Positions 1 to 64,000 of a DNA stretch of 64,000 nucleotides are shown one piece after another (position 1 is the stretch's first letter; each line of letters begins with the position of its first letter). A program made the translations under genes and the position numbers. Below the pieces are notes generated by a model. The model worked only from the letters and a program-made list of their open reading frames with translations. It searched no databases and was not told where the DNA came from. The stretch is taken from positions 319,257-383,256 of the forward strand of contig CAVPVX010000004.1 of NCBI GenBank assembly GCA_963709345.1, read 5' to 3'. This DNA is from an uncultured Actinomycetes bacterium (GTDB taxonomy: Bacteria; Actinomycetota; Thermoleophilia; UBA2241).

Positions 1-96
1 CGTTACGGGGCGACGCTCGATCAGGACGGCCTCGGCATCGACGCGTGGCGGGCCGTGGAGCGGATGCGGACGCCGCCGTCTATAATCGGGGAGTGA
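1..96 (+). CDS. 3' end of an unidentified upstream gene (partial)
   Basis: Frame 1 is open from base 1 to TGA 94-96, which overlaps the GTG at 93 (GTGA coupling). No product is recognisable. Confidence 0.3.
   Translation, partial: RYGATLDQDGLGIDAWRAVERMRTPPSIIGE
81..86 (+). promoter_or_regulatory. possible -10 box (TATAAT) for a leaderless aor transcript
   Basis: Perfect TATAAT in very GC-rich DNA, 6 nt before GTG 93. Confidence 0.35.
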
Positions 97-1994
97 CTCC
101 GCCCCGTTCAGCCCTGCTTCCACTCCGCGGTCTGCGCCTCGACCTCTCGCGGCGAACCTGCGTCGAAGAAGAAGTGTCGGCCGACGTGGCGTGGAGTTTC
201 CTCGGCGGCCGCGGCCTGGGCGCGTATCTGGCTCTGCGAGAGAAACTGTACGAGGTTCTGCCGCTCTCTCCGGAGAACCAGCTCATCTTCGCTCCGGGAC
301 CGCTCACCGGTACCGGAGCGCCGGCCAGCGGCCGCTACAGCGTGACCAGCCGTTCGCCGCTCACCGGCACCGTCTTCGACGGCAACTCGGGTGGCAACTT
401 CGGCAACGCCCTCCGGCGCCTGGGCTGGGACTACCTCATCCTCACCGGGGCGCTGGACGAACCCGGCTACGTCACCGTAGGCCTGCCCGGCGCCGCGGGC
501 GGCGAGCTGCTGCCCTGCGCCGGCGATGCCGCGATCCACCCGGCCGGCGCGCTCTGGGGCACGGACGTGCCGGCGACGCTCTCGCGTCTCCGGGAGCTGC
601 ACCCGAAGTCCGAGGCCGGGGTCATCGGCCCCGCCGGGGAGCGCGGCGTCCTCTTCGGCAGCATCGTGAACAACCGCGGCCGCTCCATCGGTCGCGGAGG
701 TCTGGGCACCGTGATGGGGTCCAAGCGTCTCAAGGCTCTCGTCATCAGCGGGCACGGCGACCACCGGCCCGCCGTCGCCGACCCCGAGCGGCTCGAGTTC
801 ATCGTGTACGAGGCCGAGAAGCTGCTCAAGGCCAACCCCATCACCTCGACGGCGCTCCCCGAGTTCGGCACCTCGGTGCTCGTCAACGTGCTGAACCAGG
901 CCGGCGCGATGCCGACCCGGAACCACCGCGAGAGCCAGTTCGAGGGCGCCGCCGCCATCTCCGGCGAGATGCTCAAGAAGGACCACGTCAACCGCCGCTC
1001 TGCCTGCCGCGGCTGCATCATCGGGTGCGCCCGGCGCACCAGCGCCGGCGGGGAGAGTGGCGAGGGCCCCGAGTACGAGTCCATCTGGGCTCTGGGGGCG
1101 GAGTGCGGCGTCGCCGACCTGACGGCGATCGTGCAGGCGAACTACGCCTGCAACCGCGCCGGCATGGACACCATCACCATGGGCGTCACCATCGCCTGCG
1201 CCATGGACCTCACCGAAGAGGGTCTGCTGTCCGGCGGCCCGCGGTTCGGCGACGCGCGCGCGATCATCGAGTTGGCCGAGGCCACGGCGACGGGGGAGGG
1301 CCTTGGCGCCGAGCTCGGGCTCGGCTCGGCGCGCTTCGCCGCGCTCCACGGCCGTCCGGATCTGTCGATGAGCGTGAAGGCTCTCGAGGTGCCGGCGTAC
1401 GATCCCCGCGGCATGAAGGCACAGGGCCTCGCCTACGCGACCAGCAACCGCGGGGGCTGCCACCTGCGCGCCAACATGCTCGGCCCGGAGATCCTCGGCG
1501 TGCCTAAGATGGTCGACCGCTTCGCGACCCTCGGCAAGGCCGGGCTGCTGATCAACATGCAGAACCTCAACGCCGTGCTCGACTCGCTCAGCGTCTGCAA
1601 GTTCACCGCCTTCGCGATGAAGGAGGACTACTACGCGCGCCAGCTCAGTGCCGTCTGGGGCGAGCCCGTCGAGCCGCAGGAGTTGCTGCTGCTCGGCGAG
1701 CGCATCTGGAACGCCGAGCGTCTGTTCAACCTTGCCGCCGGGTTCACGCGCGCCGACGACACGCTCCCGCCCCGGCTCCTGTACGAGCCTGTGCCGGCCG
1801 GGCCCTCCGAAGGCCAGGTGGTAGACTTGCCCCCCATGCTCGACGAGTACTACATCTCGCGTGGCTGGGACGGCGGCGGACGGCCTTTGCCGGCCAAGCT
1901 CGAGCAGCTCGAGCTGACGGGCCTGGCGGCGGCCGCCGGCGGAGCCGGCGCGGCTGCGCCACCCGGCCCGGCCGCGGGCGAGGCCGCCCCGTGA
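93..1994 (+). CDS. aor: tungsten-dependent aldehyde:ferredoxin oxidoreductase (AOR family)
   Basis: Motifs LGGRGLG, SPLTG, GRGGLGxVMGSKxLKA, CxGCxIxC, GPEYE, DTITMG, YDPRG, RGGCH and EYYxxRGWD. Start placed at GTG 93 from the GTGA overlap. Confidence 0.93.
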   Translation: MTPPRSALLPLRGLRLDLSRRTCVEEEVSADVAWSFLGGRGLGAYLALREKLYEVLPLSPENQLIFAPGPLTGTGAPASGRYSVTSRSPLTGTVFDGNSGGNFGNALRRLGWDYLILTGALDEPGYVTVGLPGAAGGELLPCAGDAAIHPAGALWGTDVPATLSRLRELHPKSEAGVIGPAGERGVLFGSIVNNRGRSIGRGGLGTVMGSKRLKALVISGHGDHRPAVADPERLEFIVYEAEKLLKANPITSTALPEFGTSVLVNVLNQAGAMPTRNHRESQFEGAAAISGEMLKKDHVNRRSACRGCIIGCARRTSAGGESGEGPEYESIWALGAECGVADLTAIVQANYACNRAGMDTITMGVTIACAMDLTEEGLLSGGPRFGDARAIIELAEATATGEGLGAELGLGSARFAALHGRPDLSMSVKALEVPAYDPRGMKAQGLAYATSNRGGCHLRANMLGPEILGVPKMVDRFATLGKAGLLINMQNLNAVLDSLSVCKFTAFAMKEDYYARQLSAVWGEPVEPQELLLLGERIWNAERLFNLAAGFTRADDTLPPRLLYEPVPAGPSEGQVVDLPPMLDEYYISRGWDGGGRPLPAKLEQLELTGLAAAAGGAGAAAPPGPAAGEAAP

Positions 1995-2599
1995 GTTCGG
2001 CCGTCCTCGAGCAGTTCCGCAGCGTCGGCCGCGACCTCTTCGTCGCCGGCGTCGTCAGCTCGCACGGCGGAAACATGAGTGTGCGCATGGGCGATCGCAT
2101 CCTCATCACCCGGCGTGGCTCGATGCTCGCGCGTTTGGAGGAGCGGGACATCATCGAGACCGGGCTCGACGAGAACGACGCCAACGTGATGCTCGCCAGC
2201 ACCGAGATCAACGTGCACCGCGCCATCTACCAGGGCACCGCCGCGCAGGCGATCGTGCACGCGCACCCGCCCTACACGATCGCTCGCTCGCTCGTCTGCG
2301 ACGAGATCGTGCCCGTCGACAGTGAGGGCTCGTACCTCCTGCACAAGGTGCCGATCGTACACACCGAGCTCACCGCCGGGTCGAAGGAAGTCGCGGAACT
2401 GCTGCGGCACGGGCTCAAGGAGTACGACATCGTGATGCTCCGGGGCCACGGCCCCTTCGCCATCGGGCACCTGCTCGAGGAGGCCTACCAGCTCACCAGC
2501 GTGTTGGAGATGTCGTGCCGGATCATGACCATCGCCGATGGGCTCGGCGATCAGGTCAAGGAGTACCGCAAGGGGTCAGAGCGGTACGAGACCTGGTGA
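1991..2599 (+). CDS. class II aldolase/adducin family protein (FucA-like)
   Basis: GNxS, ITxxG, ASxE..H, HAHP and LRGHG Zn-binding motifs. Overlaps the aor stop (GTGA). Confidence 0.88.
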   Translation: MSSAVLEQFRSVGRDLFVAGVVSSHGGNMSVRMGDRILITRRGSMLARLEERDIIETGLDENDANVMLASTEINVHRAIYQGTAAQAIVHAHPPYTIARSLVCDEIVPVDSEGSYLLHKVPIVHTELTAGSKEVAELLRHGLKEYDIVMLRGHGPFAIGHLLEEAYQLTSVLEMSCRIMTIADGLGDQVKEYRKGSERYETW

Positions 2600-2644
2600 C
2601 GCGGGGCTGACCGGCAGGCCGGCCGTGACGCTCCCCGGCGGTCG

Positions 2645-4906
2645 TCAGAACCAGTGCAGACGCGCGAACCACCCGGGGAGCGGGCTGCCGAGGCCGGCGG
2701 ACGCCAGGGCCGGCGGCCTCGCGACCAAGGCCCCCGCGAGCGTCGTGCCTCCCATGTTCACCGACGCCTCCGTCGGCGTGGTCGTCGGCGTCGGCTTGGG
2801 AGTCGTCGGCGTCGGCTTGGGAGTCGTCGGCGTCGGCTTGGGAGTCGTCGGCGTCGGCGTCGGGGTGACCGTGGGCTTGATCGTCTTCGTCGGGCCGGGC
2901 GACGGGGAACCGCTCTCGTCGGTGGACGGCGACGCCGACGGCGACCGCTCCTGCATCTCGCCTTCCCACTTGCTGAAGGTCCACGGGTAGTCCTTGAAGC
3001 TCGGGTGGGGCTGCTTCTCGAGTGCTTTCGCGAAGTACTTCGCCCACATCGGCGCGCAGTACGTGCCTCCGAAGGCGCCGTCCATCGGCGAGTTCTTCTC
3101 GGCGTCGCCCATCCACACGGCCGCGGAGAGGTTCGGTGTGTATCCGCAGTACCAGACGTCCCATCCGTTCTCGGTGGTGCCGGTCTTGCCGGCGCGCGGG
3201 TACGGGAAGTACGAGCCGGTCGCCGAGCCGGTGCCGCCGGAAGCCACGCGCTCGAGGCACTCCGTCACGACGCTGGCCACGCCGGCGGGGATGGCGCGCT
3301 TGCCCGTGGTCTTGGGCTTCCAGTCGACGCGTCCGCCGGGAAGCACGACCTTGACGATCGCCTGCGGCCGGTGACGGATGCCGCCGGCGGCGAGGGTCGC
3401 GTAGGCGTCGGCCATCTCGAGCGGCGTCACGCCGGAGGTGCCGAGGGTGATCGACGGCACCGCCTCGAGCGGGCTTGTGACGCCCATGCGGTGCGCCACG
3501 TCGACGGTCGTATCAGGACCTACATCGACGCTGAGCTGGGCGAAGACGACGTTGTCGGAGATGGTCGTGGCGGCGGACACGCTCTCGGGGCCGCCCGGGC
3601 CGTCGCCGTTGACCACCCAGGGCTCGGCGTAGGCGCCCATCGGGATGATGATGGGGCTCTTGGACGAGTAGTAGGTGGTGTCCGGGTCCATGCCCTTCTC
3701 CACCGCCGCCGTGAGCACGAAGGGCTTCATCGCGGACCCCGGCTGGCGCCGCGCCTGCCAGGCGAGGTTGAACTTCTGCGTCTTGTAGTCTAGACCCCCG
3801 ACCATTGTGCGGATGTAGCCGGTTCTCGGGTCGATGGCGACCAGGGCGGCCGACGGCTTGAAGCCGAAGTCCAGAGGCTCCGTCGTGCCCCTGAGGATGT
3901 CGATGGCGTCGCGCTGCCAGTCCATGTCGATGCTCGTGTGCACGCGCAGGCCGCCCTCGAACACCTGGCGCGAGCCGTATCTCTTGGTGAGCACGCGGGT
4001 GACATAGTCGACGAAGTAGTCGGCCATGTTGTTGTTGTTGTTGGGGGGCCGTTTGTAGACGCTGAGCTTGGTCTGCGCCATCGTCGTCGCCCGCTCCTGG
4101 GTGATGTACCCCTGGTCGGCCATGAGCTGGAGCACCTTGTTGCGCTGCTCGCGGGCGAGCTTGGGGTCGGCGGTCGGCGAGTACTGCGTGGGGAACTTGG
4201 GCAGCGCCGCCAGGAGCGCCGCCTCTTTGAGGCGCAGCCCGGAGGCGTGCTTGTGGAAGTAGGTGCGCGCCGCCGCCTCGACGCCGTACGCGCCGGCGCC
4301 GTAGTACACGGTGTTGAGGTACTCCGTGAGGATCCGGTCCTTCGACCAGCGGTCCTCGAGCTGCCAGGCGAGGACGGCCTCGCGGAGCTTGCGTGTGTAG
4401 GTGCGCTCGCTGCCGACGTAGGCGTTCTTGACGTACTGCGCCGTGATCGTGGACCCGCCCTGCACGACGCCCCCGGCGCGCAGGTTCTCGACCATGGCGC
4501 GGGCCACGCCCTGGTAGTCGACGCCGTGGTGCTGGTAGAAGCGCGCATCCTCCACCGCTACAGTCGCCTGCTTCATCACGTCGGGGATCTTGCTGCTCGG
4601 CACGAGGACGCGGTTCTCGGCGCCGTGGAGCTCGGCGATCACCTCGCCGCGGCGGTCGTAGATCACCGTGTTGACGGCGTTGGGCTGCTTGCGCAACTCC
4701 TCGAGCGACGGGAGGTCGCGCGAGAGCGCGAAGATCGCGCCTGCGGCGACGGACATCCCGGCGATGATCAGGAGGAGCAGCGCGACCAGGAAGAGCTTGA
4801 CCCAGAGCCACTTGCGGCGTCCGGCGGCGGCCTTCTTGCGTCGCCGCTGCCGGCCCCGGCGCGGGACGTCGTCGGGGTCTGTGCGGTATCGGGTGTACTC
4901 AGCCAT
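2645..4906 (-). CDS. class A penicillin-binding protein (PBP1A family) with Pro/Thr-rich C-terminal tail
   Basis: N-terminal TM; glycosyltransferase motifs EDARFYxHHG, GGSTITxQ, RKLRE; transpeptidase motifs SAMK, SDN, KTG. Confidence 0.93.
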   Translation of the reverse strand: MAEYTRYRTDPDDVPRRGRQRRRKKAAAGRRKWLWVKLFLVALLLLIIAGMSVAAGAIFALSRDLPSLEELRKQPNAVNTVIYDRRGEVIAELHGAENRVLVPSSKIPDVMKQATVAVEDARFYQHHGVDYQGVARAMVENLRAGGVVQGGSTITAQYVKNAYVGSERTYTRKLREAVLAWQLEDRWSKDRILTEYLNTVYYGAGAYGVEAAARTYFHKHASGLRLKEAALLAALPKFPTQYSPTADPKLAREQRNKVLQLMADQGYITQERATTMAQTKLSVYKRPPNNNNNMADYFVDYVTRVLTKRYGSRQVFEGGLRVHTSIDMDWQRDAIDILRGTTEPLDFGFKPSAALVAIDPRTGYIRTMVGGLDYKTQKFNLAWQARRQPGSAMKPFVLTAAVEKGMDPDTTYYSSKSPIIIPMGAYAEPWVVNGDGPGGPESVSAATTISDNVVFAQLSVDVGPDTTVDVAHRMGVTSPLEAVPSITLGTSGVTPLEMADAYATLAAGGIRHRPQAIVKVVLPGGRVDWKPKTTGKRAIPAGVASVVTECLERVASGGTGSATGSYFPYPRAGKTGTTENGWDVWYCGYTPNLSAAVWMGDAEKNSPMDGAFGGTYCAPMWAKYFAKALEKQPHPSFKDYPWTFSKWEGEMQERSPSASPSTDESGSPSPGPTKTIKPTVTPTPTPTTPKPTPTTPKPTPTTPKPTPTTTPTEASVNMGGTTLAGALVARPPALASAGLGSPLPGWFARLHWF
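2781..2843. repeat. 21-bp tandem repeat x3 (coding, TPTTPKP-type linker in the PBP tail)
   Basis: gtcgtcggcgtcggcttggga occurs three times exactly. Confidence 0.9.
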
Positions 4907-4914
4907 GGCCTACC

Positions 4915-4920
4915 ATTGTA
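4915..4920 (-). promoter_or_regulatory. -10 box TACAAT, leaderless promoter of the PBP gene
   Basis: TACAAT 8 nt upstream of ATG 4906, with little room for a Shine-Dalgarno. Confidence 0.5.
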
Positions 4921-4965
4921 CTCGACGAGGGACGCGCCGGCGTTCCCGCGGGTTCACGTCGAGAT

Positions 4966-5775
4966 TCACGCCGGCGCGCGGCTTGCCCCTTCGTCGTCGC
5001 GACCTTCCTTCTCATCCTCAGCGCTCGCGGCCTTCTCCTTCTTCGGCTGCACCAGGCGGGCCAGGACGATCGACGCCTCGTACAGGACGTACAGCGGTAC
5101 GAACATGGCCAGCATGGAGAAGGCGTCCTGCGACGGCGTGATGAAGGCCGCCATGACCGCGAGGACGAGGATGGCGTAGCGCCGGTACTTGCGCAGGAAG
5201 CGGTCGTCGATCACCCCGACCTTGGCGAGTAACACCAGCACCACGGGCAGCTCGAACACCACGCCGAAGGCGAGGATGAAGAGCGCCATGAAGGTGAAGT
5301 AGTCGCTGGCCCGGTTCTGGACGTTGAAGAAGCCGGAGCTGAAGTTGAGCAGAAAACCGAGGCCTCGCGGCAACACGAGGAAATACGCGAGCGCGATGCC
5401 GCCGAGGAACAACCCCGTCGAGGCGAAGACCACGGGGTAGAAGTAGCGCTTCTCCGTCGGCGTGAACGCCGGCGCCAGGAATGCCCACATCTGCCAGATG
5501 AGGATCGGTGAGGCCATGATCAGCCCGCCGGCGACCCAGACCTTGAGGCTGACCATGAACGGCTCGGCGGGACTGAACGTGGTGATCTGGTACGCCTCTT
5601 CCGGCAGGCCTTTCACTTGGCGGAGGGGCCACAAGAGCGCATCGAACACGAAGCTGTTGAAGACCGCCGCGACGAGCACGCCTGCGGTGACTGCGAGGAT
5701 GGAGCGGAAGAGCCGCTTGCGCAACTCGTCGAGGTGCTCGAGCAGCGGAAGGCGATCGTCGGGGGAGATGGGCAT
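4966..5775 (-). CDS. tatC: twin-arginine translocase subunit TatC
   Basis: LLEHLDELRKRL, PxEPF, QxWxFxAP, FELP, TPxxD motifs; six TM segments. Confidence 0.95.
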   Translation of the reverse strand: MPISPDDRLPLLEHLDELRKRLFRSILAVTAGVLVAAVFNSFVFDALLWPLRQVKGLPEEAYQITTFSPAEPFMVSLKVWVAGGLIMASPILIWQMWAFLAPAFTPTEKRYFYPVVFASTGLFLGGIALAYFLVLPRGLGFLLNFSSGFFNVQNRASDYFTFMALFILAFGVVFELPVVLVLLAKVGVIDDRFLRKYRRYAILVLAVMAAFITPSQDAFSMLAMFVPLYVLYEASIVLARLVQPKKEKAASAEDEKEGRDDEGASRAPA

Positions 5776-5781
5776 CGCTGC

Positions 5782-6324
5782 TCAGGAACCCGGGGCGAGG
5801 TCGTCGGCGGAGTCCGGCTCGCCGGCGTCAGGAGAATCCGAGGGCGCGGGCGTCTCGGCGAGGCCCGCCGGGCCGGCGGGCTCGGCGGGAGCGCCCGGCG
5901 AGTCTCCGGCTTGCGGTGCGCCCGGCGAGTCTGCGGCTTCCGGAGCGCCGGGAGATCCGGGGGCTCCGGCCGTCGCGGCAGCGCTTTCGTCGGTGGCGGC
6001 AGCTCCCGCGACGGCGCCCGCGACCGCCGCGGCCTCCACCGTCTCGCCGCCGCTCGCGGCGGCACCCGGCGCACCCGGCGCGGGCGCCTCGATGGCCGAC
6101 TTCAGGTCGACGGTCGACTTGAGGTCGCTGACGGTGGACTTGACGGAGCTGATCTCGGAAGCGACGTCGTCGAGGCCGAGTTCCGTGCGCGCCGTGGCGG
6201 CGGCATTGCGGAACTCGCGGATGCCCTTGCCGAGCGACCGGCCCATCTGCGGCAGTTGCTTGGGTCCGAAGACGAGCAACGCCAAGACGAGGACGACGAC
6301 TATCTCGATGGGTCCGACGTTCAC
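5782..6324 (-). CDS. tatA: TatA/TatB family subunit with long Ala/Pro/Gly-rich tail
   Basis: GPxEIxxxLVLALLVFGPKQLPxxGRSLGKGIREFR; lies directly upstream of tatC. Confidence 0.9.
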   Translation of the reverse strand: MNVGPIEIVVVLVLALLVFGPKQLPQMGRSLGKGIREFRNAAATARTELGLDDVASEISSVKSTVSDLKSTVDLKSAIEAPAPGAPGAAASGGETVEAAAVAGAVAGAAATDESAAATAGAPGSPGAPEAADSPGAPQAGDSPGAPAEPAGPAGLAETPAPSDSPDAGEPDSADDLAPGS

Positions 6325-6509
6325 AGGAGGGGCACCTCGTTAGGGGGTATCGTGCCACTCCATCGTACGAGCCGCGGGGCCGCAGGTCAACGCGGCGCAC
6401 GGCGAGCGTCCAAAGTCGTCGTCCAGATGTGGCCAATGCGTCGCCCGCTGGCGTGATTCCCCTGCAAAAGGGGGCTTGCCGCACATACCCCCTCCGGTTT
6501 CCCCGTCAG

Positions 6510-6539
6510 TTGCGTCGCGAGAAGCTGCTTTGGTAGAGT
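6510..6539 (+). promoter_or_regulatory. candidate sigma70-type promoter of the nuo operon
   Basis: TTGCGT-18 nt-TAGAGT with a TG extended -10, in the divergent tatA/nuoA intergenic region. Confidence 0.35.
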
Positions 6540-6594
6540 ACGCCGACGGTCCGCTCGGTCTCTGGTGGCAGGGGCTCGGGCCATCCACCTTCAG

Positions 6595-6963
6595 ATGACA
6601 AGCACATATCTCACCAACTGGTTGTACGTATGGCTGTTCATCGCCGCCGGCGGTGCGCTGGTCGTTCTCATCCTGCTCTTTTCCAAGCTCATCAACCCGA
6701 GTCACCTCACGCCCGAGAAGCTGCAGCCCTACGAGTGCGGCATCCCTCCGGTCGGCAATCCCTGGCAGCCGTTCGCGGTGCGCTACTTCGTGTACGGGCT
6801 CCTGTTCCTGGTGTTCGATGTGGAAGCCGCGTTCCTGTTCCCCTGGGCGCTCGTCTTCCGCTCGCTGGGCCCGGCCGGGTTCATCGAGATGCTCCTGTTC
6901 ATCGCCGTGCTGGCCCTCGGGCTTCTGTACGCCTGGCGCAAGGGGGCTCTCGAGTGGGCGTAG
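6595..6963 (+). CDS. nuoA: NADH-quinone oxidoreductase subunit A
   Basis: KxxPYECG, FLVFDVE, FPWA and [10 protein letters not shown] motifs. Confidence 0.95.
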
Positions 6964-7523
6964 GCGACTATCTGCCGGAGCGCGTCAAGGCCGTCCGGTA
7001 TCCCAAGCTCGAGCACTTCAGCGAGCCCAACGTCATCACTACGACGGCCGACTTCATCTTCAGCTGGGCGCGCTCGCACTCGGTGTTCCCGTTCACGTAC
7101 GGCCTCGCCTGCTGCGCCATCGAGATGCTGAGCTCCGGGTTCGCCCGCTTCGACGTGGCGCGCTACGGCATGGAGGTCTTCCGGCCGACACCGCGCCAGT
7201 GCGACCTCATGATCGTCGCCGGTACCGTCAACGAGAAGATGGCGCCGGTCCTCAAGCGCCTGTACGACCAGATGGCGGAGCCCAAGTGGGTCATCAGCAT
7301 GGGCGCCTGCGCGACCAGCGGCGGCCCCTTCTACGACGGCTACAACGTCGTGAACGGGGTCGACAAGATCGTCCCGGTCGACGTGTACATCCCCGGGTGC
7401 CCGCCGCGTCCCGAGGCGCTGTTCCAGGGGCTGCTGGAGCTCCAGGTCAAGATCCAGCAGCACAAGTTCGTCGCCGAGAAGCCGGCCATCGCCGAGGCCG
7501 CCGCACCGGATGGGGAGGCCTGA
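6954..7523 (+). CDS. nuoB: NADH-quinone oxidoreductase subunit B (cluster N2)
   Basis: GLACCAIEM, PRQxD, [13 protein letters not shown] and [16 protein letters not shown] start overlaps the nuoA end. Confidence 0.95.
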
Positions 7524-7527
7524 GCGC

Positions 7528-8022
7528 ATGGGTCTCGAGATCGGCACTCACCCGATGGGCATGGACGAGATCGCGGCGCTGCTTGCCGAGCGCTTCGCCG
7601 CCGAGTTCTTTGACGTGCGCGTGCAGGAGCCGGTCACCGTGGTCGCGCGCTGCGCCCGCGAGAATCTGGCAGGCGTCGCGAGGAGTCTCAAAGAGCATCC
7701 GGATGTCGGGTACGAGACCCTCAACTGGATCGCCGGCGTCGACCACGTGAAGTACTTCGAGAGCGTGTACCACGTGTACAGCTGGAAGACCAACACCTAT
7801 CTCGAGCTTCACGTCGAGGTGCCTTGCGCCACGCCCGAGGTCGAGACCGTCAGCGCTGTATGGCCCGCCGCCGATTGGCACGAGCGCGAGTCCTTCGACA
7901 TGGTCGGCATCGTCTACACCGGCCATCCCGACCTGCGCCGCATCCTGCTCAAGGACGACTTCATCGGGCACCCGCTGCGCAAAGACTACGTCGACCTCGC
8001 CGAGAACCACCCGCATGTTTGA
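7528..8022 (+). CDS. nuoC: NADH-quinone oxidoreductase subunit C
   Basis: [38 protein letters not shown]. Confidence 0.93.
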
Positions 8023-9229
8023 CGAGTTCGAGACACCCGAGCCGGACGAGGCCGTCAAGCTCGCGCTGCGCCGCATCGACGAAGCGACGGCGCGCGGCGA
8101 GGGCTCGGACGCCGACGGCCTCGCCTTCAACGAGTTGGTCGTCAACATGGGGCCGCAGCATCCCAGCACGCACGGCGTGCTGCGCCTCGTGGTCACGCTT
8201 GACGGCGAGTTGGTCAAAGACGTCATCCCGGTCGTCGGCTACCTGCACCGGTGCAAAGAGAAGCTCGCCGAGCGCCGCACCTACTACCAATACATCCCCA
8301 TAGTCGATCGCACCGAGTACCTGGCCAGCATCAACTGCGAGTGGGCCTACGTCATGACCGTCGAGAAGCTCGCCGGCATCCAGCCGACGCGGCGGGCGGA
8401 GTTCATCCGCGTCATCACCGGCGAGCTCATGCGCATCGCCAGCCACCAGGTCGCCGTCGGCACCTTCACCGCCGACCTCTCGCCGCTGGGCACGGCCATG
8501 ATCTTCTACATGTTCCGCGACCGTGAGTACATCCTCGACCTCCTCGAGGAGCTTACGGGCGCGCGCATGATGTTCAACTACTTCCGCTTCGGCGGCGTGC
8601 GCTACGACCTGCCGGACGGCTGGACCTCAAGGTGTCGCGCGTTCATGAAGAAGCTGCCGAAGCTCATCGACGAGTACGAGTCGCTGGTCGACGACAACGC
8701 GATCTTCCTGCAGCGCACCCAGGGCAAGGGCGTCATCACCCAGCAGGACGTCGTCGACTACGGCATCACCGGACCGTGCGCACGCGCCTCGGCGGTCGCC
8801 CACGACCTGCGCCGCACGCGGCCGTACTCGGTGTACCCGGAGCTCGATTTCGAGGTCTGCACGCTCGACCACGGGGACATCTTCGACCGCTACAAAGTCC
8901 GTATGAACGAGATGCGCGAGAGCATCAGGATCGTCGAGCAGTGCCTGGACATGCTGCCCAAGGGGCCGGTGCAGACCGGCTCGCTGCGCGCTCCCTACGT
9001 CATCACGCCGCCGCCCGGCTCCTGCTACGTCGGTCAGGAGAATCCACGTGGCGAGTACGGCACCTACATCGAGAGCGACGGCTCGAGGTATCCGTACCGG
9101 CTCAAGTACCGCGACCCGTGCTTCTGCAACCTGCAGATCTTCCCCAAGCTCCTCAGCGGCAACAAGATCGCCGACGCGGTGGCCATCTCGGGCAGCATCG
9201 ACCTCGTCCTCGGAGGCATCGACCGCTAG
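8015..9229 (+). CDS. nuoD: NADH-quinone oxidoreductase subunit D (quinone site)
   Basis: [19 protein letters not shown], DRxxY, ExPRGE and C-terminal GSIDxVxGxIDR. No NiFe CxxC ligands. Confidence 0.95.
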
Positions 9230-10348
9230 ATGGACGTCCTGCTCGCCATCCTTCGCGCCCTCGCCTTCGTCGTCATCGCCTACACGGTGGTGTTCGTCGC
9301 GGCGCTGGTGAACATCGTCTTCGAGCGCCGCGTCCTCGCCTTCATGCAGGACCGCCACGGGCCCAACCGCACGGGCCCGCACGGCGTGCTGCAGAGCGTC
9401 GCCGACGCCTTCAAGATGATGGGGAAGGAGGACTTTCGCCCGCTGCTCGCCGACCCGTTCCTGTTCACGCTCGCCCCGGTCATGGTGATGATCGGGGCGG
9501 TGGCCGTGCAGTTGGTGCTCCCGTACACGGCCGGCATCACTGCGACCGACCTCAACGTCGGCGTCATCTTCATCGTCGCGATCACCAGCTTCACGACGTT
9601 GGCGATCCTGCTGGGCGGCTGGTCGTCGCGCAACAAGTACTCCCTGGTCGGCGCGCTGCGCGCCGCCGCCCAGATGATCAGCTACGAGATCCCCATGATC
9701 CTCGGCCTGATCGTCGTCGTCATGGTCGTCGGTTCGTTCAGCGTCTCCGCCGTTGTCGAGGCGCAGGCCGGCTTCCAGTGGATCGCGTTCTACGCGCCCT
9801 TCACCTTCCTGATCTTCTACATCGCCTCGATCGCGGAGCTCAATCGCGGCCCCTTCGATCTGCCCGAGTCCGAATCGGAGCTCGTGTCCGGCTACGGCAC
9901 CGAGTACTCGGGCATGCGCTTCGGCATGTTCTTCCTCAACGAATACGCCGGCATGACCATCATGTCGATGGTCGCCGTGACGCTGTTCTTCGGCGGCTGG
10001 CAGGGTCCGTACGACAGCGCCGTGGTGTTCTTGGGCGTGTCGTGGATAGGCCTCGCCTGGTTCATCCTCAAGACCTACGTGCTCGTCTTCGCCCTGGTCT
10101 GGATCCGCCTGTCGCTGCCGCGTCTGCAGGTCGACCAGCTCATGGGCTTCGCCTGGAAGATCCTCATCCCGCTCGGCCTTGCGAACATCCTCGCCACGGC
10201 GGCGGTGATGCTCTGGGTGCCGAGCTGGAAGTGGGGGCTCGCGGTCTTCAGCTGGGTCGCGCTCCTCGCCTTCGTCGGCCTCTTCGACCCGATCCTCAAG
10301 TACCGCCTGCGCAAGCAGCGTGAGCGCCGGCCGGTGGTGAGCGCCTGA
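9230..10348 (+). CDS. nuoH: NADH-quinone oxidoreductase subunit H
   Basis: ERRxxAxxQxRxGPNRxGP, NKYSLxGALRAAAQxISYE, NRxPFDLPExESEL, RxDQLM-type motif. Confidence 0.95.
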   Translation: MDVLLAILRALAFVVIAYTVVFVAALVNIVFERRVLAFMQDRHGPNRTGPHGVLQSVADAFKMMGKEDFRPLLADPFLFTLAPVMVMIGAVAVQLVLPYTAGITATDLNVGVIFIVAITSFTTLAILLGGWSSRNKYSLVGALRAAAQMISYEIPMILGLIVVVMVVGSFSVSAVVEAQAGFQWIAFYAPFTFLIFYIASIAELNRGPFDLPESESELVSGYGTEYSGMRFGMFFLNEYAGMTIMSMVAVTLFFGGWQGPYDSAVVFLGVSWIGLAWFILKTYVLVFALVWIRLSLPRLQVDQLMGFAWKILIPLGLANILATAAVMLWVPSWKWGLAVFSWVALLAFVGLFDPILKYRLRKQRERRPVVSA

Positions 10349-11109
10349 TGCTCGGCATGTTCAAAGCCATGCGCACGACGCTCAAACATCTGCCGATGAA
10401 GAAGATCACGGTGCAGTATCCCGAGCAGCGCGATCGCCTGCCGGAGCGTAGCCGCGGCCTGTTTCGCGTCGTCATCGACCCGGCGAGCGGCGAGCCGCGT
10501 TGCCGCGCCTGCACGCTCTGCGAGAGCAACTGCCCGGTGCAGGTCATCCGCGTCAACTACGAGAGCAAGTACCGGCTCCCCGTGCCCAACGCGGCGCGCG
10601 TCGCGGAGGCGCGTCTCGCAGCGCAGACGGGCGTCGACCTCAAGGAACTGCAGCCGGTGCTCGACGACTACTACGAGCACGGCACCGGTCTCATCGCCAT
10701 ACTGCAGAACGCGCAGGAGGTCTACGGCTATCTGCCGCGCCTGGTGCTGCAGGAGATCGGTCTGCAGACGGGCGTCTCGCTCAGCCAGATCTACGGCGTC
10801 TCGAGCTTCTACAACCAGTTCCGGCTCTCCCCCGTCGGCGAGCACATCATCGACGTGTGCCACGGCACCGCCTGCCACGTGGCGGGTGCGGTGCAGATCA
10901 CCGAGGCCCTCGAGGAGGAGCTCGGCGTCGCCGAGGGCAAGACCACGACGGACATGAAGTTCACGCTGTCGTCGGTGGCCTGCATGGGCGCCTGCTCGCA
11001 GGCTCCCGTGATGCGCATCGGCGACGCGACCTACGGCGCTCTCACCCCCGACAAGACGCGCAAGATCATCCGCGACCTCATGCAAGAGGTCGGCGGTGAG
11101 AGGGGGTGA
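10348..11109 (+). CDS. fusion of the NuoI N-terminal half (one CxxCxxCxxxCP) with a NuoE/HydC [2Fe-2S] subunit
   Basis: Residues ~1-70 are NuoI-like (TxxYPE, RSRG, RCRACTLCESNCPVQVI). Residues ~95-253 are NuoE/HydC-like (LIAILQxAQExYGYLP, SFYxQF, CHGTACH, CMGACSQAP). Confidence 0.88.
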   Translation: MLGMFKAMRTTLKHLPMKKITVQYPEQRDRLPERSRGLFRVVIDPASGEPRCRACTLCESNCPVQVIRVNYESKYRLPVPNAARVAEARLAAQTGVDLKELQPVLDDYYEHGTGLIAILQNAQEVYGYLPRLVLQEIGLQTGVSLSQIYGVSSFYNQFRLSPVGEHIIDVCHGTACHVAGAVQITEALEEELGVAEGKTTTDMKFTLSSVACMGACSQAPVMRIGDATYGALTPDKTRKIIRDLMQEVGGERG

Positions 11110-13022
11110 GCGGAGGCGGCATGGCTGACGAGACCCCGACACCACGCGCCGCGACCGACGTGCGTAACGTCAGCGTCGCCGAAGGACCGGACGGCAGGTT
11201 CACCGTCAAGGTGTGCGCGGGTACGGCCTGCGTGTTCGCCGGCTCCCTCGCGGTCTACGACGCGTTCGTCGAGGAGGTCGCGGCCGCCGGGCTGGGAGAC
11301 AAGGTCGAGGTGAGCATCATCGGGTGCCATGGGCTCTGCTCGATGAGTCCGGTCGTGGTGCTCGGCGACGACACGCTCTACGGCCATCTGCGGCCGAAGG
11401 ACGTCGGCAAGGTCGTCGAGGAGCACCTCAAGGGGGGCGTGCCGGTCGAGCGGTTCCTCTACAAGGACGCCCAGACCGGCGAACGCATCCGCGACTGGCA
11501 CGATATCGGCTTCTACAAAGCGCAGACGCGCATCGCGCTCCGCGACGTCGGCGTCATCGACCCCGAGAGCATCGACGCCTACCTCGAGCGCGGCGGTTAC
11601 GAGGCTGCGCGCATGGCGCTCACCGAGAAGACGCCCGAGTGGATCATCGAGCACGTCACCGACTCGGGCATCCGCGGTCGCGGCGGCGCGGGGTTCCCGA
11701 CCGGCGTCAAGTGGAAGTTCGCGGCGCAGTCGAAGAGTGAGATCAAGTACCTCATCTGCAACGCCGACGAGGGCGACCCCGGCGCGTTCATGGATCGCTC
11801 GATCCTCGAGGGCGATCCGCACGCCGTCATCGAGGGCATGCTCATCGCCAGCTACGCGATCGGCGCGAGCGAGGGCTACGTGTACGTACGTGCCGAGTAC
11901 CCGCTCGCGGTCAAGCGCCTCACCATGGCGATAGCCGACGCCGAGGCGCGCGGCTTCCTCGGCAAGGACGTCTTCGGCACCGGCTGGGAGTTCAGCCTCC
12001 ACCTCAAGCTCGGCGCCGGCGCGTTCGTCTGCGGCGAGGAGACCGCCCTGATCGCCAGCATCGAGGGCAAGCGCGGCATGCCGCGCTCACGGCCGCCCTA
12101 CCCCGCAGTCAGCGGCCTCTGGGGCAAGCCGACCAACATCAACAACGTCGAGACGCTCGCCAACATCGCCTGGATCGTCACCCACCCCGCCGCGGCCTAC
12201 TCGGACCTGGGCATCGACGTCAGCCGCGGCACCAAGGCCTTCAGCCTGGCCGGCAAGCTCGTCAACGGCGGCCTCGCCGAGGTGCCGATGGGCAGCACGC
12301 TGCGCCACGTGATCTTCGACGTCGGCGGCGGCATCAAGGGCGGCAAGAAGTTCAAGGCCGTGCAGCTCGGCGGTCCGTCCGGGGGCTGCGTGCCGGCGAG
12401 CCTGCTCGACACCCCGGTCGACTACGAGAGCCTCGCCGCGACCGGCGCCATCGTGGGTTCCGGCGGCATGGTCGTCGTCGACGAAGAAACGTGCATGGTC
12501 GACCTCGCGCGCTTCTTCCTCGACTTCACGCAGAAGGAATCGTGCGGCAAGTGCATCCCCTGCCGCCTCGGCACCAAGCGCATGCTCGAGGTCCTCGACC
12601 GCATCATCGCCGGCGACGGCCGCGAGGGCGACATCGAGTTGCTTGAGGAGCTCGGCGCCTACATCATCGAGGGCTCGCTCTGCGCCCTCGGCGGCACCGC
12701 TCCGAACCCCGTGCTGACGACCATCAAGTACTTCCGCAGCGAATACGAGGCCCACATCCGCGAGAAGCGCTGTCCGGCCGGGACGTGCAAGTCGCTGATC
12801 ACGTACTACATCGATCCGGACGCGTGCACCGGCTGCACCCTCTGCGCCAAGAAGTGCCCGACCTCGTGCATCACCGGCGAGAAGAAGCAGCTGCACGTGA
12901 TCGACGTCGCGAACTGCATCAAGTGCGACACGTGCCGCCAGGTCTGCAAGTTCGACGCGGTCAAGGTGCGCTCGGGCATCGAGCAGGCCGTGGCCGGCAC
13001 CTCCGAAGGGGCTGAGAGCTGA
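11106..13022 (+). CDS. nuoF: NuoF of the HydB/BfuB type (FMN/NADH subunit with extra N-terminal [2Fe-2S] and C-terminal 2[4Fe-4S] domains)
   Basis: CAGTAC...CHGLC; GRGGAGFPTG; NADEGDPGAFMD; GAFVCGEET; GGPSGG; ESCGKCIPCRLG; H..CPAGTC; CTGCTLCAKKCP; CIKCDTCRQVC. Confidence 0.93.
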   Translation: MSGGGMADETPTPRAATDVRNVSVAEGPDGRFTVKVCAGTACVFAGSLAVYDAFVEEVAAAGLGDKVEVSIIGCHGLCSMSPVVVLGDDTLYGHLRPKDVGKVVEEHLKGGVPVERFLYKDAQTGERIRDWHDIGFYKAQTRIALRDVGVIDPESIDAYLERGGYEAARMALTEKTPEWIIEHVTDSGIRGRGGAGFPTGVKWKFAAQSKSEIKYLICNADEGDPGAFMDRSILEGDPHAVIEGMLIASYAIGASEGYVYVRAEYPLAVKRLTMAIADAEARGFLGKDVFGTGWEFSLHLKLGAGAFVCGEETALIASIEGKRGMPRSRPPYPAVSGLWGKPTNINNVETLANIAWIVTHPAAAYSDLGIDVSRGTKAFSLAGKLVNGGLAEVPMGSTLRHVIFDVGGGIKGGKKFKAVQLGGPSGGCVPASLLDTPVDYESLAATGAIVGSGGMVVVDEETCMVDLARFFLDFTQKESCGKCIPCRLGTKRMLEVLDRIIAGDGREGDIELLEELGAYIIEGSLCALGGTAPNPVLTTIKYFRSEYEAHIREKRCPAGTCKSLITYYIDPDACTGCTLCAKKCPTSCITGEKKQLHVIDVANCIKCDTCRQVCKFDAVKVRSGIEQAVAGTSEGAES

Positions 13023-13024
13023 CC

Positions 13025-15499
13025 ATGGCGACCACGGCGGAGAACGTACCCCAGACGAAGCCGCGCCCCGGCCAGATCACCCTGACCATCGACGGACAGG
13101 AAGTCACCTGCGAGCGCGGCGACACGATCCTCGAGGCTGCGCAGCGCATCGGCATCCACATCCCGACTCTCTGCTACGAGCCGCGGCTCCCGGCCACCGC
13201 CGCCTGCCGCATGTGCATCGTCGAGGTCGAGGGCGCCCGCAAGGTCGTCCCGAGCTGCTCCTCGGCGGTCAGCGACGGCATGGTCGTGCGCACCAACACC
13301 GACAAGGTGCGCGCCATGCGGCACCTGTATCTCGAGCTGCTGCTCAGCGACCACAACTCGTTCTGCACGCCGCCGTGCCGCGACGCCTGCCCGACGCACA
13401 TCAAGATCCCGCAGTTCCTCGACTACATCGCTCACAAGGACTACAAGAACGGCGTGCGCAAGCTGCGCGAGGATCTGCCCTTCCCGGCCATCTTGGGGCG
13501 CGTCTGCCCGCGGCCCTGTGAGGGACCGTGCCGTCGCCAGCTCGTGGAGCACCCCATCACCATCTGCCAGCTCCACCGCTTCATGGCCGACCAGACCATC
13601 GACGAGGAGCAGACCGGCGAGCTGCTGCTGCCGGTCGAGCCGAAGGCCGACACCGGTAGAAGGATCGCCGTCGTGGGTGGCGGGCCCGCCGGCCTGGCAT
13701 GCGCGTTCTATGCCCGGCTCGAGGGGCACTCGGTCAAGATCTTCGAGGCCCTGCCCAAGCCGGGCGGTATGCTCCGCTACGGCATCCCCAGCTACCGCCT
13801 GCCGCGCGACCTCCTCGACAAGGAGATCAACGTGCTCTGGCGCATGGGTGTCGAGATCCAAGTCGACAGCCGTCTCGGCGTTGACTACCAGCTTGAGGAT
13901 CTGCTGGGCGAGTACGACGCCGTCTTCCTCGGCCTCGGCGCCTTCAACAGCAACGACATGCGCATCCCCGGTGAAGACGCCGACGGAGTCGTCACCGCCG
14001 TCGACTTCCTCGGCGAGCTCGAGCGCACCGGCGAGGTGCACGTGGGCAAGAAGGTCACCGTCATCGGTGGCGGCTTCACGGCCATGGACGCCTGCCGCAC
14101 CGGCTTGCGCAAAGGCGCCGCCGAGGTCACCTGCCTCTACCGCCGCTCGCGCAAGGAGATGCCGGCGCACCACACCGAGGTCGACGAGGCCGAGGAGGAG
14201 GGCGTCAAGCTCGAGCTTCTCTGCGCGCCGCTCCGCGTGCTCACCGACGGCGCGAACAAGGTCACCGGCATCGAGATGCAGCGCATGGAGCTGGGCGAGC
14301 CCGACGCCTCCGGGCGCCGCCGCCCCGTGCCGGTCGAGGGCTCGGAGTTCGTCGTCGAGTGCGACCAGGTCATCGCCGCCATCGGCCAGTACCCCAAGCT
14401 CGACGGCACCAGCGAGGAACAGGGCGTCAAACGCACCAAGTGGCGTACGATCGAGGTCGACGACTGGACCTTCCAGACGGATGATCCGCGCGTCTTCGCC
14501 GGCGGTGACGCCGTGCTCGGCGCGCAGACGGTGATCCAGGCCGTGGCGCAGGGCAAGAAGGCCGCCTGGAGCATCGACGCCTTCCTGCGCGGCGCCGACA
14601 TGCGCGACGTGGGGCAGTCGCTCGCGGAGCTCAAGGCCACGCCGTTCTTCAACGCGCTGACGAACAAGACGGATCTCGACCCGCGCATCGCGCGAATGGC
14701 CGAGATCCCACCCGTGTTCATCGACATGACCACCGACGTGAAGCACCCGAGCCCGCCCGCCGAGATGCCCAAGCTCCCCCCCGACGAGCGCAGGACCAAC
14801 TTCAAGCAGATCGAGCTCGGCTTCAGCGAAGAAGAGGCCGTCCGCGGCGCCGAGCTCTGCCTCGATTGCTACTGCCCGGCGAACGGCAAGTGCGACCTCC
14901 AGCGGTACAGCATCGAGTACGAGGTGTTCAAGAACCGCTTCCACGGCGGCGAAGCCCACGACTACCCGGCCGACTTCCGCCACGACTTCATCATGCGCGA
15001 GCCCAACCGCTGCATCAATTGCGGGCGCTGCGTGCGCGTCTGCCGCATGGAGGTGGGCTCGAGCTGCTACGACAACATGGGCCGCGGGTTCGACTCCATC
15101 GTCAGCACGGCCGACAATCTGCCGCTGCAGCTGGTCGGCTGCGTGAGTTGCGGCAAGTGCGCGGAGACCTGCCCGACCGGGTCCATCGAGACCAACCCGC
15201 GCCTGCTCGCCAGCTACGACCTGGACGAGAGCCGCTGCATCTTCTGCGGGGAGTGCGTCGAGGTCTGCCCCTACGACGCGCTCGAGCAGACCGACTACTA
15301 CGAGCTTGCCGGCTACAATCGCACGACCATGGCGAGGGAGTCGCTCTACGTGCGTGAGCCGCGCCCCGCCGACCCGCTGCGCGAGACGCTCCCCGACCTC
15401 GTGCCGCACGTGCGCGACGCGGTGCTGGGCGCCGGCTGGGTGTGGGATCCGATCAAGGACGACCCGATCGACCTGGGCGACCCGGAGGAGGCCGGCTGA
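13025..15499 (+). CDS. NuoG/HydA N-terminal Fe-S region with an inserted GltD/SudA-like FAD/NADPH domain, fused to the NuoI C-terminal half
   Basis: [2Fe-2S] region CY..ACRMCIVE..PSC; GltD-like PCRDACP, GRVCPRPCE, GGGPAG, YGIPxYRLP, GGGFTAMD, YRRS, GGD; then CDLQ, CINCGRCVRVC, CVSCGKCAETCPTG; ends with NuoI-like YDLDESRCIFCGECVEVCPYDALEQTDYYELA. Confidence 0.88.
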   Translation: MATTAENVPQTKPRPGQITLTIDGQEVTCERGDTILEAAQRIGIHIPTLCYEPRLPATAACRMCIVEVEGARKVVPSCSSAVSDGMVVRTNTDKVRAMRHLYLELLLSDHNSFCTPPCRDACPTHIKIPQFLDYIAHKDYKNGVRKLREDLPFPAILGRVCPRPCEGPCRRQLVEHPITICQLHRFMADQTIDEEQTGELLLPVEPKADTGRRIAVVGGGPAGLACAFYARLEGHSVKIFEALPKPGGMLRYGIPSYRLPRDLLDKEINVLWRMGVEIQVDSRLGVDYQLEDLLGEYDAVFLGLGAFNSNDMRIPGEDADGVVTAVDFLGELERTGEVHVGKKVTVIGGGFTAMDACRTGLRKGAAEVTCLYRRSRKEMPAHHTEVDEAEEEGVKLELLCAPLRVLTDGANKVTGIEMQRMELGEPDASGRRRPVPVEGSEFVVECDQVIAAIGQYPKLDGTSEEQGVKRTKWRTIEVDDWTFQTDDPRVFAGGDAVLGAQTVIQAVAQGKKAAWSIDAFLRGADMRDVGQSLAELKATPFFNALTNKTDLDPRIARMAEIPPVFIDMTTDVKHPSPPAEMPKLPPDERRTNFKQIELGFSEEEAVRGAELCLDCYCPANGKCDLQRYSIEYEVFKNRFHGGEAHDYPADFRHDFIMREPNRCINCGRCVRVCRMEVGSSCYDNMGRGFDSIVSTADNLPLQLVGCVSCGKCAETCPTGSIETNPRLLASYDLDESRCIFCGECVEVCPYDALEQTDYYELAGYNRTTMARESLYVREPRPADPLRETLPDLVPHVRDAVLGAGWVWDPIKDDPIDLGDPEEAG

Positions 15500-16008
15500 T
15501 GCCCGGCGGCGACTTCCATCCCTGGTTCTTCGTCATCGTCGCCGCGTGGGTGCTCGTCTGCGGCCTCGGCGTCGTGCTGTTCAAGAAGATCATGTACTCG
15601 GCCGTGTCGATGATCTTCTGCTTCCTCGGCGTGGCGTTCGCCTTCGCGCTGCTCAACGCGCCGCTGGTCGCCGTCCTGCAGATCGTGATCTACGTCGGCG
15701 CCATCTCGATCGTCGTGATCTTCGCGATCATGCTCACCGAGGTCCAGACCGGCGGCTTCGAGCTCTTCTTCAACCGCCAGACGCTGGGCGCGGCCGTCGT
15801 CGCCCTCGTCGGCGCCGCGGTCCTCGCCGTGGTCGCCCTGTCGGCGGACATCGGGGCAGTGGGCGAGAAGTCGCTCACCCCGGGCATCAAGACGCTGTCG
15901 CGTCTCATCTTCGACCGGTACGTGCTGCCGTTCGAGTTGGTCTCGCTGGTGCTGGTGGCGGCCATGATCGGCGCCATCGTCCTCGCGCATCGAGAGGAGG
16001 AGCGCTGA
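15499..16008 (+). CDS. nuoJ: NADH-quinone oxidoreductase subunit J
   Basis: QIxIYVGAIxxxxxFAIML and YVLPFELxSLVLxxAMIGAI. Confidence 0.93.
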   Translation: MPGGDFHPWFFVIVAAWVLVCGLGVVLFKKIMYSAVSMIFCFLGVAFAFALLNAPLVAVLQIVIYVGAISIVVIFAIMLTEVQTGGFELFFNRQTLGAAVVALVGAAVLAVVALSADIGAVGEKSLTPGIKTLSRLIFDRYVLPFELVSLVLVAAMIGAIVLAHREEER

Positions 16009-16316
16009 TGGATCCACTCCAGTGGTGGCTGTTGCTCTCGATCCTGCTCTTCTGCATCGGCGCCTTCGGCGTGCTCGCCCGGCGGAACGTGATCGTCGTC
16101 GTCATGAGCCTCGAGATCATGCTCAGCGCGGTGAACATCGCGCTGGTCGCGACCGCCAACTTCAGGGGCGGCGCGCGTGGCGCCGGCACGCTCTTCGCAC
16201 TGTTCATGATCGTGCTGGCCGCCTCCGAGGTCACGGTGGGCCTGGCGATAGTCATCGCCAACTACCGCAACCGGCGCACCGTACAGACCGACACCTACGA
16301 CGAGCTCAAGGGGTAG
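16008..16316 (+). CDS. nuoK: NADH-quinone oxidoreductase subunit K
   Basis: LFxIGxxGVLxRRN, EIMLxAVN, AASEVxVGLAI and terminal LKG. Confidence 0.93.
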   Translation: MDPLQWWLLLSILLFCIGAFGVLARRNVIVVVMSLEIMLSAVNIALVATANFRGGARGAGTLFALFMIVLAASEVTVGLAIVIANYRNRRTVQTDTYDELKG

Positions 16317-16329
16317 CGAGGAAGCACCG

Positions 16330-18246
16330 GTGGAGGGGACTCAGTACATGAAGATCGCCGTGGCGCTCATCCCGCTGCTGCCGCTGCTCGGCTTCATCGT
16401 GACGCTCGTGCTCGGCAAGCGCTGGGGCGCCAGGGCCCACATCCTTGCGGTCGCGCTCGTCACCGTCTCGGCGGCGCTCAGCATCTACGCCTTCATCTGG
16501 GCGTTCACGCATCAGCACGAGACCTTCGTCTGGGACGCCTTCACCTGGGTCGCGGCCGGTCGCTTCACCGTCGAGTGGGGTTTCCAGGTCGACACCCTGA
16601 CCGGCGTCATGCTCCTCGTGGTCGGCATCATCGGCATGGTCGTGCACTACTACTCGATCGGCTACATGCACGGCGACGAGGGCTACTACCGCTTCTTCGC
16701 CTACCTCAACCTGTTCATGTTCGCGATGTTCGTGCTCATCCTCGCCGACAACTACCTCCTGCTCTTCCTCGGCTGGGAGGGCGTGGGCCTGTGCTCGTAC
16801 CTGCTGATCGCCTTCTGGTTCCGCAAGAAGAGCGCCAGCCAGGCGGGCAAGAAGGCCTTCATCGTCAACCGGGTCGGCGACTTCGGCTTCATGCTCGCCA
16901 TGTTCACCATCTTCACGGCGACCGGCACGCTCCAGTTCAGCGGCGTCTTCGAGGCCGCCGAGTCCGGCGCGATCGCCGGCGGCACCATGACCTGGATCTG
17001 CCTGCTGCTGTTCGCCGGCGCGATCGGCAAGAGCGCCCAGTTCCCGCTGCACGTGTGGCTGCCGGACGCCATGGAGGGCCCCACGCCGGTCAGCGCGCTC
17101 ATCCACGCCGCCACGATGGTCAACGCCGGCGTCTACATGGTCGCGCGCTCGTACCCGCTGTTCATCAGCAGCGAGACGGCGATGCTCGTCGTCATGGGTA
17201 TCGGCATCTTCACCGCGATCTTCGCGGCCTACATCGCGATCACCCAGAACGACATCAAGAAGGTGATCGCGTACTCCACCATCTCGTCGCTCGGCTTCAT
17301 GTTCGTGGCGCTCGGCGCCGGGGCCTGGGTGGCGGGCATCTTCTACCTGTTCGCGCACGGCTTCTTCAAGGGACTGCTGTTCCTCTGCTCGGGCTCGGTG
17401 ATCCACGCCATGGGCGGGGAACAGGACATGCGCAAGATGGGGGGACTGCGCAAGAAGCTCCCCATCACCTTCTGGACGATGATGGCCGGCGCCCTCTCCA
17501 TGGTCGGACTGATCCCCTTCGCAGGCTTCTGGGCCAAGGACGAGATCATCGGCGCGACGTTCATCCACGGGTACTACGTGGTGTGGGCGGTGGCGATGGT
17601 CGTCGTGCTCCTCACCGCCATCTACATGGGGCGTCTCATGTTCCTCACCTTCTGGGGCGAGAACCGCTCCGACGCCGAGGTGCAGGCCCATATCCACGAG
17701 TCGCCGCCGATCATGACGGTGCCGCTGATCGTCCTCGCGATCCCTGCCGCCCTGCTCGGCCTCGTCGTCGGCCTGCCGCCCGAGGGAGGCTGGATCCACG
17801 ACTTCCTGCACCCGGTCTTCTTCGATGTCGAGGGCGAGCCGTTCCACCTGCTCGGCGAGGGCGGGCTGCTCATGCTCGCCTCCCTCGCCACTGTGCTGGT
17901 GGGTCTGTACGTCGCCTACTACCTCTACGTGCGCCAGACGGAGATCCCCGGGCGCATCGCCGCGCGCGTTCCCGTCGCCTACAAGGCCAGCCTCAACAAG
18001 ATGTACATGGACGACATCTACGACGTCGTGCCGATCCGCGCCACGCTCGGGTTCGCCGACTGGCTCTGGACCTTCTTCGACGTCAAAGTCATCGACGGCG
18101 CCGTCAACGGCATGGCCCGCCTCTGGGGCTGGGCCGGCGACCGCTTGCGGCCCATCCAGACCGGTCGCGTCCAGAGCTACGCCATGTACATGTTCGCCGG
18201 CATGGTGCTTCTCGTGATCGTCTTCGCCTGGGTCTGGGTGAGTTGA
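16330..18246 (+). CDS. nuoL: NADH-quinone oxidoreductase subunit L
   Basis: GWEGVGLCSYLLI, KAFIVNRVGD, KSAQFPLHVWLPDAMEGPTPVSALIHAATMV; lateral-helix tail IDGAVNG..QTGRVQ. Confidence 0.95.
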   Translation: MEGTQYMKIAVALIPLLPLLGFIVTLVLGKRWGARAHILAVALVTVSAALSIYAFIWAFTHQHETFVWDAFTWVAAGRFTVEWGFQVDTLTGVMLLVVGIIGMVVHYYSIGYMHGDEGYYRFFAYLNLFMFAMFVLILADNYLLLFLGWEGVGLCSYLLIAFWFRKKSASQAGKKAFIVNRVGDFGFMLAMFTIFTATGTLQFSGVFEAAESGAIAGGTMTWICLLLFAGAIGKSAQFPLHVWLPDAMEGPTPVSALIHAATMVNAGVYMVARSYPLFISSETAMLVVMGIGIFTAIFAAYIAITQNDIKKVIAYSTISSLGFMFVALGAGAWVAGIFYLFAHGFFKGLLFLCSGSVIHAMGGEQDMRKMGGLRKKLPITFWTMMAGALSMVGLIPFAGFWAKDEIIGATFIHGYYVVWAVAMVVVLLTAIYMGRLMFLTFWGENRSDAEVQAHIHESPPIMTVPLIVLAIPAALLGLVVGLPPEGGWIHDFLHPVFFDVEGEPFHLLGEGGLLMLASLATVLVGLYVAYYLYVRQTEIPGRIAARVPVAYKASLNKMYMDDIYDVVPIRATLGFADWLWTFFDVKVIDGAVNGMARLWGWAGDRLRPIQTGRVQSYAMYMFAGMVLLVIVFAWVWVS

Positions 18247-18247
18247 C

Positions 18248-19834
18248 GTGAGCTGGAACGACCAGATCGGCTTCCCGATTCTCTCCGTCATCACCTTCCT
18301 GCCGCTCGCCGGCGTGCTGGTGATCCTGCTCGTGGGCCGCGGCCGCCCCGTCGTGTACAAGACGATCGCCCTCATCGTGACGCTGGCGGCGTTCGTCCTC
18401 TCGGTGTGGATGCTGTTCGCCTTCAGGACCACGCTGCCGGGCATGCAGTTCGCCGAAGACCTGAAGTGGATCGAGGCGCTGAACATCCACTACGGCATGG
18501 GCGTCGACGGCATCGCCGCGCTGCTCGTCTTCCTGACGACGCTGCTCGGCTGCATCGTCATCATCTCCAGTTGGAACTACGTGAAGGACCGTGAGGTCGG
18601 CTTCTTCATCTCGCTGCTGCTTCTCCAGGTGGGGATGGTCGGCGTCTTCTGCGCCACCGACCTCTTCCTCTTCTACGTGTACTGGGAAGCCATGCTGGTG
18701 CCGATGTACTTCATCATCGGCATCTGGGGCGGCCCGCGCCGGGTCTACGCGGCGATCAAGTTCTTCCTGTTCACGCTGGTCGGCAGCCTGCTCATGCTCG
18801 TCGCGATCATCGTCGTCGTGTACTACGTGCAGGACGGCGCGGGGCCGCTGACGTTCGACATCCAGGAGCTCAGCCGCCAGGTGTACTCGTATCACCTGCA
18901 GTTCTGGGCCTTCCTCGCCTTCTTCCTGGCGTTCGCCATCAAGGTGCCGATGTTCCCGCTGCACACCTGGCTCCCGGATGCCCATGTCGAGGCGCCGACG
19001 GCCGGCTCCGTCATCCTCGCCGGCGTGCTCCTCAAGATGGGCGGCTACGGCATGCTGCGCTTCTGCCTGCCGTTCTTCCCGGACGCCTCGGTGACGTTCA
19101 TCCCGTGGGTGGTAGGGCTCTCGGTGATCGCGATCATCTACGGCGCGCTCGTCGCGCTCATGCAGAAGGACCTCAAGAAGCTGGTCGCGTACTCGAGCGT
19201 GAGCCACATGGGTTTCGTCACCGCCGGCATCTTCGCCAGCATCGCGCTGGTCGGCAACGCGGCCGGCATGGAGGGCGCGATCCTCGTCATGCTCAGCCAC
19301 GGCTTCCTCACCGGCGCCCTGTTCCTCATGGTCGGCTACGCCTACGAGCGCACGCACACACGCCTGATCGCCGACATGGGCTCGCTGGCCAAGCCGCTGC
19401 CCATCCTGGCCGGGTTCTTCCTCTTCTTCGCCTTCGGCTCCGCCGGGCTGCCCGGCCTGAGCGGCTTCGTCGGCGAGTTCCTCAGCCTGCTCGGCGTCTT
19501 CGAGTACTCGCGCTGGCTGGCGGCGCTCGGCGCGCTCGGCGTGATCCTCGCCGCCGCCTACCTCCTCTGGATGTTCCAGCGCACGATGTTCAACGACCGT
19601 GGCGACGCCGACGTGAAGCCCACGTTCGAGCTCAAGGACCTGAACGCCCGTGAGATCGTGTCGCTGCTGCCGCTGGTCGTCTTCGTCGTCTGGCTCGGCG
19701 TGTATCCCGAGACGTTCCTGAACTTCCTGCACGTGCCGGTGCAGGCGATCCTCGACAAGGTCACGCCGTCGCTCCAGGACGCGAGCGTGCATGGGCTGGC
19801 GCAGCTCTTCGACGTCACCAGGGGGCTGTTCTAG
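18248..19834 (+). CDS. nuoM: NADH-quinone oxidoreductase subunit M
   Basis: IKVPMFPLHTWLPDAHVEAPT, LLKMGGYG, AYSSVSHMG and GFVGEF. Confidence 0.95.
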   Translation: MSWNDQIGFPILSVITFLPLAGVLVILLVGRGRPVVYKTIALIVTLAAFVLSVWMLFAFRTTLPGMQFAEDLKWIEALNIHYGMGVDGIAALLVFLTTLLGCIVIISSWNYVKDREVGFFISLLLLQVGMVGVFCATDLFLFYVYWEAMLVPMYFIIGIWGGPRRVYAAIKFFLFTLVGSLLMLVAIIVVVYYVQDGAGPLTFDIQELSRQVYSYHLQFWAFLAFFLAFAIKVPMFPLHTWLPDAHVEAPTAGSVILAGVLLKMGGYGMLRFCLPFFPDASVTFIPWVVGLSVIAIIYGALVALMQKDLKKLVAYSSVSHMGFVTAGIFASIALVGNAAGMEGAILVMLSHGFLTGALFLMVGYAYERTHTRLIADMGSLAKPLPILAGFFLFFAFGSAGLPGLSGFVGEFLSLLGVFEYSRWLAALGALGVILAAAYLLWMFQRTMFNDRGDADVKPTFELKDLNAREIVSLLPLVVFVVWLGVYPETFLNFLHVPVQAILDKVTPSLQDASVHGLAQLFDVTRGLF

Positions 19835-21370
19835 ATGGGTCTGAACAACACGATCTCAGTGATCCTGCCGGGCGTGGTCTTCGCGCTCGCCGCCGGGCTC
19901 GTCTTCGTCGTCGACCTCTTCGTGCGGCGTAAGGGCGCGCTTGCCTGGATCGCCGTCGCCGGTCTCGTCGCGGGCGCCGCCGTGGCCGTCGGCCAGTGGG
20001 GCCAGTGGACGGGGGGCTGGGCCGTCTGGAAGGTCTTCAGCGGCGGTCTCGGCTTCGGCCGGCGCGAGATGGTGGTGGGCTTTGCCGGCATGATCGGACA
20101 CGACCGCTACGCGCTCTTCTGCGTCGTGCTGTTCGCCGCCGTCGGCGTCCTCACGATCATGCTCTCGGACGCCTATCTCGCGAAGCGCAAGGCCGCGCGC
20201 GGAGAGTTCTACGGCCTGCTGCTGCTCATCATCACCGGCATGACCGGCATGGTCATGAGCACCGACATCGTCCCGTTCTTCGTGTCTTTCGAGCTCATGT
20301 CGCTCCCCACGTACATCCTGGCCGGGTACGTCTGGCGGGAGCAGCGCTCCACGGAGGCGGCGCTCAAGTACTTCGTGACCGGCGCCTTCTCCTCGGCGAT
20401 CCTCGCCCTCGGCCTCGCGCTCCTGTACGCGGCCACCGGCCAGACCAGCTATCGCGGCATCGCCGCCGGCCTCGGTGCTCTCGGCGGTCTCGAATCCGGC
20501 GGCTTCCTCGTCGTGGCCTTCGTGCTCGTGGTCACGGGCTTCGGCTTCAAGATCTCGGCGGTGCCCTTCCACAGTTGGGCGCCTGATGTGTACGAGGGGG
20601 CGCCCACGCCGGTCACGGCCTTCATGTCCGTCGGCGTGAAGGCCGCCGCCTTCGCCGGGTTCGCCAAGCTCTTCCTCATGGCCGCCGGCGTCGACTGGCA
20701 GCACTGGGGTCACGTCATGATCGTCCTCGCCGTGCTCACGATGGTGGTCGGGAACGTGCTGGCGCTGCCGCAACGCAATCTCAAGCGCATGCTCGCCTAC
20801 TCGAGCATCGCCCACGCGGGCTACCTGACGCTCGGCATCATCGCCGCCGGCAAGAGCGGCGACCCGCTCGGGGTGAGTGCGATCCTCTTCTACCTCTCGG
20901 CCTACGCGCTCATGAACCTCGGCGCGTTCGGCGTCCTGATCTGGATCCGCAGTCGCCGGACGTTCGCGTACACGCTCGACGAGATGGCCGGCCTGGGGCG
21001 CAGCCTGCCGTGGCCGGCCATTCTCATGGCGTTGTTCATGATCTCGCTCACCGGCATCCCGCCGACGGCCGGCTTCTGGGGCAAGTTCTACCTGTTCACG
21101 GCGGTCGTGCAGGCCGACCTCACCTGGCTCGCGATCGTCGCCGTGCTCATGAGCACCGTCTCCGCCTACTACTACCTGCGCGTCGTCTGGTACATGTACT
21201 TCCGTGAGGCGCCCGAGGAGGCGGAGATCGTCGCCGAGCCCAGGACGTCGCAAGTGGGCGTCGCCGCCGCCGTCACGGTCGCCGCGCTCGGCGTCCTTCT
21301 GGTCGGCCTCTTCCCGGACCCGCTCCTGCGGGCCGCCGAGGGAGCGCTGCGCCTGCTCGCCGGCGGCTGA
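19835..21370 (+). CDS. nuoN: NADH-quinone oxidoreductase subunit N
   Basis: EAALKYF, FKISAVPFHxWAPDVYEGAP, KRMLAYSSIAHAG and SLTGIPPTAGFWGK. Confidence 0.95.
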   Translation: MGLNNTISVILPGVVFALAAGLVFVVDLFVRRKGALAWIAVAGLVAGAAVAVGQWGQWTGGWAVWKVFSGGLGFGRREMVVGFAGMIGHDRYALFCVVLFAAVGVLTIMLSDAYLAKRKAARGEFYGLLLLIITGMTGMVMSTDIVPFFVSFELMSLPTYILAGYVWREQRSTEAALKYFVTGAFSSAILALGLALLYAATGQTSYRGIAAGLGALGGLESGGFLVVAFVLVVTGFGFKISAVPFHSWAPDVYEGAPTPVTAFMSVGVKAAAFAGFAKLFLMAAGVDWQHWGHVMIVLAVLTMVVGNVLALPQRNLKRMLAYSSIAHAGYLTLGIIAAGKSGDPLGVSAILFYLSAYALMNLGAFGVLIWIRSRRTFAYTLDEMAGLGRSLPWPAILMALFMISLTGIPPTAGFWGKFYLFTAVVQADLTWLAIVAVLMSTVSAYYYLRVVWYMYFREAPEEAEIVAEPRTSQVGVAAAVTVAALGVLLVGLFPDPLLRAAEGALRLLAGG

Positions 21371-21419
21371 CGGGCGAGCGGCCCGCGGGGACGCCGCCGC
21401 CTCCGCTCCTGCCGTCAGG

Positions 21420-21425
21420 TACACT
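21420..21425 (+). promoter_or_regulatory. -10 box TACACT, leaderless promoter of ymdB
   Basis: TACACT 6 nt upstream of ATG 21432. Confidence 0.5.
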
Positions 21426-21431
21426 GAGACC

Positions 21432-22205
21432 ATGAACATCCTCTTCGTCGGTGACGTGTTCGGCAGGCCCGGGCGGGATGCCTTGCTGGGCTGGCTCCCC
21501 GGTTTTCGCGAGGAGCGCGCCGTCGACTTCGTCATCGTCAACGGTGAGAACGCCGCCAACGGCGCCGGGATCACCTCCAAGATCGCCCTGCGTCTGCTTG
21601 CCGCGGGGGTCGACGTGATCACGACCGGCAACCACGTCTGGCGGCAGCGTGAGGTCTACGGTTTCCTCACCACCGACGAGCGGATCGTGCGCCCGGCGAA
21701 CTACCCGCCGGGCGCTCCGGGCCGGGGACTGACGGTGCGCCCGACGGCCGCAGGCGAGGAGGTCGCCGTCATCGATCTCGCCGGTGAGCTCTTCATGCAG
21801 ACCGGCATGTCGCCCTTCCGCGTCGTCGACCGGCTCGTCGACGAGGCGCAAGGCCTCGCCGAGACGATCGTCGTCGATCTGCACGCGGAGGCGACCAGCG
21901 AGAAGGTCGCCATGGGGCACTATCTCGACGGTCGCGTCACCGCCGTGCTGGGCACGCACACGCACGTGCAGACCAGCGACGCGCGCGTGCTGCCGGGAGG
22001 CACGGCCTACATGACCGACGTCGGCATGACGGGTCCGCTGGAGTCGGTCATCGGAGTGCGCACCGACATCATCGTGCGGCGGTTCACGACCGAGCTGCCG
22101 CAGCAGTTCGAGGTCGCGGAGGGGCCGGTCCGTCTCGACGCCGTGCTGATCTCGGCCGATGGCGGCCGCGCCACCGATGTGGAGGCTTTTGACCTCTTCC
22201 TGTAG
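21432..22205 (+). CDS. ymdB: YmdB/TIGR00282 family metallophosphoesterase
   Basis: MNILFVGDVFG, NGENAA, TGNHVW, HAEATSEK, GTHTHV and TDVGMTGP. Confidence 0.92.
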   Translation: MNILFVGDVFGRPGRDALLGWLPGFREERAVDFVIVNGENAANGAGITSKIALRLLAAGVDVITTGNHVWRQREVYGFLTTDERIVRPANYPPGAPGRGLTVRPTAAGEEVAVIDLAGELFMQTGMSPFRVVDRLVDEAQGLAETIVVDLHAEATSEKVAMGHYLDGRVTAVLGTHTHVQTSDARVLPGGTAYMTDVGMTGPLESVIGVRTDIIVRRFTTELPQQFEVAEGPVRLDAVLISADGGRATDVEAFDLFL

Positions 22206-22376
22206 AAGGTATTCCCTTGCCGGCGGCGTTCCGCCCGGCGGGTTCGCGGGTAGGTCTTGGTCTGCGGGTGCGGAGCGCTCGTAGCGACCGGCGGGGGAGG
22301 ATGAGGGCTGATGCACCGGGCGAGCCTGCACGACCCTGCCCTTGAGGTATCCGAAGGTGTTGCCGATGTTGAGAAC

Positions 22377-23901
22377 ATGGGCGACACCACACTGAGCGAG
22401 AGGCGCGCGGAGCGCCTGGACCGCGGTTCCCGCGCGGCTGAAGCGGCCGGCGGAGCGCGGAGGCGCCCGTCCGCCCTGCGCGTGGCCGCGACGCTGGCGG
22501 CCGACGCGGCGGCTTTGGCCGTGTCCGCCATCTTCGTCGCCTGGATCGTCGCGGGTCTGGGGTCGGTGAGTGTGATCGACAGGCTCGGTGGGCCCTTCGT
22601 CAGCGAGCCCGGGGTCGGCCTTCTCCTGTTCCTCGCCCTGATACCGTACTGGCTCGCGGTGCTCTGGGCCTTCGGCCTGTACCGCGAGCCGGGGCGCAGC
22701 ATCGGCGGCTTCAACCTGGGCGAGGCCCTGAACGGTCTCACGTCGCTGACGTCGGCGAGCTGGCTGCTCCTCATCATCATGGTGCTCAGCCTGGGTATCA
22801 CGCGCGCCGGTGGCCCCTCTCATCATCTACTGGGCTCTGGCCGCGGTGATCGTGCCTTCGGCGCGGTGGGTCAGCCGCGTCACCGTCTGGTCCAGGCCGG
22901 CCTTCCAGGAGCGGGTGCTGATCATCGGCGCCGGTGAGGTGGGTCACACCATCGCGGCGAAGATCAGCGCGCACCCCGAGTATCACATCAAGCTCGTCGG
23001 CTTTCTCGACGACGGAGAGCCGCGTCGCAACGGCGACGGCGGCCCCCCGCTTCCCGTCATCGGCACCCTCGACGACCTCGAGCGCCATCGTCTCGGACGA
23101 GCGGGTCGACCGCGTGATCGTCGCCTTCTCGCGCGCCCGACACAACGACTTCCTGCGGGTGGTGCGTGCCTGCGCCGACGACGGCGTCAAGGTCAACATC
23201 GTGCCGCGCCTCTTCGAAGTGGTCAGCTCGCGGGCGCTCGTGGACGACGTCGAGGGCATCCCGCTTGCTCGACGTCGGGCACGTGGAGCTGAGCCGCTTC
23301 AACATGGCCGTCAAGCGCGGCTTCGACCTTGTGGTCGGCGGCCTGCTCTGCATCCCGATCCTGCCGATCCTCGCCGTGGTCGCCGTCGTCATCAAGCTCG
23401 ACTCGCCGGGTCCCGTCTTCTACCGGCAGGAGCGCATGGGCCGCGGCGGCAAGACCTTCACGATCTTCAAGTTCCGCTCCATGTATGTAGGGCGCGGATG
23501 AGGAACGGCTGGAGCTGGCCGAGGGGCAGAACGACTACAGCGGGCCGATGTTCAAGCTCAAGGACGACCCGCGGATCACCCGCGTCGGCGGCGTCCTGCG
23601 TCGCTGGAGCATCGACGAGCTGCCGCAGATCCTCAACGTGATGAAGGGCGACATGAGCCTCGTCGGTCCGCGGCCGCTGTGGGTCGAGGAGGCCAAGCAG
23701 TGCCGGGGCTGGACGCAGAAGCGTCTGGACATCACGCCCGGCATCACCGGGCTCTGGCAGGTGCTCGGCCGCACGAACATCCCGTTCGACGAGATGGTCA
23801 AGCTCGACTACATGTACGTCACCGGCTGGAGCCTGAGCTGGGATGTCAAGCTGCTGTTTCAGACGGTCCCGGCGGTGCTCAACAAGCGCGGGGCGTACTG
23901 A
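22377..23901 (+). CDS. priming polyprenyl glycosylphosphotransferase (WcaJ/CpsE-like), with about 4 frameshifts
   Basis: TM region; VLIIGAG..VGFLDD; KRxFD..KLDSPGPVFYRQERxG; KFRSM; DPRITRVG..SIDELPQ..GDMSLVGPRP..PGITGLWQV, spread over ORFs at 22311, 22810, 22934, 23166 and 23548. Confidence 0.88.
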
Positions 23902-23956
23902 CCCGGGAGCGGCGGCGCCTCGCGGCCCTTCCCGGCGGAGAGAGCGCGCTGAACGG

Positions 23957-23962
23957 TATACT
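23957..23962 (+). promoter_or_regulatory. candidate -10 box TATACT upstream of the GT operon
   Basis: TATACT about 60 nt before GTG 24022, which has a GGAGG SD. Confidence 0.3.
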
Positions 23963-24021
23963 GCTGGCGGCTTGGCGAGCACGGTACGACTCTGGCGGCC
24001 ACCCGATAGCGGCGGAGGGCA

Positions 24022-25227
24022 GTGCGCGAACCACATCACATCCTGATCCTCGTCGAGAATCTCTCGGTGCCGTTCGATCGCCGGGTCTGGCACGAGTGCA
24101 CGACCTTGGTCTCGGCCGGGTTCGAGGTCTCCGTCATATGCCCGCAGGGCGAGCGTCACGATCGCGAGGCCTACGCGGAGATCGAGGGCGTGCGCATCCT
24201 TCGGTATCCACCGCCGCCCAGTGCCCGATCGCTCGCCGGCTACGTGCGTGAGTACCCGTTCATGCTGTGGTGGACCCTGCGCCTCGCTCGCCGGATCTGG
24301 CGGGTATGCCCGTTCGACGTGATCCACGCGGGCAATCCGCCCGACCTCTTCTTCCTGATCGGCGGGCTCTTCCGGCCGAAGGGCGTGGCCTTCGTCTACG
24401 ATCAGCACGACGCCGGTCCGGAGATTCTTCTGGCGAAGCGGGGTGGCGTGCAGAAGAGAGGCATCCCGGAGCTTGTTGTGGAGTGGGCCGAACGGTGCAC
24501 GTATGCGCTCGCGGACGTCGTCATCGCCCCGAACGATTCCTACAAGCGCTTGGCCACGACCCGCGGACACAAGGATCCCGGTGATGTGATCGTCGTGCGC
24601 AGCGCCCCTCGCCGGGAGGAGTTCTCGATCAGCCGCCGCGGCTTCGACCGCCGCGGTCACCACCACCTCGTCGGGTATCTGGGCGTGATGGGCAAGCAGG
24701 ACGGCGTGGACCTGCTCGTGCGCGCCGTGGGGCTTCTCATGCACGAGGGGTACGACATCCTGCTGTATCTCGCCGGAGACGGCGAGGCCCGGAGCGAGAT
24801 CGAGGAGCTCGTGAAGGAGCTCGGCATCGAGGACAACGTGCTCATGCCGGGCTACCAGACTCATGAGGAGTTCACCCCCGCGCTCGCGAACGCGGATGTC
24901 TGCGTCGCTCCCGACCCGCCGAGTCCCTTCAACGACATCTCGACGATGAACAAGATCATCGAGTACATGGCGCTGGGCTGCGCCTCCGTCGCCTTCGGGC
25001 TTCCGGAGAACCGCACGACCGGCGGGGATGCTGTGGCATACGCGGATTCCGGCGAGTGGCCGTCCCTCGCGCGAGCGATCGCGCGGCTGCTCGACGACGA
25101 TGAGGCGAGGGCCGAGATGGGCGCCCGTGCTCGCGAACGGTTCGAACGGGTCCTCGCCTGGGAGTATCAGGCGCCCCGTCTTCTGGCGGCGTACGAAAGG
25201 CTGCGGCAGAAGGTGGTGGGCCGTTGA
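24022..25227 (+). CDS. glycosyltransferase family 4
   Basis: ENLSVPFDRRVW, HAxNPPD, GVMGxQDGVD and NKIIEYMA (GT-B fold). Confidence 0.88.
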   Translation: MREPHHILILVENLSVPFDRRVWHECTTLVSAGFEVSVICPQGERHDREAYAEIEGVRILRYPPPPSARSLAGYVREYPFMLWWTLRLARRIWRVCPFDVIHAGNPPDLFFLIGGLFRPKGVAFVYDQHDAGPEILLAKRGGVQKRGIPELVVEWAERCTYALADVVIAPNDSYKRLATTRGHKDPGDVIVVRSAPRREEFSISRRGFDRRGHHHLVGYLGVMGKQDGVDLLVRAVGLLMHEGYDILLYLAGDGEARSEIEELVKELGIEDNVLMPGYQTHEEFTPALANADVCVAPDPPSPFNDISTMNKIIEYMALGCASVAFGLPENRTTGGDAVAYADSGEWPSLARAIARLLDDDEARAEMGARARERFERVLAWEYQAPRLLAAYERLRQKVVGR

Positions 25228-25238
25228 GGGGTGCAGCG

Positions 25239-26225
25239 ATGCCGGCGTGCCACGACCACTGGCGCGGCCTCTTCCTGTCGTGGGCGCCGTTCTCTCGTCG
25301 CACCGAGACGCTGGCGGCCGAGTTCGGCTTGGATGCGCGGTTCATTGTCACCCCGTGGCCGAAGCGGCCGTGGACGGCGCCCGTCAAGTACCCGTTGCAG
25401 GCGCTGCGCACGGCGCAGGAACTGGGCCACGGCGGCGTGAGCGAGCTGTGGATCATGGATCCGCCGTCCCCGCTGGTGACGCTGGCGGGGGCGTGGGCGC
25501 GCCGCCATGGAGTCCCCACCGTGGTGGACATGCACACTGTGGCCTTCTTCGCCCGCGAATGGCGGCTGTTTCGGCCCGTCGAGCTGTCCTGGTTGCGCAC
25601 CGCCGCGGCAGTCATCGTCACGAACGACGAGCTGGCGGAGCAGGTGCGGGCCTGGGGCGCACGGGCGTTCGTGCTGCCCGACCCGTTGCCTGCCGTACCG
25701 GCCGGCGTCGGCGGCCTTGCCGACGTTCTCGACCCCGGCCTCGTCACAGTCGTTGCGACGTACTCGAAGGACGAACCACTGGAGCTCCTCCCGGCCGTCG
25801 CCGAAAGTCTGCCGCAGTTGCGGTTCGCCGTGACGGGAGCGCCGCGCGGCGACCTCGGGCGCTGGCCGGCCAATCTGACCCCGACGGGCTTCCTCAGCGA
25901 CCGGGAGTACTGGAGGCAGCTGGCCCGGTCGGCGGTGGTCGTCGTGCTGACGACGCGGCCGGCGACTCTCCTCTCCGGTGGCTACGAGGCCGTCGCGCTC
26001 GGGCGGCCGCTGGTCACCTCCGACCACGCAGTACTGAGAGACTACTTCGGGCAGGCTGCCGTGTACGCGCCGGCCGACTCACGGCTGCTGAGCGCGGCGG
26101 TGGGCGAGGCTGTCGCTCACGGGTCTGAGCTCGTCGAGCGCATCGTCGCTCTCCGCGCCGTGCGCGAGGCCGGATGGGGCCGCGCTGCGGCGCGGCTGCG
26201 GGCCGTCTTGGGGAGGGCAGGGTGA
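25239..26225 (+). CDS. GT-B glycosyltransferase (GT4-like)
   Basis: DMHT, VTN, DEPLE and GYEAVALGRPLVTSD. Confidence 0.75.
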   Translation: MPACHDHWRGLFLSWAPFSRRTETLAAEFGLDARFIVTPWPKRPWTAPVKYPLQALRTAQELGHGGVSELWIMDPPSPLVTLAGAWARRHGVPTVVDMHTVAFFAREWRLFRPVELSWLRTAAAVIVTNDELAEQVRAWGARAFVLPDPLPAVPAGVGGLADVLDPGLVTVVATYSKDEPLELLPAVAESLPQLRFAVTGAPRGDLGRWPANLTPTGFLSDREYWRQLARSAVVVVLTTRPATLLSGGYEAVALGRPLVTSDHAVLRDYFGQAAVYAPADSRLLSAAVGEAVAHGSELVERIVALRAVREAGWGRAAARLRAVLGRAG

Positions 26226-28153
26226 GCGGCGTCGTCGCGATCCTGTCGTCCGACCCCTCCCGCTCGTCGGTCGGCGCGAGCGGTCTTGAGCGGCTCGACC
26301 ACGTCGACGGCTACGTACGGGAGTCGGCCGAGAGCGGCGCAGTCTGGCTCGGCGTCTGCGGGGACCCGCGCGCGGTGAGCATCGTCGTCGAAGGGGCCGG
26401 TCCGGGGGCCGACGGCGTCGTGGAGGCGTCGGCATCCGCCGCGGCGACGGCCCTCGCAGTCTTCTCCGGTCACCTGCTCAATCGCGCGCGGCTGACCCGC
26501 GAGCTGGGTCTCGACGGGTCCGCGGAGCCGGCGACCGTGGCGCTTGCGGCGTATCGTCGCTGGGGCAGCCGCCTGTTCGACCGGCTCGAAGGAGCCTTCG
26601 GGGTGATCGTCCACGACGCCCGCAGCGGAGTCACGCTCGCCGGCAGCGACCCGTGCTGTGTGGCTCCGCTGTTCGCCACGACGCTGGGTGAGGACGTGTG
26701 CATCTCGAGCGAAGCCAAAGCGTTCGTGGCTCACCCCCGATTTCGCTCCTCGCTGGACCGGCGTTCGCTGGGCGAGCTCATCAGCTTCGGGCACACGCTC
26801 GGAGGCAGGCCGCTGTTCGAAGGCGTCGAGGGGCTGCCGCACGGAGGCCACTTCGAGGTCGCGGGTGGGTCTCTCGCGGTGGTGCGGCACTGGGACGTCA
26901 GGGACGTGGGGGCGCCCTCGCTGCGAGGCGTGACGTATCTCGACCGCCTGGAACTGGTGGTCCGCGAGCTGTCGGCCGAGGCCTACGCGGAGCCCGGCGT
27001 CCTCCTGCCGTTGACCGGCGGGCTCGACTCACGTCTCTTCGCCGCCGCCGCTCCCGCCGACCGGGGTGTGAGGGCGCTCACCTTCGGGGCGCCGGCGGAC
27101 CACGACTGCGCCCTCGCGGCTCGTGTGGCCGCGGCCCGCGGCATCCCGCACGCAGTGCTGCCTCTCGACCCGGCGTACGTGGGCAAGTTCGCGGCCGAGG
27201 CGGTCTGGCTCGTGGAGGGCCGCCTCAACCCGGTCGGCAACATCACCGGCAGCCTGATGGACGGTCTGCGGCCGGCGACCGCCTTTGTCAGCGGTGCCGG
27301 GGCTGCGGCCGGTCGCCACTTCAGCCGCTCCAAGATGCTCGTTCCGGACTGGGCGTGGGACCACGCGAGCGACGGCGACTATGAGCGGTTCTTCGCGACG
27401 CGAGTGGAGCAGAACGGACTCCCCTGGCACCGCATCGCGGACCTCGTCGTCGACGGTGCGGAGTTGCGGGCGGCCGCAGAGCGGCGCCGGCTGGGGATCC
27501 TCGCGTCCACGCGGGGTCGGCCCGCAGTGGACCGGCAGGACCTCTACGTGGTGCAGGAGGACGAACGCTTCGGCCAGACCGGTCTGGCGATCGCCGACCT
27601 CTGGGTGCAGGCTCGGGCTCCTCTCCTGACGCGCCGCTGGATAGAGGCCATGCTCTCGGGTGTTCCGTCGGAGCGGATCGACGATATCGCGCGGCTGCGA
27701 CTCCTTGCGCGCCTCGACCGGCGGGTCGCCGCCGTGCCATGGTCTCTCACGCATCTGTCGCTGCCCGCCAGCGCCAAGGTGCTTCGTGCCCTCAGGCTTG
27801 TCGGCCGACTGGCGCCTCGCCGTCTCGAGCCGCAGGCGACGGCCGGTCGAACGGCGCCGACGAAGGGACGGACCGGCGAGGCGCTCAGCGCGCTGCAACA
27901 CCGGCTGTATCGCCACGCGGACAGCAGAGACGAGTGGCTGCGCGGGCCCTCGCGGGCGGGCGTCGAGGAGATCCTGCTCTCACCGCGCCTCGCCGACCAC
28001 GGCGTCTTCCGCCCCTCCGCCGTGCGCGCTCTCGTGGCCGAGCACATGGCCGGAGGCGCGCTGGCGTCGGCGCTCGGCATCGTCCTCCAGGTGGAGCTGT
28101 GGCAGCGGTTCTTCGAGGACGGCGACCCGCCGCCTCCCGTGAGGCGCGCATGA
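26222..28153 (+). CDS. asparagine synthase-related ATP-dependent amide ligase (N-terminal Cys replaced by Ser)
   Basis: Ntn-like N-domain (RLEGAF, SSEAKA), PP-loop LTGGLDSR and C-terminal LELWxR; starts MSGVV. Confidence 0.8.
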   Translation: MSGVVAILSSDPSRSSVGASGLERLDHVDGYVRESAESGAVWLGVCGDPRAVSIVVEGAGPGADGVVEASASAAATALAVFSGHLLNRARLTRELGLDGSAEPATVALAAYRRWGSRLFDRLEGAFGVIVHDARSGVTLAGSDPCCVAPLFATTLGEDVCISSEAKAFVAHPRFRSSLDRRSLGELISFGHTLGGRPLFEGVEGLPHGGHFEVAGGSLAVVRHWDVRDVGAPSLRGVTYLDRLELVVRELSAEAYAEPGVLLPLTGGLDSRLFAAAAPADRGVRALTFGAPADHDCALAARVAAARGIPHAVLPLDPAYVGKFAAEAVWLVEGRLNPVGNITGSLMDGLRPATAFVSGAGAAAGRHFSRSKMLVPDWAWDHASDGDYERFFATRVEQNGLPWHRIADLVVDGAELRAAAERRRLGILASTRGRPAVDRQDLYVVQEDERFGQTGLAIADLWVQARAPLLTRRWIEAMLSGVPSERIDDIARLRLLARLDRRVAAVPWSLTHLSLPASAKVLRALRLVGRLAPRRLEPQATAGRTAPTKGRTGEALSALQHRLYRHADSRDEWLRGPSRAGVEEILLSPRLADHGVFRPSAVRALVAEHMAGGALASALGIVLQVELWQRFFEDGDPPPPVRRA

Positions 28154-29304
28154 TGCGCATCGTCATGTTCGGGCACAACGACTGGTGGGTGTGGGATCGA
28201 CAGGGCTTCTGCACGCGCAACGCGGCCTTGGCGCGCGAACTCGCGGCGAGAGACGCCGTGTCCGGGCTCCTCGTCGTCGACTCGCCGCGCTGGGGCGCAC
28301 GCACGCACAGGCCTGCCGAGGCGCGGGCGGACGAAGTCACTCCCGTCGGGCCGGGGATCCTGGCGGTCCGGTACTCGTATCCGCTGCCGCTGCCCTCGAC
28401 CTGGCCTGCGGGGCGGCGCCTCAACGAGAGTCTCTCCGCGCCGCGCCTTGGGAAGCGCCTCGCCGCCGCCGACGGCGGCGGACCGGTCGTCCTCTGGGTC
28501 GCGGACCCGAGACTCGTGGCTGCCGCGCTGCGTGTGCCGCACGACGTGTTCGTCTTCGACGCCATCGACGACTGGCGCCAGCATCCCTGGGCCGGACCCG
28601 AGCTTGTCCGCCGCGGCTACGAGCTCGCCGGTCGGCGCGCCGACGTCGTGTTCTCCGTCCATCCCCGGCTGCTCGAGATCATCCAGCCGCGCGGTCACGG
28701 CGAAGTCCTCTTCAACGCGGTGGACGTGCAGCTGTGGTCGGAGGCCCGGCCGGCCGCCGATGTGGCCACAGGGTCGCGACCACTGGTCGGCTATGTCGGC
28801 ATGATCCAGCGACGCGTCGACGCGCACCTGCTGAGCGGTACGGCTGGCCTGTTGCCTCAGGCACGGTTCATGCTGGTCGGCAGGGTGTCACCGTCTTACC
28901 GGGACGAGGTCGGAGGCCTGGGGTCAAATGTGTGGCTGACGGGGCCGAAACCGCACGCGGAGGTGCCGGGACTCGTCGCCGCGTGTGACGTGTGCATCGT
29001 GCCGCACACGCGGGATGCTCTGACGGCGACGATGGATCCGCTCAAGCTGTACGAGTACGTCGCCGCCGGCAAGCCCGTCGTGAGCACCGTCTCGTCGCCC
29101 AATCCTGCCGTGGCCTCCGAGGTGACGCTCGTGGACGGTGAAGAGGCGTTCGCCGCGGCCATCCTCTCGGAGGCGGCGTATGACGACGCTTCGCGTCGCC
29201 TGCGCCGCCGTGCGGCGCTCGCCGGCGAGACCTGGCCGCGGCGAGCCGACCGCATCTTGCAGGTGATCGGCTCGGCGCTTGACGGGCACGGGAGCTCGCC
29301 GTGA
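28150..29304 (+). CDS. GT-B glycosyltransferase (TuaH-like)
   Basis: FDAIDDW, NAVD, GYVG and PLKLYEYVAAGKPVV. Confidence 0.82.
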   Translation: MMRIVMFGHNDWWVWDRQGFCTRNAALARELAARDAVSGLLVVDSPRWGARTHRPAEARADEVTPVGPGILAVRYSYPLPLPSTWPAGRRLNESLSAPRLGKRLAAADGGGPVVLWVADPRLVAAALRVPHDVFVFDAIDDWRQHPWAGPELVRRGYELAGRRADVVFSVHPRLLEIIQPRGHGEVLFNAVDVQLWSEARPAADVATGSRPLVGYVGMIQRRVDAHLLSGTAGLLPQARFMLVGRVSPSYRDEVGGLGSNVWLTGPKPHAEVPGLVAACDVCIVPHTRDALTATMDPLKLYEYVAAGKPVVSTVSSPNPAVASEVTLVDGEEAFAAAILSEAAYDDASRRLRRRAALAGETWPRRADRILQVIGSALDGHGSSP

Positions 29305-30216
29305 GCGTCTGGGCCGTCGTGGCCCATTTTGGCCGACCCCGCCATCACCGCTCGCGCCGTCGTCGCGCTGCTGCATGGCGCCGTCGCACCGGACGTCGTG
29401 CTGGTCATCGACAACCAGGGAGACCTGGTGGCGCTTGAGGGCGTCGACCTGACCGCGACCACACGCGGCGCGTCTCCGGTCGTTCAGTTCGTGCGGCCCT
29501 CGCGCAATGTCGGCTTCGCCGGGGCGTGTGCTGAGGGGTCCCGTCGCGCGCTCGCCGCAGGAGCCGACTGGGTCTGGCTCTTCAACAACGACGCCGTGGC
29601 GGACCCCGGCTGCCTGTCGGAACTCCTCGCAGCCGGTACGGCCTTTCCGCGCGCCGGGCTCCTGAGCCCGGTGATCTCGCTGCGCGGCGGCGCCGGGTTC
29701 TGGTATGCCGGCGGGGATGTTGCGCCCAACACGCTGCAGGTGACTCATCACGCCGAACCCCGGAAGACAGTGCCTCACAGTACCGGCTTCATCACCGGTT
29801 GCGCTTGGCTGGCTCGGTCGGCCTTCATCGCCGATTGCGGCCCGCCTGACGCCAGCCTCTTTCTCTATTTTGAAGACGTCGACTGGACGTTGCGGGCGCG
29901 CGCCGCCGGATGGGACACTTTGCTGGTGCCGACGGCCCTCGTGACTCACGACGTTGAATACGCCGATGGCCGCAGGGTGTTCTCATCGATCGCAGTCTAC
30001 TATATGTCTCGCAACCGACTTCTCGTGGCTCGTCGTTGGGGGTCGCTTCCGGCGGCGTTCGTGGGCGCGGTCTCGTGGGGCGCGCGCCAAACGCTCAAGT
30101 GCCGCTCGCGCACGGTCGCCGCGTCCGTGACGACGGCCGTGCTCGCTGGTCTGCGCGACGGGCTGGTGGGCAGGCGCGGCTCGATTCCCCTGTCCTTGGC
30201 GAGGAGGCTCGTATGA
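29301..30216 (+). CDS. glycosyltransferase family 2 (one frameshift near the start, ~29328)
   Basis: VIDN, NVGFAG, WVWLFNND, GCAWL, YFEDVDW and YYMSRNRL; GTG 29301 overlaps the previous stop. Confidence 0.85.
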
Positions 30217-30406
30217 ACCGGGCCATCGTATCGGCCTGCGACGATCTCTGGCTGTGGATTCCGGCGGCCGTGATTCGACCTATCCGGGCAGGCCTTTCGG
30301 CGTTGGACTCGGTAGCGCTGGCTGCGGCATTCCGAATCGCGAGGCCGAAGTGTCTCAGCCAGGCTGCTCCAGATGGCTCATTGACCGTCACGTGCGCTGA
30401 TCATCA

Positions 30407-31906
30407 GTGCCCGGCGTCGACGGCGCTCCTGGAGAGACTCCGGTGATCGGCCGCCTCGCCCACCGTCGCGACGACGTCCTCGTCTGGGGCTTCGTCGCCG
30501 CCGTGGAACTGGTCGTCGTCCTGGCCGCCTTTCGCTCGCCGGGGCTCGCCGCCGCCCTCGCCGCCGCCGTCGGGATCCTGGCGCTTCTCTCGCTCGTGAT
30601 CGGCTCTCGTCGCGGGACGCTCCTGATCGGCGGAGTCCTCGTCGCCGTGACGATCGTGCTACCGGGCGATCTTGCCCTGCAGTATCGCCTCCCGGTCGGC
30701 GGCGGCGGCATCTTCATCGTCGACTTTCTGCTCGCGCTGCTGCTCGCCAGCCTCGCGCTGTACGTACTCGCGCAGCGCGAGAGGCCGCCGATGATCGAGT
30801 CGCCTGTGCGTCTGCCCGTCGGCCTGTTTCTCGGCTGGGTCCTCGTCGCCGCCCTGATTGGCATGATGAGCGGGAACGAGGCGAAGCTGGTCCTGCAGGA
30901 CGCCCGCTCCCTGGCGTACTACGTTCTCTTCTTCGCCGTGGTGATCCTGGCGACGGACCGCCGCTCCGTCATCGCTTTCATGCGGCTGCTCGCCGTGTGT
31001 GTACCCATCGTCTTCGCGCTCGGCATCGTCTTCGCCGCTCTCGGCCAGGGGATGGCGCTCGACTACGTCGAGCCGGGCGTCAGCCGGTTCCCGGCGCCCG
31101 ACGACGTCTTTCTCATGAGCTCGGTGATGACGCTGACGTTCATCGCGGTCTGGCCGTCCGGCCGCACCCGGCCGCGGTGGCTGTGGCTCCTCCTCCTCGT
31201 CTCGCTGCTCGGGCTCGTCCTCTCTCTCGTGCGCGGCAACTGGGTGGCCTTCGCCGTGTCGGTCGTGTACCTGCTGCTCGTGCTGCGCGTGCGCGAGCGC
31301 GTGCGTCTGGTCGTGGTCTCCCTCGTGCTCGCCGCCCTGTTCGCGGCCGGGCTGGCCGTGGCTCAGCCGGCGGTCTTTCGCTCGGTGATCTCCCGCGCCC
31401 TTGCGGTGACGGCGGTCGAGGACAGGAACGTGCAGTGGAGGCTCATCGAGAACCGGGCGGTAGGCGAGCAGATCGCGCAGCGCCCCTGGGTCGGGAACGG
31501 CCTCGGCAAGGAGTACCTGTTCGACTGGTCGCGCTACGGCGTCGCTCCCTATCGCAAGACGTACATCCACAACGACTACTACTACTTCGTCCACCGATTG
31601 GGCGTCGTCGGATTCGCGCTGTTCATCTGGGTCGCGTTCGCCTACCTCGTGCCCTGGATGAGGGCCCGTGCGACGCTTCCGCGGGACGATCCGTGGCTGC
31701 TCGGCCTCGTCTACGGCGGGCGAGCCATGTTCGTCGCGCTTCTCACCGTCTCGGTCACGTCGCCGCGGCTCAGCGGCAAGTTGTCGGTGACGGTGCTCGC
31801 GGTCGTCATGGGCCTGTCGGAGGCGGCGCTGGTCATTCTCCGCGAGCGCGCGAGTGCCGAACTGGAAGAGCCGCGCGAAGCGCCTAGCGCAAAGGCCGAG
31901 GAGTGA
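30407..31906 (+). CDS. O-antigen ligase/polymerase family membrane protein (Wzy_C)
   Basis: About 12 TM segments; SLVRG, R..E, PWVGNGLG and HNDY..GVVG. Confidence 0.8.
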   Translation: MPGVDGAPGETPVIGRLAHRRDDVLVWGFVAAVELVVVLAAFRSPGLAAALAAAVGILALLSLVIGSRRGTLLIGGVLVAVTIVLPGDLALQYRLPVGGGGIFIVDFLLALLLASLALYVLAQRERPPMIESPVRLPVGLFLGWVLVAALIGMMSGNEAKLVLQDARSLAYYVLFFAVVILATDRRSVIAFMRLLAVCVPIVFALGIVFAALGQGMALDYVEPGVSRFPAPDDVFLMSSVMTLTFIAVWPSGRTRPRWLWLLLLVSLLGLVLSLVRGNWVAFAVSVVYLLLVLRVRERVRLVVVSLVLAALFAAGLAVAQPAVFRSVISRALAVTAVEDRNVQWRLIENRAVGEQIAQRPWVGNGLGKEYLFDWSRYGVAPYRKTYIHNDYYYFVHRLGVVGFALFIWVAFAYLVPWMRARATLPRDDPWLLGLVYGGRAMFVALLTVSVTSPRLSGKLSVTVLAVVMGLSEAALVILRERASAELEEPREAPSAKAEE

Positions 31907-32547
31907 TGGTGACCGGCCCGAGGAACTGCGGCTCGTAGCAGGAGTGTCGCGGCCCGTCGTCAAGGACGGCGCGGAGTCGCTCGCCGCCGAGCACCCGGTA
32001 GCCGATGGTGAAGGGTGGGAGGCACACGGCGACGTCGACGACGTCATCGGGGTTGGGTGAGCGTTCCGCGTCCGGCGCGAAGAACCTCGCCAGGTACGTC
32101 CACGCACGTCATGTAGTCCACCGTGCCCCCGCGCTCCGGTCGGTACCTGCGCAGTATGGCGACCTCCGGCGCCGGTGTGGTTCCCCGGCCGTCTCCGTCG
32201 TTGTCCGGCCGCAGGGCGTGGTCCACGGCCCGGTCTGCGCACAGAGGGTTCGCCGTCGTGTCGAGCACCCCGGTGACGGTTGCGTCGTCGCCGGTCTGCG
32301 ATGCGAGAGCGAGGGAGAAGGTCCGACGCGGGCTCCGGGGCTCTTCGGATGCGGCCATCCGCTCGCGTATCGCGCCGGCGAGGACTACCCGCGGCGCCCA
32401 CACCTCGGCCCCGACGGTGCCGGGGGGTGTGAGGGAGGTGGTGGCCGTAGCCCGGCCGGGGGCAATCGAGAGTACTGCGGCGGCGATGCCGGCGAGCATC
32501 GCCGCCGCAGTGCGGACCAGTCTTCTTCGGCTGCGCCGCGGCGGCAT
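31884..32547 (-). pseudogene. internally deleted paralogue of the adjacent lyase-like secreted protein
   Basis: Signal peptide, then PDNDGDG and RGGTVDYMT; after a frame switch, AWTYLARF..SPNPDD..YEPQFLGPVTITP. These match the neighbour's [24 protein letters not shown] and [14 protein letters not shown]. Confidence 0.7.
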
Positions 32548-32601
32548 GTGCTCGTGCCACCGTACCCCGCCGCCGCCCGTTACGGCTCGCGGCGGCTTGT
32601 A

Positions 32602-34456
32602 TCAGGGTTGCGTCAGCGTCGTAGGCCCAAGGAACTGGGACTCGTAGAAGCGTGTCCGCGAGTACTGTCCCCCGTTCACGTCGTCCAGGTACTGCTGCTC
32701 ACCGAAGATGTGCCAGGCGGACTGGACGCGCGAGAGGTAGAGGTCCCAGTGTATGAGGTCGTTCGGCGCGGGTGACGGAAGGTAGCCCGGGCCCGCGAAG
32801 CGGGAGAGGTAGGCCCACGAGGTTCGCAGTTCGGAGCGCATGGTGCTCGTGGCCCGTCCGATGTTCTCTGTCATCTGGTAGAGCATGGAGGCGAGCCGGG
32901 CGTTGTAGCTCATGTAGTCGAGGCATCCACCGCGGCTGGCGTTGTCGTAGTAGCCGGCGGACTCGACCAGCACCTGAGGCACCGAGCCTGAGACTACGCC
33001 GTCGCCGTCGTTGTCCGGATTCGTCGAGCAGTGGAGGATCGAAGGCACGTTCAGCGTGTAGCTCGAGTCGAAGAGCGTCGAGATGCTCGTCGAGTCCTCG
33101 CTCACGATCGCGGCGGCGAGCCAGGCGGCGGCCGGCGCGGCCGCTGTGTCGCGGCCGGTGTAGTGGTCCGTCTGGTCGTAGGTCAGCGTGTATCCCGGCC
33201 ACGAGTAGCTGCCGCGGCCGGTGTGGGTGAACCAGTAGTCCTCGGCGAAGTTGTCCTGGTAGCCCTTCATCACGATCGCCCATGTGCGGAACCAGGCCTT
33301 GATCGCGGTCTTGTCGCTGCTCGAGTAGGCGCCGGAGTCCTTCGTGAGGTCGTAGGCGAAGGCGAAGCTGAAGGCGCCGTACGACTGGTGGTAGCCGCCC
33401 TGGAAGTCGCGCGTGTAGGAGTACGGCGCGGGGTTGTTGGCCTGCGCCCAGGCGACAACGAAGGCGCGCGCCTTAGTCGCGTACGTCTTCGATCCGGTAC
33501 TGGCGTACGCCACGGCAAGGTTCCGCGCGAGCCGGGAGTCGGTATCCAGCTTCGTGTAGCTGAACGCCTGGGTCGGGCCGACGTCGACGTTGGGCGTGGC
33601 CGAGAGCGCCGAGGCAATCGCGCCGTCGCGGAAGTAGGTCCACGCTCCGGCGTAGGGCTGCTCGCCGGCCGCGATCTTCTGCCGCAGCAGACTGATGTCC
33701 GCGCTGTCCATGATCGGAGTGCCCGACGGCGCGGGTGTGGCCGTTGCGGTCGGGGTGGGGGTCGGCGTGGGAGTCGGCGTGGCCGTTGGGGTCGGCGTGG
33801 GAGTCGGCGTGGCCGTTGGGGTCGGGGTGGGAGTCGGCGTGGCCGTTGGCGTCGGGGTGGGAGTCGGCGTGGCCGTTGGGGTCGGCGTGGGAGTCGGCGT
33901 GGCCGTTGGGGTCGGCGTGGGAGTCGGCGTGGCCGTTGGGGTCGGCGTGGGAGTCGGCGTGGCCGTTGGGGTCGGCGTGGGAGTCGGCGTGGCCGTCGGG
34001 GTCGGCGTGGGAGTCGGCGTGGCCGTTGGGGTCGGCGTGGGAGTCGGCGTGGCCGTCGGCGTTGCCGTCGGGGTCGGGGTCGGCGTCGGGGTCGGCGTTG
34101 CCGTGGGCGTCGGCGTCGGAGTGGCGTGTGGCGGTCGGCGTCGGCGTCGGAGTGGGGGTCGGCGTGGGTACCGCCGGCTTGCGCGGCTTGCGGTCCTTGC
34201 GGAGAACGACCGACGTACGCGTCTGCTTGGCGACGCGGTAGCGCAGGCCCTTGATCCGCACGATCCGCTGCCCCTTCTTGATCGACTTGCGCACGTGCGC
34301 CGACTCGTTCTTCACGACGATGAAGTGCGGCGCGCGCTTGACCACCTTGAAGCGCATCGTCCTGGGCGTGCCGCCGGCGATCACCGGCAGCGCCAGGACG
34401 AGCACGAGAGCGGTGAGGAGGAGGATGATCGCGGTGGTCTTGGGTCCTCGCGCCAT
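32602..34456 (-). CDS. secreted protein: signal peptide, basic domain, PT linker, alginate-lyase-like alpha/alpha domain (one frameshift ~34125)
   Basis: Hydrophobic N-terminus and (PT)n linker. [44 protein letters not shown] resembles the PF05426/heparinase-N helical domain. Confidence 0.6.
33781..34050. repeat. 30-bp tandem repeat x9 encoding [10 protein letters not shown]
   Basis: ggccgttggggtcggcgtgggagtcggcgt in nine near-identical head-to-tail copies with no spacers. Confidence 0.95.
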
Positions 34457-34881
34457 GGGGGCTCCTTCATCTGGTGAAGAGCGCGCCGTGGCCAAGGCTG
34501 GAGGGTTCTGGCCTTACGAATGTCGCACCGGCGCGACTCGCTGTAAGTTGCCTGTTGCGTGAGCCTTGTTGTGGTCCGGCTCAGTTCTAGGTGTCGGTCA
34601 CCGCGGAGGGAAGTTGAGTGACCTAGACGGGTATCTGTTGTCCGTGTCGGCTACAGCCGAAGGAGGCAGCCGGCAGCGTGCGCGGGGGGTGAGGCCCGAG
34701 CCGTGCGCCGCGCTCTCGCTGTTGGGAATCGGCGCTCGGACCGATAGAATCGCCGGTGGGGCAGGCCTGCGGGCGAGGCCGGTGAATTGCGCGCCTCGAA
34801 GGCGCTACGGGCCTAGTGCGGACAAGGGAGAGGGATGCGCGTAGGGAGACTCCTGGCGGCGCGCCGACGCAGGGCCTCGCC

Positions 34882-35505
34882 ATGAGTTTCCCGAGCCTCG
34901 AAGTGCGTGCCGCGGCCGCCGCCGAGTGGGACGACGCATGGACGGGCTGCCGCCATTCCACGTACTTCCAGTCACGCGGCTGGGCCGAGTGCTGGTCGGC
35001 GTACACGAGCGGCGTCGACAAGCCCGATCCGGTGTCCATCCGCATCAGCCGAGGTCAACGGATAGTCCTGCCGATGTCGCGGCAGCGGCGTCACGCCGGA
35101 CTGTCGTCCCGCCGCCTGCTGTCACCCGCCGGCGGCCCCGAGTCGGCCTGCGGGCGGGCGTCGCACACCTCGCGCTACGGTGAAGCGCTGTTCGAGGCGC
35201 TTCGGCGCCGTGGCTCGCCGGATGTCGAACTGCGGCTGGCCGTGCTCCACGAAGAGACCATCATGGCCGGCGGGCTGTGCCTGTACGGTCCCCGTCACGT
35301 CTACTGCTGGCATGCCGTGGCTCTCTCGGAGTTCTTCGAGCTGCGGGCGGCCAACCTGCTGGTCCACGAGCTCCTGCTCGACGTCTGCGGCCGGTCCCTA
35401 GAGTGGTTCGACCTCAACCCCAGCGCCGGCCTCGAGGGCGTCCAGACGTTCAAGCAGCGCGTCGGCGCGCGTCTGGTCAAGGGGTCAAGGCAGAAGCATG
35501 CCTGA
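34882..35505 (+). CDS. FemAB-like GNAT family protein, apparently internally shortened
   Basis: WD..STYFQSxxW N-terminus and ANLL..WFDLNPSAGLEGVxxFK..GA C-terminus, but only about 207 aa. Confidence 0.6.
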   Translation: MSFPSLEVRAAAAAEWDDAWTGCRHSTYFQSRGWAECWSAYTSGVDKPDPVSIRISRGQRIVLPMSRQRRHAGLSSRRLLSPAGGPESACGRASHTSRYGEALFEALRRRGSPDVELRLAVLHEETIMAGGLCLYGPRHVYCWHAVALSEFFELRAANLLVHELLLDVCGRSLEWFDLNPSAGLEGVQTFKQRVGARLVKGSRQKHA

Positions 35506-36970
35506 AGGCGGATCCCTGCGGCACAGCGCCGTCCGCGGAGTGAAGTGGACGACGGTGTCGATGGTATTCGTGACCGTCGTCGGCGTCGTCCAGCTGGCGA
35601 TTCTGACCCGCCTGCTGAGCAAGACCGACTTCGGCCTCATGGCGATGATCGCCACGGTCGTGGGCTTTGCTCGGGTCTACGCCGACATGGGGTTCTCGAA
35701 CGCGATCATCTACAAGCAGGACGCGTCGCCGAAGCAGCTCTCGTCGCTGTACTGGATGAACATCATCGTGAGCGTCGCCCTGGGCGCGGCGGTCGCCGCC
35801 GCGGCACCGCTTGTGGCGGCCTTCTTCGGCGAGCCATCGCTGGTCACTCCCCTTCGGGTCGTCTGCCTGTCGTTCGTGATCACGCCACTGGGGCAGCAGT
35901 TCCAGTTCCTGCTCGAGCGCGAGCTGGAGTTCGACCGGCTGGCGCGGCGGGACATCGCCGCCGCGCTCACCGGGCTGGTCGTGGCGAGCGCGACGGCCGC
36001 GCTGGGCCAGGGCGTGTTCGCACTCGTGTGGGGTCAGCTGGCGCAGTCCTCTGTGCGCTCCATCTCCGTCGCCTTCATCGGCTGGCGGCGCTGGCGCCCG
36101 AGCTTCCACCTTCGCTGGGGCGACCTGCACGGGTTTCTCTCGTTCGGCTTCTACCAGCTGGGAGAGCGCACCATCTACTACTGGGCGGCCAACATCGACT
36201 ATCTGCTGATCGGGCGGTATCTGGGGCCGGAGCAACTCGGCGTCTACTCCATCGCCTACAACCTGGTGGTCGTGCCGCTCACCAAGCTCAACCCGGTGCT
36301 CACCAAGGTCGCCTTCCCCGTGTTCGCGCGCCGCCAGGACGATCCCGCGGCCATGCGGCGCGGCTTCGGCGAGCTCATCGAGCTGATCGCTCTCGTCACC
36401 TTCCCGCTGCTGATCGGCCTCGGCGTGACGGCGCCTTTGGCCGTTCCCGTCATCTTCGGCGAGGCATGGCAGCCGGCGGTCATCCTCGTCCAGATGATGG
36501 TGGCGATGGGCCTCCTCAAGTGCCTGAGTAATCCCTTCGGCTCCGTCCTGCTCGCCAAGGGGAGGGCGGACGTCGGCTTCTGGCTCAACGTCGCGGCCAC
36601 GGCCGTCACGGTCGCGGTGCTGTGGACCGTCGTGTCGCGCGGGACCGAGGCCGTCGCGTGGGCGCACACCTGCGTCAACCTCCTGTTCTTCGTCGTCGAG
36701 CTGCTGATCATCCGCCGGATCATCGGGATGGGCGTGGCCAGCTACCTTCGGCGCCTGGCGCGCCCGTCCCTCGCCACCCTCGTGATGGGCGCGGCCGTAA
36801 TGGGTACGTACTTCTTCATGAAGACGACAGCTATCGGCACCGATTTGCAGCTCGTCGCGCTCATCGTCGTCGGTGTGGCCGTGTATGCGCTCACCTGGCT
36901 GCTCGTGGCGCGCGACTACGTCGTGGGCCTGGTTCGGCTTCTCGTCCGGCGCTCACCGGGGCAGGCCTGA
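35498..36970 (+). CDS. wzx: Wzx/MOP flippase (WzxC-like)
   Basis: GVKWT, LxRLLxxxDFGL, [15 protein letters not shown], IGRYLGxxxLGxY and VAFPVF. Confidence 0.9.
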
Positions 36971-38764
36971 TGCCGGGGCTGGTCGGGCTGACGTGTGGGA
37001 CGGAGGCGCCGGAAGCCTGCGCGGCCGCCGTCACCCGGATGCGCGGCCTCATGACCCACCCGCGATTCGGCGAGGCGGATTCCGTGTGGAGCGACCGGCG
37101 GGTCGCTGCCGCCCGCGTCCACACCGGGCGCCTCGCCGGCCCGTCCCAGCCGGCGAGCCGTCACGGGCTCGTCGGCTGGCTCGACGGGGAGATCGTGAAC
37201 GCTCGCGGACTCGTTCCCGGGGAGCCCGGCGTCGCGCTTGGCGACGCTGGCGTGCTTCTCGAGCTGCTCGCTCGCGATGACCCCGACGCCGCCCTGCGCA
37301 CGGCCGACGGGTCCTTCGCCGGCGCCGTGTACGAGCCCGCGACCGGCGTCGTCCGTCTCGTGAGCGATCGTTTCGGCCTGCGGCCGCTCTACTGGCTCAT
37401 CTATCGCGACCGGCTCGTGTGGGCGTCGACCCTTGCGGCGCTGCTCGCTGTGCCCGGGTTCACGCCGCGCATCGCGCAGCGCACGGTCGACGAGATGCTC
37501 ACGTGCGGTCACCCCGTCGGCGATCACACGCTGTTCGAGGGAGTCAGGCTGCTCGATTCCGGCGCCGTTCTTACGTTCGGCCGGGGCGGCGAAGTGAACC
37601 TCAAGCGGTACTGGTGGTGGGACCGCGTGCGCCCCGCCGGCGCCTCGCGCCTGGACGAGGCGGCGGACGAGCTGGGCCGTCGGCTGCGTCGCGCCGTCGA
37701 GGAGAGAGCGCCGGCGGACCAGCGGGTGGGGGTATCGCTGAGCGGCGGGCTGGACTCCCGGGCGCTCCTGGCCGCCGTGCCGGAGCGTACGAGCCTGCCG
37801 GCTGTGACCTTCGGCTGCGCCGGCTGCGTCGACGTGGCCATCGCCGCCAAGGTCGCGGCGCTCAAGGGGGCCGTGCATCACGTGGCGCCCCTGACCCAGC
37901 GGGACTGGCTGGCTCCAAGGCTCGAGGGGGTCTGGTGGACGGACGGCCAGTTCAACATCGTGAACTTGCACGGCATCGAGGCAGCCGACGTCTACCGGGA
38001 GGTGTGCGACGTACATCTCGACGGCTGCGGCGGCGACTTCATCCTCGGCGGGATGTACATGGGGGGCAGCGACACGTGGGGGCGCTTCTCACCCGAGCTT
38101 GTGGCCCGGCGCATGAAGGCGCCGCTCGGGTCCTTCGGAGAACTCGCGCCCTGGGACACTCTGGATCGCAGCGACTACTACCTCATTGAGAACCGGGCGC
38201 GCCGCATGAACAACCCAGGCACCCGGGTGATGCAGGGTCTCGTGCAGGAGCGGAAACCGTTTCTCGACGGCGACGTCGTGGAGTTCGCGCTCGGGCTGCC
38301 GGACGCGTGGCGCGCCAACGGCCGGCTGTACCGGCGCATGCTTCTGCGCGCCTTCCCCGAGTACTACCGGCGCATCCCGTGGGCGAGCATCGGCGTGCCC
38401 ATCAGCTGGCCGCGGGGAGTGCGACGCCTCGGAAGGGCGTACCACTGCCGTGACCGGCGCGGCGACGGCACCATGCGCGCCTTCGGCTTGCCCGGGCGTT
38501 ACTACGTGACGTATGCGGACTATGCCGCCTGGCTGCGCCTGCCGCCGCGCGCGCGGCTTCATCGAGTCGCTCCTTCGCGCTCCGGAAGCGCTGTATCCGG
38601 AGTACGGTTCAAGGTTGGATGCTCTGAGGCTGTGGGACGAACACCTCGCCGGCGCCGACAGGGCCGTCGAGGTGGGCAAGAGGCTGACGTTGGAGATCTG
38701 GCTGCAGCAGGTGTACGCGGGACGCTATCGGCCGGGCTCCGAGTTGCCGGAGGGGCTCCAGTGA
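36970..38764 (+). CDS. second asparagine synthase-related protein (N-terminal Cys replaced by Pro; frameshift ~38545)
   Basis: [18 protein letters not shown]-loop [12 protein letters not shown] and LTLEIW; starts MPGLVG. Confidence 0.82.
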
Positions 38765-39944
38765 CCGGGCCGGCGCGACGCCCCGTCCGCGAGGACTTTC
38801 TCGTCTTCGGCGCCCCGCTGATCGGCGAGGACGAGATCGCCGAGGTCGTCGCCTCGCTGCGGAGCGGGTGGCTCGGGACCGGGCCGAAGGTCGCGCGCTT
38901 CGAGAGGACTTCGCGGCCTACGTCCGGGCGCCGCACGCCGTCGCGGTCAACTCCTGCACCGCGGCCCTGCATCTGTCGATGCTCGCCGCGGGCATCGGGC
39001 CGGGCGACGAGGTGATCACCACGCGCGCATGACCTTCTGCGCCACGGTGAACGCCATCATCCACGCCGGCGCGACGCCGGTGCTGGTCGATGTCGATCCC
39101 GCACACGCATGAACATCGACCCCGACGCGCATCGAGGCGAAGATCACGCCGCGCACGCGGGCCATCGTGCCCGTGCACTTCGCCGGGCGGCCCTGCGACA
39201 TGGACGCGCTCGTGGCGCTGCGCCGCGAGCACGATCTGCGGCTGATCGAGGACTGCGCCCACGCCATCGAGACCGAGTACCACGGCCACAAGGCCGGCAC
39301 GCTTCGGCGACTTCGGCTGCTTCAGCTTCTACGTGACGAAGAACGTCGTCACCGGCGAAGGCGGCATGGTGCTGGCCACGCGCGAGGACGACGCGGCGCG
39401 CATCAAGATGCTGGCGCTGCACGGCATGAGCAAGGACGCCTGGAAGCGCTTCGGCGACGAGGGCTACAAGCACTACGAGGTGTCGAGTGCGGCTACAAGT
39501 ACAACATGATGGACCTCGCAGGCCGCGATCGGCATGCACCAGCTCACGCGCGTCGAGGCGAACTGGCTGCGCCGCGAGGCAGATCTGGCACCGCTACGAG
39601 AGGCCTTCGCCGACCTGCCGCTCGAGCTGCCGGCGCCGCCGAGCCCGACACGCGCCACGCCTACCATCTCTACACGCTCCTGGTCGATCGAGGCGCGCGC
39701 CGGACTCAGCGCGCGACGAGCTTCCTGGCGCCTGACGGCAGCGCAAACATCGGCGTCGGCGTACATTACCTGAGCATCCACCGGCACCCCGTACTACCGC
39801 GAGCGCTTCGGCTGGCGTCCCGAGGACTACCCGGCCGCGCGACGCATCGGACGCCAGACGGTGAGTCTGCCGCTGTCACCCGCGCTGGAAGACCGGGACG
39901 TCGACGACGTGATCACGGCCGTGCGCGAGGTGCTCGAGCGGTGA
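38761..39944 (+). CDS. DegT/DnrJ/EryC1/StrS sugar aminotransferase (many frameshifts)
   Basis: [51 protein letters not shown] and SLPLSP, distributed across frames. Confidence 0.85.
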
Positions 39945-41095
39945 CCGGCCTTCGCGTGGCCCACTCCTTCGACGTGTGGCTGCCGTCCACCATGACCTGG
40001 GCGGCCACTCAGGTTCGGGCTGCCTCCGTGGACCAGGCGATCGTCCTCGCCGAGTCGACGGAGAATCTCGATCAATTCCCGTTCTCTCCCATCTACACCA
40101 CGGGCAGCGTGGATGCCGCGGTCGTGCGGGCCGCGAGGCGCACGCACGTGCGCCTCTACCCGCGTTCGTACGCGCGGTCTCTGAGGCGCCACCGGCCACA
40201 GATCCTGCACTCGCACTTCGGGTATCGCGGCTGGTCGGACCTGCCGCTCGCACGGCGCCACCGGCTCGCCCACGTCGTGACCTTCTACGGGCACGACGTG
40301 ACCATGTATCCGCGGACCTGGCCGGTCTGGCGCGGCCGCTATGCGGAGCTATTCGCGGCCGCCGACCTCGTCCTCTGTGAGGGCCCGTTCATGGCGTCGA
40401 CCATCGCGGGCCTCGGCTGCCCCGAGACGAAGCTGCAGGTCCAGCGCCTGGGTGTGGACGTGGACCGGGTTCCCTGCCGGCCGCGCACCCTGGCTCCCGG
40501 CGAGCCGGTGAGGGTGCTCATCGCGGGCGCCTTCCGTGCCAAGAAGGGGATCCCCGCCGCCCTGGAGGCGGTGGCGGCGGTCCGGGAGCGCGGCGCCGAT
40601 CTTCGCGTGACCGTCGTCGGCGCCTCGAACGGCAGCGCCGGCGAAGAGGCGGAGCGCCGGCGCATCGAGGACGTCGTGCGCCGCCGCCGGCTCGACGAGA
40701 TCGTCACATTCACGGGCATGGTCCCCTACGGGCGGTTGCTCGACCTGCTGTCGGGACATCACATCTTTCTCTCGCCCAGCCGGACTGCGGCCGACGGCGA
40801 CAGCGAAGGAGGCGCCCCGGTCACGATCATCGAGGCGGCGGCGAGCGGGATGCCCGTGGTGAGCACCACGCACTGCGACATCCCTCAGGCCGTGGACGAC
40901 GGACGGACAGGACTGCTGGCCCCCGAGGACGATCAGGAGGCGCTGGGGGGGTGCCTGTGGACCATGCTTGACGAGCCCGAACGCTGGCCGGCGATGGGCG
41001 AGGCCGCCGGGCGACTGGCGCGCGAGCGGTTCGACATGCGCCGGTGCGCGGCGCAACTCGTCGACCGCTATCGTAGTCTGCTCGGGAGTGGCTAG
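39941..41095 (+). CDS. glycosyltransferase family 4 (WcaL-like)
   Basis: HSHFG, TFYGHD, KKG and DGDSEGGAPVTIIEAAASGMPVVST. Confidence 0.88.
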   Translation: MTGLRVAHSFDVWLPSTMTWAATQVRAASVDQAIVLAESTENLDQFPFSPIYTTGSVDAAVVRAARRTHVRLYPRSYARSLRRHRPQILHSHFGYRGWSDLPLARRHRLAHVVTFYGHDVTMYPRTWPVWRGRYAELFAAADLVLCEGPFMASTIAGLGCPETKLQVQRLGVDVDRVPCRPRTLAPGEPVRVLIAGAFRAKKGIPAALEAVAAVRERGADLRVTVVGASNGSAGEEAERRRIEDVVRRRRLDEIVTFTGMVPYGRLLDLLSGHHIFLSPSRTAADGDSEGGAPVTIIEAAASGMPVVSTTHCDIPQAVDDGRTGLLAPEDDQEALGGCLWTMLDEPERWPAMGEAAGRLARERFDMRRCAAQLVDRYRSLLGSG

Positions 41096-42663
41096 GACGA
41101 GTAGTCGTCGTACTGGCTGTAGCGGCCTTTGCCGCGTCGTGGCGTGCCGGTGACGACGATGCCCAAGGCCTGGGTGGGCGTCTGCGCGAAGAATCCCTCG
41201 ACGTTCTTCACTGTGTCCGCTGTGGTCTCTCCCAGCTTGAGGACCACCACCATGCCGTCCACGTTGGGCGCCATGGCCGCCGCATCGCCGACGGCGAACA
41301 TGGGCGGAGCGTCGACGAGGACGTAGTCCACCATGGTGGCCAACTCGCTCAGCACCGCGGCGAACTGCGGTGAGCCGACGATCTCGCCGGGGTTGGGCGG
41401 GAGAGGGCCGGACGGGAGGATGAGCAGCTTGAGCTCGCTCCGCTGCGAGTCCCGGTCGATGCCCAATGGCCCGTCCTGGCTGAGCGTCTTGACCCTGAGC
41501 GTGGTCTCGTCGCCGAAGTACAGGGTCTGAAGGGCATCCGCGAGCGACGCTGCTCCGGAGACCACGCTCGTGACGCCGCGAGCGCTGGAGATGTTGAAGA
41601 ACCGATGCAGGGACGGCCGGCGGAGGTCACCCTCGACGACGGCGACGCGCTTGTCCGAGCGCAGGAGGGAGATGGCCAGATTGGCGATGGTCGTGGACTT
41701 GCCCTGCGACGGCCCTGGACTGGTGACCAGGATGACGTTGATCTTGTGGCTGAAGTTCACGAACTCGAGGTTCGTGCGCAGGAATCGGTAGGCCTCGGCG
41801 GAGGGACCTCGCGGGTCGTCGAGGACCACGACCTTGACCGTGGCGCGGTCCTGGCGTCGGAACTCGGGTATGGCGGCGATGACGGGCACCTTGGAGAGCT
41901 CGGCGACCTCCTCGGCGGTGTGGAGCTTGGTGTCGATGGACTCGCGTACGAAGGCTACGCCCACGCCGAGCACGAGACCGGCAGCGAAAGCGAGGACGCC
42001 GTTGCGCAGCGGTTTGGGGCTCGAGGGGGCGCTCGGCGGCTGGGCTGCCTCGCCGATCGTGAGGCCGCCGCTGACCAGCGGCTTGAGGACGTCGAGTTGC
42101 GTGCGTCGCTCGATGAGAGCCGTGCGTGTGGCGTTGTCGGTCGTGGGCGCCTCGATCTGCTCGTTCAGGAGGACGATCGCCTCGTCGAGCGACTTCTGCA
42201 GGGTCTTCTGCCTCCAGGCCACGAACGCCGCGGCCGTCGCATTGGCGAGGGTCGCGGCTCCCTCGGGGTCGGGACGCACGGCCGTGATGCTGATGATGTC
42301 GACGTTGGGGTCCGCCTCGGCCGAGACGTCCGACATCAGCGTCGCCGGCTGGTCCTCCCAGCCGAGCTGCAGCTTGGCCGCCGACAGGATCTCCGGAGTC
42401 ACTGCGAGACTCGCCAATGTCTGGAGTTCGCGCTCGTCGGGCTTGGCAAGGTCGATGGACGTGCCGACCGCGACGCTGACGGAGGGGGACTGCGACTGGG
42501 CCATGACCCGCGCAGTCGCTGAGTACAGCGTCGGCTGCAACAGGCTGACGACCACAACGATGGCGGTCACGGCGACGACGGACTCGACGATCAGCCACTT
42601 GCGACGCCAGAGGATCTGGGCGTAGGTGCGCAGGCTGGCTGTGGACTCGCTCTGATCGGTCAA
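41092..42663 (-). CDS. polysaccharide co-polymerase/tyrosine autokinase (Wzc, CpsCD fusion)
   Basis: Wzz-like N-terminus, PxSPKP, EAYRxLRTNL, Walker A GKST, DLRRP, PPNP, VDAPP and a Tyr-containing tail. Confidence 0.9.
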   Translation of the reverse strand: MTDQSESTASLRTYAQILWRRKWLIVESVVAVTAIVVVVSLLQPTLYSATARVMAQSQSPSVSVAVGTSIDLAKPDERELQTLASLAVTPEILSAAKLQLGWEDQPATLMSDVSAEADPNVDIISITAVRPDPEGAATLANATAAAFVAWRQKTLQKSLDEAIVLLNEQIEAPTTDNATRTALIERRTQLDVLKPLVSGGLTIGEAAQPPSAPSSPKPLRNGVLAFAAGLVLGVGVAFVRESIDTKLHTAEEVAELSKVPVIAAIPEFRRQDRATVKVVVLDDPRGPSAEAYRFLRTNLEFVNFSHKINVILVTSPGPSQGKSTTIANLAISLLRSDKRVAVVEGDLRRPSLHRFFNISSARGVTSVVSGAASLADALQTLYFGDETTLRVKTLSQDGPLGIDRDSQRSELKLLILPSGPLPPNPGEIVGSPQFAAVLSELATMVDYVLVDAPPMFAVGDAAAMAPNVDGMVVVLKLGETTADTVKNVEGFFAQTPTQALGIVVTGTPRRGKGRYSQYDDYSS

Positions 42664-42761
42664 GGAAGTCGCCTTTCGCTGGTGGCCGTGGCGTCCGGGA
42701 GATTATACAGCAGGGCCCTTGTCGGCTTGGGCGCGAAAACCTTCGGCCGCGAACCGAGCTG

Positions 42762-43722
42762 CTAGCGCTTCTCCAGCTCCCGGATCCACTCCCACTCCGC
42801 CGCAAGCCCGTCCCTCAGTCCGACGCTCGGTGCGTAGTCCAGTAGCTCCTGCGCTCGATGCAAGTCGGCCCACGTGTCCCGGGCGTCACCGGGCTCAGAG
42901 CCCTTCATCTGCAGTCGAGGAGTGCAGCCTGTGACCGCCGCAAGCTCCTCGATGGCCTCGAGCAGGGTGACGCGGTGGCCGCCGCCAACGTTGATGACGG
43001 TACTCGAGGGCACATCGGGTGCGCGAGTCAGAGCGTCCACGATGTCCCCAACGAAGGTGAAGTCCCGCGTCTGCTGACCGTTGCCGTAGACGTCGATCGG
43101 CTCGTTTCGCAGTAGCGCTCGGATGAACTTGTGGAATGCCATGTCGGGCCGCTGCCGCGGCCCGAAGACCGTGAAGAAACGCAGGGTCACGGTGTGGAGG
43201 CCATGAGCCTTCGCGTAGAGGCCACAGAGGTGCTCGCCCGCCAGCTTCGTCACCCCATACGGCGACACCGGCTGATACGCCGCGTCCTCGCGTAGTGGCA
43301 TCACGGGGCAGTCTCCGTACACCGACGAGGACGACGCGTAGACGACTGCTCTGGGCCCGCCCGCCCACGCAGGCCTCGAGGACCGCCTGCGTCGCCAGCA
43401 CGTTGTTGTCCGTGTACGAGCGGAAGCTGCGCCCCCAACTTGCCCGCACTCCAGCCTGGGCGGCCAGGTGGTACACGCATCGGGCCTGCCGAAACGCAGA
43501 GGTCAGGTCATCGTCGGCGCGCGAGAGGTCGAGCAGGTCTCTCTCCATGAGCGTGAAGTGCGGATGCCCGAGCGCGCGTGAGAGGTTCGCCATTTTGAGG
43601 GCCGGGTCATAGTAGTCCGTGAAGCTGTCGATGCCGACGACTCGCTGACCGTTGTCCAGCAAGCGGTTGACGAGACTCGAGCCGATGAATCCGGCTGCTC
43701 CGGTTACTACGGTGTGCCCCAT
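42762..43722 (-). CDS. NAD-dependent nucleotide-sugar epimerase (UDP-glucuronate/UDP-glucose 4-epimerase type; frameshift ~43350)
   Basis: VTGAAGFIGS, HLAAQAGVR, SPYGVTK, FTVFGPRQRPDMA and RDFT. Confidence 0.88.
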
Positions 43723-43750
43723 AGACTCCTCGCCTTCTTGCGCCCGGCTG

Positions 43751-44372
43751 CTACTCGCGCGGTTCCACTGACCTCGAAGCCCTCGTTGCACATGACGTCT
43801 GTGCGCAGGGCGTAGTCAAGATCCTTGCGTACCATCTCGGAGACCAGTTTGAGGAACACGATGCGCGCGCGCCAGCCGAGCTTGTCACGGGCCTTGGCGG
43901 GATCGCCGAGCATGCTCTGCACCTCGGTCGGCTGGTAGTAGCGCGATCCAGCTTGACGACGATGTCGCCCGGCGTTAGGCGCAATGTCCACGCGCGGCCG
44001 TTGCCGCCGCCGCGGTCCTTGCGCGCGCGCTCGAGCGCAAGGGGGCCACGGCCGCGACGCAGCCGACCTCGTCGGCCATCGCGCTCGATCGCCCCGGTCG
44101 CCCCCAGCTCCTCGAACGCCCGCTGCACGAACTCGCGCACGCTGTGCTGCGCGCAGGTGGCGATGACGGAGTCATCCGGCTCTTCCTGCTGCAGCATCAG
44201 GTGCCTGGCGCCCGCATAGTCGCGGGCGTGGCCCCGGTTGCGGAGCGAACAGAGGTTGAGAGCCGGCCCGGCGCATGATGCCGTGCACCGTGTCGCCTTT
44301 GTCGAGCAGCGATTCGGCGGGGTAGGCGCCGCCCTGGCCGGTGATGCCGGTAATCGGTGCTGTCTTGGGCAT
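43751..44372 (-). pseudogene. gmd: GDP-mannose 4,6-dehydratase relic with a large internal deletion
   Basis: [17 protein letters not shown] is joined almost directly to [24 protein letters not shown], then RYYQPTEV..LGDPAKA..LGW. The central catalytic part is missing. Confidence 0.8.
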
Positions 44373-44603
44373 CGAACCTCTTCTCTTGCGACCGGCGGCC
44401 GCGGTCGCGCGGGGAAGGGAGGGTCCCGGCCGCTTCCTTGCCGTGAGCGTCATTCTACTGGGACGCACCTACCAGGGCGAGCAAGCTCAGTTCGGGCAAC
44501 TACGTCGCGCGGGAGGCCCAGATGATTCATGCTGCGAGATTGCGCCTGTCCAAGGAAGGCAAAGCGGAGAGGCCGAGAAACCACCGTCTGCCCGCAAGCC
44601 ACG

Positions 44604-45239
44604 ATGGACGCTGACCTCGACACCCCATCCGCGGTCAGCTGATGCACAGCCGACGCTCTCTTGCCAGTTGCCACGCGCAACGCCAGGCGCCGGGTCAAGG
44701 ACACCGAGGCGGTCGCTCTCCGCGCGGCTCAGGCGATCATGGGCATTCCGTAGAAATCGCCGATTCCACGCCGTCGCAGGCAAGCGCCTCGGCCACCTGT
44801 TCCCCCAACTGCCCCGTCGGGCAGGCTACTTCAAGCGCAGTGGCCGCCTCGCGGACACCATCGAGCGGCTCATCGCCCACTTCGTGCAGGAGAGCCGGGC
44901 GCCGCTGACCGGCTGGTGCTCACCGACTCGACCCCGGTCGAGTGCGCGCGCGGCCGCGACACGGTTGGTCGCTCGGCGCTCGCGGACCTCGCCGACTGAG
45001 CCTGCACGCCTTCTGCGCGCCGGACGAGACGCCGCGGGCGTTCGAGCCGGCCGATTCCCGGCGCGACGAGCGAGAGGTCGAGCAGCAAGGAACTGCCCGC
45101 GCTCGAGCGCCGCGGAGCGCGCACCGTGGTCGGACTGCGCGAGCGGGTGCTGATCTGCTTCCGCTGCATGGCGGCCTGCATCAGCCTCAATCATCGGCTG
45201 GGACGTTCGAGCCGGGCCCTCGACGACTCCTGCTCCTGA
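44604..45239 (+). mobile_element. degenerate IS982-family transposase remnant
   Basis: MDADLDT start, RLGHLFPQLP..GYFKR and LERxGART..AACISLNHRLGRxSRAL end, with stops and deletions. Family assigned by recollection of actinobacterial IS982 sequences. Confidence 0.55.
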
Positions 45240-45441
45240 TGCTGCGAGCGCAATCGATCGTCCAGCGACTCCGCAGCGGGTCGTCGTGCACAACCGGAAT
45301 CGGCTGAGATAGACTGGTGCCACCCTACGGGGGCGGGCTCGTGTTGGTCATCGTCGACCAGACATGCGTAGCTTGGGCGGGGATGCGGCGAGGTCGGCCC
45401 CCCCCAGTCGGTCAGCGCAACTCCCGAACGAGAGGCTGGAC

Positions 45442-46752
45442 ATGCTTCGTGACAAGACGCCCAGGCGTGGCACCAGGAACATAGTCGGCGACCTGATTCT
45501 CGCGATATCGGTTGTCGGCATTGCCCTTATGGCCCCGCTCGCCCGCCCCCTTCCGGCCGAAGCCACCGTCAATACCGCGCGCCCGGCCGCCCATGTCAAG
45601 CTCATCTTCATCCACCACTCCACCGGGCAGGCCTGGCTGGACGACGGCTACGGCCGCCTCGGCCTCGCCCTGCGCGACAACAACTACTTCGTCAGCGACA
45701 CCAACTACGGCTGGGGCCCGGACAGGATCGGCGACAGCACCGACCTCGGCCACTGGTGGACCTGGTTCCGAGGCCCGTCGTCGTCCGACCTACCTCAAGG
45801 CCCTCTACGCCGAGAGCGGCCAGCACTCCAGCACCTACTCCCGGCTCGCCAGGGACCCCGGCGGTCCCAACGAGATCATCATGTTCAAGAGTCTGCTCCC
45901 CCAACTCGCAGCTGAGGGAGATGGCGTGCCTGTGCCCGCGATCGACGACAACCCGATGAAGGGGCTGGGCATAGGCGGCCCCGACTGGTGGGACGCCTAC
46001 ACCGTGGCCAACGCCAAGGGCATCTACCTCGACCTGCTCAAGTACTTCGGCGCCCACCCCGAGAAGTTCTTCGTCGCCGTCGTCGCGCCGCCGGTCGCCT
46101 TTCCCGATACGCCCGGCGGTCGCGCTCTCGCAGACTGGCTGGTGGATCACTGGCTGCAGGACTCAGGCTACAGCGTTGGCAACGTGCTGGTCTTCGACTT
46201 CTACAACGTGCTGACGAGCAAGACCGGCAGCGGCGCCAGCGACGTGGGCCTGGCGAGCGGCAACCACCACCGCGTCTGGAACGGCGCCCTGCAGCACAAG
46301 ACCGACGACGGCGCCGACCACCTCGCCTACCCCAGGACCCCCGGTGACAGCCACCCCAGCGCTGTCGGCGACCAGAAAGCGACGGCCGAGTTCGTGCCGC
46401 TGCTCAACGCCGCCTACAACGCGTGGAAGGGGAGGGGGGGCGGGGATACGGTCGGGCCGAGGACCTACGCGCCGCACAGCGCGAGCGTGAAGAAGGGCCA
46501 ACGAGGGACACTGCATTACCGAGTGACCGACAACGTCGCCGCGAGCGCCACGGTCACCATCCGCATCCGCACGCGCGGCGGTGCGCTCAAGCGGACGCTC
46601 GCACTCGGGCTGCGGGGCACCGGTCCCAAGCGCCACGTGCACTTCACCTGCCGTCTGGCGCGCGGCGTCTACCGCTTCTACGTCCAGGCGCGCGATCTGA
46701 TGGCAACCGGGCCCTGACGCCGCTCGGCAGCAACCGGCTGACGGTGCGGTAG
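45442..46752 (+). CDS. secreted SGNH-like protein with a C-terminal beta-sandwich domain (copy 1; frameshifts ~45787, 45893-45919 and ~46700)
   Basis: Signal peptide; LIFIHHSTG, IIMFKS, VFDFYNVL, DSHP; C-terminal YRVTD..RFYVxAxD..GN..SNRLTVR. Confidence 0.55.
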
Positions 46753-47836
46753 ACTCGTTTCAAAGCCACCAAGCACAATCCGCAAGTGGGGGCCGATCAT
46801 GCTCCGTGACGAAGGGACGATCAGGCGCCGCGGCAAGAGCATCGTCGGCGCCGTGATTCTCGCGCTCATCGTCGTGGGCGTTGCGAGCGCCTGCGGGGTG
46901 GAAGGGGGGGGCGACACCTCCAACAGCACTTCCCCCAAAGACCGGTCCGCCAGCCCTCTGCCGGTGCCGGCGGACGTGAGTACCGAACCCGTCAAGCTCA
47001 TCTTCATCCACCACTCCACCGGGCAGGCGTGGCTGGACGACGGCTACGGCGGCCTCGGCCTCGCCCTGCGCGACAACAACTACTTCGTCAGCGACACCAA
47101 CTACGGCTGGGGCCCCGACAGGATCGGCGACCGCACCGACCTCGGCCACTGGTGGACCTGGTTCCGAGGCCCTTCGTCGTCCACCTACCTCAAGGCCCTC
47201 TACGCCGAGAGCGGCCAGCGCTCCAGCACCTACTCCCGGCTCGCCAGGGACCCCGGCGGTCCCAACGAGATCATCATGTTCAAGAGTTGCTCCCCCAACT
47301 CGCAGCTGAGGGAAGATGGCGTGCCTGTGCCCGCGATCGACGACAACCCGATGAAGGGGCTGGGCATAGGCGGCCCCGACTGGTGGGACGCCTACACCGT
47401 GGCCAACGCCAAGGGCATCTACCTCGACCTGCTCAAGTACTTCGGCGCCCACCCCGAGAAGTTCTTCGTCGCCGTCGTCGCGCCGCCGGTCGCCTTTCCC
47501 GATACGCCCGGCGGTCGCGCTCTCGCAGACTGGCTGGTGGATCACTGGCTGCAGGACTCAGGCTACAGCGTTGGCAACGTGCTGGTCTTCGACTTCTACA
47601 ACGTGCTGACGAGCAAGACCGGCAGCGGCGCCAGCGACGTGGGCCTGGCGAGCGGCAACCACCACCGCGTCTGGAACGGCGCCGTGCAGCACAAGACCGA
47701 CGACGGCGCCGACCACCTCGCCTATCCCAGGGCCCGCGGCGACAGCCACCCCAGCGCTGTCGGCGACCAGAAAGCGACGGCCGAGTTCGTGCCGCTGCTC
47801 AACGCCGCCTACAACGCGTGGAAGGGGAGGGGGGGC
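45595..47836 (+). repeat. ~845-bp near-identical direct duplication (45595-46441 and 46991-47836)
   Basis: Both copies run from gtcaagctcatcttcatccaccac to tggaaggggagggggggc with only scattered differences. Confidence 0.92.
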
Positions 47837-47896
47837 TCTAGCACGGCCGCGCCGACCGTCGCTGCGTGGCGGTGCGTCTCACCGCGGCTCGCCTAG
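46799..47896 (+). CDS. putative lipoprotein with the same SGNH-like domain (copy 2)
   Basis: Lipobox-like VASAC after a hydrophobic stretch; core nearly identical to copy 1. Confidence 0.6.
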   Translation: MLRDEGTIRRRGKSIVGAVILALIVVGVASACGVEGGGDTSNSTSPKDRSASPLPVPADVSTEPVKLIFIHHSTGQAWLDDGYGGLGLALRDNNYFVSDTNYGWGPDRIGDRTDLGHWWTWFRGPSSSTYLKALYAESGQRSSTYSRLARDPGGPNEIIMFKSCSPNSQLREDGVPVPAIDDNPMKGLGIGGPDWWDAYTVANAKGIYLDLLKYFGAHPEKFFVAVVAPPVAFPDTPGGRALADWLVDHWLQDSGYSVGNVLVFDFYNVLTSKTGSGASDVGLASGNHHRVWNGAVQHKTDDGADHLAYPRARGDSHPSAVGDQKATAEFVPLLNAAYNAWKGRGGSSTAAPTVAAWRCVSPRLA

Positions 47897-48221
47897 CGCA
47901 CCCTTGCCCTCGGTGCCAGACCCAAGTTCCTCCAAGGTCGCCCACACGAAACCTGCCAGGCTAGGGTCGGTGACCGCCGACTCCACGATACGGGAGGGTC
48001 ATGGCGGGGTCGAAGCTGCCGACACACTCGGTTGGGTGAGGCCCCGCGAACGTCGGCGACAAGCAGCAGCGGGTGCAGCGGACTGCCCTCGCCCCTCAGC
48101 TCCCCGGTACCGCGAGCACCGGATTCGGCTTCCCCGTTTGCGGCCGATTGGCGTGGCAGAATATCCTCACGGGGGCGAAGAGCAGCAGTCCCACCATCTC
48201 GCGGCAGCGGGAGGACCGTTA

Positions 48222-49082
48222 GTGGCCACAGATCTTCAGGACGCTCAGGGCGGTGACGGTCCGACGCTTGTGATCGAGCCCTCGAAGGGCTGGGTGAGGT
48301 TGGGACTTCGCGAGCTCTGGCAGTACCGCGAACTCCTATACTTCCTCACTTGGAAGAACATCCTGGTGCGTTACAAGCAGGCCGTGCTGGGCGTGCTGTG
48401 GGCTGTGCTGAACCCGGTTATCACGATGGTCGTCTTCACTATCATCTTCAACAAGATCCTCGGCGTGAGCAGTGGCTCTTACGGCGTGCCCTACGCCGTC
48501 TTCACCTTCACGGGCCTGCTCCCGTGGAACCTCTTCGCCGGATCCCTCACGAGCGCGGGCAGCAGTCTTGTGGGCAACTCCAACCTCATCACCAAGGTCT
48601 ACTTCCCGCGCTTGGTCATACCGTCGAGCGCGGTTCTGGGCACGCTGCCCGACTTCCTGATCGGATTCGTCGTATTGGTGGTGCTCATGATCGCCTATCA
48701 GGTGACCCCTACCTGGAACGTGGTGTTCCTTCCATTCCTGGTGTTGCTTGCTCTGGTCACGGCGCTAGGCGCGTCCCTGTGGCTCAGCGCCCTCTACGTT
48801 CTCTACCGCGACGTGCAGTACGTCATTCCCTTCCTGGTGCAGTTGTGGTTCTTCCTCACGCCGGTCTTCTATCCCACGAGCGAGATCCCGACCGGATGGC
48901 CCAGCGTGATCTACAACCTGAACCCAATGACCGGCGTCGTCGGCGGCTTTCGCTGGGCGCTCCTCGGTCAGCAGGCCCCCGGCACGATGTTCTGGCTGTC
49001 CACGGCGATGAGCCTGGTCGTCTTTGCGGGCGGTCTGTTCTACTTCAGGCGCATGGAGCGCGTCTTCGCGGACGTGGTATGA
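48222..49082 (+). CDS. wzm: polysaccharide ABC transporter permease
   Basis: ELWQYRELLYFL, RYKQ.LGxLW, LITKVYFPR, YRDV, TPVFY and NPM. Confidence 0.92.
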   Translation: MATDLQDAQGGDGPTLVIEPSKGWVRLGLRELWQYRELLYFLTWKNILVRYKQAVLGVLWAVLNPVITMVVFTIIFNKILGVSSGSYGVPYAVFTFTGLLPWNLFAGSLTSAGSSLVGNSNLITKVYFPRLVIPSSAVLGTLPDFLIGFVVLVVLMIAYQVTPTWNVVFLPFLVLLALVTALGASLWLSALYVLYRDVQYVIPFLVQLWFFLTPVFYPTSEIPTGWPSVIYNLNPMTGVVGGFRWALLGQQAPGTMFWLSTAMSLVVFAGGLFYFRRMERVFADVV

Positions 49083-50343
49083 ACACCGCGATTGCCATTT
49101 CCGGGCTCGGCAAGCGCTACATGATCGGCGCCACACGCGAGCGTTCGCACAGCCTGCGCGACGCAATCACGAACGCCGCTGCTGCGCCCGTCCGCCGGCT
49201 GCGGCACGCGGGTTCGTCTACCGGACACGTGAGCGAGCTCTGGGCCTTGCGCGACTTGACCTTCGACGTGGAAGCCGGCGAGGTCCTCGGCGTCATCGGC
49301 CGTAACGGCGCCGGCAAGAGCACCCTGCTCAAGATCCTCACACGGATCACGGAGCCGACCGAGGGACGCATCGCGCTTCACGGGCGCGTCGGCAGCCTGC
49401 TCGAAGTGGGCACAGGGTTTCATCAGGAGCTCAGCGGCCGCGAGAACATCTACCTCAACGGCGCGATCCTGGGTATGACGCGGGCAGAGATCGGGCGCAA
49501 GTTCGACGACATCGTGGAGTTCTCGGAGATTGCCGACTTCCTCGACACCCCCGTGAAGCGCTACTCCACCGGCATGTTCGTGCGCCTTGCCTTCGCCGTG
49601 GCCGCGCACCTTGAGCCCGAGATTCTGCTTGTGGACGAGGTCCTGTCGGTTGGCGACCTCGGCTTCCAGCGCAAGTGCCTTGGTCAGATGGAGCAGCTCG
49701 CAGGTGCGGGGCGCACGATCGTCTTCGTCAGCCACAACATGGCGGCGGTACGCGGCCTCTGCACCCGCGTCGTCGAGATAGAGGCAGGCCACGCGGTCGC
49801 GGATGGTCCTCCGGATGAGACCGTTGGCGCCTACATCGCAAGCCAGGTGGAATCGGGGGGCGCGGTGCTGCATCTGCCGCGGCCGCTTGGCAAGCCCGAC
49901 GAGCTGGTCATCACCGCAGTCCGCGTGGTCGGCGAAGATGGCAAGACAAGGGGCCGTTCCGAAGCAGCCACCTTATCAGTGTAGAGATTGATATCGAGGT
50001 TGCGCGCGAGAACGCAGCCTACCAGGTCGGCTTCGACCTGCTGTCGGACGACGGTCTCGTTCTACGGAGTTGGCACACCGACGGGCCTCCCGACGACTGG
50101 CCGCCAATTCGGACCGGTCGCGGCACCCTGCGTTGTGGGCTCCCCGCAGGACTGCTGAATGAAGGCAGATACGCCATCGCGCCGCGGGCAGATGTGTACA
50201 AGAGCCACTTCATCGTCAACGGAGATGAAGCCATCTGGTTCGACGTGGTGAAGGACCATCTCGAGTCGCCGTTCTCGTGGGTCAGGAACCCGGGGCCGCT
50301 GGCGCCGCTGCTCGACTGGAGTGTGAAAGGCAGCGCAACCTAG
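49079..50343 (+). CDS. wzt: polysaccharide ABC transporter ATPase with C-terminal carbohydrate-binding domain (frameshift ~49950)
   Basis: GRNGAGKST, LEVGTGFH, YSTGM, DEVL and VSH; the +1 frame continues as a Wzt_C-like domain (LNEGRY) to TAG 50343. Confidence 0.9.
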
Positions 50344-50462
50344 TGCGACGACCGGTGACCAGTTTCTGATGGCGCCAGACCTCTGAGCTTGCCGCGGGGC
50401 TTGTGGGAAGATGGTCTCCTACCGACAGGCTCCCTGTGACCTGTGCGACCTACGGCGGGTCT

Positions 50463-51641
50463 AGTGTCCTGAGTCAGAGATCCGCTGGCAATAGGAGGCG
50501 AGGCGTCTGGAGGATCTCATCGGCGCGTCTTGTGCCAGACGAAGGGTCGCGGGTCGTCGTTCCAGTCCGCGATCCAGGTGCGGATCGAGGCGACCAGTTC
50601 CTTGGTCGAGCGGTGGCTGCCGCGCCGGAGCCAGCGCTCCGTGAGCTCGGCGAACCAGCGCTCGACGAGGTTCAGCCAGGAGCTGTAGGTGGGCGTGAAG
50701 TGGAAGGTGAAGCGCGGGTGACGCACGAGCCAGCGGTGGATGGCCGGGGTCTTGTGCGTGGAGGAGTTGTCGACGATGACGTGCACGTCGAGGTCGGCCG
50801 GCACGCTGCGGTCGATCAGGTTCAGGAAGCGGCGGAACTCCTCGGCGCGGTGGCGCGCGGTGAGGTCGCCGATCACCAGCCCGGAGGCGACGTCGAGGGC
50901 GGCGTAGAGGTTGGTGGTGCCGTGGCGGCGGTAGTCGTGGGTGGCCCTGGCCGGCGTGCCCGGCAGCAGCGGCAGGATCGGCGCGGTGCGGTCGAGCGCC
51001 TGGACCTGCGTCTTCTCATCGACGCACAGCACCACCGCCGCCTCGGGCGGGTTCGAGGTAGAGCCCGACGATGTCGCTGACCTTGTCGATGAACAGCGGG
51101 TCGGTCGAGAGCTTGAAGCTCTCGAGCGGTGCGGCTTCAGGCCGAAGGCGCGCCAGATGCGGCTCACCGCGGTCTGGTCATGCCCGATCTCGCGCGGCCA
51201 TCGAGCGCGTCGACCAGTGGGTGGCGTCTCGGCGGCGTCTCCTCGAGCGTCTTGACGATCACCCGCTCCACGTCGTCGTCGGTGATCGTGCGCGGCTGCC
51301 CGGCCGGGGCTCGTCGTGGAGGCCGTCGAGGCGCCGCTCACACGAAGCGCGCTCGCCACTTGCCCACCGTGACCTGGTTGACGCCCTCGGCCGCCGCCAC
51401 CTGCTGGTTGGTCAGCCCCTCGGCGCAGGCCAGCACGATGCGGCAGCGCAGCGCCAGGGCCTGGGCGCTCGTCGGTCGCCGCGCCCAGCGCTCGAGGGTC
51501 GTCACGCTCCTCGCCGGTGAGCATCAGCTCGGCCTTCGGTCGTCCCGTTGCCTGCCATGGTCGCCTCCCATCATCGCAGACATGAGACGATGAGAGCACA
51601 GACAGCTCAAGCATTCAAGCGAACTAACGACTCAGGACACT
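50463..51641 (-). mobile_element. IS630-family insertion sequence (transposase with frameshifts)
   Basis: 13-bp inverted repeats agtgtcctgagtc (50463) and gactcaggacact (51629), left end at CTAG; VDEKTQ, DYxRHGT, DNSSTHK, SWLNLVERWF, PFVWxKT. Confidence 0.92.
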
Positions 51642-53367
51642 CGGCACCTGACTGCCGAGCGGTCACGAGTGCTCGGGCGGCTGCGCGACCCTCGGTCTCG
51701 TACCGCTCCCAGTACGCATACCGGTAGGCGGCCTTGTACGAATGCTTGGCTTCAACGATGACCATGCCCAGTTTGCGGCACGGGTACTTCTCGGCAGGGT
51801 GTGGGACCTGTCGAGCATCGGCCACCTGACCGTGCTGCAAGAGATTGACGACGAACATCGCTCCGTCGACCTTGGACGCCAAGGCCGCTGTATCCCCCAC
51901 CTCGAGTATTGGCGGCGTGTCAACGATGACCCAGTCTGCCGTGTCCGCAAGCAAACCGATGATTTCCCCGAACCGCTGCGACGCCGCCATCTCGCCGGGA
52001 TTCGGCGGCAGCGGGCCGCTCGGGAGCACCCGCAGCAGGACGTCCGCGTCTGAGCCAGATGCGCCACCCGACTGACGAGGTGGGAACGGGGGAACAGACT
52101 GGCCTCGTTCGCCCGCCCCGGCCGCGGACATGACACGGACTGACCTACCTTCTCTCACAGATGCTGCAGAGACCGCACCTCCCCCTTCCTTGCTCCCGGT
52201 GCCCTCCAGCGATACTGGAATCACTGCGTCAGACAGCTCGGCGCGCCGCGCAAGCACCGAAGACAACCCGATGGCGTTGGACACGTGCAAGTAGGCATGT
52301 ATGCGCGGCCGCCGCAAATCGGCGTCCACCAGCACCACTCGCTGGCCGGCAAGCGCGAGGGAGATGGCGAGATTGGAGGCCGTCACACTCTTGCCCTCGC
52401 TCCTGACCGAACTGGTGACAAGCACCGATCGGACGTCGCCGTCTACGCCTGTGAAGCCGAGGTTGCCGCGCAGGACCCGGATGGCCTCCGCCATCGGTCC
52501 GGACGGGTTGGAAAGCATCTGCGCGCTGGCTCCCTGAGGGTCTCGACGCGCTAGTGGCGGCAGGTGGCCAAGTGCGGACATGCCTAGCATCTCGGTCATC
52601 CGCCGCTCGTCTCGTACCCTGGTGTCGAGCTGATTGACTAGGAAGGCCAGTACCGTCCGAGTACCAGGCCTAGGCTGCCCGCCAATGCCAGGGTGTGCGT
52701 CTTGCGGGAGAGAAGGGTCAGTCGGAACGGTCGCGGGAGCGATGATGGTGAAGTCGCCAGAAAGACTCTGCAGCTGCAGCTCCAGCGCCTGCTGCGACTG
52801 TTTGAGCTGCAGGTACTCGGCGCTCTCCCTCGCAGTTGAGGTTGTGTAGCTCTTCATCGCGGCTTCGACTGCCGTCAAGGCGTCTTGGACCTGGGTCCCT
52901 TTGCTGTCGCGACGCCAGTCAACGAACGCTTTCGCGGTGGCGTCGGCTGCGTCAGCGGCCGTTTGAGGATTCGCCGCGACCGCCTCAATGCTCACCACCA
53001 TCTCACTGTAGTTGCCGCTGCTGTCGGCGGGTTGGCTGGCTGTGGCCTCGTAGTCGGTGGACGCATCCTTGGCTTCAAGCAGCTTGTGAGCGCCGCTGGT
53101 CACCTGGCTGCTCGCCACCATTGCGGAGATCGTGGCTATGTCGGGCTGGGATGCCTGGGAGTAGCTTTCCTGCATGAGCGGATTGATTATGGTGACCGGC
53201 TGCACGTAGATCAGCTTCACGGTTCCACGGAAGAGGGGTGTGCTCGTGACCAGGTAAGCGAAGCCAGCGGCCAGACACGCGAGCGTGACCCCGATGATCA
53301 GCCACTTCCAGCGAGACATCACGTCGAGGTAGCTGAGCACGGCCACGCCCTCTGAAGGATCGGTCAC
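51607..53367 (-). CDS. second Wzc-type co-polymerase/tyrosine autokinase
   Basis: EAIRVLRGNL, EGKS, DADLRRP, PPNP, DTPP and a Tyr-rich tail. Local compensating frameshifts; the 3' end abuts IS630 and is uncertain. Confidence 0.85.
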   Translation of the reverse strand: MTDPSEGVAVLSYLDVMSRWKWLIIGVTLACLAAGFAYLVTSTPLFRGTVKLIYVQPVTIINPLMQESYSQASQPDIATISAMVASSQVTSGAHKLLEAKDASTDYEATASQPADSSGNYSEMVVSIEAVAANPQTAADAADATAKAFVDWRRDSKGTQVQDALTAVEAAMKSYTTSTARESAEYLQLKQSQQALELQLQSLSGDFTIIAPATVPTDPSLPQDAHPGIGGQPRPGTRTVLAFLVNQLDTRVRDERRMTEMLGMSALGHLPPLARRDPQGASAQMLSNPSGPMAEAIRVLRGNLGFTGVDGDVRSVLVTSSVRSEGKSVTASNLAISLALAGQRVVLVDADLRRPRIHAYLHVSNAIGLSSVLARRAELSDAVIPVSLEGTGSKEGGGAVSAASVREGRSVRVMSAAGAGERGQSVPPFPPRQSGGASGSDADVLLRVLPSGPLPPNPGEMAASQRFGEIIGLLADTADWVIVDTPPILEVGDTAALASKVDGAMFVVNLLQHGQVADARQVPHPAEKYPCRKLGMVIVEAKHSYKAAYRYAYWERYETEGRAAARALVTARQSGAECPESLVRLNA

Positions 53368-54078
53368 CGTACTCCTCTCCCGGGATTGCAGGGCCCCACT
53401 CCACGTTGTCCACTACCGACATGATAATGAAGCTCCTCAAGCCGGGCAATCGGCCGCGCATGACTGCGGCCAGGAATCCGCGCCGATCCCGCGCCCCGCC
53501 ACGCTCGCCGACGGGCAGATTCTGCGGGGGGATGCGCCCGTCCGCCGCCCTCGTCGCGGGCGACGGCTCCGACACGAGCACAGGAAGTGGACCGACGAAT
53601 CGATCTGGACAGAGACGTTGCGACTTCGCACAGTGTATGCCCACAGCCCCATACGCATGGCCGGAACTAGCATGGCCAACACGGTCGGGTGACCAGTGTC
53701 TGGCGGGCCTTGGTGTTGCGGCGGTCTCGCCCTTCCGATTGCTCGCTGTGCAGCGACCATCTACTGAGCGAGGCTACGCTGGTACCCAGTCGACGGCTGC
53801 CGCCGGAATGCCGTACGTGGAGTCCTCGTAGGCGCCCACGGGGCTTGGCGGAGTCTAGTGCTACCCACGCTCGATGCCTTGCAGGGCGTCCTCCCGCGAT
53901 CCCTCCGCCTCAGAAGCGAACCACGCCCCCACCGTCGGTGTAAGATTCAAGCACTCACCGTCTGCCGAGGGGGTCCTGTGGGTCTGAGAGTAGTTATCGC
54001 TCCTGCATTCTTGGTGGTGGCTTCTATCCTCACGGCCTTCGCAGCGGAATCTGCGCGGCCCAGCGGCAGGGGCATGTC

Positions 54079-55097
54079 GTGAAATACGACGTGGCGCGCG
54101 TGATGGAGCACTGGTCGGCGGTCGACTGTGCTGCTGATGAGCGGAGCTTCTACCGCTTCCCTGCGATCCGCGCGAGGTCGTGCCAACTCGTCTTCGGTGA
54201 GTCAGACGGCGGCGACCCGGAATGGGTCGAGAAGTGGACTGTTGAGAAGTACCTGAAGGGCAGTCTTCCCTTCAGCAAGTGCCTCAGCATCTGTTGTGGT
54301 TTCGGTGCTGTCGAAAGGGCACTCGCGAACCTTCACGTGGCGCGGGAGATCGTCGGGACGGACATTGCCCCCGGTGCAATCGAAGAAGCGACGCGGCTTC
54401 GTGCCAAGGCTGAGAGGCTGATGAGCATCAAGTACTATGTCGCGGACTTGAATCGCGAGGAACTGCCGCCTGCCGAGTACGACCTGATCTGGGCGAACGG
54501 CGCTCTGCATCACATCGAGGACGTCGACAGAGTGGTCTCGAAGTTGTATGCCGCCCTTCGGGACGGCGGGTATCTGGTATCCAATGAGTACGTGGGCCCC
54601 AAGTACCAGCAGATCGGAGAGAGGCAACAGGAACTCGTGAATGCCGCGAAGCATGTGTTGCCCCCAGCGAGCTCCGTGGCAAGGTCCTCTATCCGAGACC
54701 CAACGGCCAGTCGATTCCGGCCAGGGCGATTCGGTCTACAAGACGACGGCTTCAAGCGCGTCGACGCAATCAGGTCTATGAACGCCTTTGGGACAGGCAG
54801 CCCGTGGAGGACTTCCTGGCCAAGGATCCATCAGAGTGTGTCGGTTCTCACCTCGTCATTCCCGCACTGAGGAAACACTTCGACCACGTTGACGTCAGGT
54901 ACTTCAATGGGTCCATTCTCCTCCACGCCCTGGACGCGACGTTCTACGAGAACTTCGATCCCCGCGATCCCAAGCACGTCACAGCTCTGCAGATGCTGTT
55001 CGACATCGAGGACACGCTGGCCGCCACGGGCGAGATAGCCCAAGACAACGCGCACATCATCTGCAGGAAGGGTCGTGCCGGGTTGTCGCGATCCTGA
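54079..55097 (+). CDS. class I SAM-dependent methyltransferase (frameshift ~54665-54800)
   Basis: ICCGFG, GTDIA, ADLN, ALHH, NEYVGP; the C-part DPSE continues in ORF 54804-55097. Confidence 0.8.
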
Positions 55098-55365
55098 TCG
55101 CGAACTCCGAGGCATAGGCCTGCATGCCGGTGCGGCCCGGCGTGGCCGCTGACCTTGAGCAGCGCGAGGAGCCGGTCGCTGACGCGGCGAGAGTCTCGAG
55201 TTGCCTGGAGCGACTCGTAGATGGCTAGGCCGCTGTCCTGCCAAGCGGGGTCGCTGGCGCTGACGCCACTGCCAATCGGGTGGGAGACCAGCCACGCCTG
55301 CCCGTCAGCAAGCGCGTGGCTGGACGTAGCGGCGTTCTGCACGTAGGCAAGGACAGCGTGGTACA

Positions 55366-56473
55366 TCACGTAGGTCTTGTCCGCCGCGTCGCGGTCGAGC
55401 AGGCCCCATGCGCGCAGCCGGCCGACGAGAGCGCGGTAGCACCTCGTACGGCGCGCCGTCCCTTCGCTGGCAAGACGACGCCGCGGTCGAGGTAGTAACA
55501 GGCTAGGAGATACTGCCGACCGAGCGGGTACCACCAGCGCTGCAGCAGTCTCTCGATGTCCTCCGTTTTCGCGGCGTCTGGGCCTTGCGCCCCATCATGA
55601 CGTCGGACATCATCCGGCTCGCTTCCGGAGGGTGGGGTCCGTTAAAGCGCCTCAGCCAACTTGGGGAGCGGTAGTCGCGGTGGACGCGGTACGGACGATC
55701 GAGGCGGAAATAGCTGTGCTCCGCCCAGTCGACGAGTCCCGCGCACCACTTAGGCTTCTCGTCCTGATAGATGCGCGGTTTCTGCTCGACCTGCCAGGGG
55801 ATGAGGGACTCGTAGTGGTACAGGAACACTCCACGCCGAGCCGTCTCCCCGGCACGGACCCAGTGAAGGGTTCTGAGGTCGCGGCCGCGGTCGTCGGCGA
55901 CGGTCGGCGGTTCATGCGTCACGTACCGGTACCCCGGCCCCCACCTGAAGAGCCGGTTGAAGTCGCGCGTCCCGTCCAGGTGGTGCCACGACTCCGCGAC
56001 GTAGCGCAGGCCGCCGAAGAAGCTGTACGTGCGGAAGGAGACCGCCGAGACGTCCGGTTGCTCCTCGAGCATCGCGATTACGGCCCGCATGTCCTCGGGT
56101 CGGTAGAACTCGTCGATGTCCACCTGCCAAAGGTAGTCGCCTGTGGCGCGCTCCGCGTAGGCGCGCGACTGATGGGTGCGGTGGTTGCCGAGTTCGTCCG
56201 TCTGGCCAGAACCCGTCACGGGTGACGATCTCGACCTTGTCGAGCGGATCCTCCTCGGCCTTGAACCGCTGGAGCACTTCCAGCGTCCCGTCGATGGAGT
56301 GGCCATTTGGCGTCGCGACGGCGCGTGTGTCCTCGTGGCCGCCTTCGACGACCACGATCTGGTGCGCGAACGGGTAGAGCAATGCGCAGGCAGTAGCGAG
56401 TGAATGGCTCACCGTTCAGCACGATGATGCCGAACGTTATGCGCGGCCACGGCGACTGGGTGTCCTTGCTCAC
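55366..56473 (-). CDS. GT-A glycosyltransferase (GT2-like; several frameshifts, 3' end approximate)
   Basis: ITFGIIVLNGEPF, IVVVEG, SxDGT and DYLWQVDIDEFY (DxD). Confidence 0.72.
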
Positions 56474-56678
56474 AGGCTCCTCACTCCCTCCCGCCTTGGG
56501 CTCACGAAACGTACTGGTCCGTCTCGGCCCGGATCCCTGAATGCGCAACTGCTGATATGCTGTTCGACGTAGCCGTTGCGTTCCATGGAACCAAGAAGCG
56601 GGTGTGGTCGGTCCGCTCTGCGGGAGCAGACATAGGCCGACTCGCTGTCGCCAGTCGCAGACGGCCTCGAGGGGGGTG

Positions 56679-57773
56679 ATGGACGATAGAGTCGTGGAGT
56701 CTGCGCCCATGGGCGCACATCTCACCGCAGAGGCTCTCCTACCAAGTCACCGCTATGTCACTCTGCCGCCGTTCGGTCGTCGGCAGTTACTGGTGTCCGC
56801 GTCCACGCGTGTCGAACGCTGGCGCCTCGCCCGCTCGAGTGTGTCATGGGGCTGCAGCCTCAGCGGCGCGAGACGGGCGAGGCGGCGAACGCTGGCTGCC
56901 ATGGTGGCCGCTTGGTGCCTCCTCTCGCCAGGCCGCAAGCCACCCATGCACGTGGTGTGGCACGACCCAGGGCTGGATCGTCTTCTGCGCAACTACTGCG
57001 ACGAGGCTGCCTCCATGGTGGTCATTCCACGCAGAGGCGGCACTCACCGTGTGTGTGGGCTTGCCGCGGGCTCTCGGGGGAGAGCGTTCATCAAAGTAGC
57101 CGAGGGAGCTAACGATGTGCGCTCGCTCGCTGCGGAGGCGCGAATGCTACGGAAGGTGGGCTCCACCTGCGCACCCAAGCTCCTATGTGAGCACATCGAG
57201 GCCGACGCGGGCTTCGTCGTTGTCGAGGCGGTGCGCCTCGATTGCCGACAGCCGTCGTTAGTCCCTGACGCCCGGGCCATCGGGCTTCTGGAATCGCTCC
57301 CCCGACATGGGGACGAGGATGCTGAGAGCCACCCTTGGATCGTGTCGTTGCTTGAATCGGGGTGTCCTCCGGACGTGGTGCGTTGGAGTGAGGTGTTGCG
57401 CTCGCGACGCTGGCCCCTGGTAGTCTTCCATGCTGATTTCATGCCGTACCACCTTGCGACACGGCCGGGTGGTGATCCGGTGCTCGTGGACTGGGAGTAT
57501 GGTTCACTGGCCGGCTTCCCCGGAGTCGATGCAGCCGTATGGGCTGTGAACGTCGGAGCCCGTCACTTGGGTGCATCCGCCGACGTGATCTCCTCGGTGT
57601 TCACGTCTTGGGCATGCAGTCGCGAGTTGGGTGGCATTCGGATGAAGCAGGAGGAGGCTCGCGCGGTTCTGGCGCTGGCGGCTTACTTCACGCACCGGGC
57701 CCTCGGTGCGTCCGGGTCCGAGCACGCCCAGCGGGTGAGGACCTCGCTTTCGACGCACGACATCGAGGACTAG
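56679..57773 (+). CDS. APH/choline-kinase-like phosphotransferase
   Basis: FIK..E, HADF (Brenner-type HxD) and LVDWE. Confidence 0.6.
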   Translation: MDDRVVESAPMGAHLTAEALLPSHRYVTLPPFGRRQLLVSASTRVERWRLARSSVSWGCSLSGARRARRRTLAAMVAAWCLLSPGRKPPMHVVWHDPGLDRLLRNYCDEAASMVVIPRRGGTHRVCGLAAGSRGRAFIKVAEGANDVRSLAAEARMLRKVGSTCAPKLLCEHIEADAGFVVVEAVRLDCRQPSLVPDARAIGLLESLPRHGDEDAESHPWIVSLLESGCPPDVVRWSEVLRSRRWPLVVFHADFMPYHLATRPGGDPVLVDWEYGSLAGFPGVDAAVWAVNVGARHLGASADVISSVFTSWACSRELGGIRMKQEEARAVLALAAYFTHRALGASGSEHAQRVRTSLSTHDIED

Positions 57774-57925
57774 TGTCCCGATTCAAAGATCTGCTCGAAG
57801 CAGGCGGCACGGCTCTCGATGATCTCGTCGCTCGTCTTGTGCCACACGAACGGGCGCGGGTTCTCGATTGGGTTCGCGGAATGACTCTACGGGTGCTGCG
57901 CACCGTCAATGATCTCCGCACTTCA
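57770..57925 (-). mobile_element. IS630 right-end remnant
   Basis: ctagtgtcc terminus; the minus strand reads NPRPFVWHKTSDEII..ESGH*, like the intact IS630 C-terminus. Confidence 0.75.
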
Positions 57926-57927
57926 CC

Positions 57928-58748
57928 CTACCGTCGACACTTGACGGCGAGGAACGCGCCTCGCGACACGCCGAGCAGTTTCATGGTCTGTCTTCTCACC
58001 CACTGTCTCTTCGTCCAGGCGGCGCTCGAGTCGATCAACTGCAGTCCGGCAGCTCGTAGCAGCACGCCCATGCTGGTTGGACGGTAGTAGTACAGGTGGT
58101 CGTCAGGCTCGTAAGCCCTCAACGACGAGCGCGCCGTCCCCAGTGCTCCGCTCAAGCCTGCGCGAAGCCAGTCATACGGCGGCACTTCGATGAGAGCAAC
58201 GCCTCCCGGCCGAAGCCAGTCAGCGACCAGATTCAGAAGGCGTGCAGGCTCACCGACATGCTCGAGGACCTGGGTCAGCGTGATCACGTCGTAGTAGTCG
58301 CGCGTGCCAGAAGCCTCATAGGCATTTACACTGAGAACCGAATGGCGTCTCGCGGCCACCTCCGCACAAGGGGCGTTGAGCTCGAGGCCGAACGTGGCGA
58401 ACCCTGCGTTACGAGCATGGTCAAGAAGTGTGCCAATCCCACAGCCGATGTCCAGCCAGTTTCCCGTGGTCACGCCTGTGCTGAGCACGGCACCTATCGC
58501 CGGGTGCGCCGCCCCCCCCCCCGTGACTCCCTACCGGCTCGAAACCACTCCACTAAGTGAGTCTCCTGCTCATAGCACGCGTCTCGATACTCCGTGCACA
58601 ATCGAGGACAAACATAGACCAAGCCGCAGGACGCGCATTCCATGAGGTGGAATGAGCCAACGGAGTAGGCAGCTGGTACCGTGCCCTTCGACCGTTGCGG
58701 CAAGCCAAGGCAAAGCTCGCAGGAAACGACCTCCGTGGCGAACCGCAT
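57928..58748 (-). CDS. class I SAM methyltransferase with Zn-ribbon N-terminus (frameshift at G11 tract 58512-58522)
   Basis: CELC..CASCGLVY, LDIGCGIG, QVLEHV, LRPGG..EVP and HLYYY. Confidence 0.8.
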
Positions 58749-59249
58749 CTGCTCACGGCGATCGGCCCTGCCATCTGGCATCAGTGGAATCCTCACCGGA
58801 CTGGCCCAAGGCGCCGATGACTCGTTGCTGAGGGGCTGAGTTCCCAGCCGTAAGCTCACCCGATCATGCATGGTGACGGGCTTCCGCAGCCCCGGAGACG
58901 TCATTCTAAGTCGAGATGCGTCGGGCTTTTTCAGGGCGTCCTTGATGTACAGCGTCTCAGCCGGCGTGGGAGGCGTGCCGTGAGCAGGGGCCATGGTTTG
59001 CGGCATCTGTGGGAACTGCGACTCGGGAGCTGCGGGAGCCGGTCACGACCATCTCGATGTCTCCGAAGTCTTCACGAGTCACCATCCCGCAATGTCCGTC
59101 CCCGCGCACCGCGTTGAGAGCCTAGACTATTCACCCCAAGCGGACAAGGGCGCGCCTAGCTGTGACCGGCCCAACCTCGGTTACGCAAGTGAGGAGTCTT
59201 GCGGCGTGCATTGCGTGCAGGGAAGCTTCTGGCCGGGCCCCTTCTTGAG

Positions 59250-59326
59250 AACTTGGTCGCTTCGGTCGCCTCCGCCTCGCGCAGGATGGCGACGACCTGC
59301 GACTCGGAAGCCCGCGAGGTCTTCAC
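59250..59326 (-). mobile_element. IS3-family orfA N-terminal fragment
   Basis: AAGGAG SD followed by VKTSRASESQVVAILREAEA, like MKKSRFxExQIxxILxEAEA. Confidence 0.5.
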
Positions 59327-59849
59327 TCTCGATCTCCTTCTTCGAGGAGACTCCACCAACTCAGGCGATACTGGCGGCGGGTCGCGCCCAGGCGCCCGCA
59401 GCGGAGAAGACTGAGTCGCGCATGGGTAGCACCAGAGTTGTGTTCGAGCGGGAGACCCACATCGCGCGAATGGCATGCAGTGGGACGAGATGGGTGCGGT
59501 CAAATGCGGTTTGACTGACGCGCATCAGACCAATAGGGTCGCCGGCGCTCACAGTTCAGATAACGCAAGGCATCTCCCAGACGCGACCTGCGCTCGCGAC
59601 GGCGCCCATCTCGGGACTCCGGATTCGACGAGTGACCGGACTCCTTCCTCCCAGATGCGTGCCCCGAGGACGTCGGATGCGCGTGGCGAAACCATCAGCA
59701 AGGCCCGATGCACACCGCGAGCACCCGGCGAAAGGACTCACAGTTGATGCGCAGGACTCTGGCCGTTGCGTGGCTCTCACGTTCTTAGCAGGGACTGTCC
59801 TGTCGTCGCCGGTGATCCAATCTGCGTTGCCCAGACTGCGAAGATCACC

Positions 59850-61140
59850 GCCCTATCACACCAGAGCGCCAAGGTCGGTGTTCGGTTCGACGATCAAGGG
59901 CAAGTACTTCGGCTTGCGGCAGGGGCAATCGAAGGGTGACCTTCGGCGAGCGGCCCAACATGCTCGGCTTCGCGCCTTGCTCAAGAGGGCAAAGGTGATT
60001 TCGTGGAGCAACTCCTCCATCAGAGTTCGAGTGCCCGGGCTTGCTCCCGGCTCGCACAGGGGTCCAGGACCACGGTCGGCGGGAGGGCGTCGAAGGCCTA
60101 CCCGTTCAGCATCACGCCGCTCACAATCATCAGCAGCAGAGCCTTCGTGACGTCCAGTGACCGCGGCCACGAAATCCCCAGCGGGCACGATATCCTCTTC
60201 GACGGCTTCACGTTTACCGCCACGAACCCCATCATCGGGGCAACAGGTAGGGGTGGTCACGCTGGGGTGCGCACGTCCGCACCAGCGCATCACCTTCGGT
60301 AACTGCACGTTCACCGGCAATGTAGGTGTCGGAGGCGACAATACGACGAGGGTGTCAACGCCGTCAGGGTGAGTAACTGGTGGGTGGTAGAGAGACCGTC
60401 GACGACATCAGCCTCGTCGGCTGCAAGTTCGGGCAGTTCTCGCGCATGGGATACGAGTCAGGTGAATGACGTCGCCTCCAATCACCCGCGAAGCGCGTCC
60501 TCTTCCGCGGCTGCACCTTCGAGCCGACCGGCGCAGAGCCGCTCAGCAACAACGCGGGGTCACTCTACCAACTCGTCGACGACTGCACCTTCAAGGGCAG
60601 CGGCGACGATATCGGCACCCGTGCCTACGAGCGGGACGTTCGAGGTCAACAGGACGGCATCGGGTCAGGGCGGGTCGGACGCACCCCAGCTACCTGGAGG
60701 TGCGCGACTGCGACTTCTGGGCCTGCGCGGCGGCGTCTTCAACTTGCAAGGCAACCCGACGACCTGGCGGACCGTGAATCCGTACATCCTCATCAAGGAC
60801 ACGGACATCGACTATACGCACACCTACCAGTCGAGATTCGTCTCGCGGGCCATTTTCGGAGCATGCACCACATCAGCTACGTGCGCTTCTCAGGCTGCAC
60901 CATCAACACTGGGCTCGGACCAACTGCGTCCAGCAGCGGGTACCGAGGGCGCCGTGGACCAGCCGACGTGGGGACCCGGCTGGGGAAACGTGCAGCCACA
61001 TCAACTTCAGAGGTTCCACCATCATGGGCTACGTCGGCATTGCCTCGCCGTATCCTGGAATCCCGACCACAGCGCGAGGGTACTGGGATGCGGCGGCCGA
61101 CCAGACGAACACCTGGCCCACCCTCGTCCGTTAGGCTTCC
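59850..61140 (+). pseudogene. heavily frameshifted extracellular protein with IPT/TIG-like and parallel beta-helix segments (limits approximate)
   Basis: TIKGKYFG..SWSNSSIRVRVP..VGGRASKAYPFSI, followed by repeated ITFxNCTF/VRFSGCTI-type motifs. Confidence 0.45.
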
Positions 61141-61281
61141 TGAGCGGTCGGGGCAGGCCTGGCGGAGGCTCAGCTCGATACCAGCGCTATCGCCGGTGGG
61201 CCAAAGGGCGATAGGCTGGCCGTGAGCATTCTGCGGATGGCTGGGGACGGTAAGGCACGTGGTCTTCGTCAGGGGACGGTG

Positions 61282-62077
61282 ATGCATTCTCTCAATCTCT
61301 CCACTCAGGTACGTTTCAAGCTGCACGACTGGCGTACTCGCTTGGGCATTCGGCGCGCTCGTCGAGGCGGCGCCGTCATCGGCGAAGGCTGTCGTTTACG
61401 GCCTCCCGGAGTTTGGCACCGAACCCTTCCTGATCAGCATCGGGCGCGATGTAGATTCGCCTCCAAGGTTGTGATGATCACGCACGACGGCGGCATCTCA
61501 GTGTTCCGGACCTGATTCGGAGCGGTACGGAAAGGTTCGTAAGTTCGGCCGAATCGACATTCGCGCGAACTGCGTGATTGGGTGGGGAGCCATCATCCTC
61601 CCGGGGGTGACCATCGGACCGAATTTCGTGATTGGGGCAGGCTCGGTGGTCACACGGAGCGTTCCCCCAGGTGTCCTTGCCGCCGGCAACCCGGCCAAGC
61701 CAGTGATGACTATTCACCAGTACGCGGAGTGGTCACTTGCGGCGAGCCCCGATATCGATGAAGCGGAATACGCTCGCGACCCTAGGGCCTATTTGATGCG
61801 CACGCCACTCCGGGGGTCAGTTCCTAGGCGATTCCGCCAGGACGACTGCAGCGAGAGCAGGGACGGTGATCGAGGTCCTCAGGTGTGGCGTTGTCTCGCG
61901 ATGGGCGGTGGTATACGGTATTGGCCCGCCGTGACGCGTCCAACAGCGGAGCCCCAGGTAGCGACGGCTAACCTGAGGCCGGGCGGCCCGCCGCTCTCTC
62001 GTACACCGCCAGCGTCTGGTCGGCGATGGTCTCCCAATCATAGGCTTGTCGCACGCGTGCGGCCGCTTTCTCGCTGA
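61282..62077 (+). CDS. hexapeptide-repeat (LbH) O-acetyltransferase (frameshifts; 3' end uncertain)
   Basis: FGTEPFLIxIG, ITHDGG and IGWGAIILPGVTIG..VIGAGSVVTRSVP..AGNPA. Confidence 0.8.
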
Positions 62078-63088
62078 GCTCGCGGCGGAGTTCGACGCTT
62101 CCGGCTACGCGTTTGAGCGCTGCTGCCAGGGCATGGCGATCCCTCAGCGGAAAGGCGAGTCCCGCGGGTGGATCTCCGAGAGCCTCGACGTTGCCGGGGA
62201 TGTCGCTGACGACGACCGGGAGCCCGAACGCCATGGCCTCCAGGAGGCTGATGCTCAACCCCTCGACCTCCGAGGGCAGCGCGTAGGCGAGGGCGGACGA
62301 GTACAACTCCTCGAGGTCCCTGCCGTACATGTAGCCGGGGAAGAGCGCCTGAGCGCCAGCCTTGGACTTCAGGCGGTTCGTGTACTCGTCTGTGTGGCTG
62401 GAGTCGCCCTGGCGAAGACCACCTTGAGGTCGGGCAGTTCTGCGATCGCCGCCACGAGGTCGTCGGGGCACTTCTCGGGAATGAGGCCGGCCGACGAAGA
62501 ACACGTAGTCGCCACCCTGCAGACCGAGCCGTCTCAGCAGTTCCCCAGGCGGACGTCGCGTCAGCTTCCCGGGACCATTCGGGATGTAAACGCTGATGCG
62601 GCGATGGTACTTGTCCTCGAGGTGTCGAGTACCGCTCGTGGAGACGGCGATCCACCCGCGCGGCGCACCGCACGGCGACGTGCTCGGAGATCCTCAGGAT
62701 GGCCTTGGCGACTCGACCCCACTTCGCGCGTTCGTAGTCGAGCGCGTGGAACGTGAGTACCGTCCGGCGGAGTCGCCAGCCTCGCGAAGGGCAGCAGAAG
62801 GCCGGGACCGATTGCGTGGACGTGCAGCAGGTCGTACTCGCCACGGTGCGCATGCCACATGGAGCGGGCCGTGTGCGTGATAGCCTCGGTGTAGTCGCCC
62901 GAGAGGCATCCAAGCCCGATGACGCGGACGCCGCCGCACTCTGCGCCCTGACAGTAGGCGGTGCGCGCGTAGACCGTGACGCGCACGCCGCGCTCGACCA
63001 GCCGAGGGTAGAGCTCCTCGACGTGGCGCTCGATGCCGCCGTTGACGCCAGGCATTTCCCCTCGCCAACCAATCACCGCTACGCGCAT
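61968..63088 (-). CDS. glycosyltransferase family 4 (frameshifts)
   Basis: MRVAVIGxRG..GGIERHVEEL, HAIGP, KWG and PSEVEGLSISLLEAMAFG. Confidence 0.85.
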
Positions 63089-63129
63089 CGCCGCCCTCCG
63101 TCTGCCTGCTCACCAGAGCGCATGATTGC

Positions 63130-64000
63130 CTAGTAGACGCCCACCAGACCGTCCAGATGCGCCTGCGGGCTGAACGTGCTCATGGCGCGGTCACGAGCAG
63201 ACCGGCCCAGACGATCGGCGAGAGCGGCGTCGTCGGCCAACACGCGCAAGGCTGCGGCAAGCTGAAGCTCGTCCCCGGCGTCGACCAGCACGCCGCTCTG
63301 ACCCCATCGCGGATCTGTTCCGGGATTCCCCCCATGCGCGTGGCGATGACCGGCGGCCGAGCGCGACGGGCTCGAGGACCGCCATGGGCGCGTCGCTGGC
63401 ATCTCTGATGGGACGACGGCAGCCCGGCTGCCGGTGAGGAGGCGATCGACTTCTTCACCCGGCAGTCGGCCCAAGAACTGGACACCGAGTGGGGCCCGAG
63501 CCTTCAGCACTTGTTCCAGCGGGCCCGTCCCAGCCACCAGAAGGGGGACTCGAGCAGCCTCAGCTGCCCGAACGAGTGTCGCCAGGCCCTTCTCGCGGGA
63601 TAGGCGTCCCGCGTACACAAACGCCTCTCCGGGAGGCACGTCGGGCAGACGTGTGGGCGAAGCAATCGCATTCGGCAGCACGTGGATCGGCCGGCGACGG
63701 ATGCCGCCCGCAGTCACTGTCCGAGCGAGATACCGGCTCGGCGATATGAACGCGTCCACGAGGTGCTCCGACCGGATCACCCATCGTCGCCAGAGGAGAT
63801 CGGCGGCTCCGAGGGCGCTCTTCGCCCTGCTCTGGTGCACACACCCATGCAGAAGGCACGGGAGGAGGTTCAGCGGTCCGCAGTGTGGTGGGTCGCAGGC
63901 GCGCCGGCCGGCGAAGAGCAGATCTCCAGATGCGCAGATCGGATGGTAGTCGTGGAGCGTCTGCACGACCGGGACCCCGGCCCGCCGTGCCTCGACCCCC
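63130..64000 (-). CDS. glycosyltransferase family 4 (5' part outside window)
   Basis: TLHDYxPIC, ISPSRY, YAGRLSREKG and GGIPE. Confidence 0.85.
   Translation of the reverse strand, partial: GVEARRAGVPVVQTLHDYHPICASGDLLFAGRRACDPPHCGPLNLLPCLLHGCVHQSRAKSALGAADLLWRRWVIRSEHLVDAFISPSRYLARTVTAGGIRRRPIHVLPNAIASPTRLPDVPPGEAFVYAGRLSREKGLATLVRAAEAARVPLLVAGTGPLEQVLKARAPLGVQFLGRLPGEEVDRLLTGSRAAVVPSEMPATRPWRSSSPSRSAAGHRHAHGGNPGTDPRWGQSGVLVDAGDELQLAAALRVLADDAALADRLGRSARDRAMSTFSPQAHLDGLVGVY

Follow-up and report, generated by a model that had tools for sequence, protein, structure and literature searches.

A complex I operon with an Nfn-Bfu/Stn-type cassette predicted inside nuoI in an uncultured member of the Thermoleophilia

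In the genome of an uncultured soil and sediment actinobacterium (Thermoleophilia), we identified a complex I operon that probably encodes a complex of the 11-subunit type with an Nfn-Bfu/Stn cassette inside nuoI, in which a reassembled NuoI would link the cassette to the quinone module. The architecture recurs in related genomes with its cluster ligands intact, and the genome carries no other NuoI.

Operon layout and the split NuoI

The operon occupies positions 6595–21370 of the window (the whole 64,000-nt stretch analyzed) and comprises 13 close-packed genes, all intact and all on the + strand, with overlaps of 1–14 nt or gaps of 0–13 nt between neighbors. Their order is nuoA-B-C-D-H, a fusion of the NuoI N-half with NuoE, a HydB/BfuB-type NuoF, a fusion of the NuoG N-terminus, GltD, a ferredoxin domain and the NuoI C-half, and finally nuoJ-K-L-M-N. 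The initial annotation had described a single operon, and each element it listed was recovered in place on the + strand, overlapping or abutting the next; its domain parsing agrees with Pfam and NCBIfam.

The Q module of complex I is complete, consisting of nuoB (6954–7523; Pfam Oxidored_q6, E 2e-29), nuoC (7510–8022; Complex1_30kDa, E 5e-39) and nuoD, the gene for the quinone-site subunit (8015–9229; Complex1_49kDa, E 6e-92). The CC, GAC and GCPP motifs of NuoB are present in the sequence and are taken here to provide the ligands of cluster N2, and the HPSTHG and DRTEY motifs of NuoD presumably correspond to the quinone-site residues His38 and Tyr87 of Thermus. Among solved structures, NuoD is closest to NdhH of cyanobacterial NDH-1 (6hum_H, 6e-101), followed by Thermus Nqo4 (1e-97). 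All seven membrane subunits gave a Pfam match: nuoA (6595–6963; ATG start, with an alternative GTG at 6565; Oxidored_q4, E 1e-37), nuoH (9230–10348; NADHdh, E 2.5e-112), nuoJ (15499–16008; Oxidored_q3, E 1e-29), the ATG of which overlaps the stop codon of the preceding 824-aa gene, nuoK (16008–16316, 102 aa; Oxidored_q2, E 5.5e-26), nuoL (16330–18246; Proton_antipo_M and Proton_antipo_N), nuoM (18248–19834; Proton_antipo_M) and nuoN (19835–21370; Proton_antipo_M). These matches and motifs bear out the earlier description of intact NuoB and NuoD subunits accompanied by three antiporter-like subunits. An open reading frame at 16022–16351 was rejected as nuoK, being in the wrong frame with respect to the Oxidored_q2 match. 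The whole genome (98% complete) contains one nuoH match, and the operon encodes the only complex I of the organism.

The NuoI model TIGR01971 matches two different polypeptides, with model positions 2–66 aligning to residues 8–74 of a 253-aa protein and positions 69–115 (of 121) to residues 724–770 of an 824-aa protein; judged by these alignments, the two matches are complementary halves of NuoI. In the 253-aa protein (10348–11109; NCBIfam NuoI 2.6e-13, NuoE 1.2e-42), the N-half comprises residues 1–74 (nt 10348–10569), including Cys52/55/58/62, and is followed by a linker at residues 75–99. The C-half, at residues 724–770 of the 824-aa protein (nt 15194–15334), contains Cys738/741/744/748 and precedes a conserved tail. 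Both junctions between the cassette and the nuoI halves are in frame, and all eight NuoI cysteines are invariant (39 of 39 sequences for the 253-aa protein, 34 of 34 for the 824-aa protein). The single-polypeptide NuoI with two [4Fe-4S] motifs that typifies complex I is not found here: no match in the 98%-complete genome reached the NuoI family cut-off, and the two halves were among the four best matches. The initial annotation had placed the cassette where NuoEFG would stand; it lies instead inside nuoI, in a body with the 11-subunit-type order A-B-C-D-H-I-J-K-L-M-N.

An Nfn-Bfu/Stn-type cassette

As in Nfn-Bfu/Stn enzymes, the cassette encodes three subunits in C-B-A order, and in the PDB both large subunits match best to the Nfn-Bfu/StnABC structures from Caldicellulosiruptor (9bov/9bp5), Sporomusa (8oh5/8oh9) and Thermococcus (9n5u/9n5v). 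Subunit C of both has a [2Fe-2S] cluster: in the 253-aa fusion, the NuoE/BfuC [2Fe-2S] domain spans residues 100–244 with Cys171/176/212/216 for the C1 cluster of BfuC, and all eight cysteines of the fusion are retained in 39 of 39 sequences.

Subunit B, a 638-aa NuoF (11106–13022; 9bov_B 1.7e-238, 8oh5_B 9e-238), shares with its Nfn-Bfu/Stn counterparts the FMN site, cluster B1 and extra N- and C-terminal Fe–S domains. Pfam resolves a thioredoxin-like [2Fe-2S] domain at residues 27–106 (2Fe-2S_thioredx), an FMN/NADH domain at 184–355 (Complex1_51K), the N3/B1 cluster domain at 466–550 (NADH_4Fe-4S) and a C-terminal 2x[4Fe-4S] domain, for B3/B4, at 567–620 (Fer4). Among 30 orthologues with 58–88% protein identity, Cys480/483/486/526 of B1 are present in all, and the cysteines of the extra domains in 29–30. 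Three further residues between the N3 and ferredoxin domains, His550, Cys556 and Cys561, are invariant, their mapping to B2 (zinc) being by position only. The closest solved relatives of this subunit are NfnB, StnB and HydB (E 1e-238 to 1e-187), which outscore Thermus Nqo1 (4e-120, covering residues 148–555 only), in line with the HydB/BfuB assignment made initially.

The 824-aa subunit (13025–15499; Pfam and NCBIfam matches; best PDB match 9bov_A, 2e-190) aligns continuously to 9bov_A, 8oh5_C and 9n5u_A, and the E values against these solved NfnA/StnA proteins (2e-190 to 1e-160) confirm its earlier assignment to this family. It contains a [2Fe-2S] domain (17–92) with His110 after it, a GltD/NfnL FAD–NADPH domain with two [4Fe-4S] clusters (114–521), N5-like cysteines (612–623) and a two-cluster ferredoxin domain (655–720). 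Subunit A of Nfn-Bfu/Stn has the same composition, namely a NuoG N-terminus, a GltD/NfnL FAD–NADPH insert and a two-cluster ferredoxin domain, and here too the insert follows the [2Fe-2S] domain (Fer2_4, Fer4_20, Pyr_redox_2). The cluster cysteines are retained in 34 of 34 sequences. The stretch LYRRSRKEMPA aligns with YRR[ST]..EMPA, which marks the NADP(H) site in the three solved NfnA/StnA proteins, and we assume that its two arginines form part of that site; 27 of 34 orthologues, including the one in the window, retain the motif and 7 have lost it.

The cassette departs from the soluble enzymes at cluster A7, for which every solved NfnA/StnA protein supplies a Lys ligand (Lys170 in Caldicellulosiruptor) in addition to three Cys, whereas all 34 sequences have a His at this position (His184 here), so that electron entry from FAD may differ. 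According to work cited in the available text of PMC11829005, change of this Lys in Sporomusa lowered or abolished bifurcation.

Further differences concern the ends of the cassette and its setting. Nfn-Bfu/Stn enzymes are soluble and stand-alone, whereas the cassette genes are embedded in a nuo operon. The Nfn-type match of the 824-aa protein stops at residue 723–744, where the NuoI C-half takes the place of the Fdh/NuoG-like C-terminal domain, which is absent; as far as alignment can tell, NfnA's Fdh-like domain is precisely replaced. Likewise, the NuoI N-half stands where subunit C has its N-terminal domain. In Caldicellulosiruptor, the N-terminal domain of NfnC adjoins the Fdh-like C-terminal domain of NfnA, as described in the accessible part of PMC11829005; by analogy with that structure, the two NuoI halves would be attached at exactly the two sites that adjoin.

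Distribution and relation to described complexes

A search for the same gene order, as proposed with the initial annotation, recovered H-IE-F-GG-J in 40 of 77 fetched related loci, and the NuoI tail was present on the 824-aa protein in 53 of the 77, the 13 beyond the 40 being on cut contigs; the recurrence of both argues that the layout is not due to chance. Of 80 genomes sampled from the Thermoleophilia family to which the window belongs, 63 carry the full-length fusion of the NuoI N-half with NuoE and 8 more a partial one; it was found in none of 321 genomes of other families of the class. Counted at a fusion coverage of at least 96%, public data contain it in at least 120 distinct clusters of proteins at 90% identity. 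Some related loci gave split BLAST matches, suggestive of frameshifts. The layout also occurs in Chloroflexota in a reduced form, with a short NuoF matching residues 115/145–575 only and a NuoE in which two of the four cysteines are absent. Together with the loss of the NADP(H)-site motif in 7 of 34 orthologues, these short forms indicate that there are lineages able to do without the NADPH input and lineages able to do without the Bfu core.

An insertion that interrupts a core gene resembles a disruptive event, and the locus could be an artefact or in decay, a soluble nfnCBA operon having landed in nuoI and now acting alone beside a dead complex I. Although the split BLAST matches would fit such decay, we consider it highly improbable given the in-frame junctions, the invariant ligand cysteines, the 13 intact genes, the precise replacement of the NfnA C-terminal domain, and retention of the layout across 40 loci down to 57% identity as well as in Chloroflexota.

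The operon and the canonical complex I of 14 subunits (Thermus Nqo1-14, E. coli, mitochondria) have the Q module and membrane arm in common, along with the FMN/N3 core in NuoF, the NuoE [2Fe-2S] fold and the N1b, N5 and N4 motifs of NuoG. The operon lacks the canonical N module, in which the genes for NuoE, a NuoF of ~440 aa and a NuoG that includes the C-terminal domain lie between nuoD and nuoH: the cassette sits elsewhere, the NuoG C-terminal domain is missing, NuoI is split, and one additional FAD site and a further four or five clusters are present. The gene order matches that of the 11-subunit (“ancestral”) complex I and cyanobacterial NDH-1, the source of the NdhH that best matches NuoD, an order given in the available part of bioRxiv 10.1101/2021.02.01.429150 as A-B-C-D-H-I-J-K-L-M-N without nuoEFG between D and H. 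In those complexes NuoI/NdhI is intact and the donor is ferredoxin or unknown, whereas the NuoI of this operon has a flavoprotein module built into it.

A related prediction is Nuo-Bfu, an uncharacterized 14-subunit complex I with a BfuABC head that Schut et al. (2022; available text of PMC9304861) put forward for Geobacter, Deferribacteres, Planctomycetes and Nitrospirae. Both have Bfu genes in the middle of the nuo cluster, and in both the concept is that a quinone reductase pumping protons receives its electrons through a Bfu core with ferredoxin and NADH sites. As far as the available text describes it, however, Nuo-Bfu consists of subunits A–N with a separate NuoI, belongs to other phyla and is presented with no mention of a GltD/NADPH domain or a split subunit, in contrast to the 13 genes, GltD domain and split NuoI found here. 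The initial annotation knew of no described complex I with this architecture. That claim stands for the GltD/NADPH domain in the head, the missing C-terminal domain of NuoG and the division of NuoI between two proteins, which we regard as new, but not for the BfuABC head itself, already predicted in 2022 in that same text. Our literature search found no description of a complex I with a split NuoI fused to an NADH/NADPH/ferredoxin module.

Candidate electron path

We propose that a three-gene Nfn-Bfu/Stn-type cassette (C-B-A) entered the nuoI gene of a complex I body of the 11-subunit type (NuoI together with NuoA, B, C, D, H, J, K, L, M and N). The half-motifs on separate polypeptides would rejoin to bind clusters N6a and N6b, and the rejoined NuoI would bolt the soluble module to the quinone module. 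Since only 25 residues link the NuoI N-half to NuoE, too few for the canonical NuoE–NuoI distance, the head would have to pack differently from that of known complex I. The FMN of the 638-aa subunit would accept electrons from NADH and the FAD in the GltD domain from NADPH, both feeding the Fe–S chain of the 824-aa subunit, the terminal two-cluster ferredoxin domain of which, a dead end in soluble NfnA (branch A2-A4-A5 in Caldicellulosiruptor NfnABC, according to the available text of PMC11829005), would pass electrons through the reassembled NuoI to N2 in NuoB and on to menaquinone, with this flow driving the three antiporter-like subunits. The Bfu core is kept in full (C1, B1, FMN and the extra Fe–S domains of subunit B), so ferredoxin may be co-oxidized or co-reduced. 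A working ferredoxin port, bifurcation, reverse electron transport and the four-substrate coupling envisaged initially are predictions from homology. As to physiology, the genome encodes MqnA/D of the menaquinone pathway, cytochrome bd, a gene resembling SdhA/FrdA and several [FeFe] hydrogenases, and neither Rnf nor a haem-copper oxidase was found in it.

The same machine could be a plain NAD(P)H:menaquinone oxidoreductase with no ferredoxin coupling or bifurcation, in which the cassette contributes nothing beyond NADH and/or NADPH dehydrogenase activity and the additional clusters of the Bfu core (B3/B4, B5, C1) persist as structural relics. This reading, which we hold possible but rather unlikely, is consistent with the Chloroflexota forms, in which NuoF is short and NuoE lacks two cysteines, with His in place of Lys at A7, and with the existence of BfuABC homologues without bifurcation noted in the available part of PMC9304861. 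However, retention of the extra-cluster ligands in 29–30 of 30 orthologues, at 58–88% identity, argues for their use, and ferredoxin-linked enzymes are abundant in the genome, which lacks Rnf.

Another reading is a machine that bifurcates or runs in reverse. Menaquinone as a high-potential acceptor would let NAD(P)H reduce ferredoxin in a Fix-like manner on a Bfu core, or the pmf would drive electrons from menaquinol to NAD(P)+ or ferredoxin. No part of the Bfu core is missing, Thermococcus NfnABC is known to have a ferredoxin site at B3/B4 (available text of PMC12018979), and, in a genome without Rnf, the hydrogenases and pyruvate:ferredoxin oxidoreductase (POR) need reduced ferredoxin. Nevertheless, we find such operation doubtful: the case for it is thermodynamic and analogical throughout, no lithotrophic quinol source was identified, and three pumping subunits suggest forward, exergonic flow.

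In this and related genomes, a paralogous cassette resides in a POR operon, a placement that resembles the predicted Por-Bfu (Schut et al. 2022). The paralogue is fused to PorB and has the same half-ferredoxin ends as the cassette in nuoI, which points to a portable plug.

A complex I operon with a split NuoI subunit

Thirteen genes on the forward strand at 6595–21370 make up a complex I operon in which adjacent starts and stops overlap by 1–14 nt or lie 0–13 nt apart. Pfam and NCBIfam models identified NuoA, B, C, D and H at the 5′ end and NuoJ, K, L, M and N at the 3′ end, in that order, with three unusual proteins of 253, 638 and 824 aa between them. The nuoK gene occupies 16008–16316 (+; Pfam); a mechanically called ORF at 16022–16351 was rejected as nuoK, being in the wrong frame.

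The initial annotation had placed one half of NuoI on each of two cassette proteins, fused to NuoE and to a NuoG-GltD protein, respectively, and this is borne out by complementary matches to the NuoI model. Residues 8–74 of the 253-aa protein cover model positions 2–66 of 121 and contain the stretch MKKITVQYPE and one CxxCxxCxxxCP motif, and the 824-aa protein covers positions 69–115, so that each piece carries one complete four-Cys motif. The clusters of a two-cluster ferredoxin fold are each bound by three Cys of one motif and one Cys of the other. Because each cluster draws Cys from both motifs, the two halves would have to pair to bind the NuoI clusters N6a and N6b. Complex prediction for residues 650–824 of the 824-aa protein and residues 1–100 of the 253-aa protein, with separate alignments, scored less than half of the mark and counts neither for nor against pairing. 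A NuoI family search of the whole genome (98% complete) returned no match above the cut-off, with the two halves among the four best, and the genome has one nuoH copy; the operon therefore encodes the sole complex I of this organism, which relies on the split subunit. The split-NuoI operon is real and conserved, and is built from known modules, with a core subunit unusually split.

The source genome (3.11 Mb in 11 contigs) has uncultured Thermoleophilia (Actinomycetota) MAGs as its nearest named relatives, and the G+C content of the 64-kb window is 63–73%. A divergent tatC (4966–5775, −) lies upstream of the operon and a YmdB-like gene downstream. The ~790 nt between tatC and the operon (5776–6564) hold only ORFs without a family match and one promoter-like site on the − strand; a promoter and terminator scan of positions 5800–6800 found none on the + strand, and no Rfam family matched in the window. 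Only 5–8% of the sampled sequence words were present in RNA runs. In four metatranscriptome libraries, the listed contigs, mostly of 113–364 nt and one of 820 nt, match parts of the three cassette genes at 90–95% identity; one spans the junction between the 253-aa and 638-aa genes, and another runs from the last ferredoxin motif into the NuoI C-half. These contigs come from relatives and are possibly DNA-derived, and are thus no evidence for expression of this locus.

The cassette proteins and their probable origin

All three unusual proteins resemble subunits of the flavin-based bifurcating (Bfu) enzymes, in particular the soluble transhydrogenases NfnABC and Stn. Residues 100–244 of the 253-aa protein form a NuoE/HoxE-type [2Fe-2S] domain. 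According to Pfam, the 638-aa protein is a NuoF with two additions, a thioredoxin-like [2Fe-2S] domain at the N-terminus and a 2x[4Fe-4S] domain at the C-terminus. Among solved structures it best matches the B subunits of NfnABC, Stn and bifurcating hydrogenases (E-values of 1e-238 to 1e-187), and Thermus Nqo1 aligns with residues 148–555 only (4e-120). The 824-aa protein forms a single continuous alignment with Caldicellulosiruptor NfnA (9bov, 2e-190), Sporomusa StnA (8oh5) and Thermococcus NfnA (9n5u), sharing with them the [2Fe-2S] domain, the N5-type cluster's His, the GltD/NfnL FAD-NADPH insert with two [4Fe-4S] clusters, the remaining N5-type Cys and the two-cluster ferredoxin domain. 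Whereas the soluble NfnA/StnA continue from the ferredoxin domain into an Fdh-like domain, the 824-aa protein has the NuoI C-half in that place. The ~50 residues after the C-half (15335–15496) contain a conserved DLVPHV...GW.W.P.KDDP and have no family match.

All three solved NfnA/StnA have a Lys ligand at cluster A7; in 34/34 nuo-embedded orthologues its place is taken by His184 (13574–13576), and 33 of these have a Cys three residues before it. The NADPH-site stretch LYRRSRKEMPA aligns as in the solved enzymes. Across the orthologues, the wider stretch (GGG...LYRRSRKEMPA, residues 348–380) is altered in 7/34 (loci L025, L026, L027, L029, L043, L048 and L055), for example to GDG...CRNP or VHSP, with all Fe-S ligands retained; members of this subclade may no longer accept electrons from NADPH.

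In the accessible text of a bioRxiv preprint (10.1101/2021.02.01.429150), A-B-C-D-H-[I]-J-K-L-M-N is the order of 11-subunit complex I operons. The best solved match of NuoD is NdhH of NDH-1, and the soluble relatives of the cassette are encoded in the order C-B-A. In the simplest history, one C-B-A cassette would have been inserted into the loop that joins the two motifs of NuoI, with in-frame fusion of both cassette ends to the NuoI halves and loss of the Fdh-like domain. The proposal that a bifurcation module stands in place of NuoEFG holds for the presence of a Bfu/NADPH module, but the operon order is that of the 11-subunit form and the cassette lies inside nuoI. Novelty is likewise narrower than initially claimed: the accessible text of Schut et al. 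2022 (PMC9304861) predicts Nuo-Bfu, in which BfuABC replaces NuoEFG of a 14-subunit complex I, in Geobacter and others, and also Por-Bfu. Searches of the main text of openly available papers found neither a split NuoI nor a GltD-bearing complex I, although supplementary tables might list such clusters. A search for the term Nuo-Bfu returned PMC9304861 only. A heliorhodopsin preprint was considered as a prior description and rejected: its accessible text mentions Thermoleophilia and complex I, but with ordinary 11-subunit operons.

In quick maximum-likelihood trees (SH-aLRT support only, midpoint rooted), the nuo-embedded B subunits share a clade (support 99) with those encoded in operons for pyruvate:ferredoxin oxidoreductase (POR), separate from soluble NfnB of other phyla. 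The A tree unites Thermoleophilia-nuo, Chloroflexota-nuo, POR-linked and Fdh-type paralogue subunits (support 100), with no resolved internal order. The POR copies are nested among the nuo copies in the B tree and have their own long branch in the A tree, a difference in placement that suggests duplication followed by exchange of parts.

The POR-linked cassette was found in two related genomes (L088 8050–15521 and L087 5484–10263, the latter on the − strand) and in the source genome itself (contig C7 457500–465760, fetched as L097 5535–13757). The order is PorD, PorA, a half-ferredoxin fused to a NuoE-like domain, a BfuB-like subunit, and an NfnA-like protein fused to a half-ferredoxin and PorB; among NCBIfam Fe-S families, NuoI models are the best match to the half-motifs. 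In the source-genome copy, PorA and the B subunit are broken over several frames, perhaps as a result of decay or of errors in assembly.

Conservation, distribution and a reduced form

A locus scan with one genome per species returned 77 loci, among which the layout recurs: nuoH, the fusion (starting at residue ≤10), the 638-aa and 824-aa proteins and nuoJ occur together in 40/77. The NuoI tail of the 824-aa protein is present in 53/77, including a further 13 on cut contigs. The rest comprise 4 loci cut within the gene, 4 with a different paralogue and 16 soluble C-B-A operons, which belong to other phyla and have no neighbouring nuo genes. Alignments of 39 (253-aa), 30 (638-aa) and 34 (824-aa) sequences, from which rows were omitted if they lacked a start codon, contained internal stops or departed from narrow ranges of length, have 49% to 91% overall identity to the window. 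All cluster ligands are retained in 29–30/30 up to 39/39 sequences, and within the 253-aa protein conservation is lowest in the linker that joins the NuoI N-half to NuoE.

We sampled 401 genomes of the class, 80 from the source genome's own family and 321 from 11 other families. The fusion is full-length in 63/80 own-family genomes and partial or split in 8 more, the 9 without it being mostly 56–89% complete; it was found in 0/321 genomes of the other families, including one unpublished genome. In public protein data, the fusion is represented by at least 120 distinct clusters at 90% identity, the named ones annotated as plain NuoE. Among the best 150 matches of a profile search with the fusion alignment over 1.84 billion representatives, a full-length NuoI-N::NuoE protein appeared in just two 50%-identity clusters (P0029 and P0126), alongside fragments; the others were mostly plain NuoE/HydC-like proteins matching in the NuoE part, and a few were extended at the N-terminus, among them the POR-linked type (P0125).

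In 301 Chloroflexota genomes, the whole 253-aa fusion matched once at E ≤ 1e-40, and that match was not a fusion; this threshold was too strict for the diverged form. Residues 600–824 of the 824-aa protein matched in 63/301 (identity 47–56%), 62 of the 63 matches passing the NuoI C-half motif and reaching about residue 763–798, mostly within open frames of ~760 to 1,430 codons. Two of the three regions fetched have the order A-B-C-D-H, the three cassette genes, J-L-M-N, and the third has B followed by the cassette genes. The Chloroflexota NuoF lacks the extra Fe-S domains, since the match spans residues 115/145–575 only; in the two operons whose NuoE was examined (L095 7666–12252, L096 6248–11177), two of the four [2Fe-2S] Cys are missing, and the linker following the NuoI N-half is longer. 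With NuoF and NuoE thus stripped, the Thermoleophilia form in the window is the complete one.

Putative electron routes and related modules

In published NfnABC structures, as set out in the accessible texts, electrons pass from FAD through clusters A7-A6-A3-A2-A1 to the B1-FMN-C1 site, with A2-A4-A5 as a dead-end branch (PMC11829005), and ferredoxin binds near B3/B4 (PMC12018979). The NuoI halves would replace exactly two elements that are in mutual contact in the soluble enzyme, and the former dead-end branch could then lead through N6a/N6b to the NuoB cluster N2 and menaquinone, with NADH (at FMN) and NADPH (at FAD) both feeding the pump. Ferredoxin coupling would be possible because the Bfu core is complete. 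As judged from sequence, this mechanism is plausible. We advance only tentatively, and consider rather unlikely, the bolder proposal of a four-substrate respiratory machine, in which a complete Bfu core plus an NADPH-FAD site are wired via split NuoI to a proton-pumping menaquinone reductase, coupling NADH, NADPH, ferredoxin and menaquinone, and in which the C-B-A cassette flanked by half-ferredoxins is a portable plug, used on POR too.

The genome encodes an MqnA/D gene, cytochrome bd, an SdhA/FrdA-like gene and at least three [FeFe] hydrogenase catalytic domains, and whole-genome searches did not find Rnf, haem-copper oxidase or MenA, which fits an anaerobe or microaerophile in need of such a link. 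If the module works like its soluble relatives, NADPH, NADH and perhaps ferredoxin would be coupled directly to menaquinone reduction and proton pumping, filling the role of Rnf, missing in these putative anaerobes.

Few enzymes have been studied as thoroughly as complex I, whose 14 core subunits are regarded as fixed units. In this operon one of the core Fe-S subunits is split and serves as a dock for a foreign flavoprotein module, in bacteria that are frequent in metagenomes of peat, soil, sediment and digesters. With the full Bfu core of Thermoleophilia, the stripped one of Chloroflexota, a subclade whose NADPH site is lost and the POR-linked paralogue, nature provides a series in which the roles of the individual parts of the core could be compared, and the operon offers a concrete, purifiable candidate for membrane-bound Bfu enzymes, until now only predicted.

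Further paralogues were observed. The closest stand-alone relative of the 824-aa protein (L034 9971–14209, also L035–L037; 66% identity over residues 18–742) leads into a molybdopterin domain. A stop codon interrupts this domain, the remainder of which is in the following ORF; the codon may be read through as selenocysteine, in an NADPH-linked formate dehydrogenase. Genes resembling the 253-aa or 638-aa partners do not lie nearby. The closest paralogue of the 253-aa/638-aa pair (57% and 60–77% identity) is at 16233–18577 (−) of contig C3, its NuoF-like part in five BLAST pieces, in several frames by coordinates, with no A subunit found beside it. On contig C7 (296000–313100 and 629400–634600), [FeFe] hydrogenase domain clusters adjoin NuoE/NuoF/NuoG-N-like genes, and the genome holds at least five Bfu-type modules.
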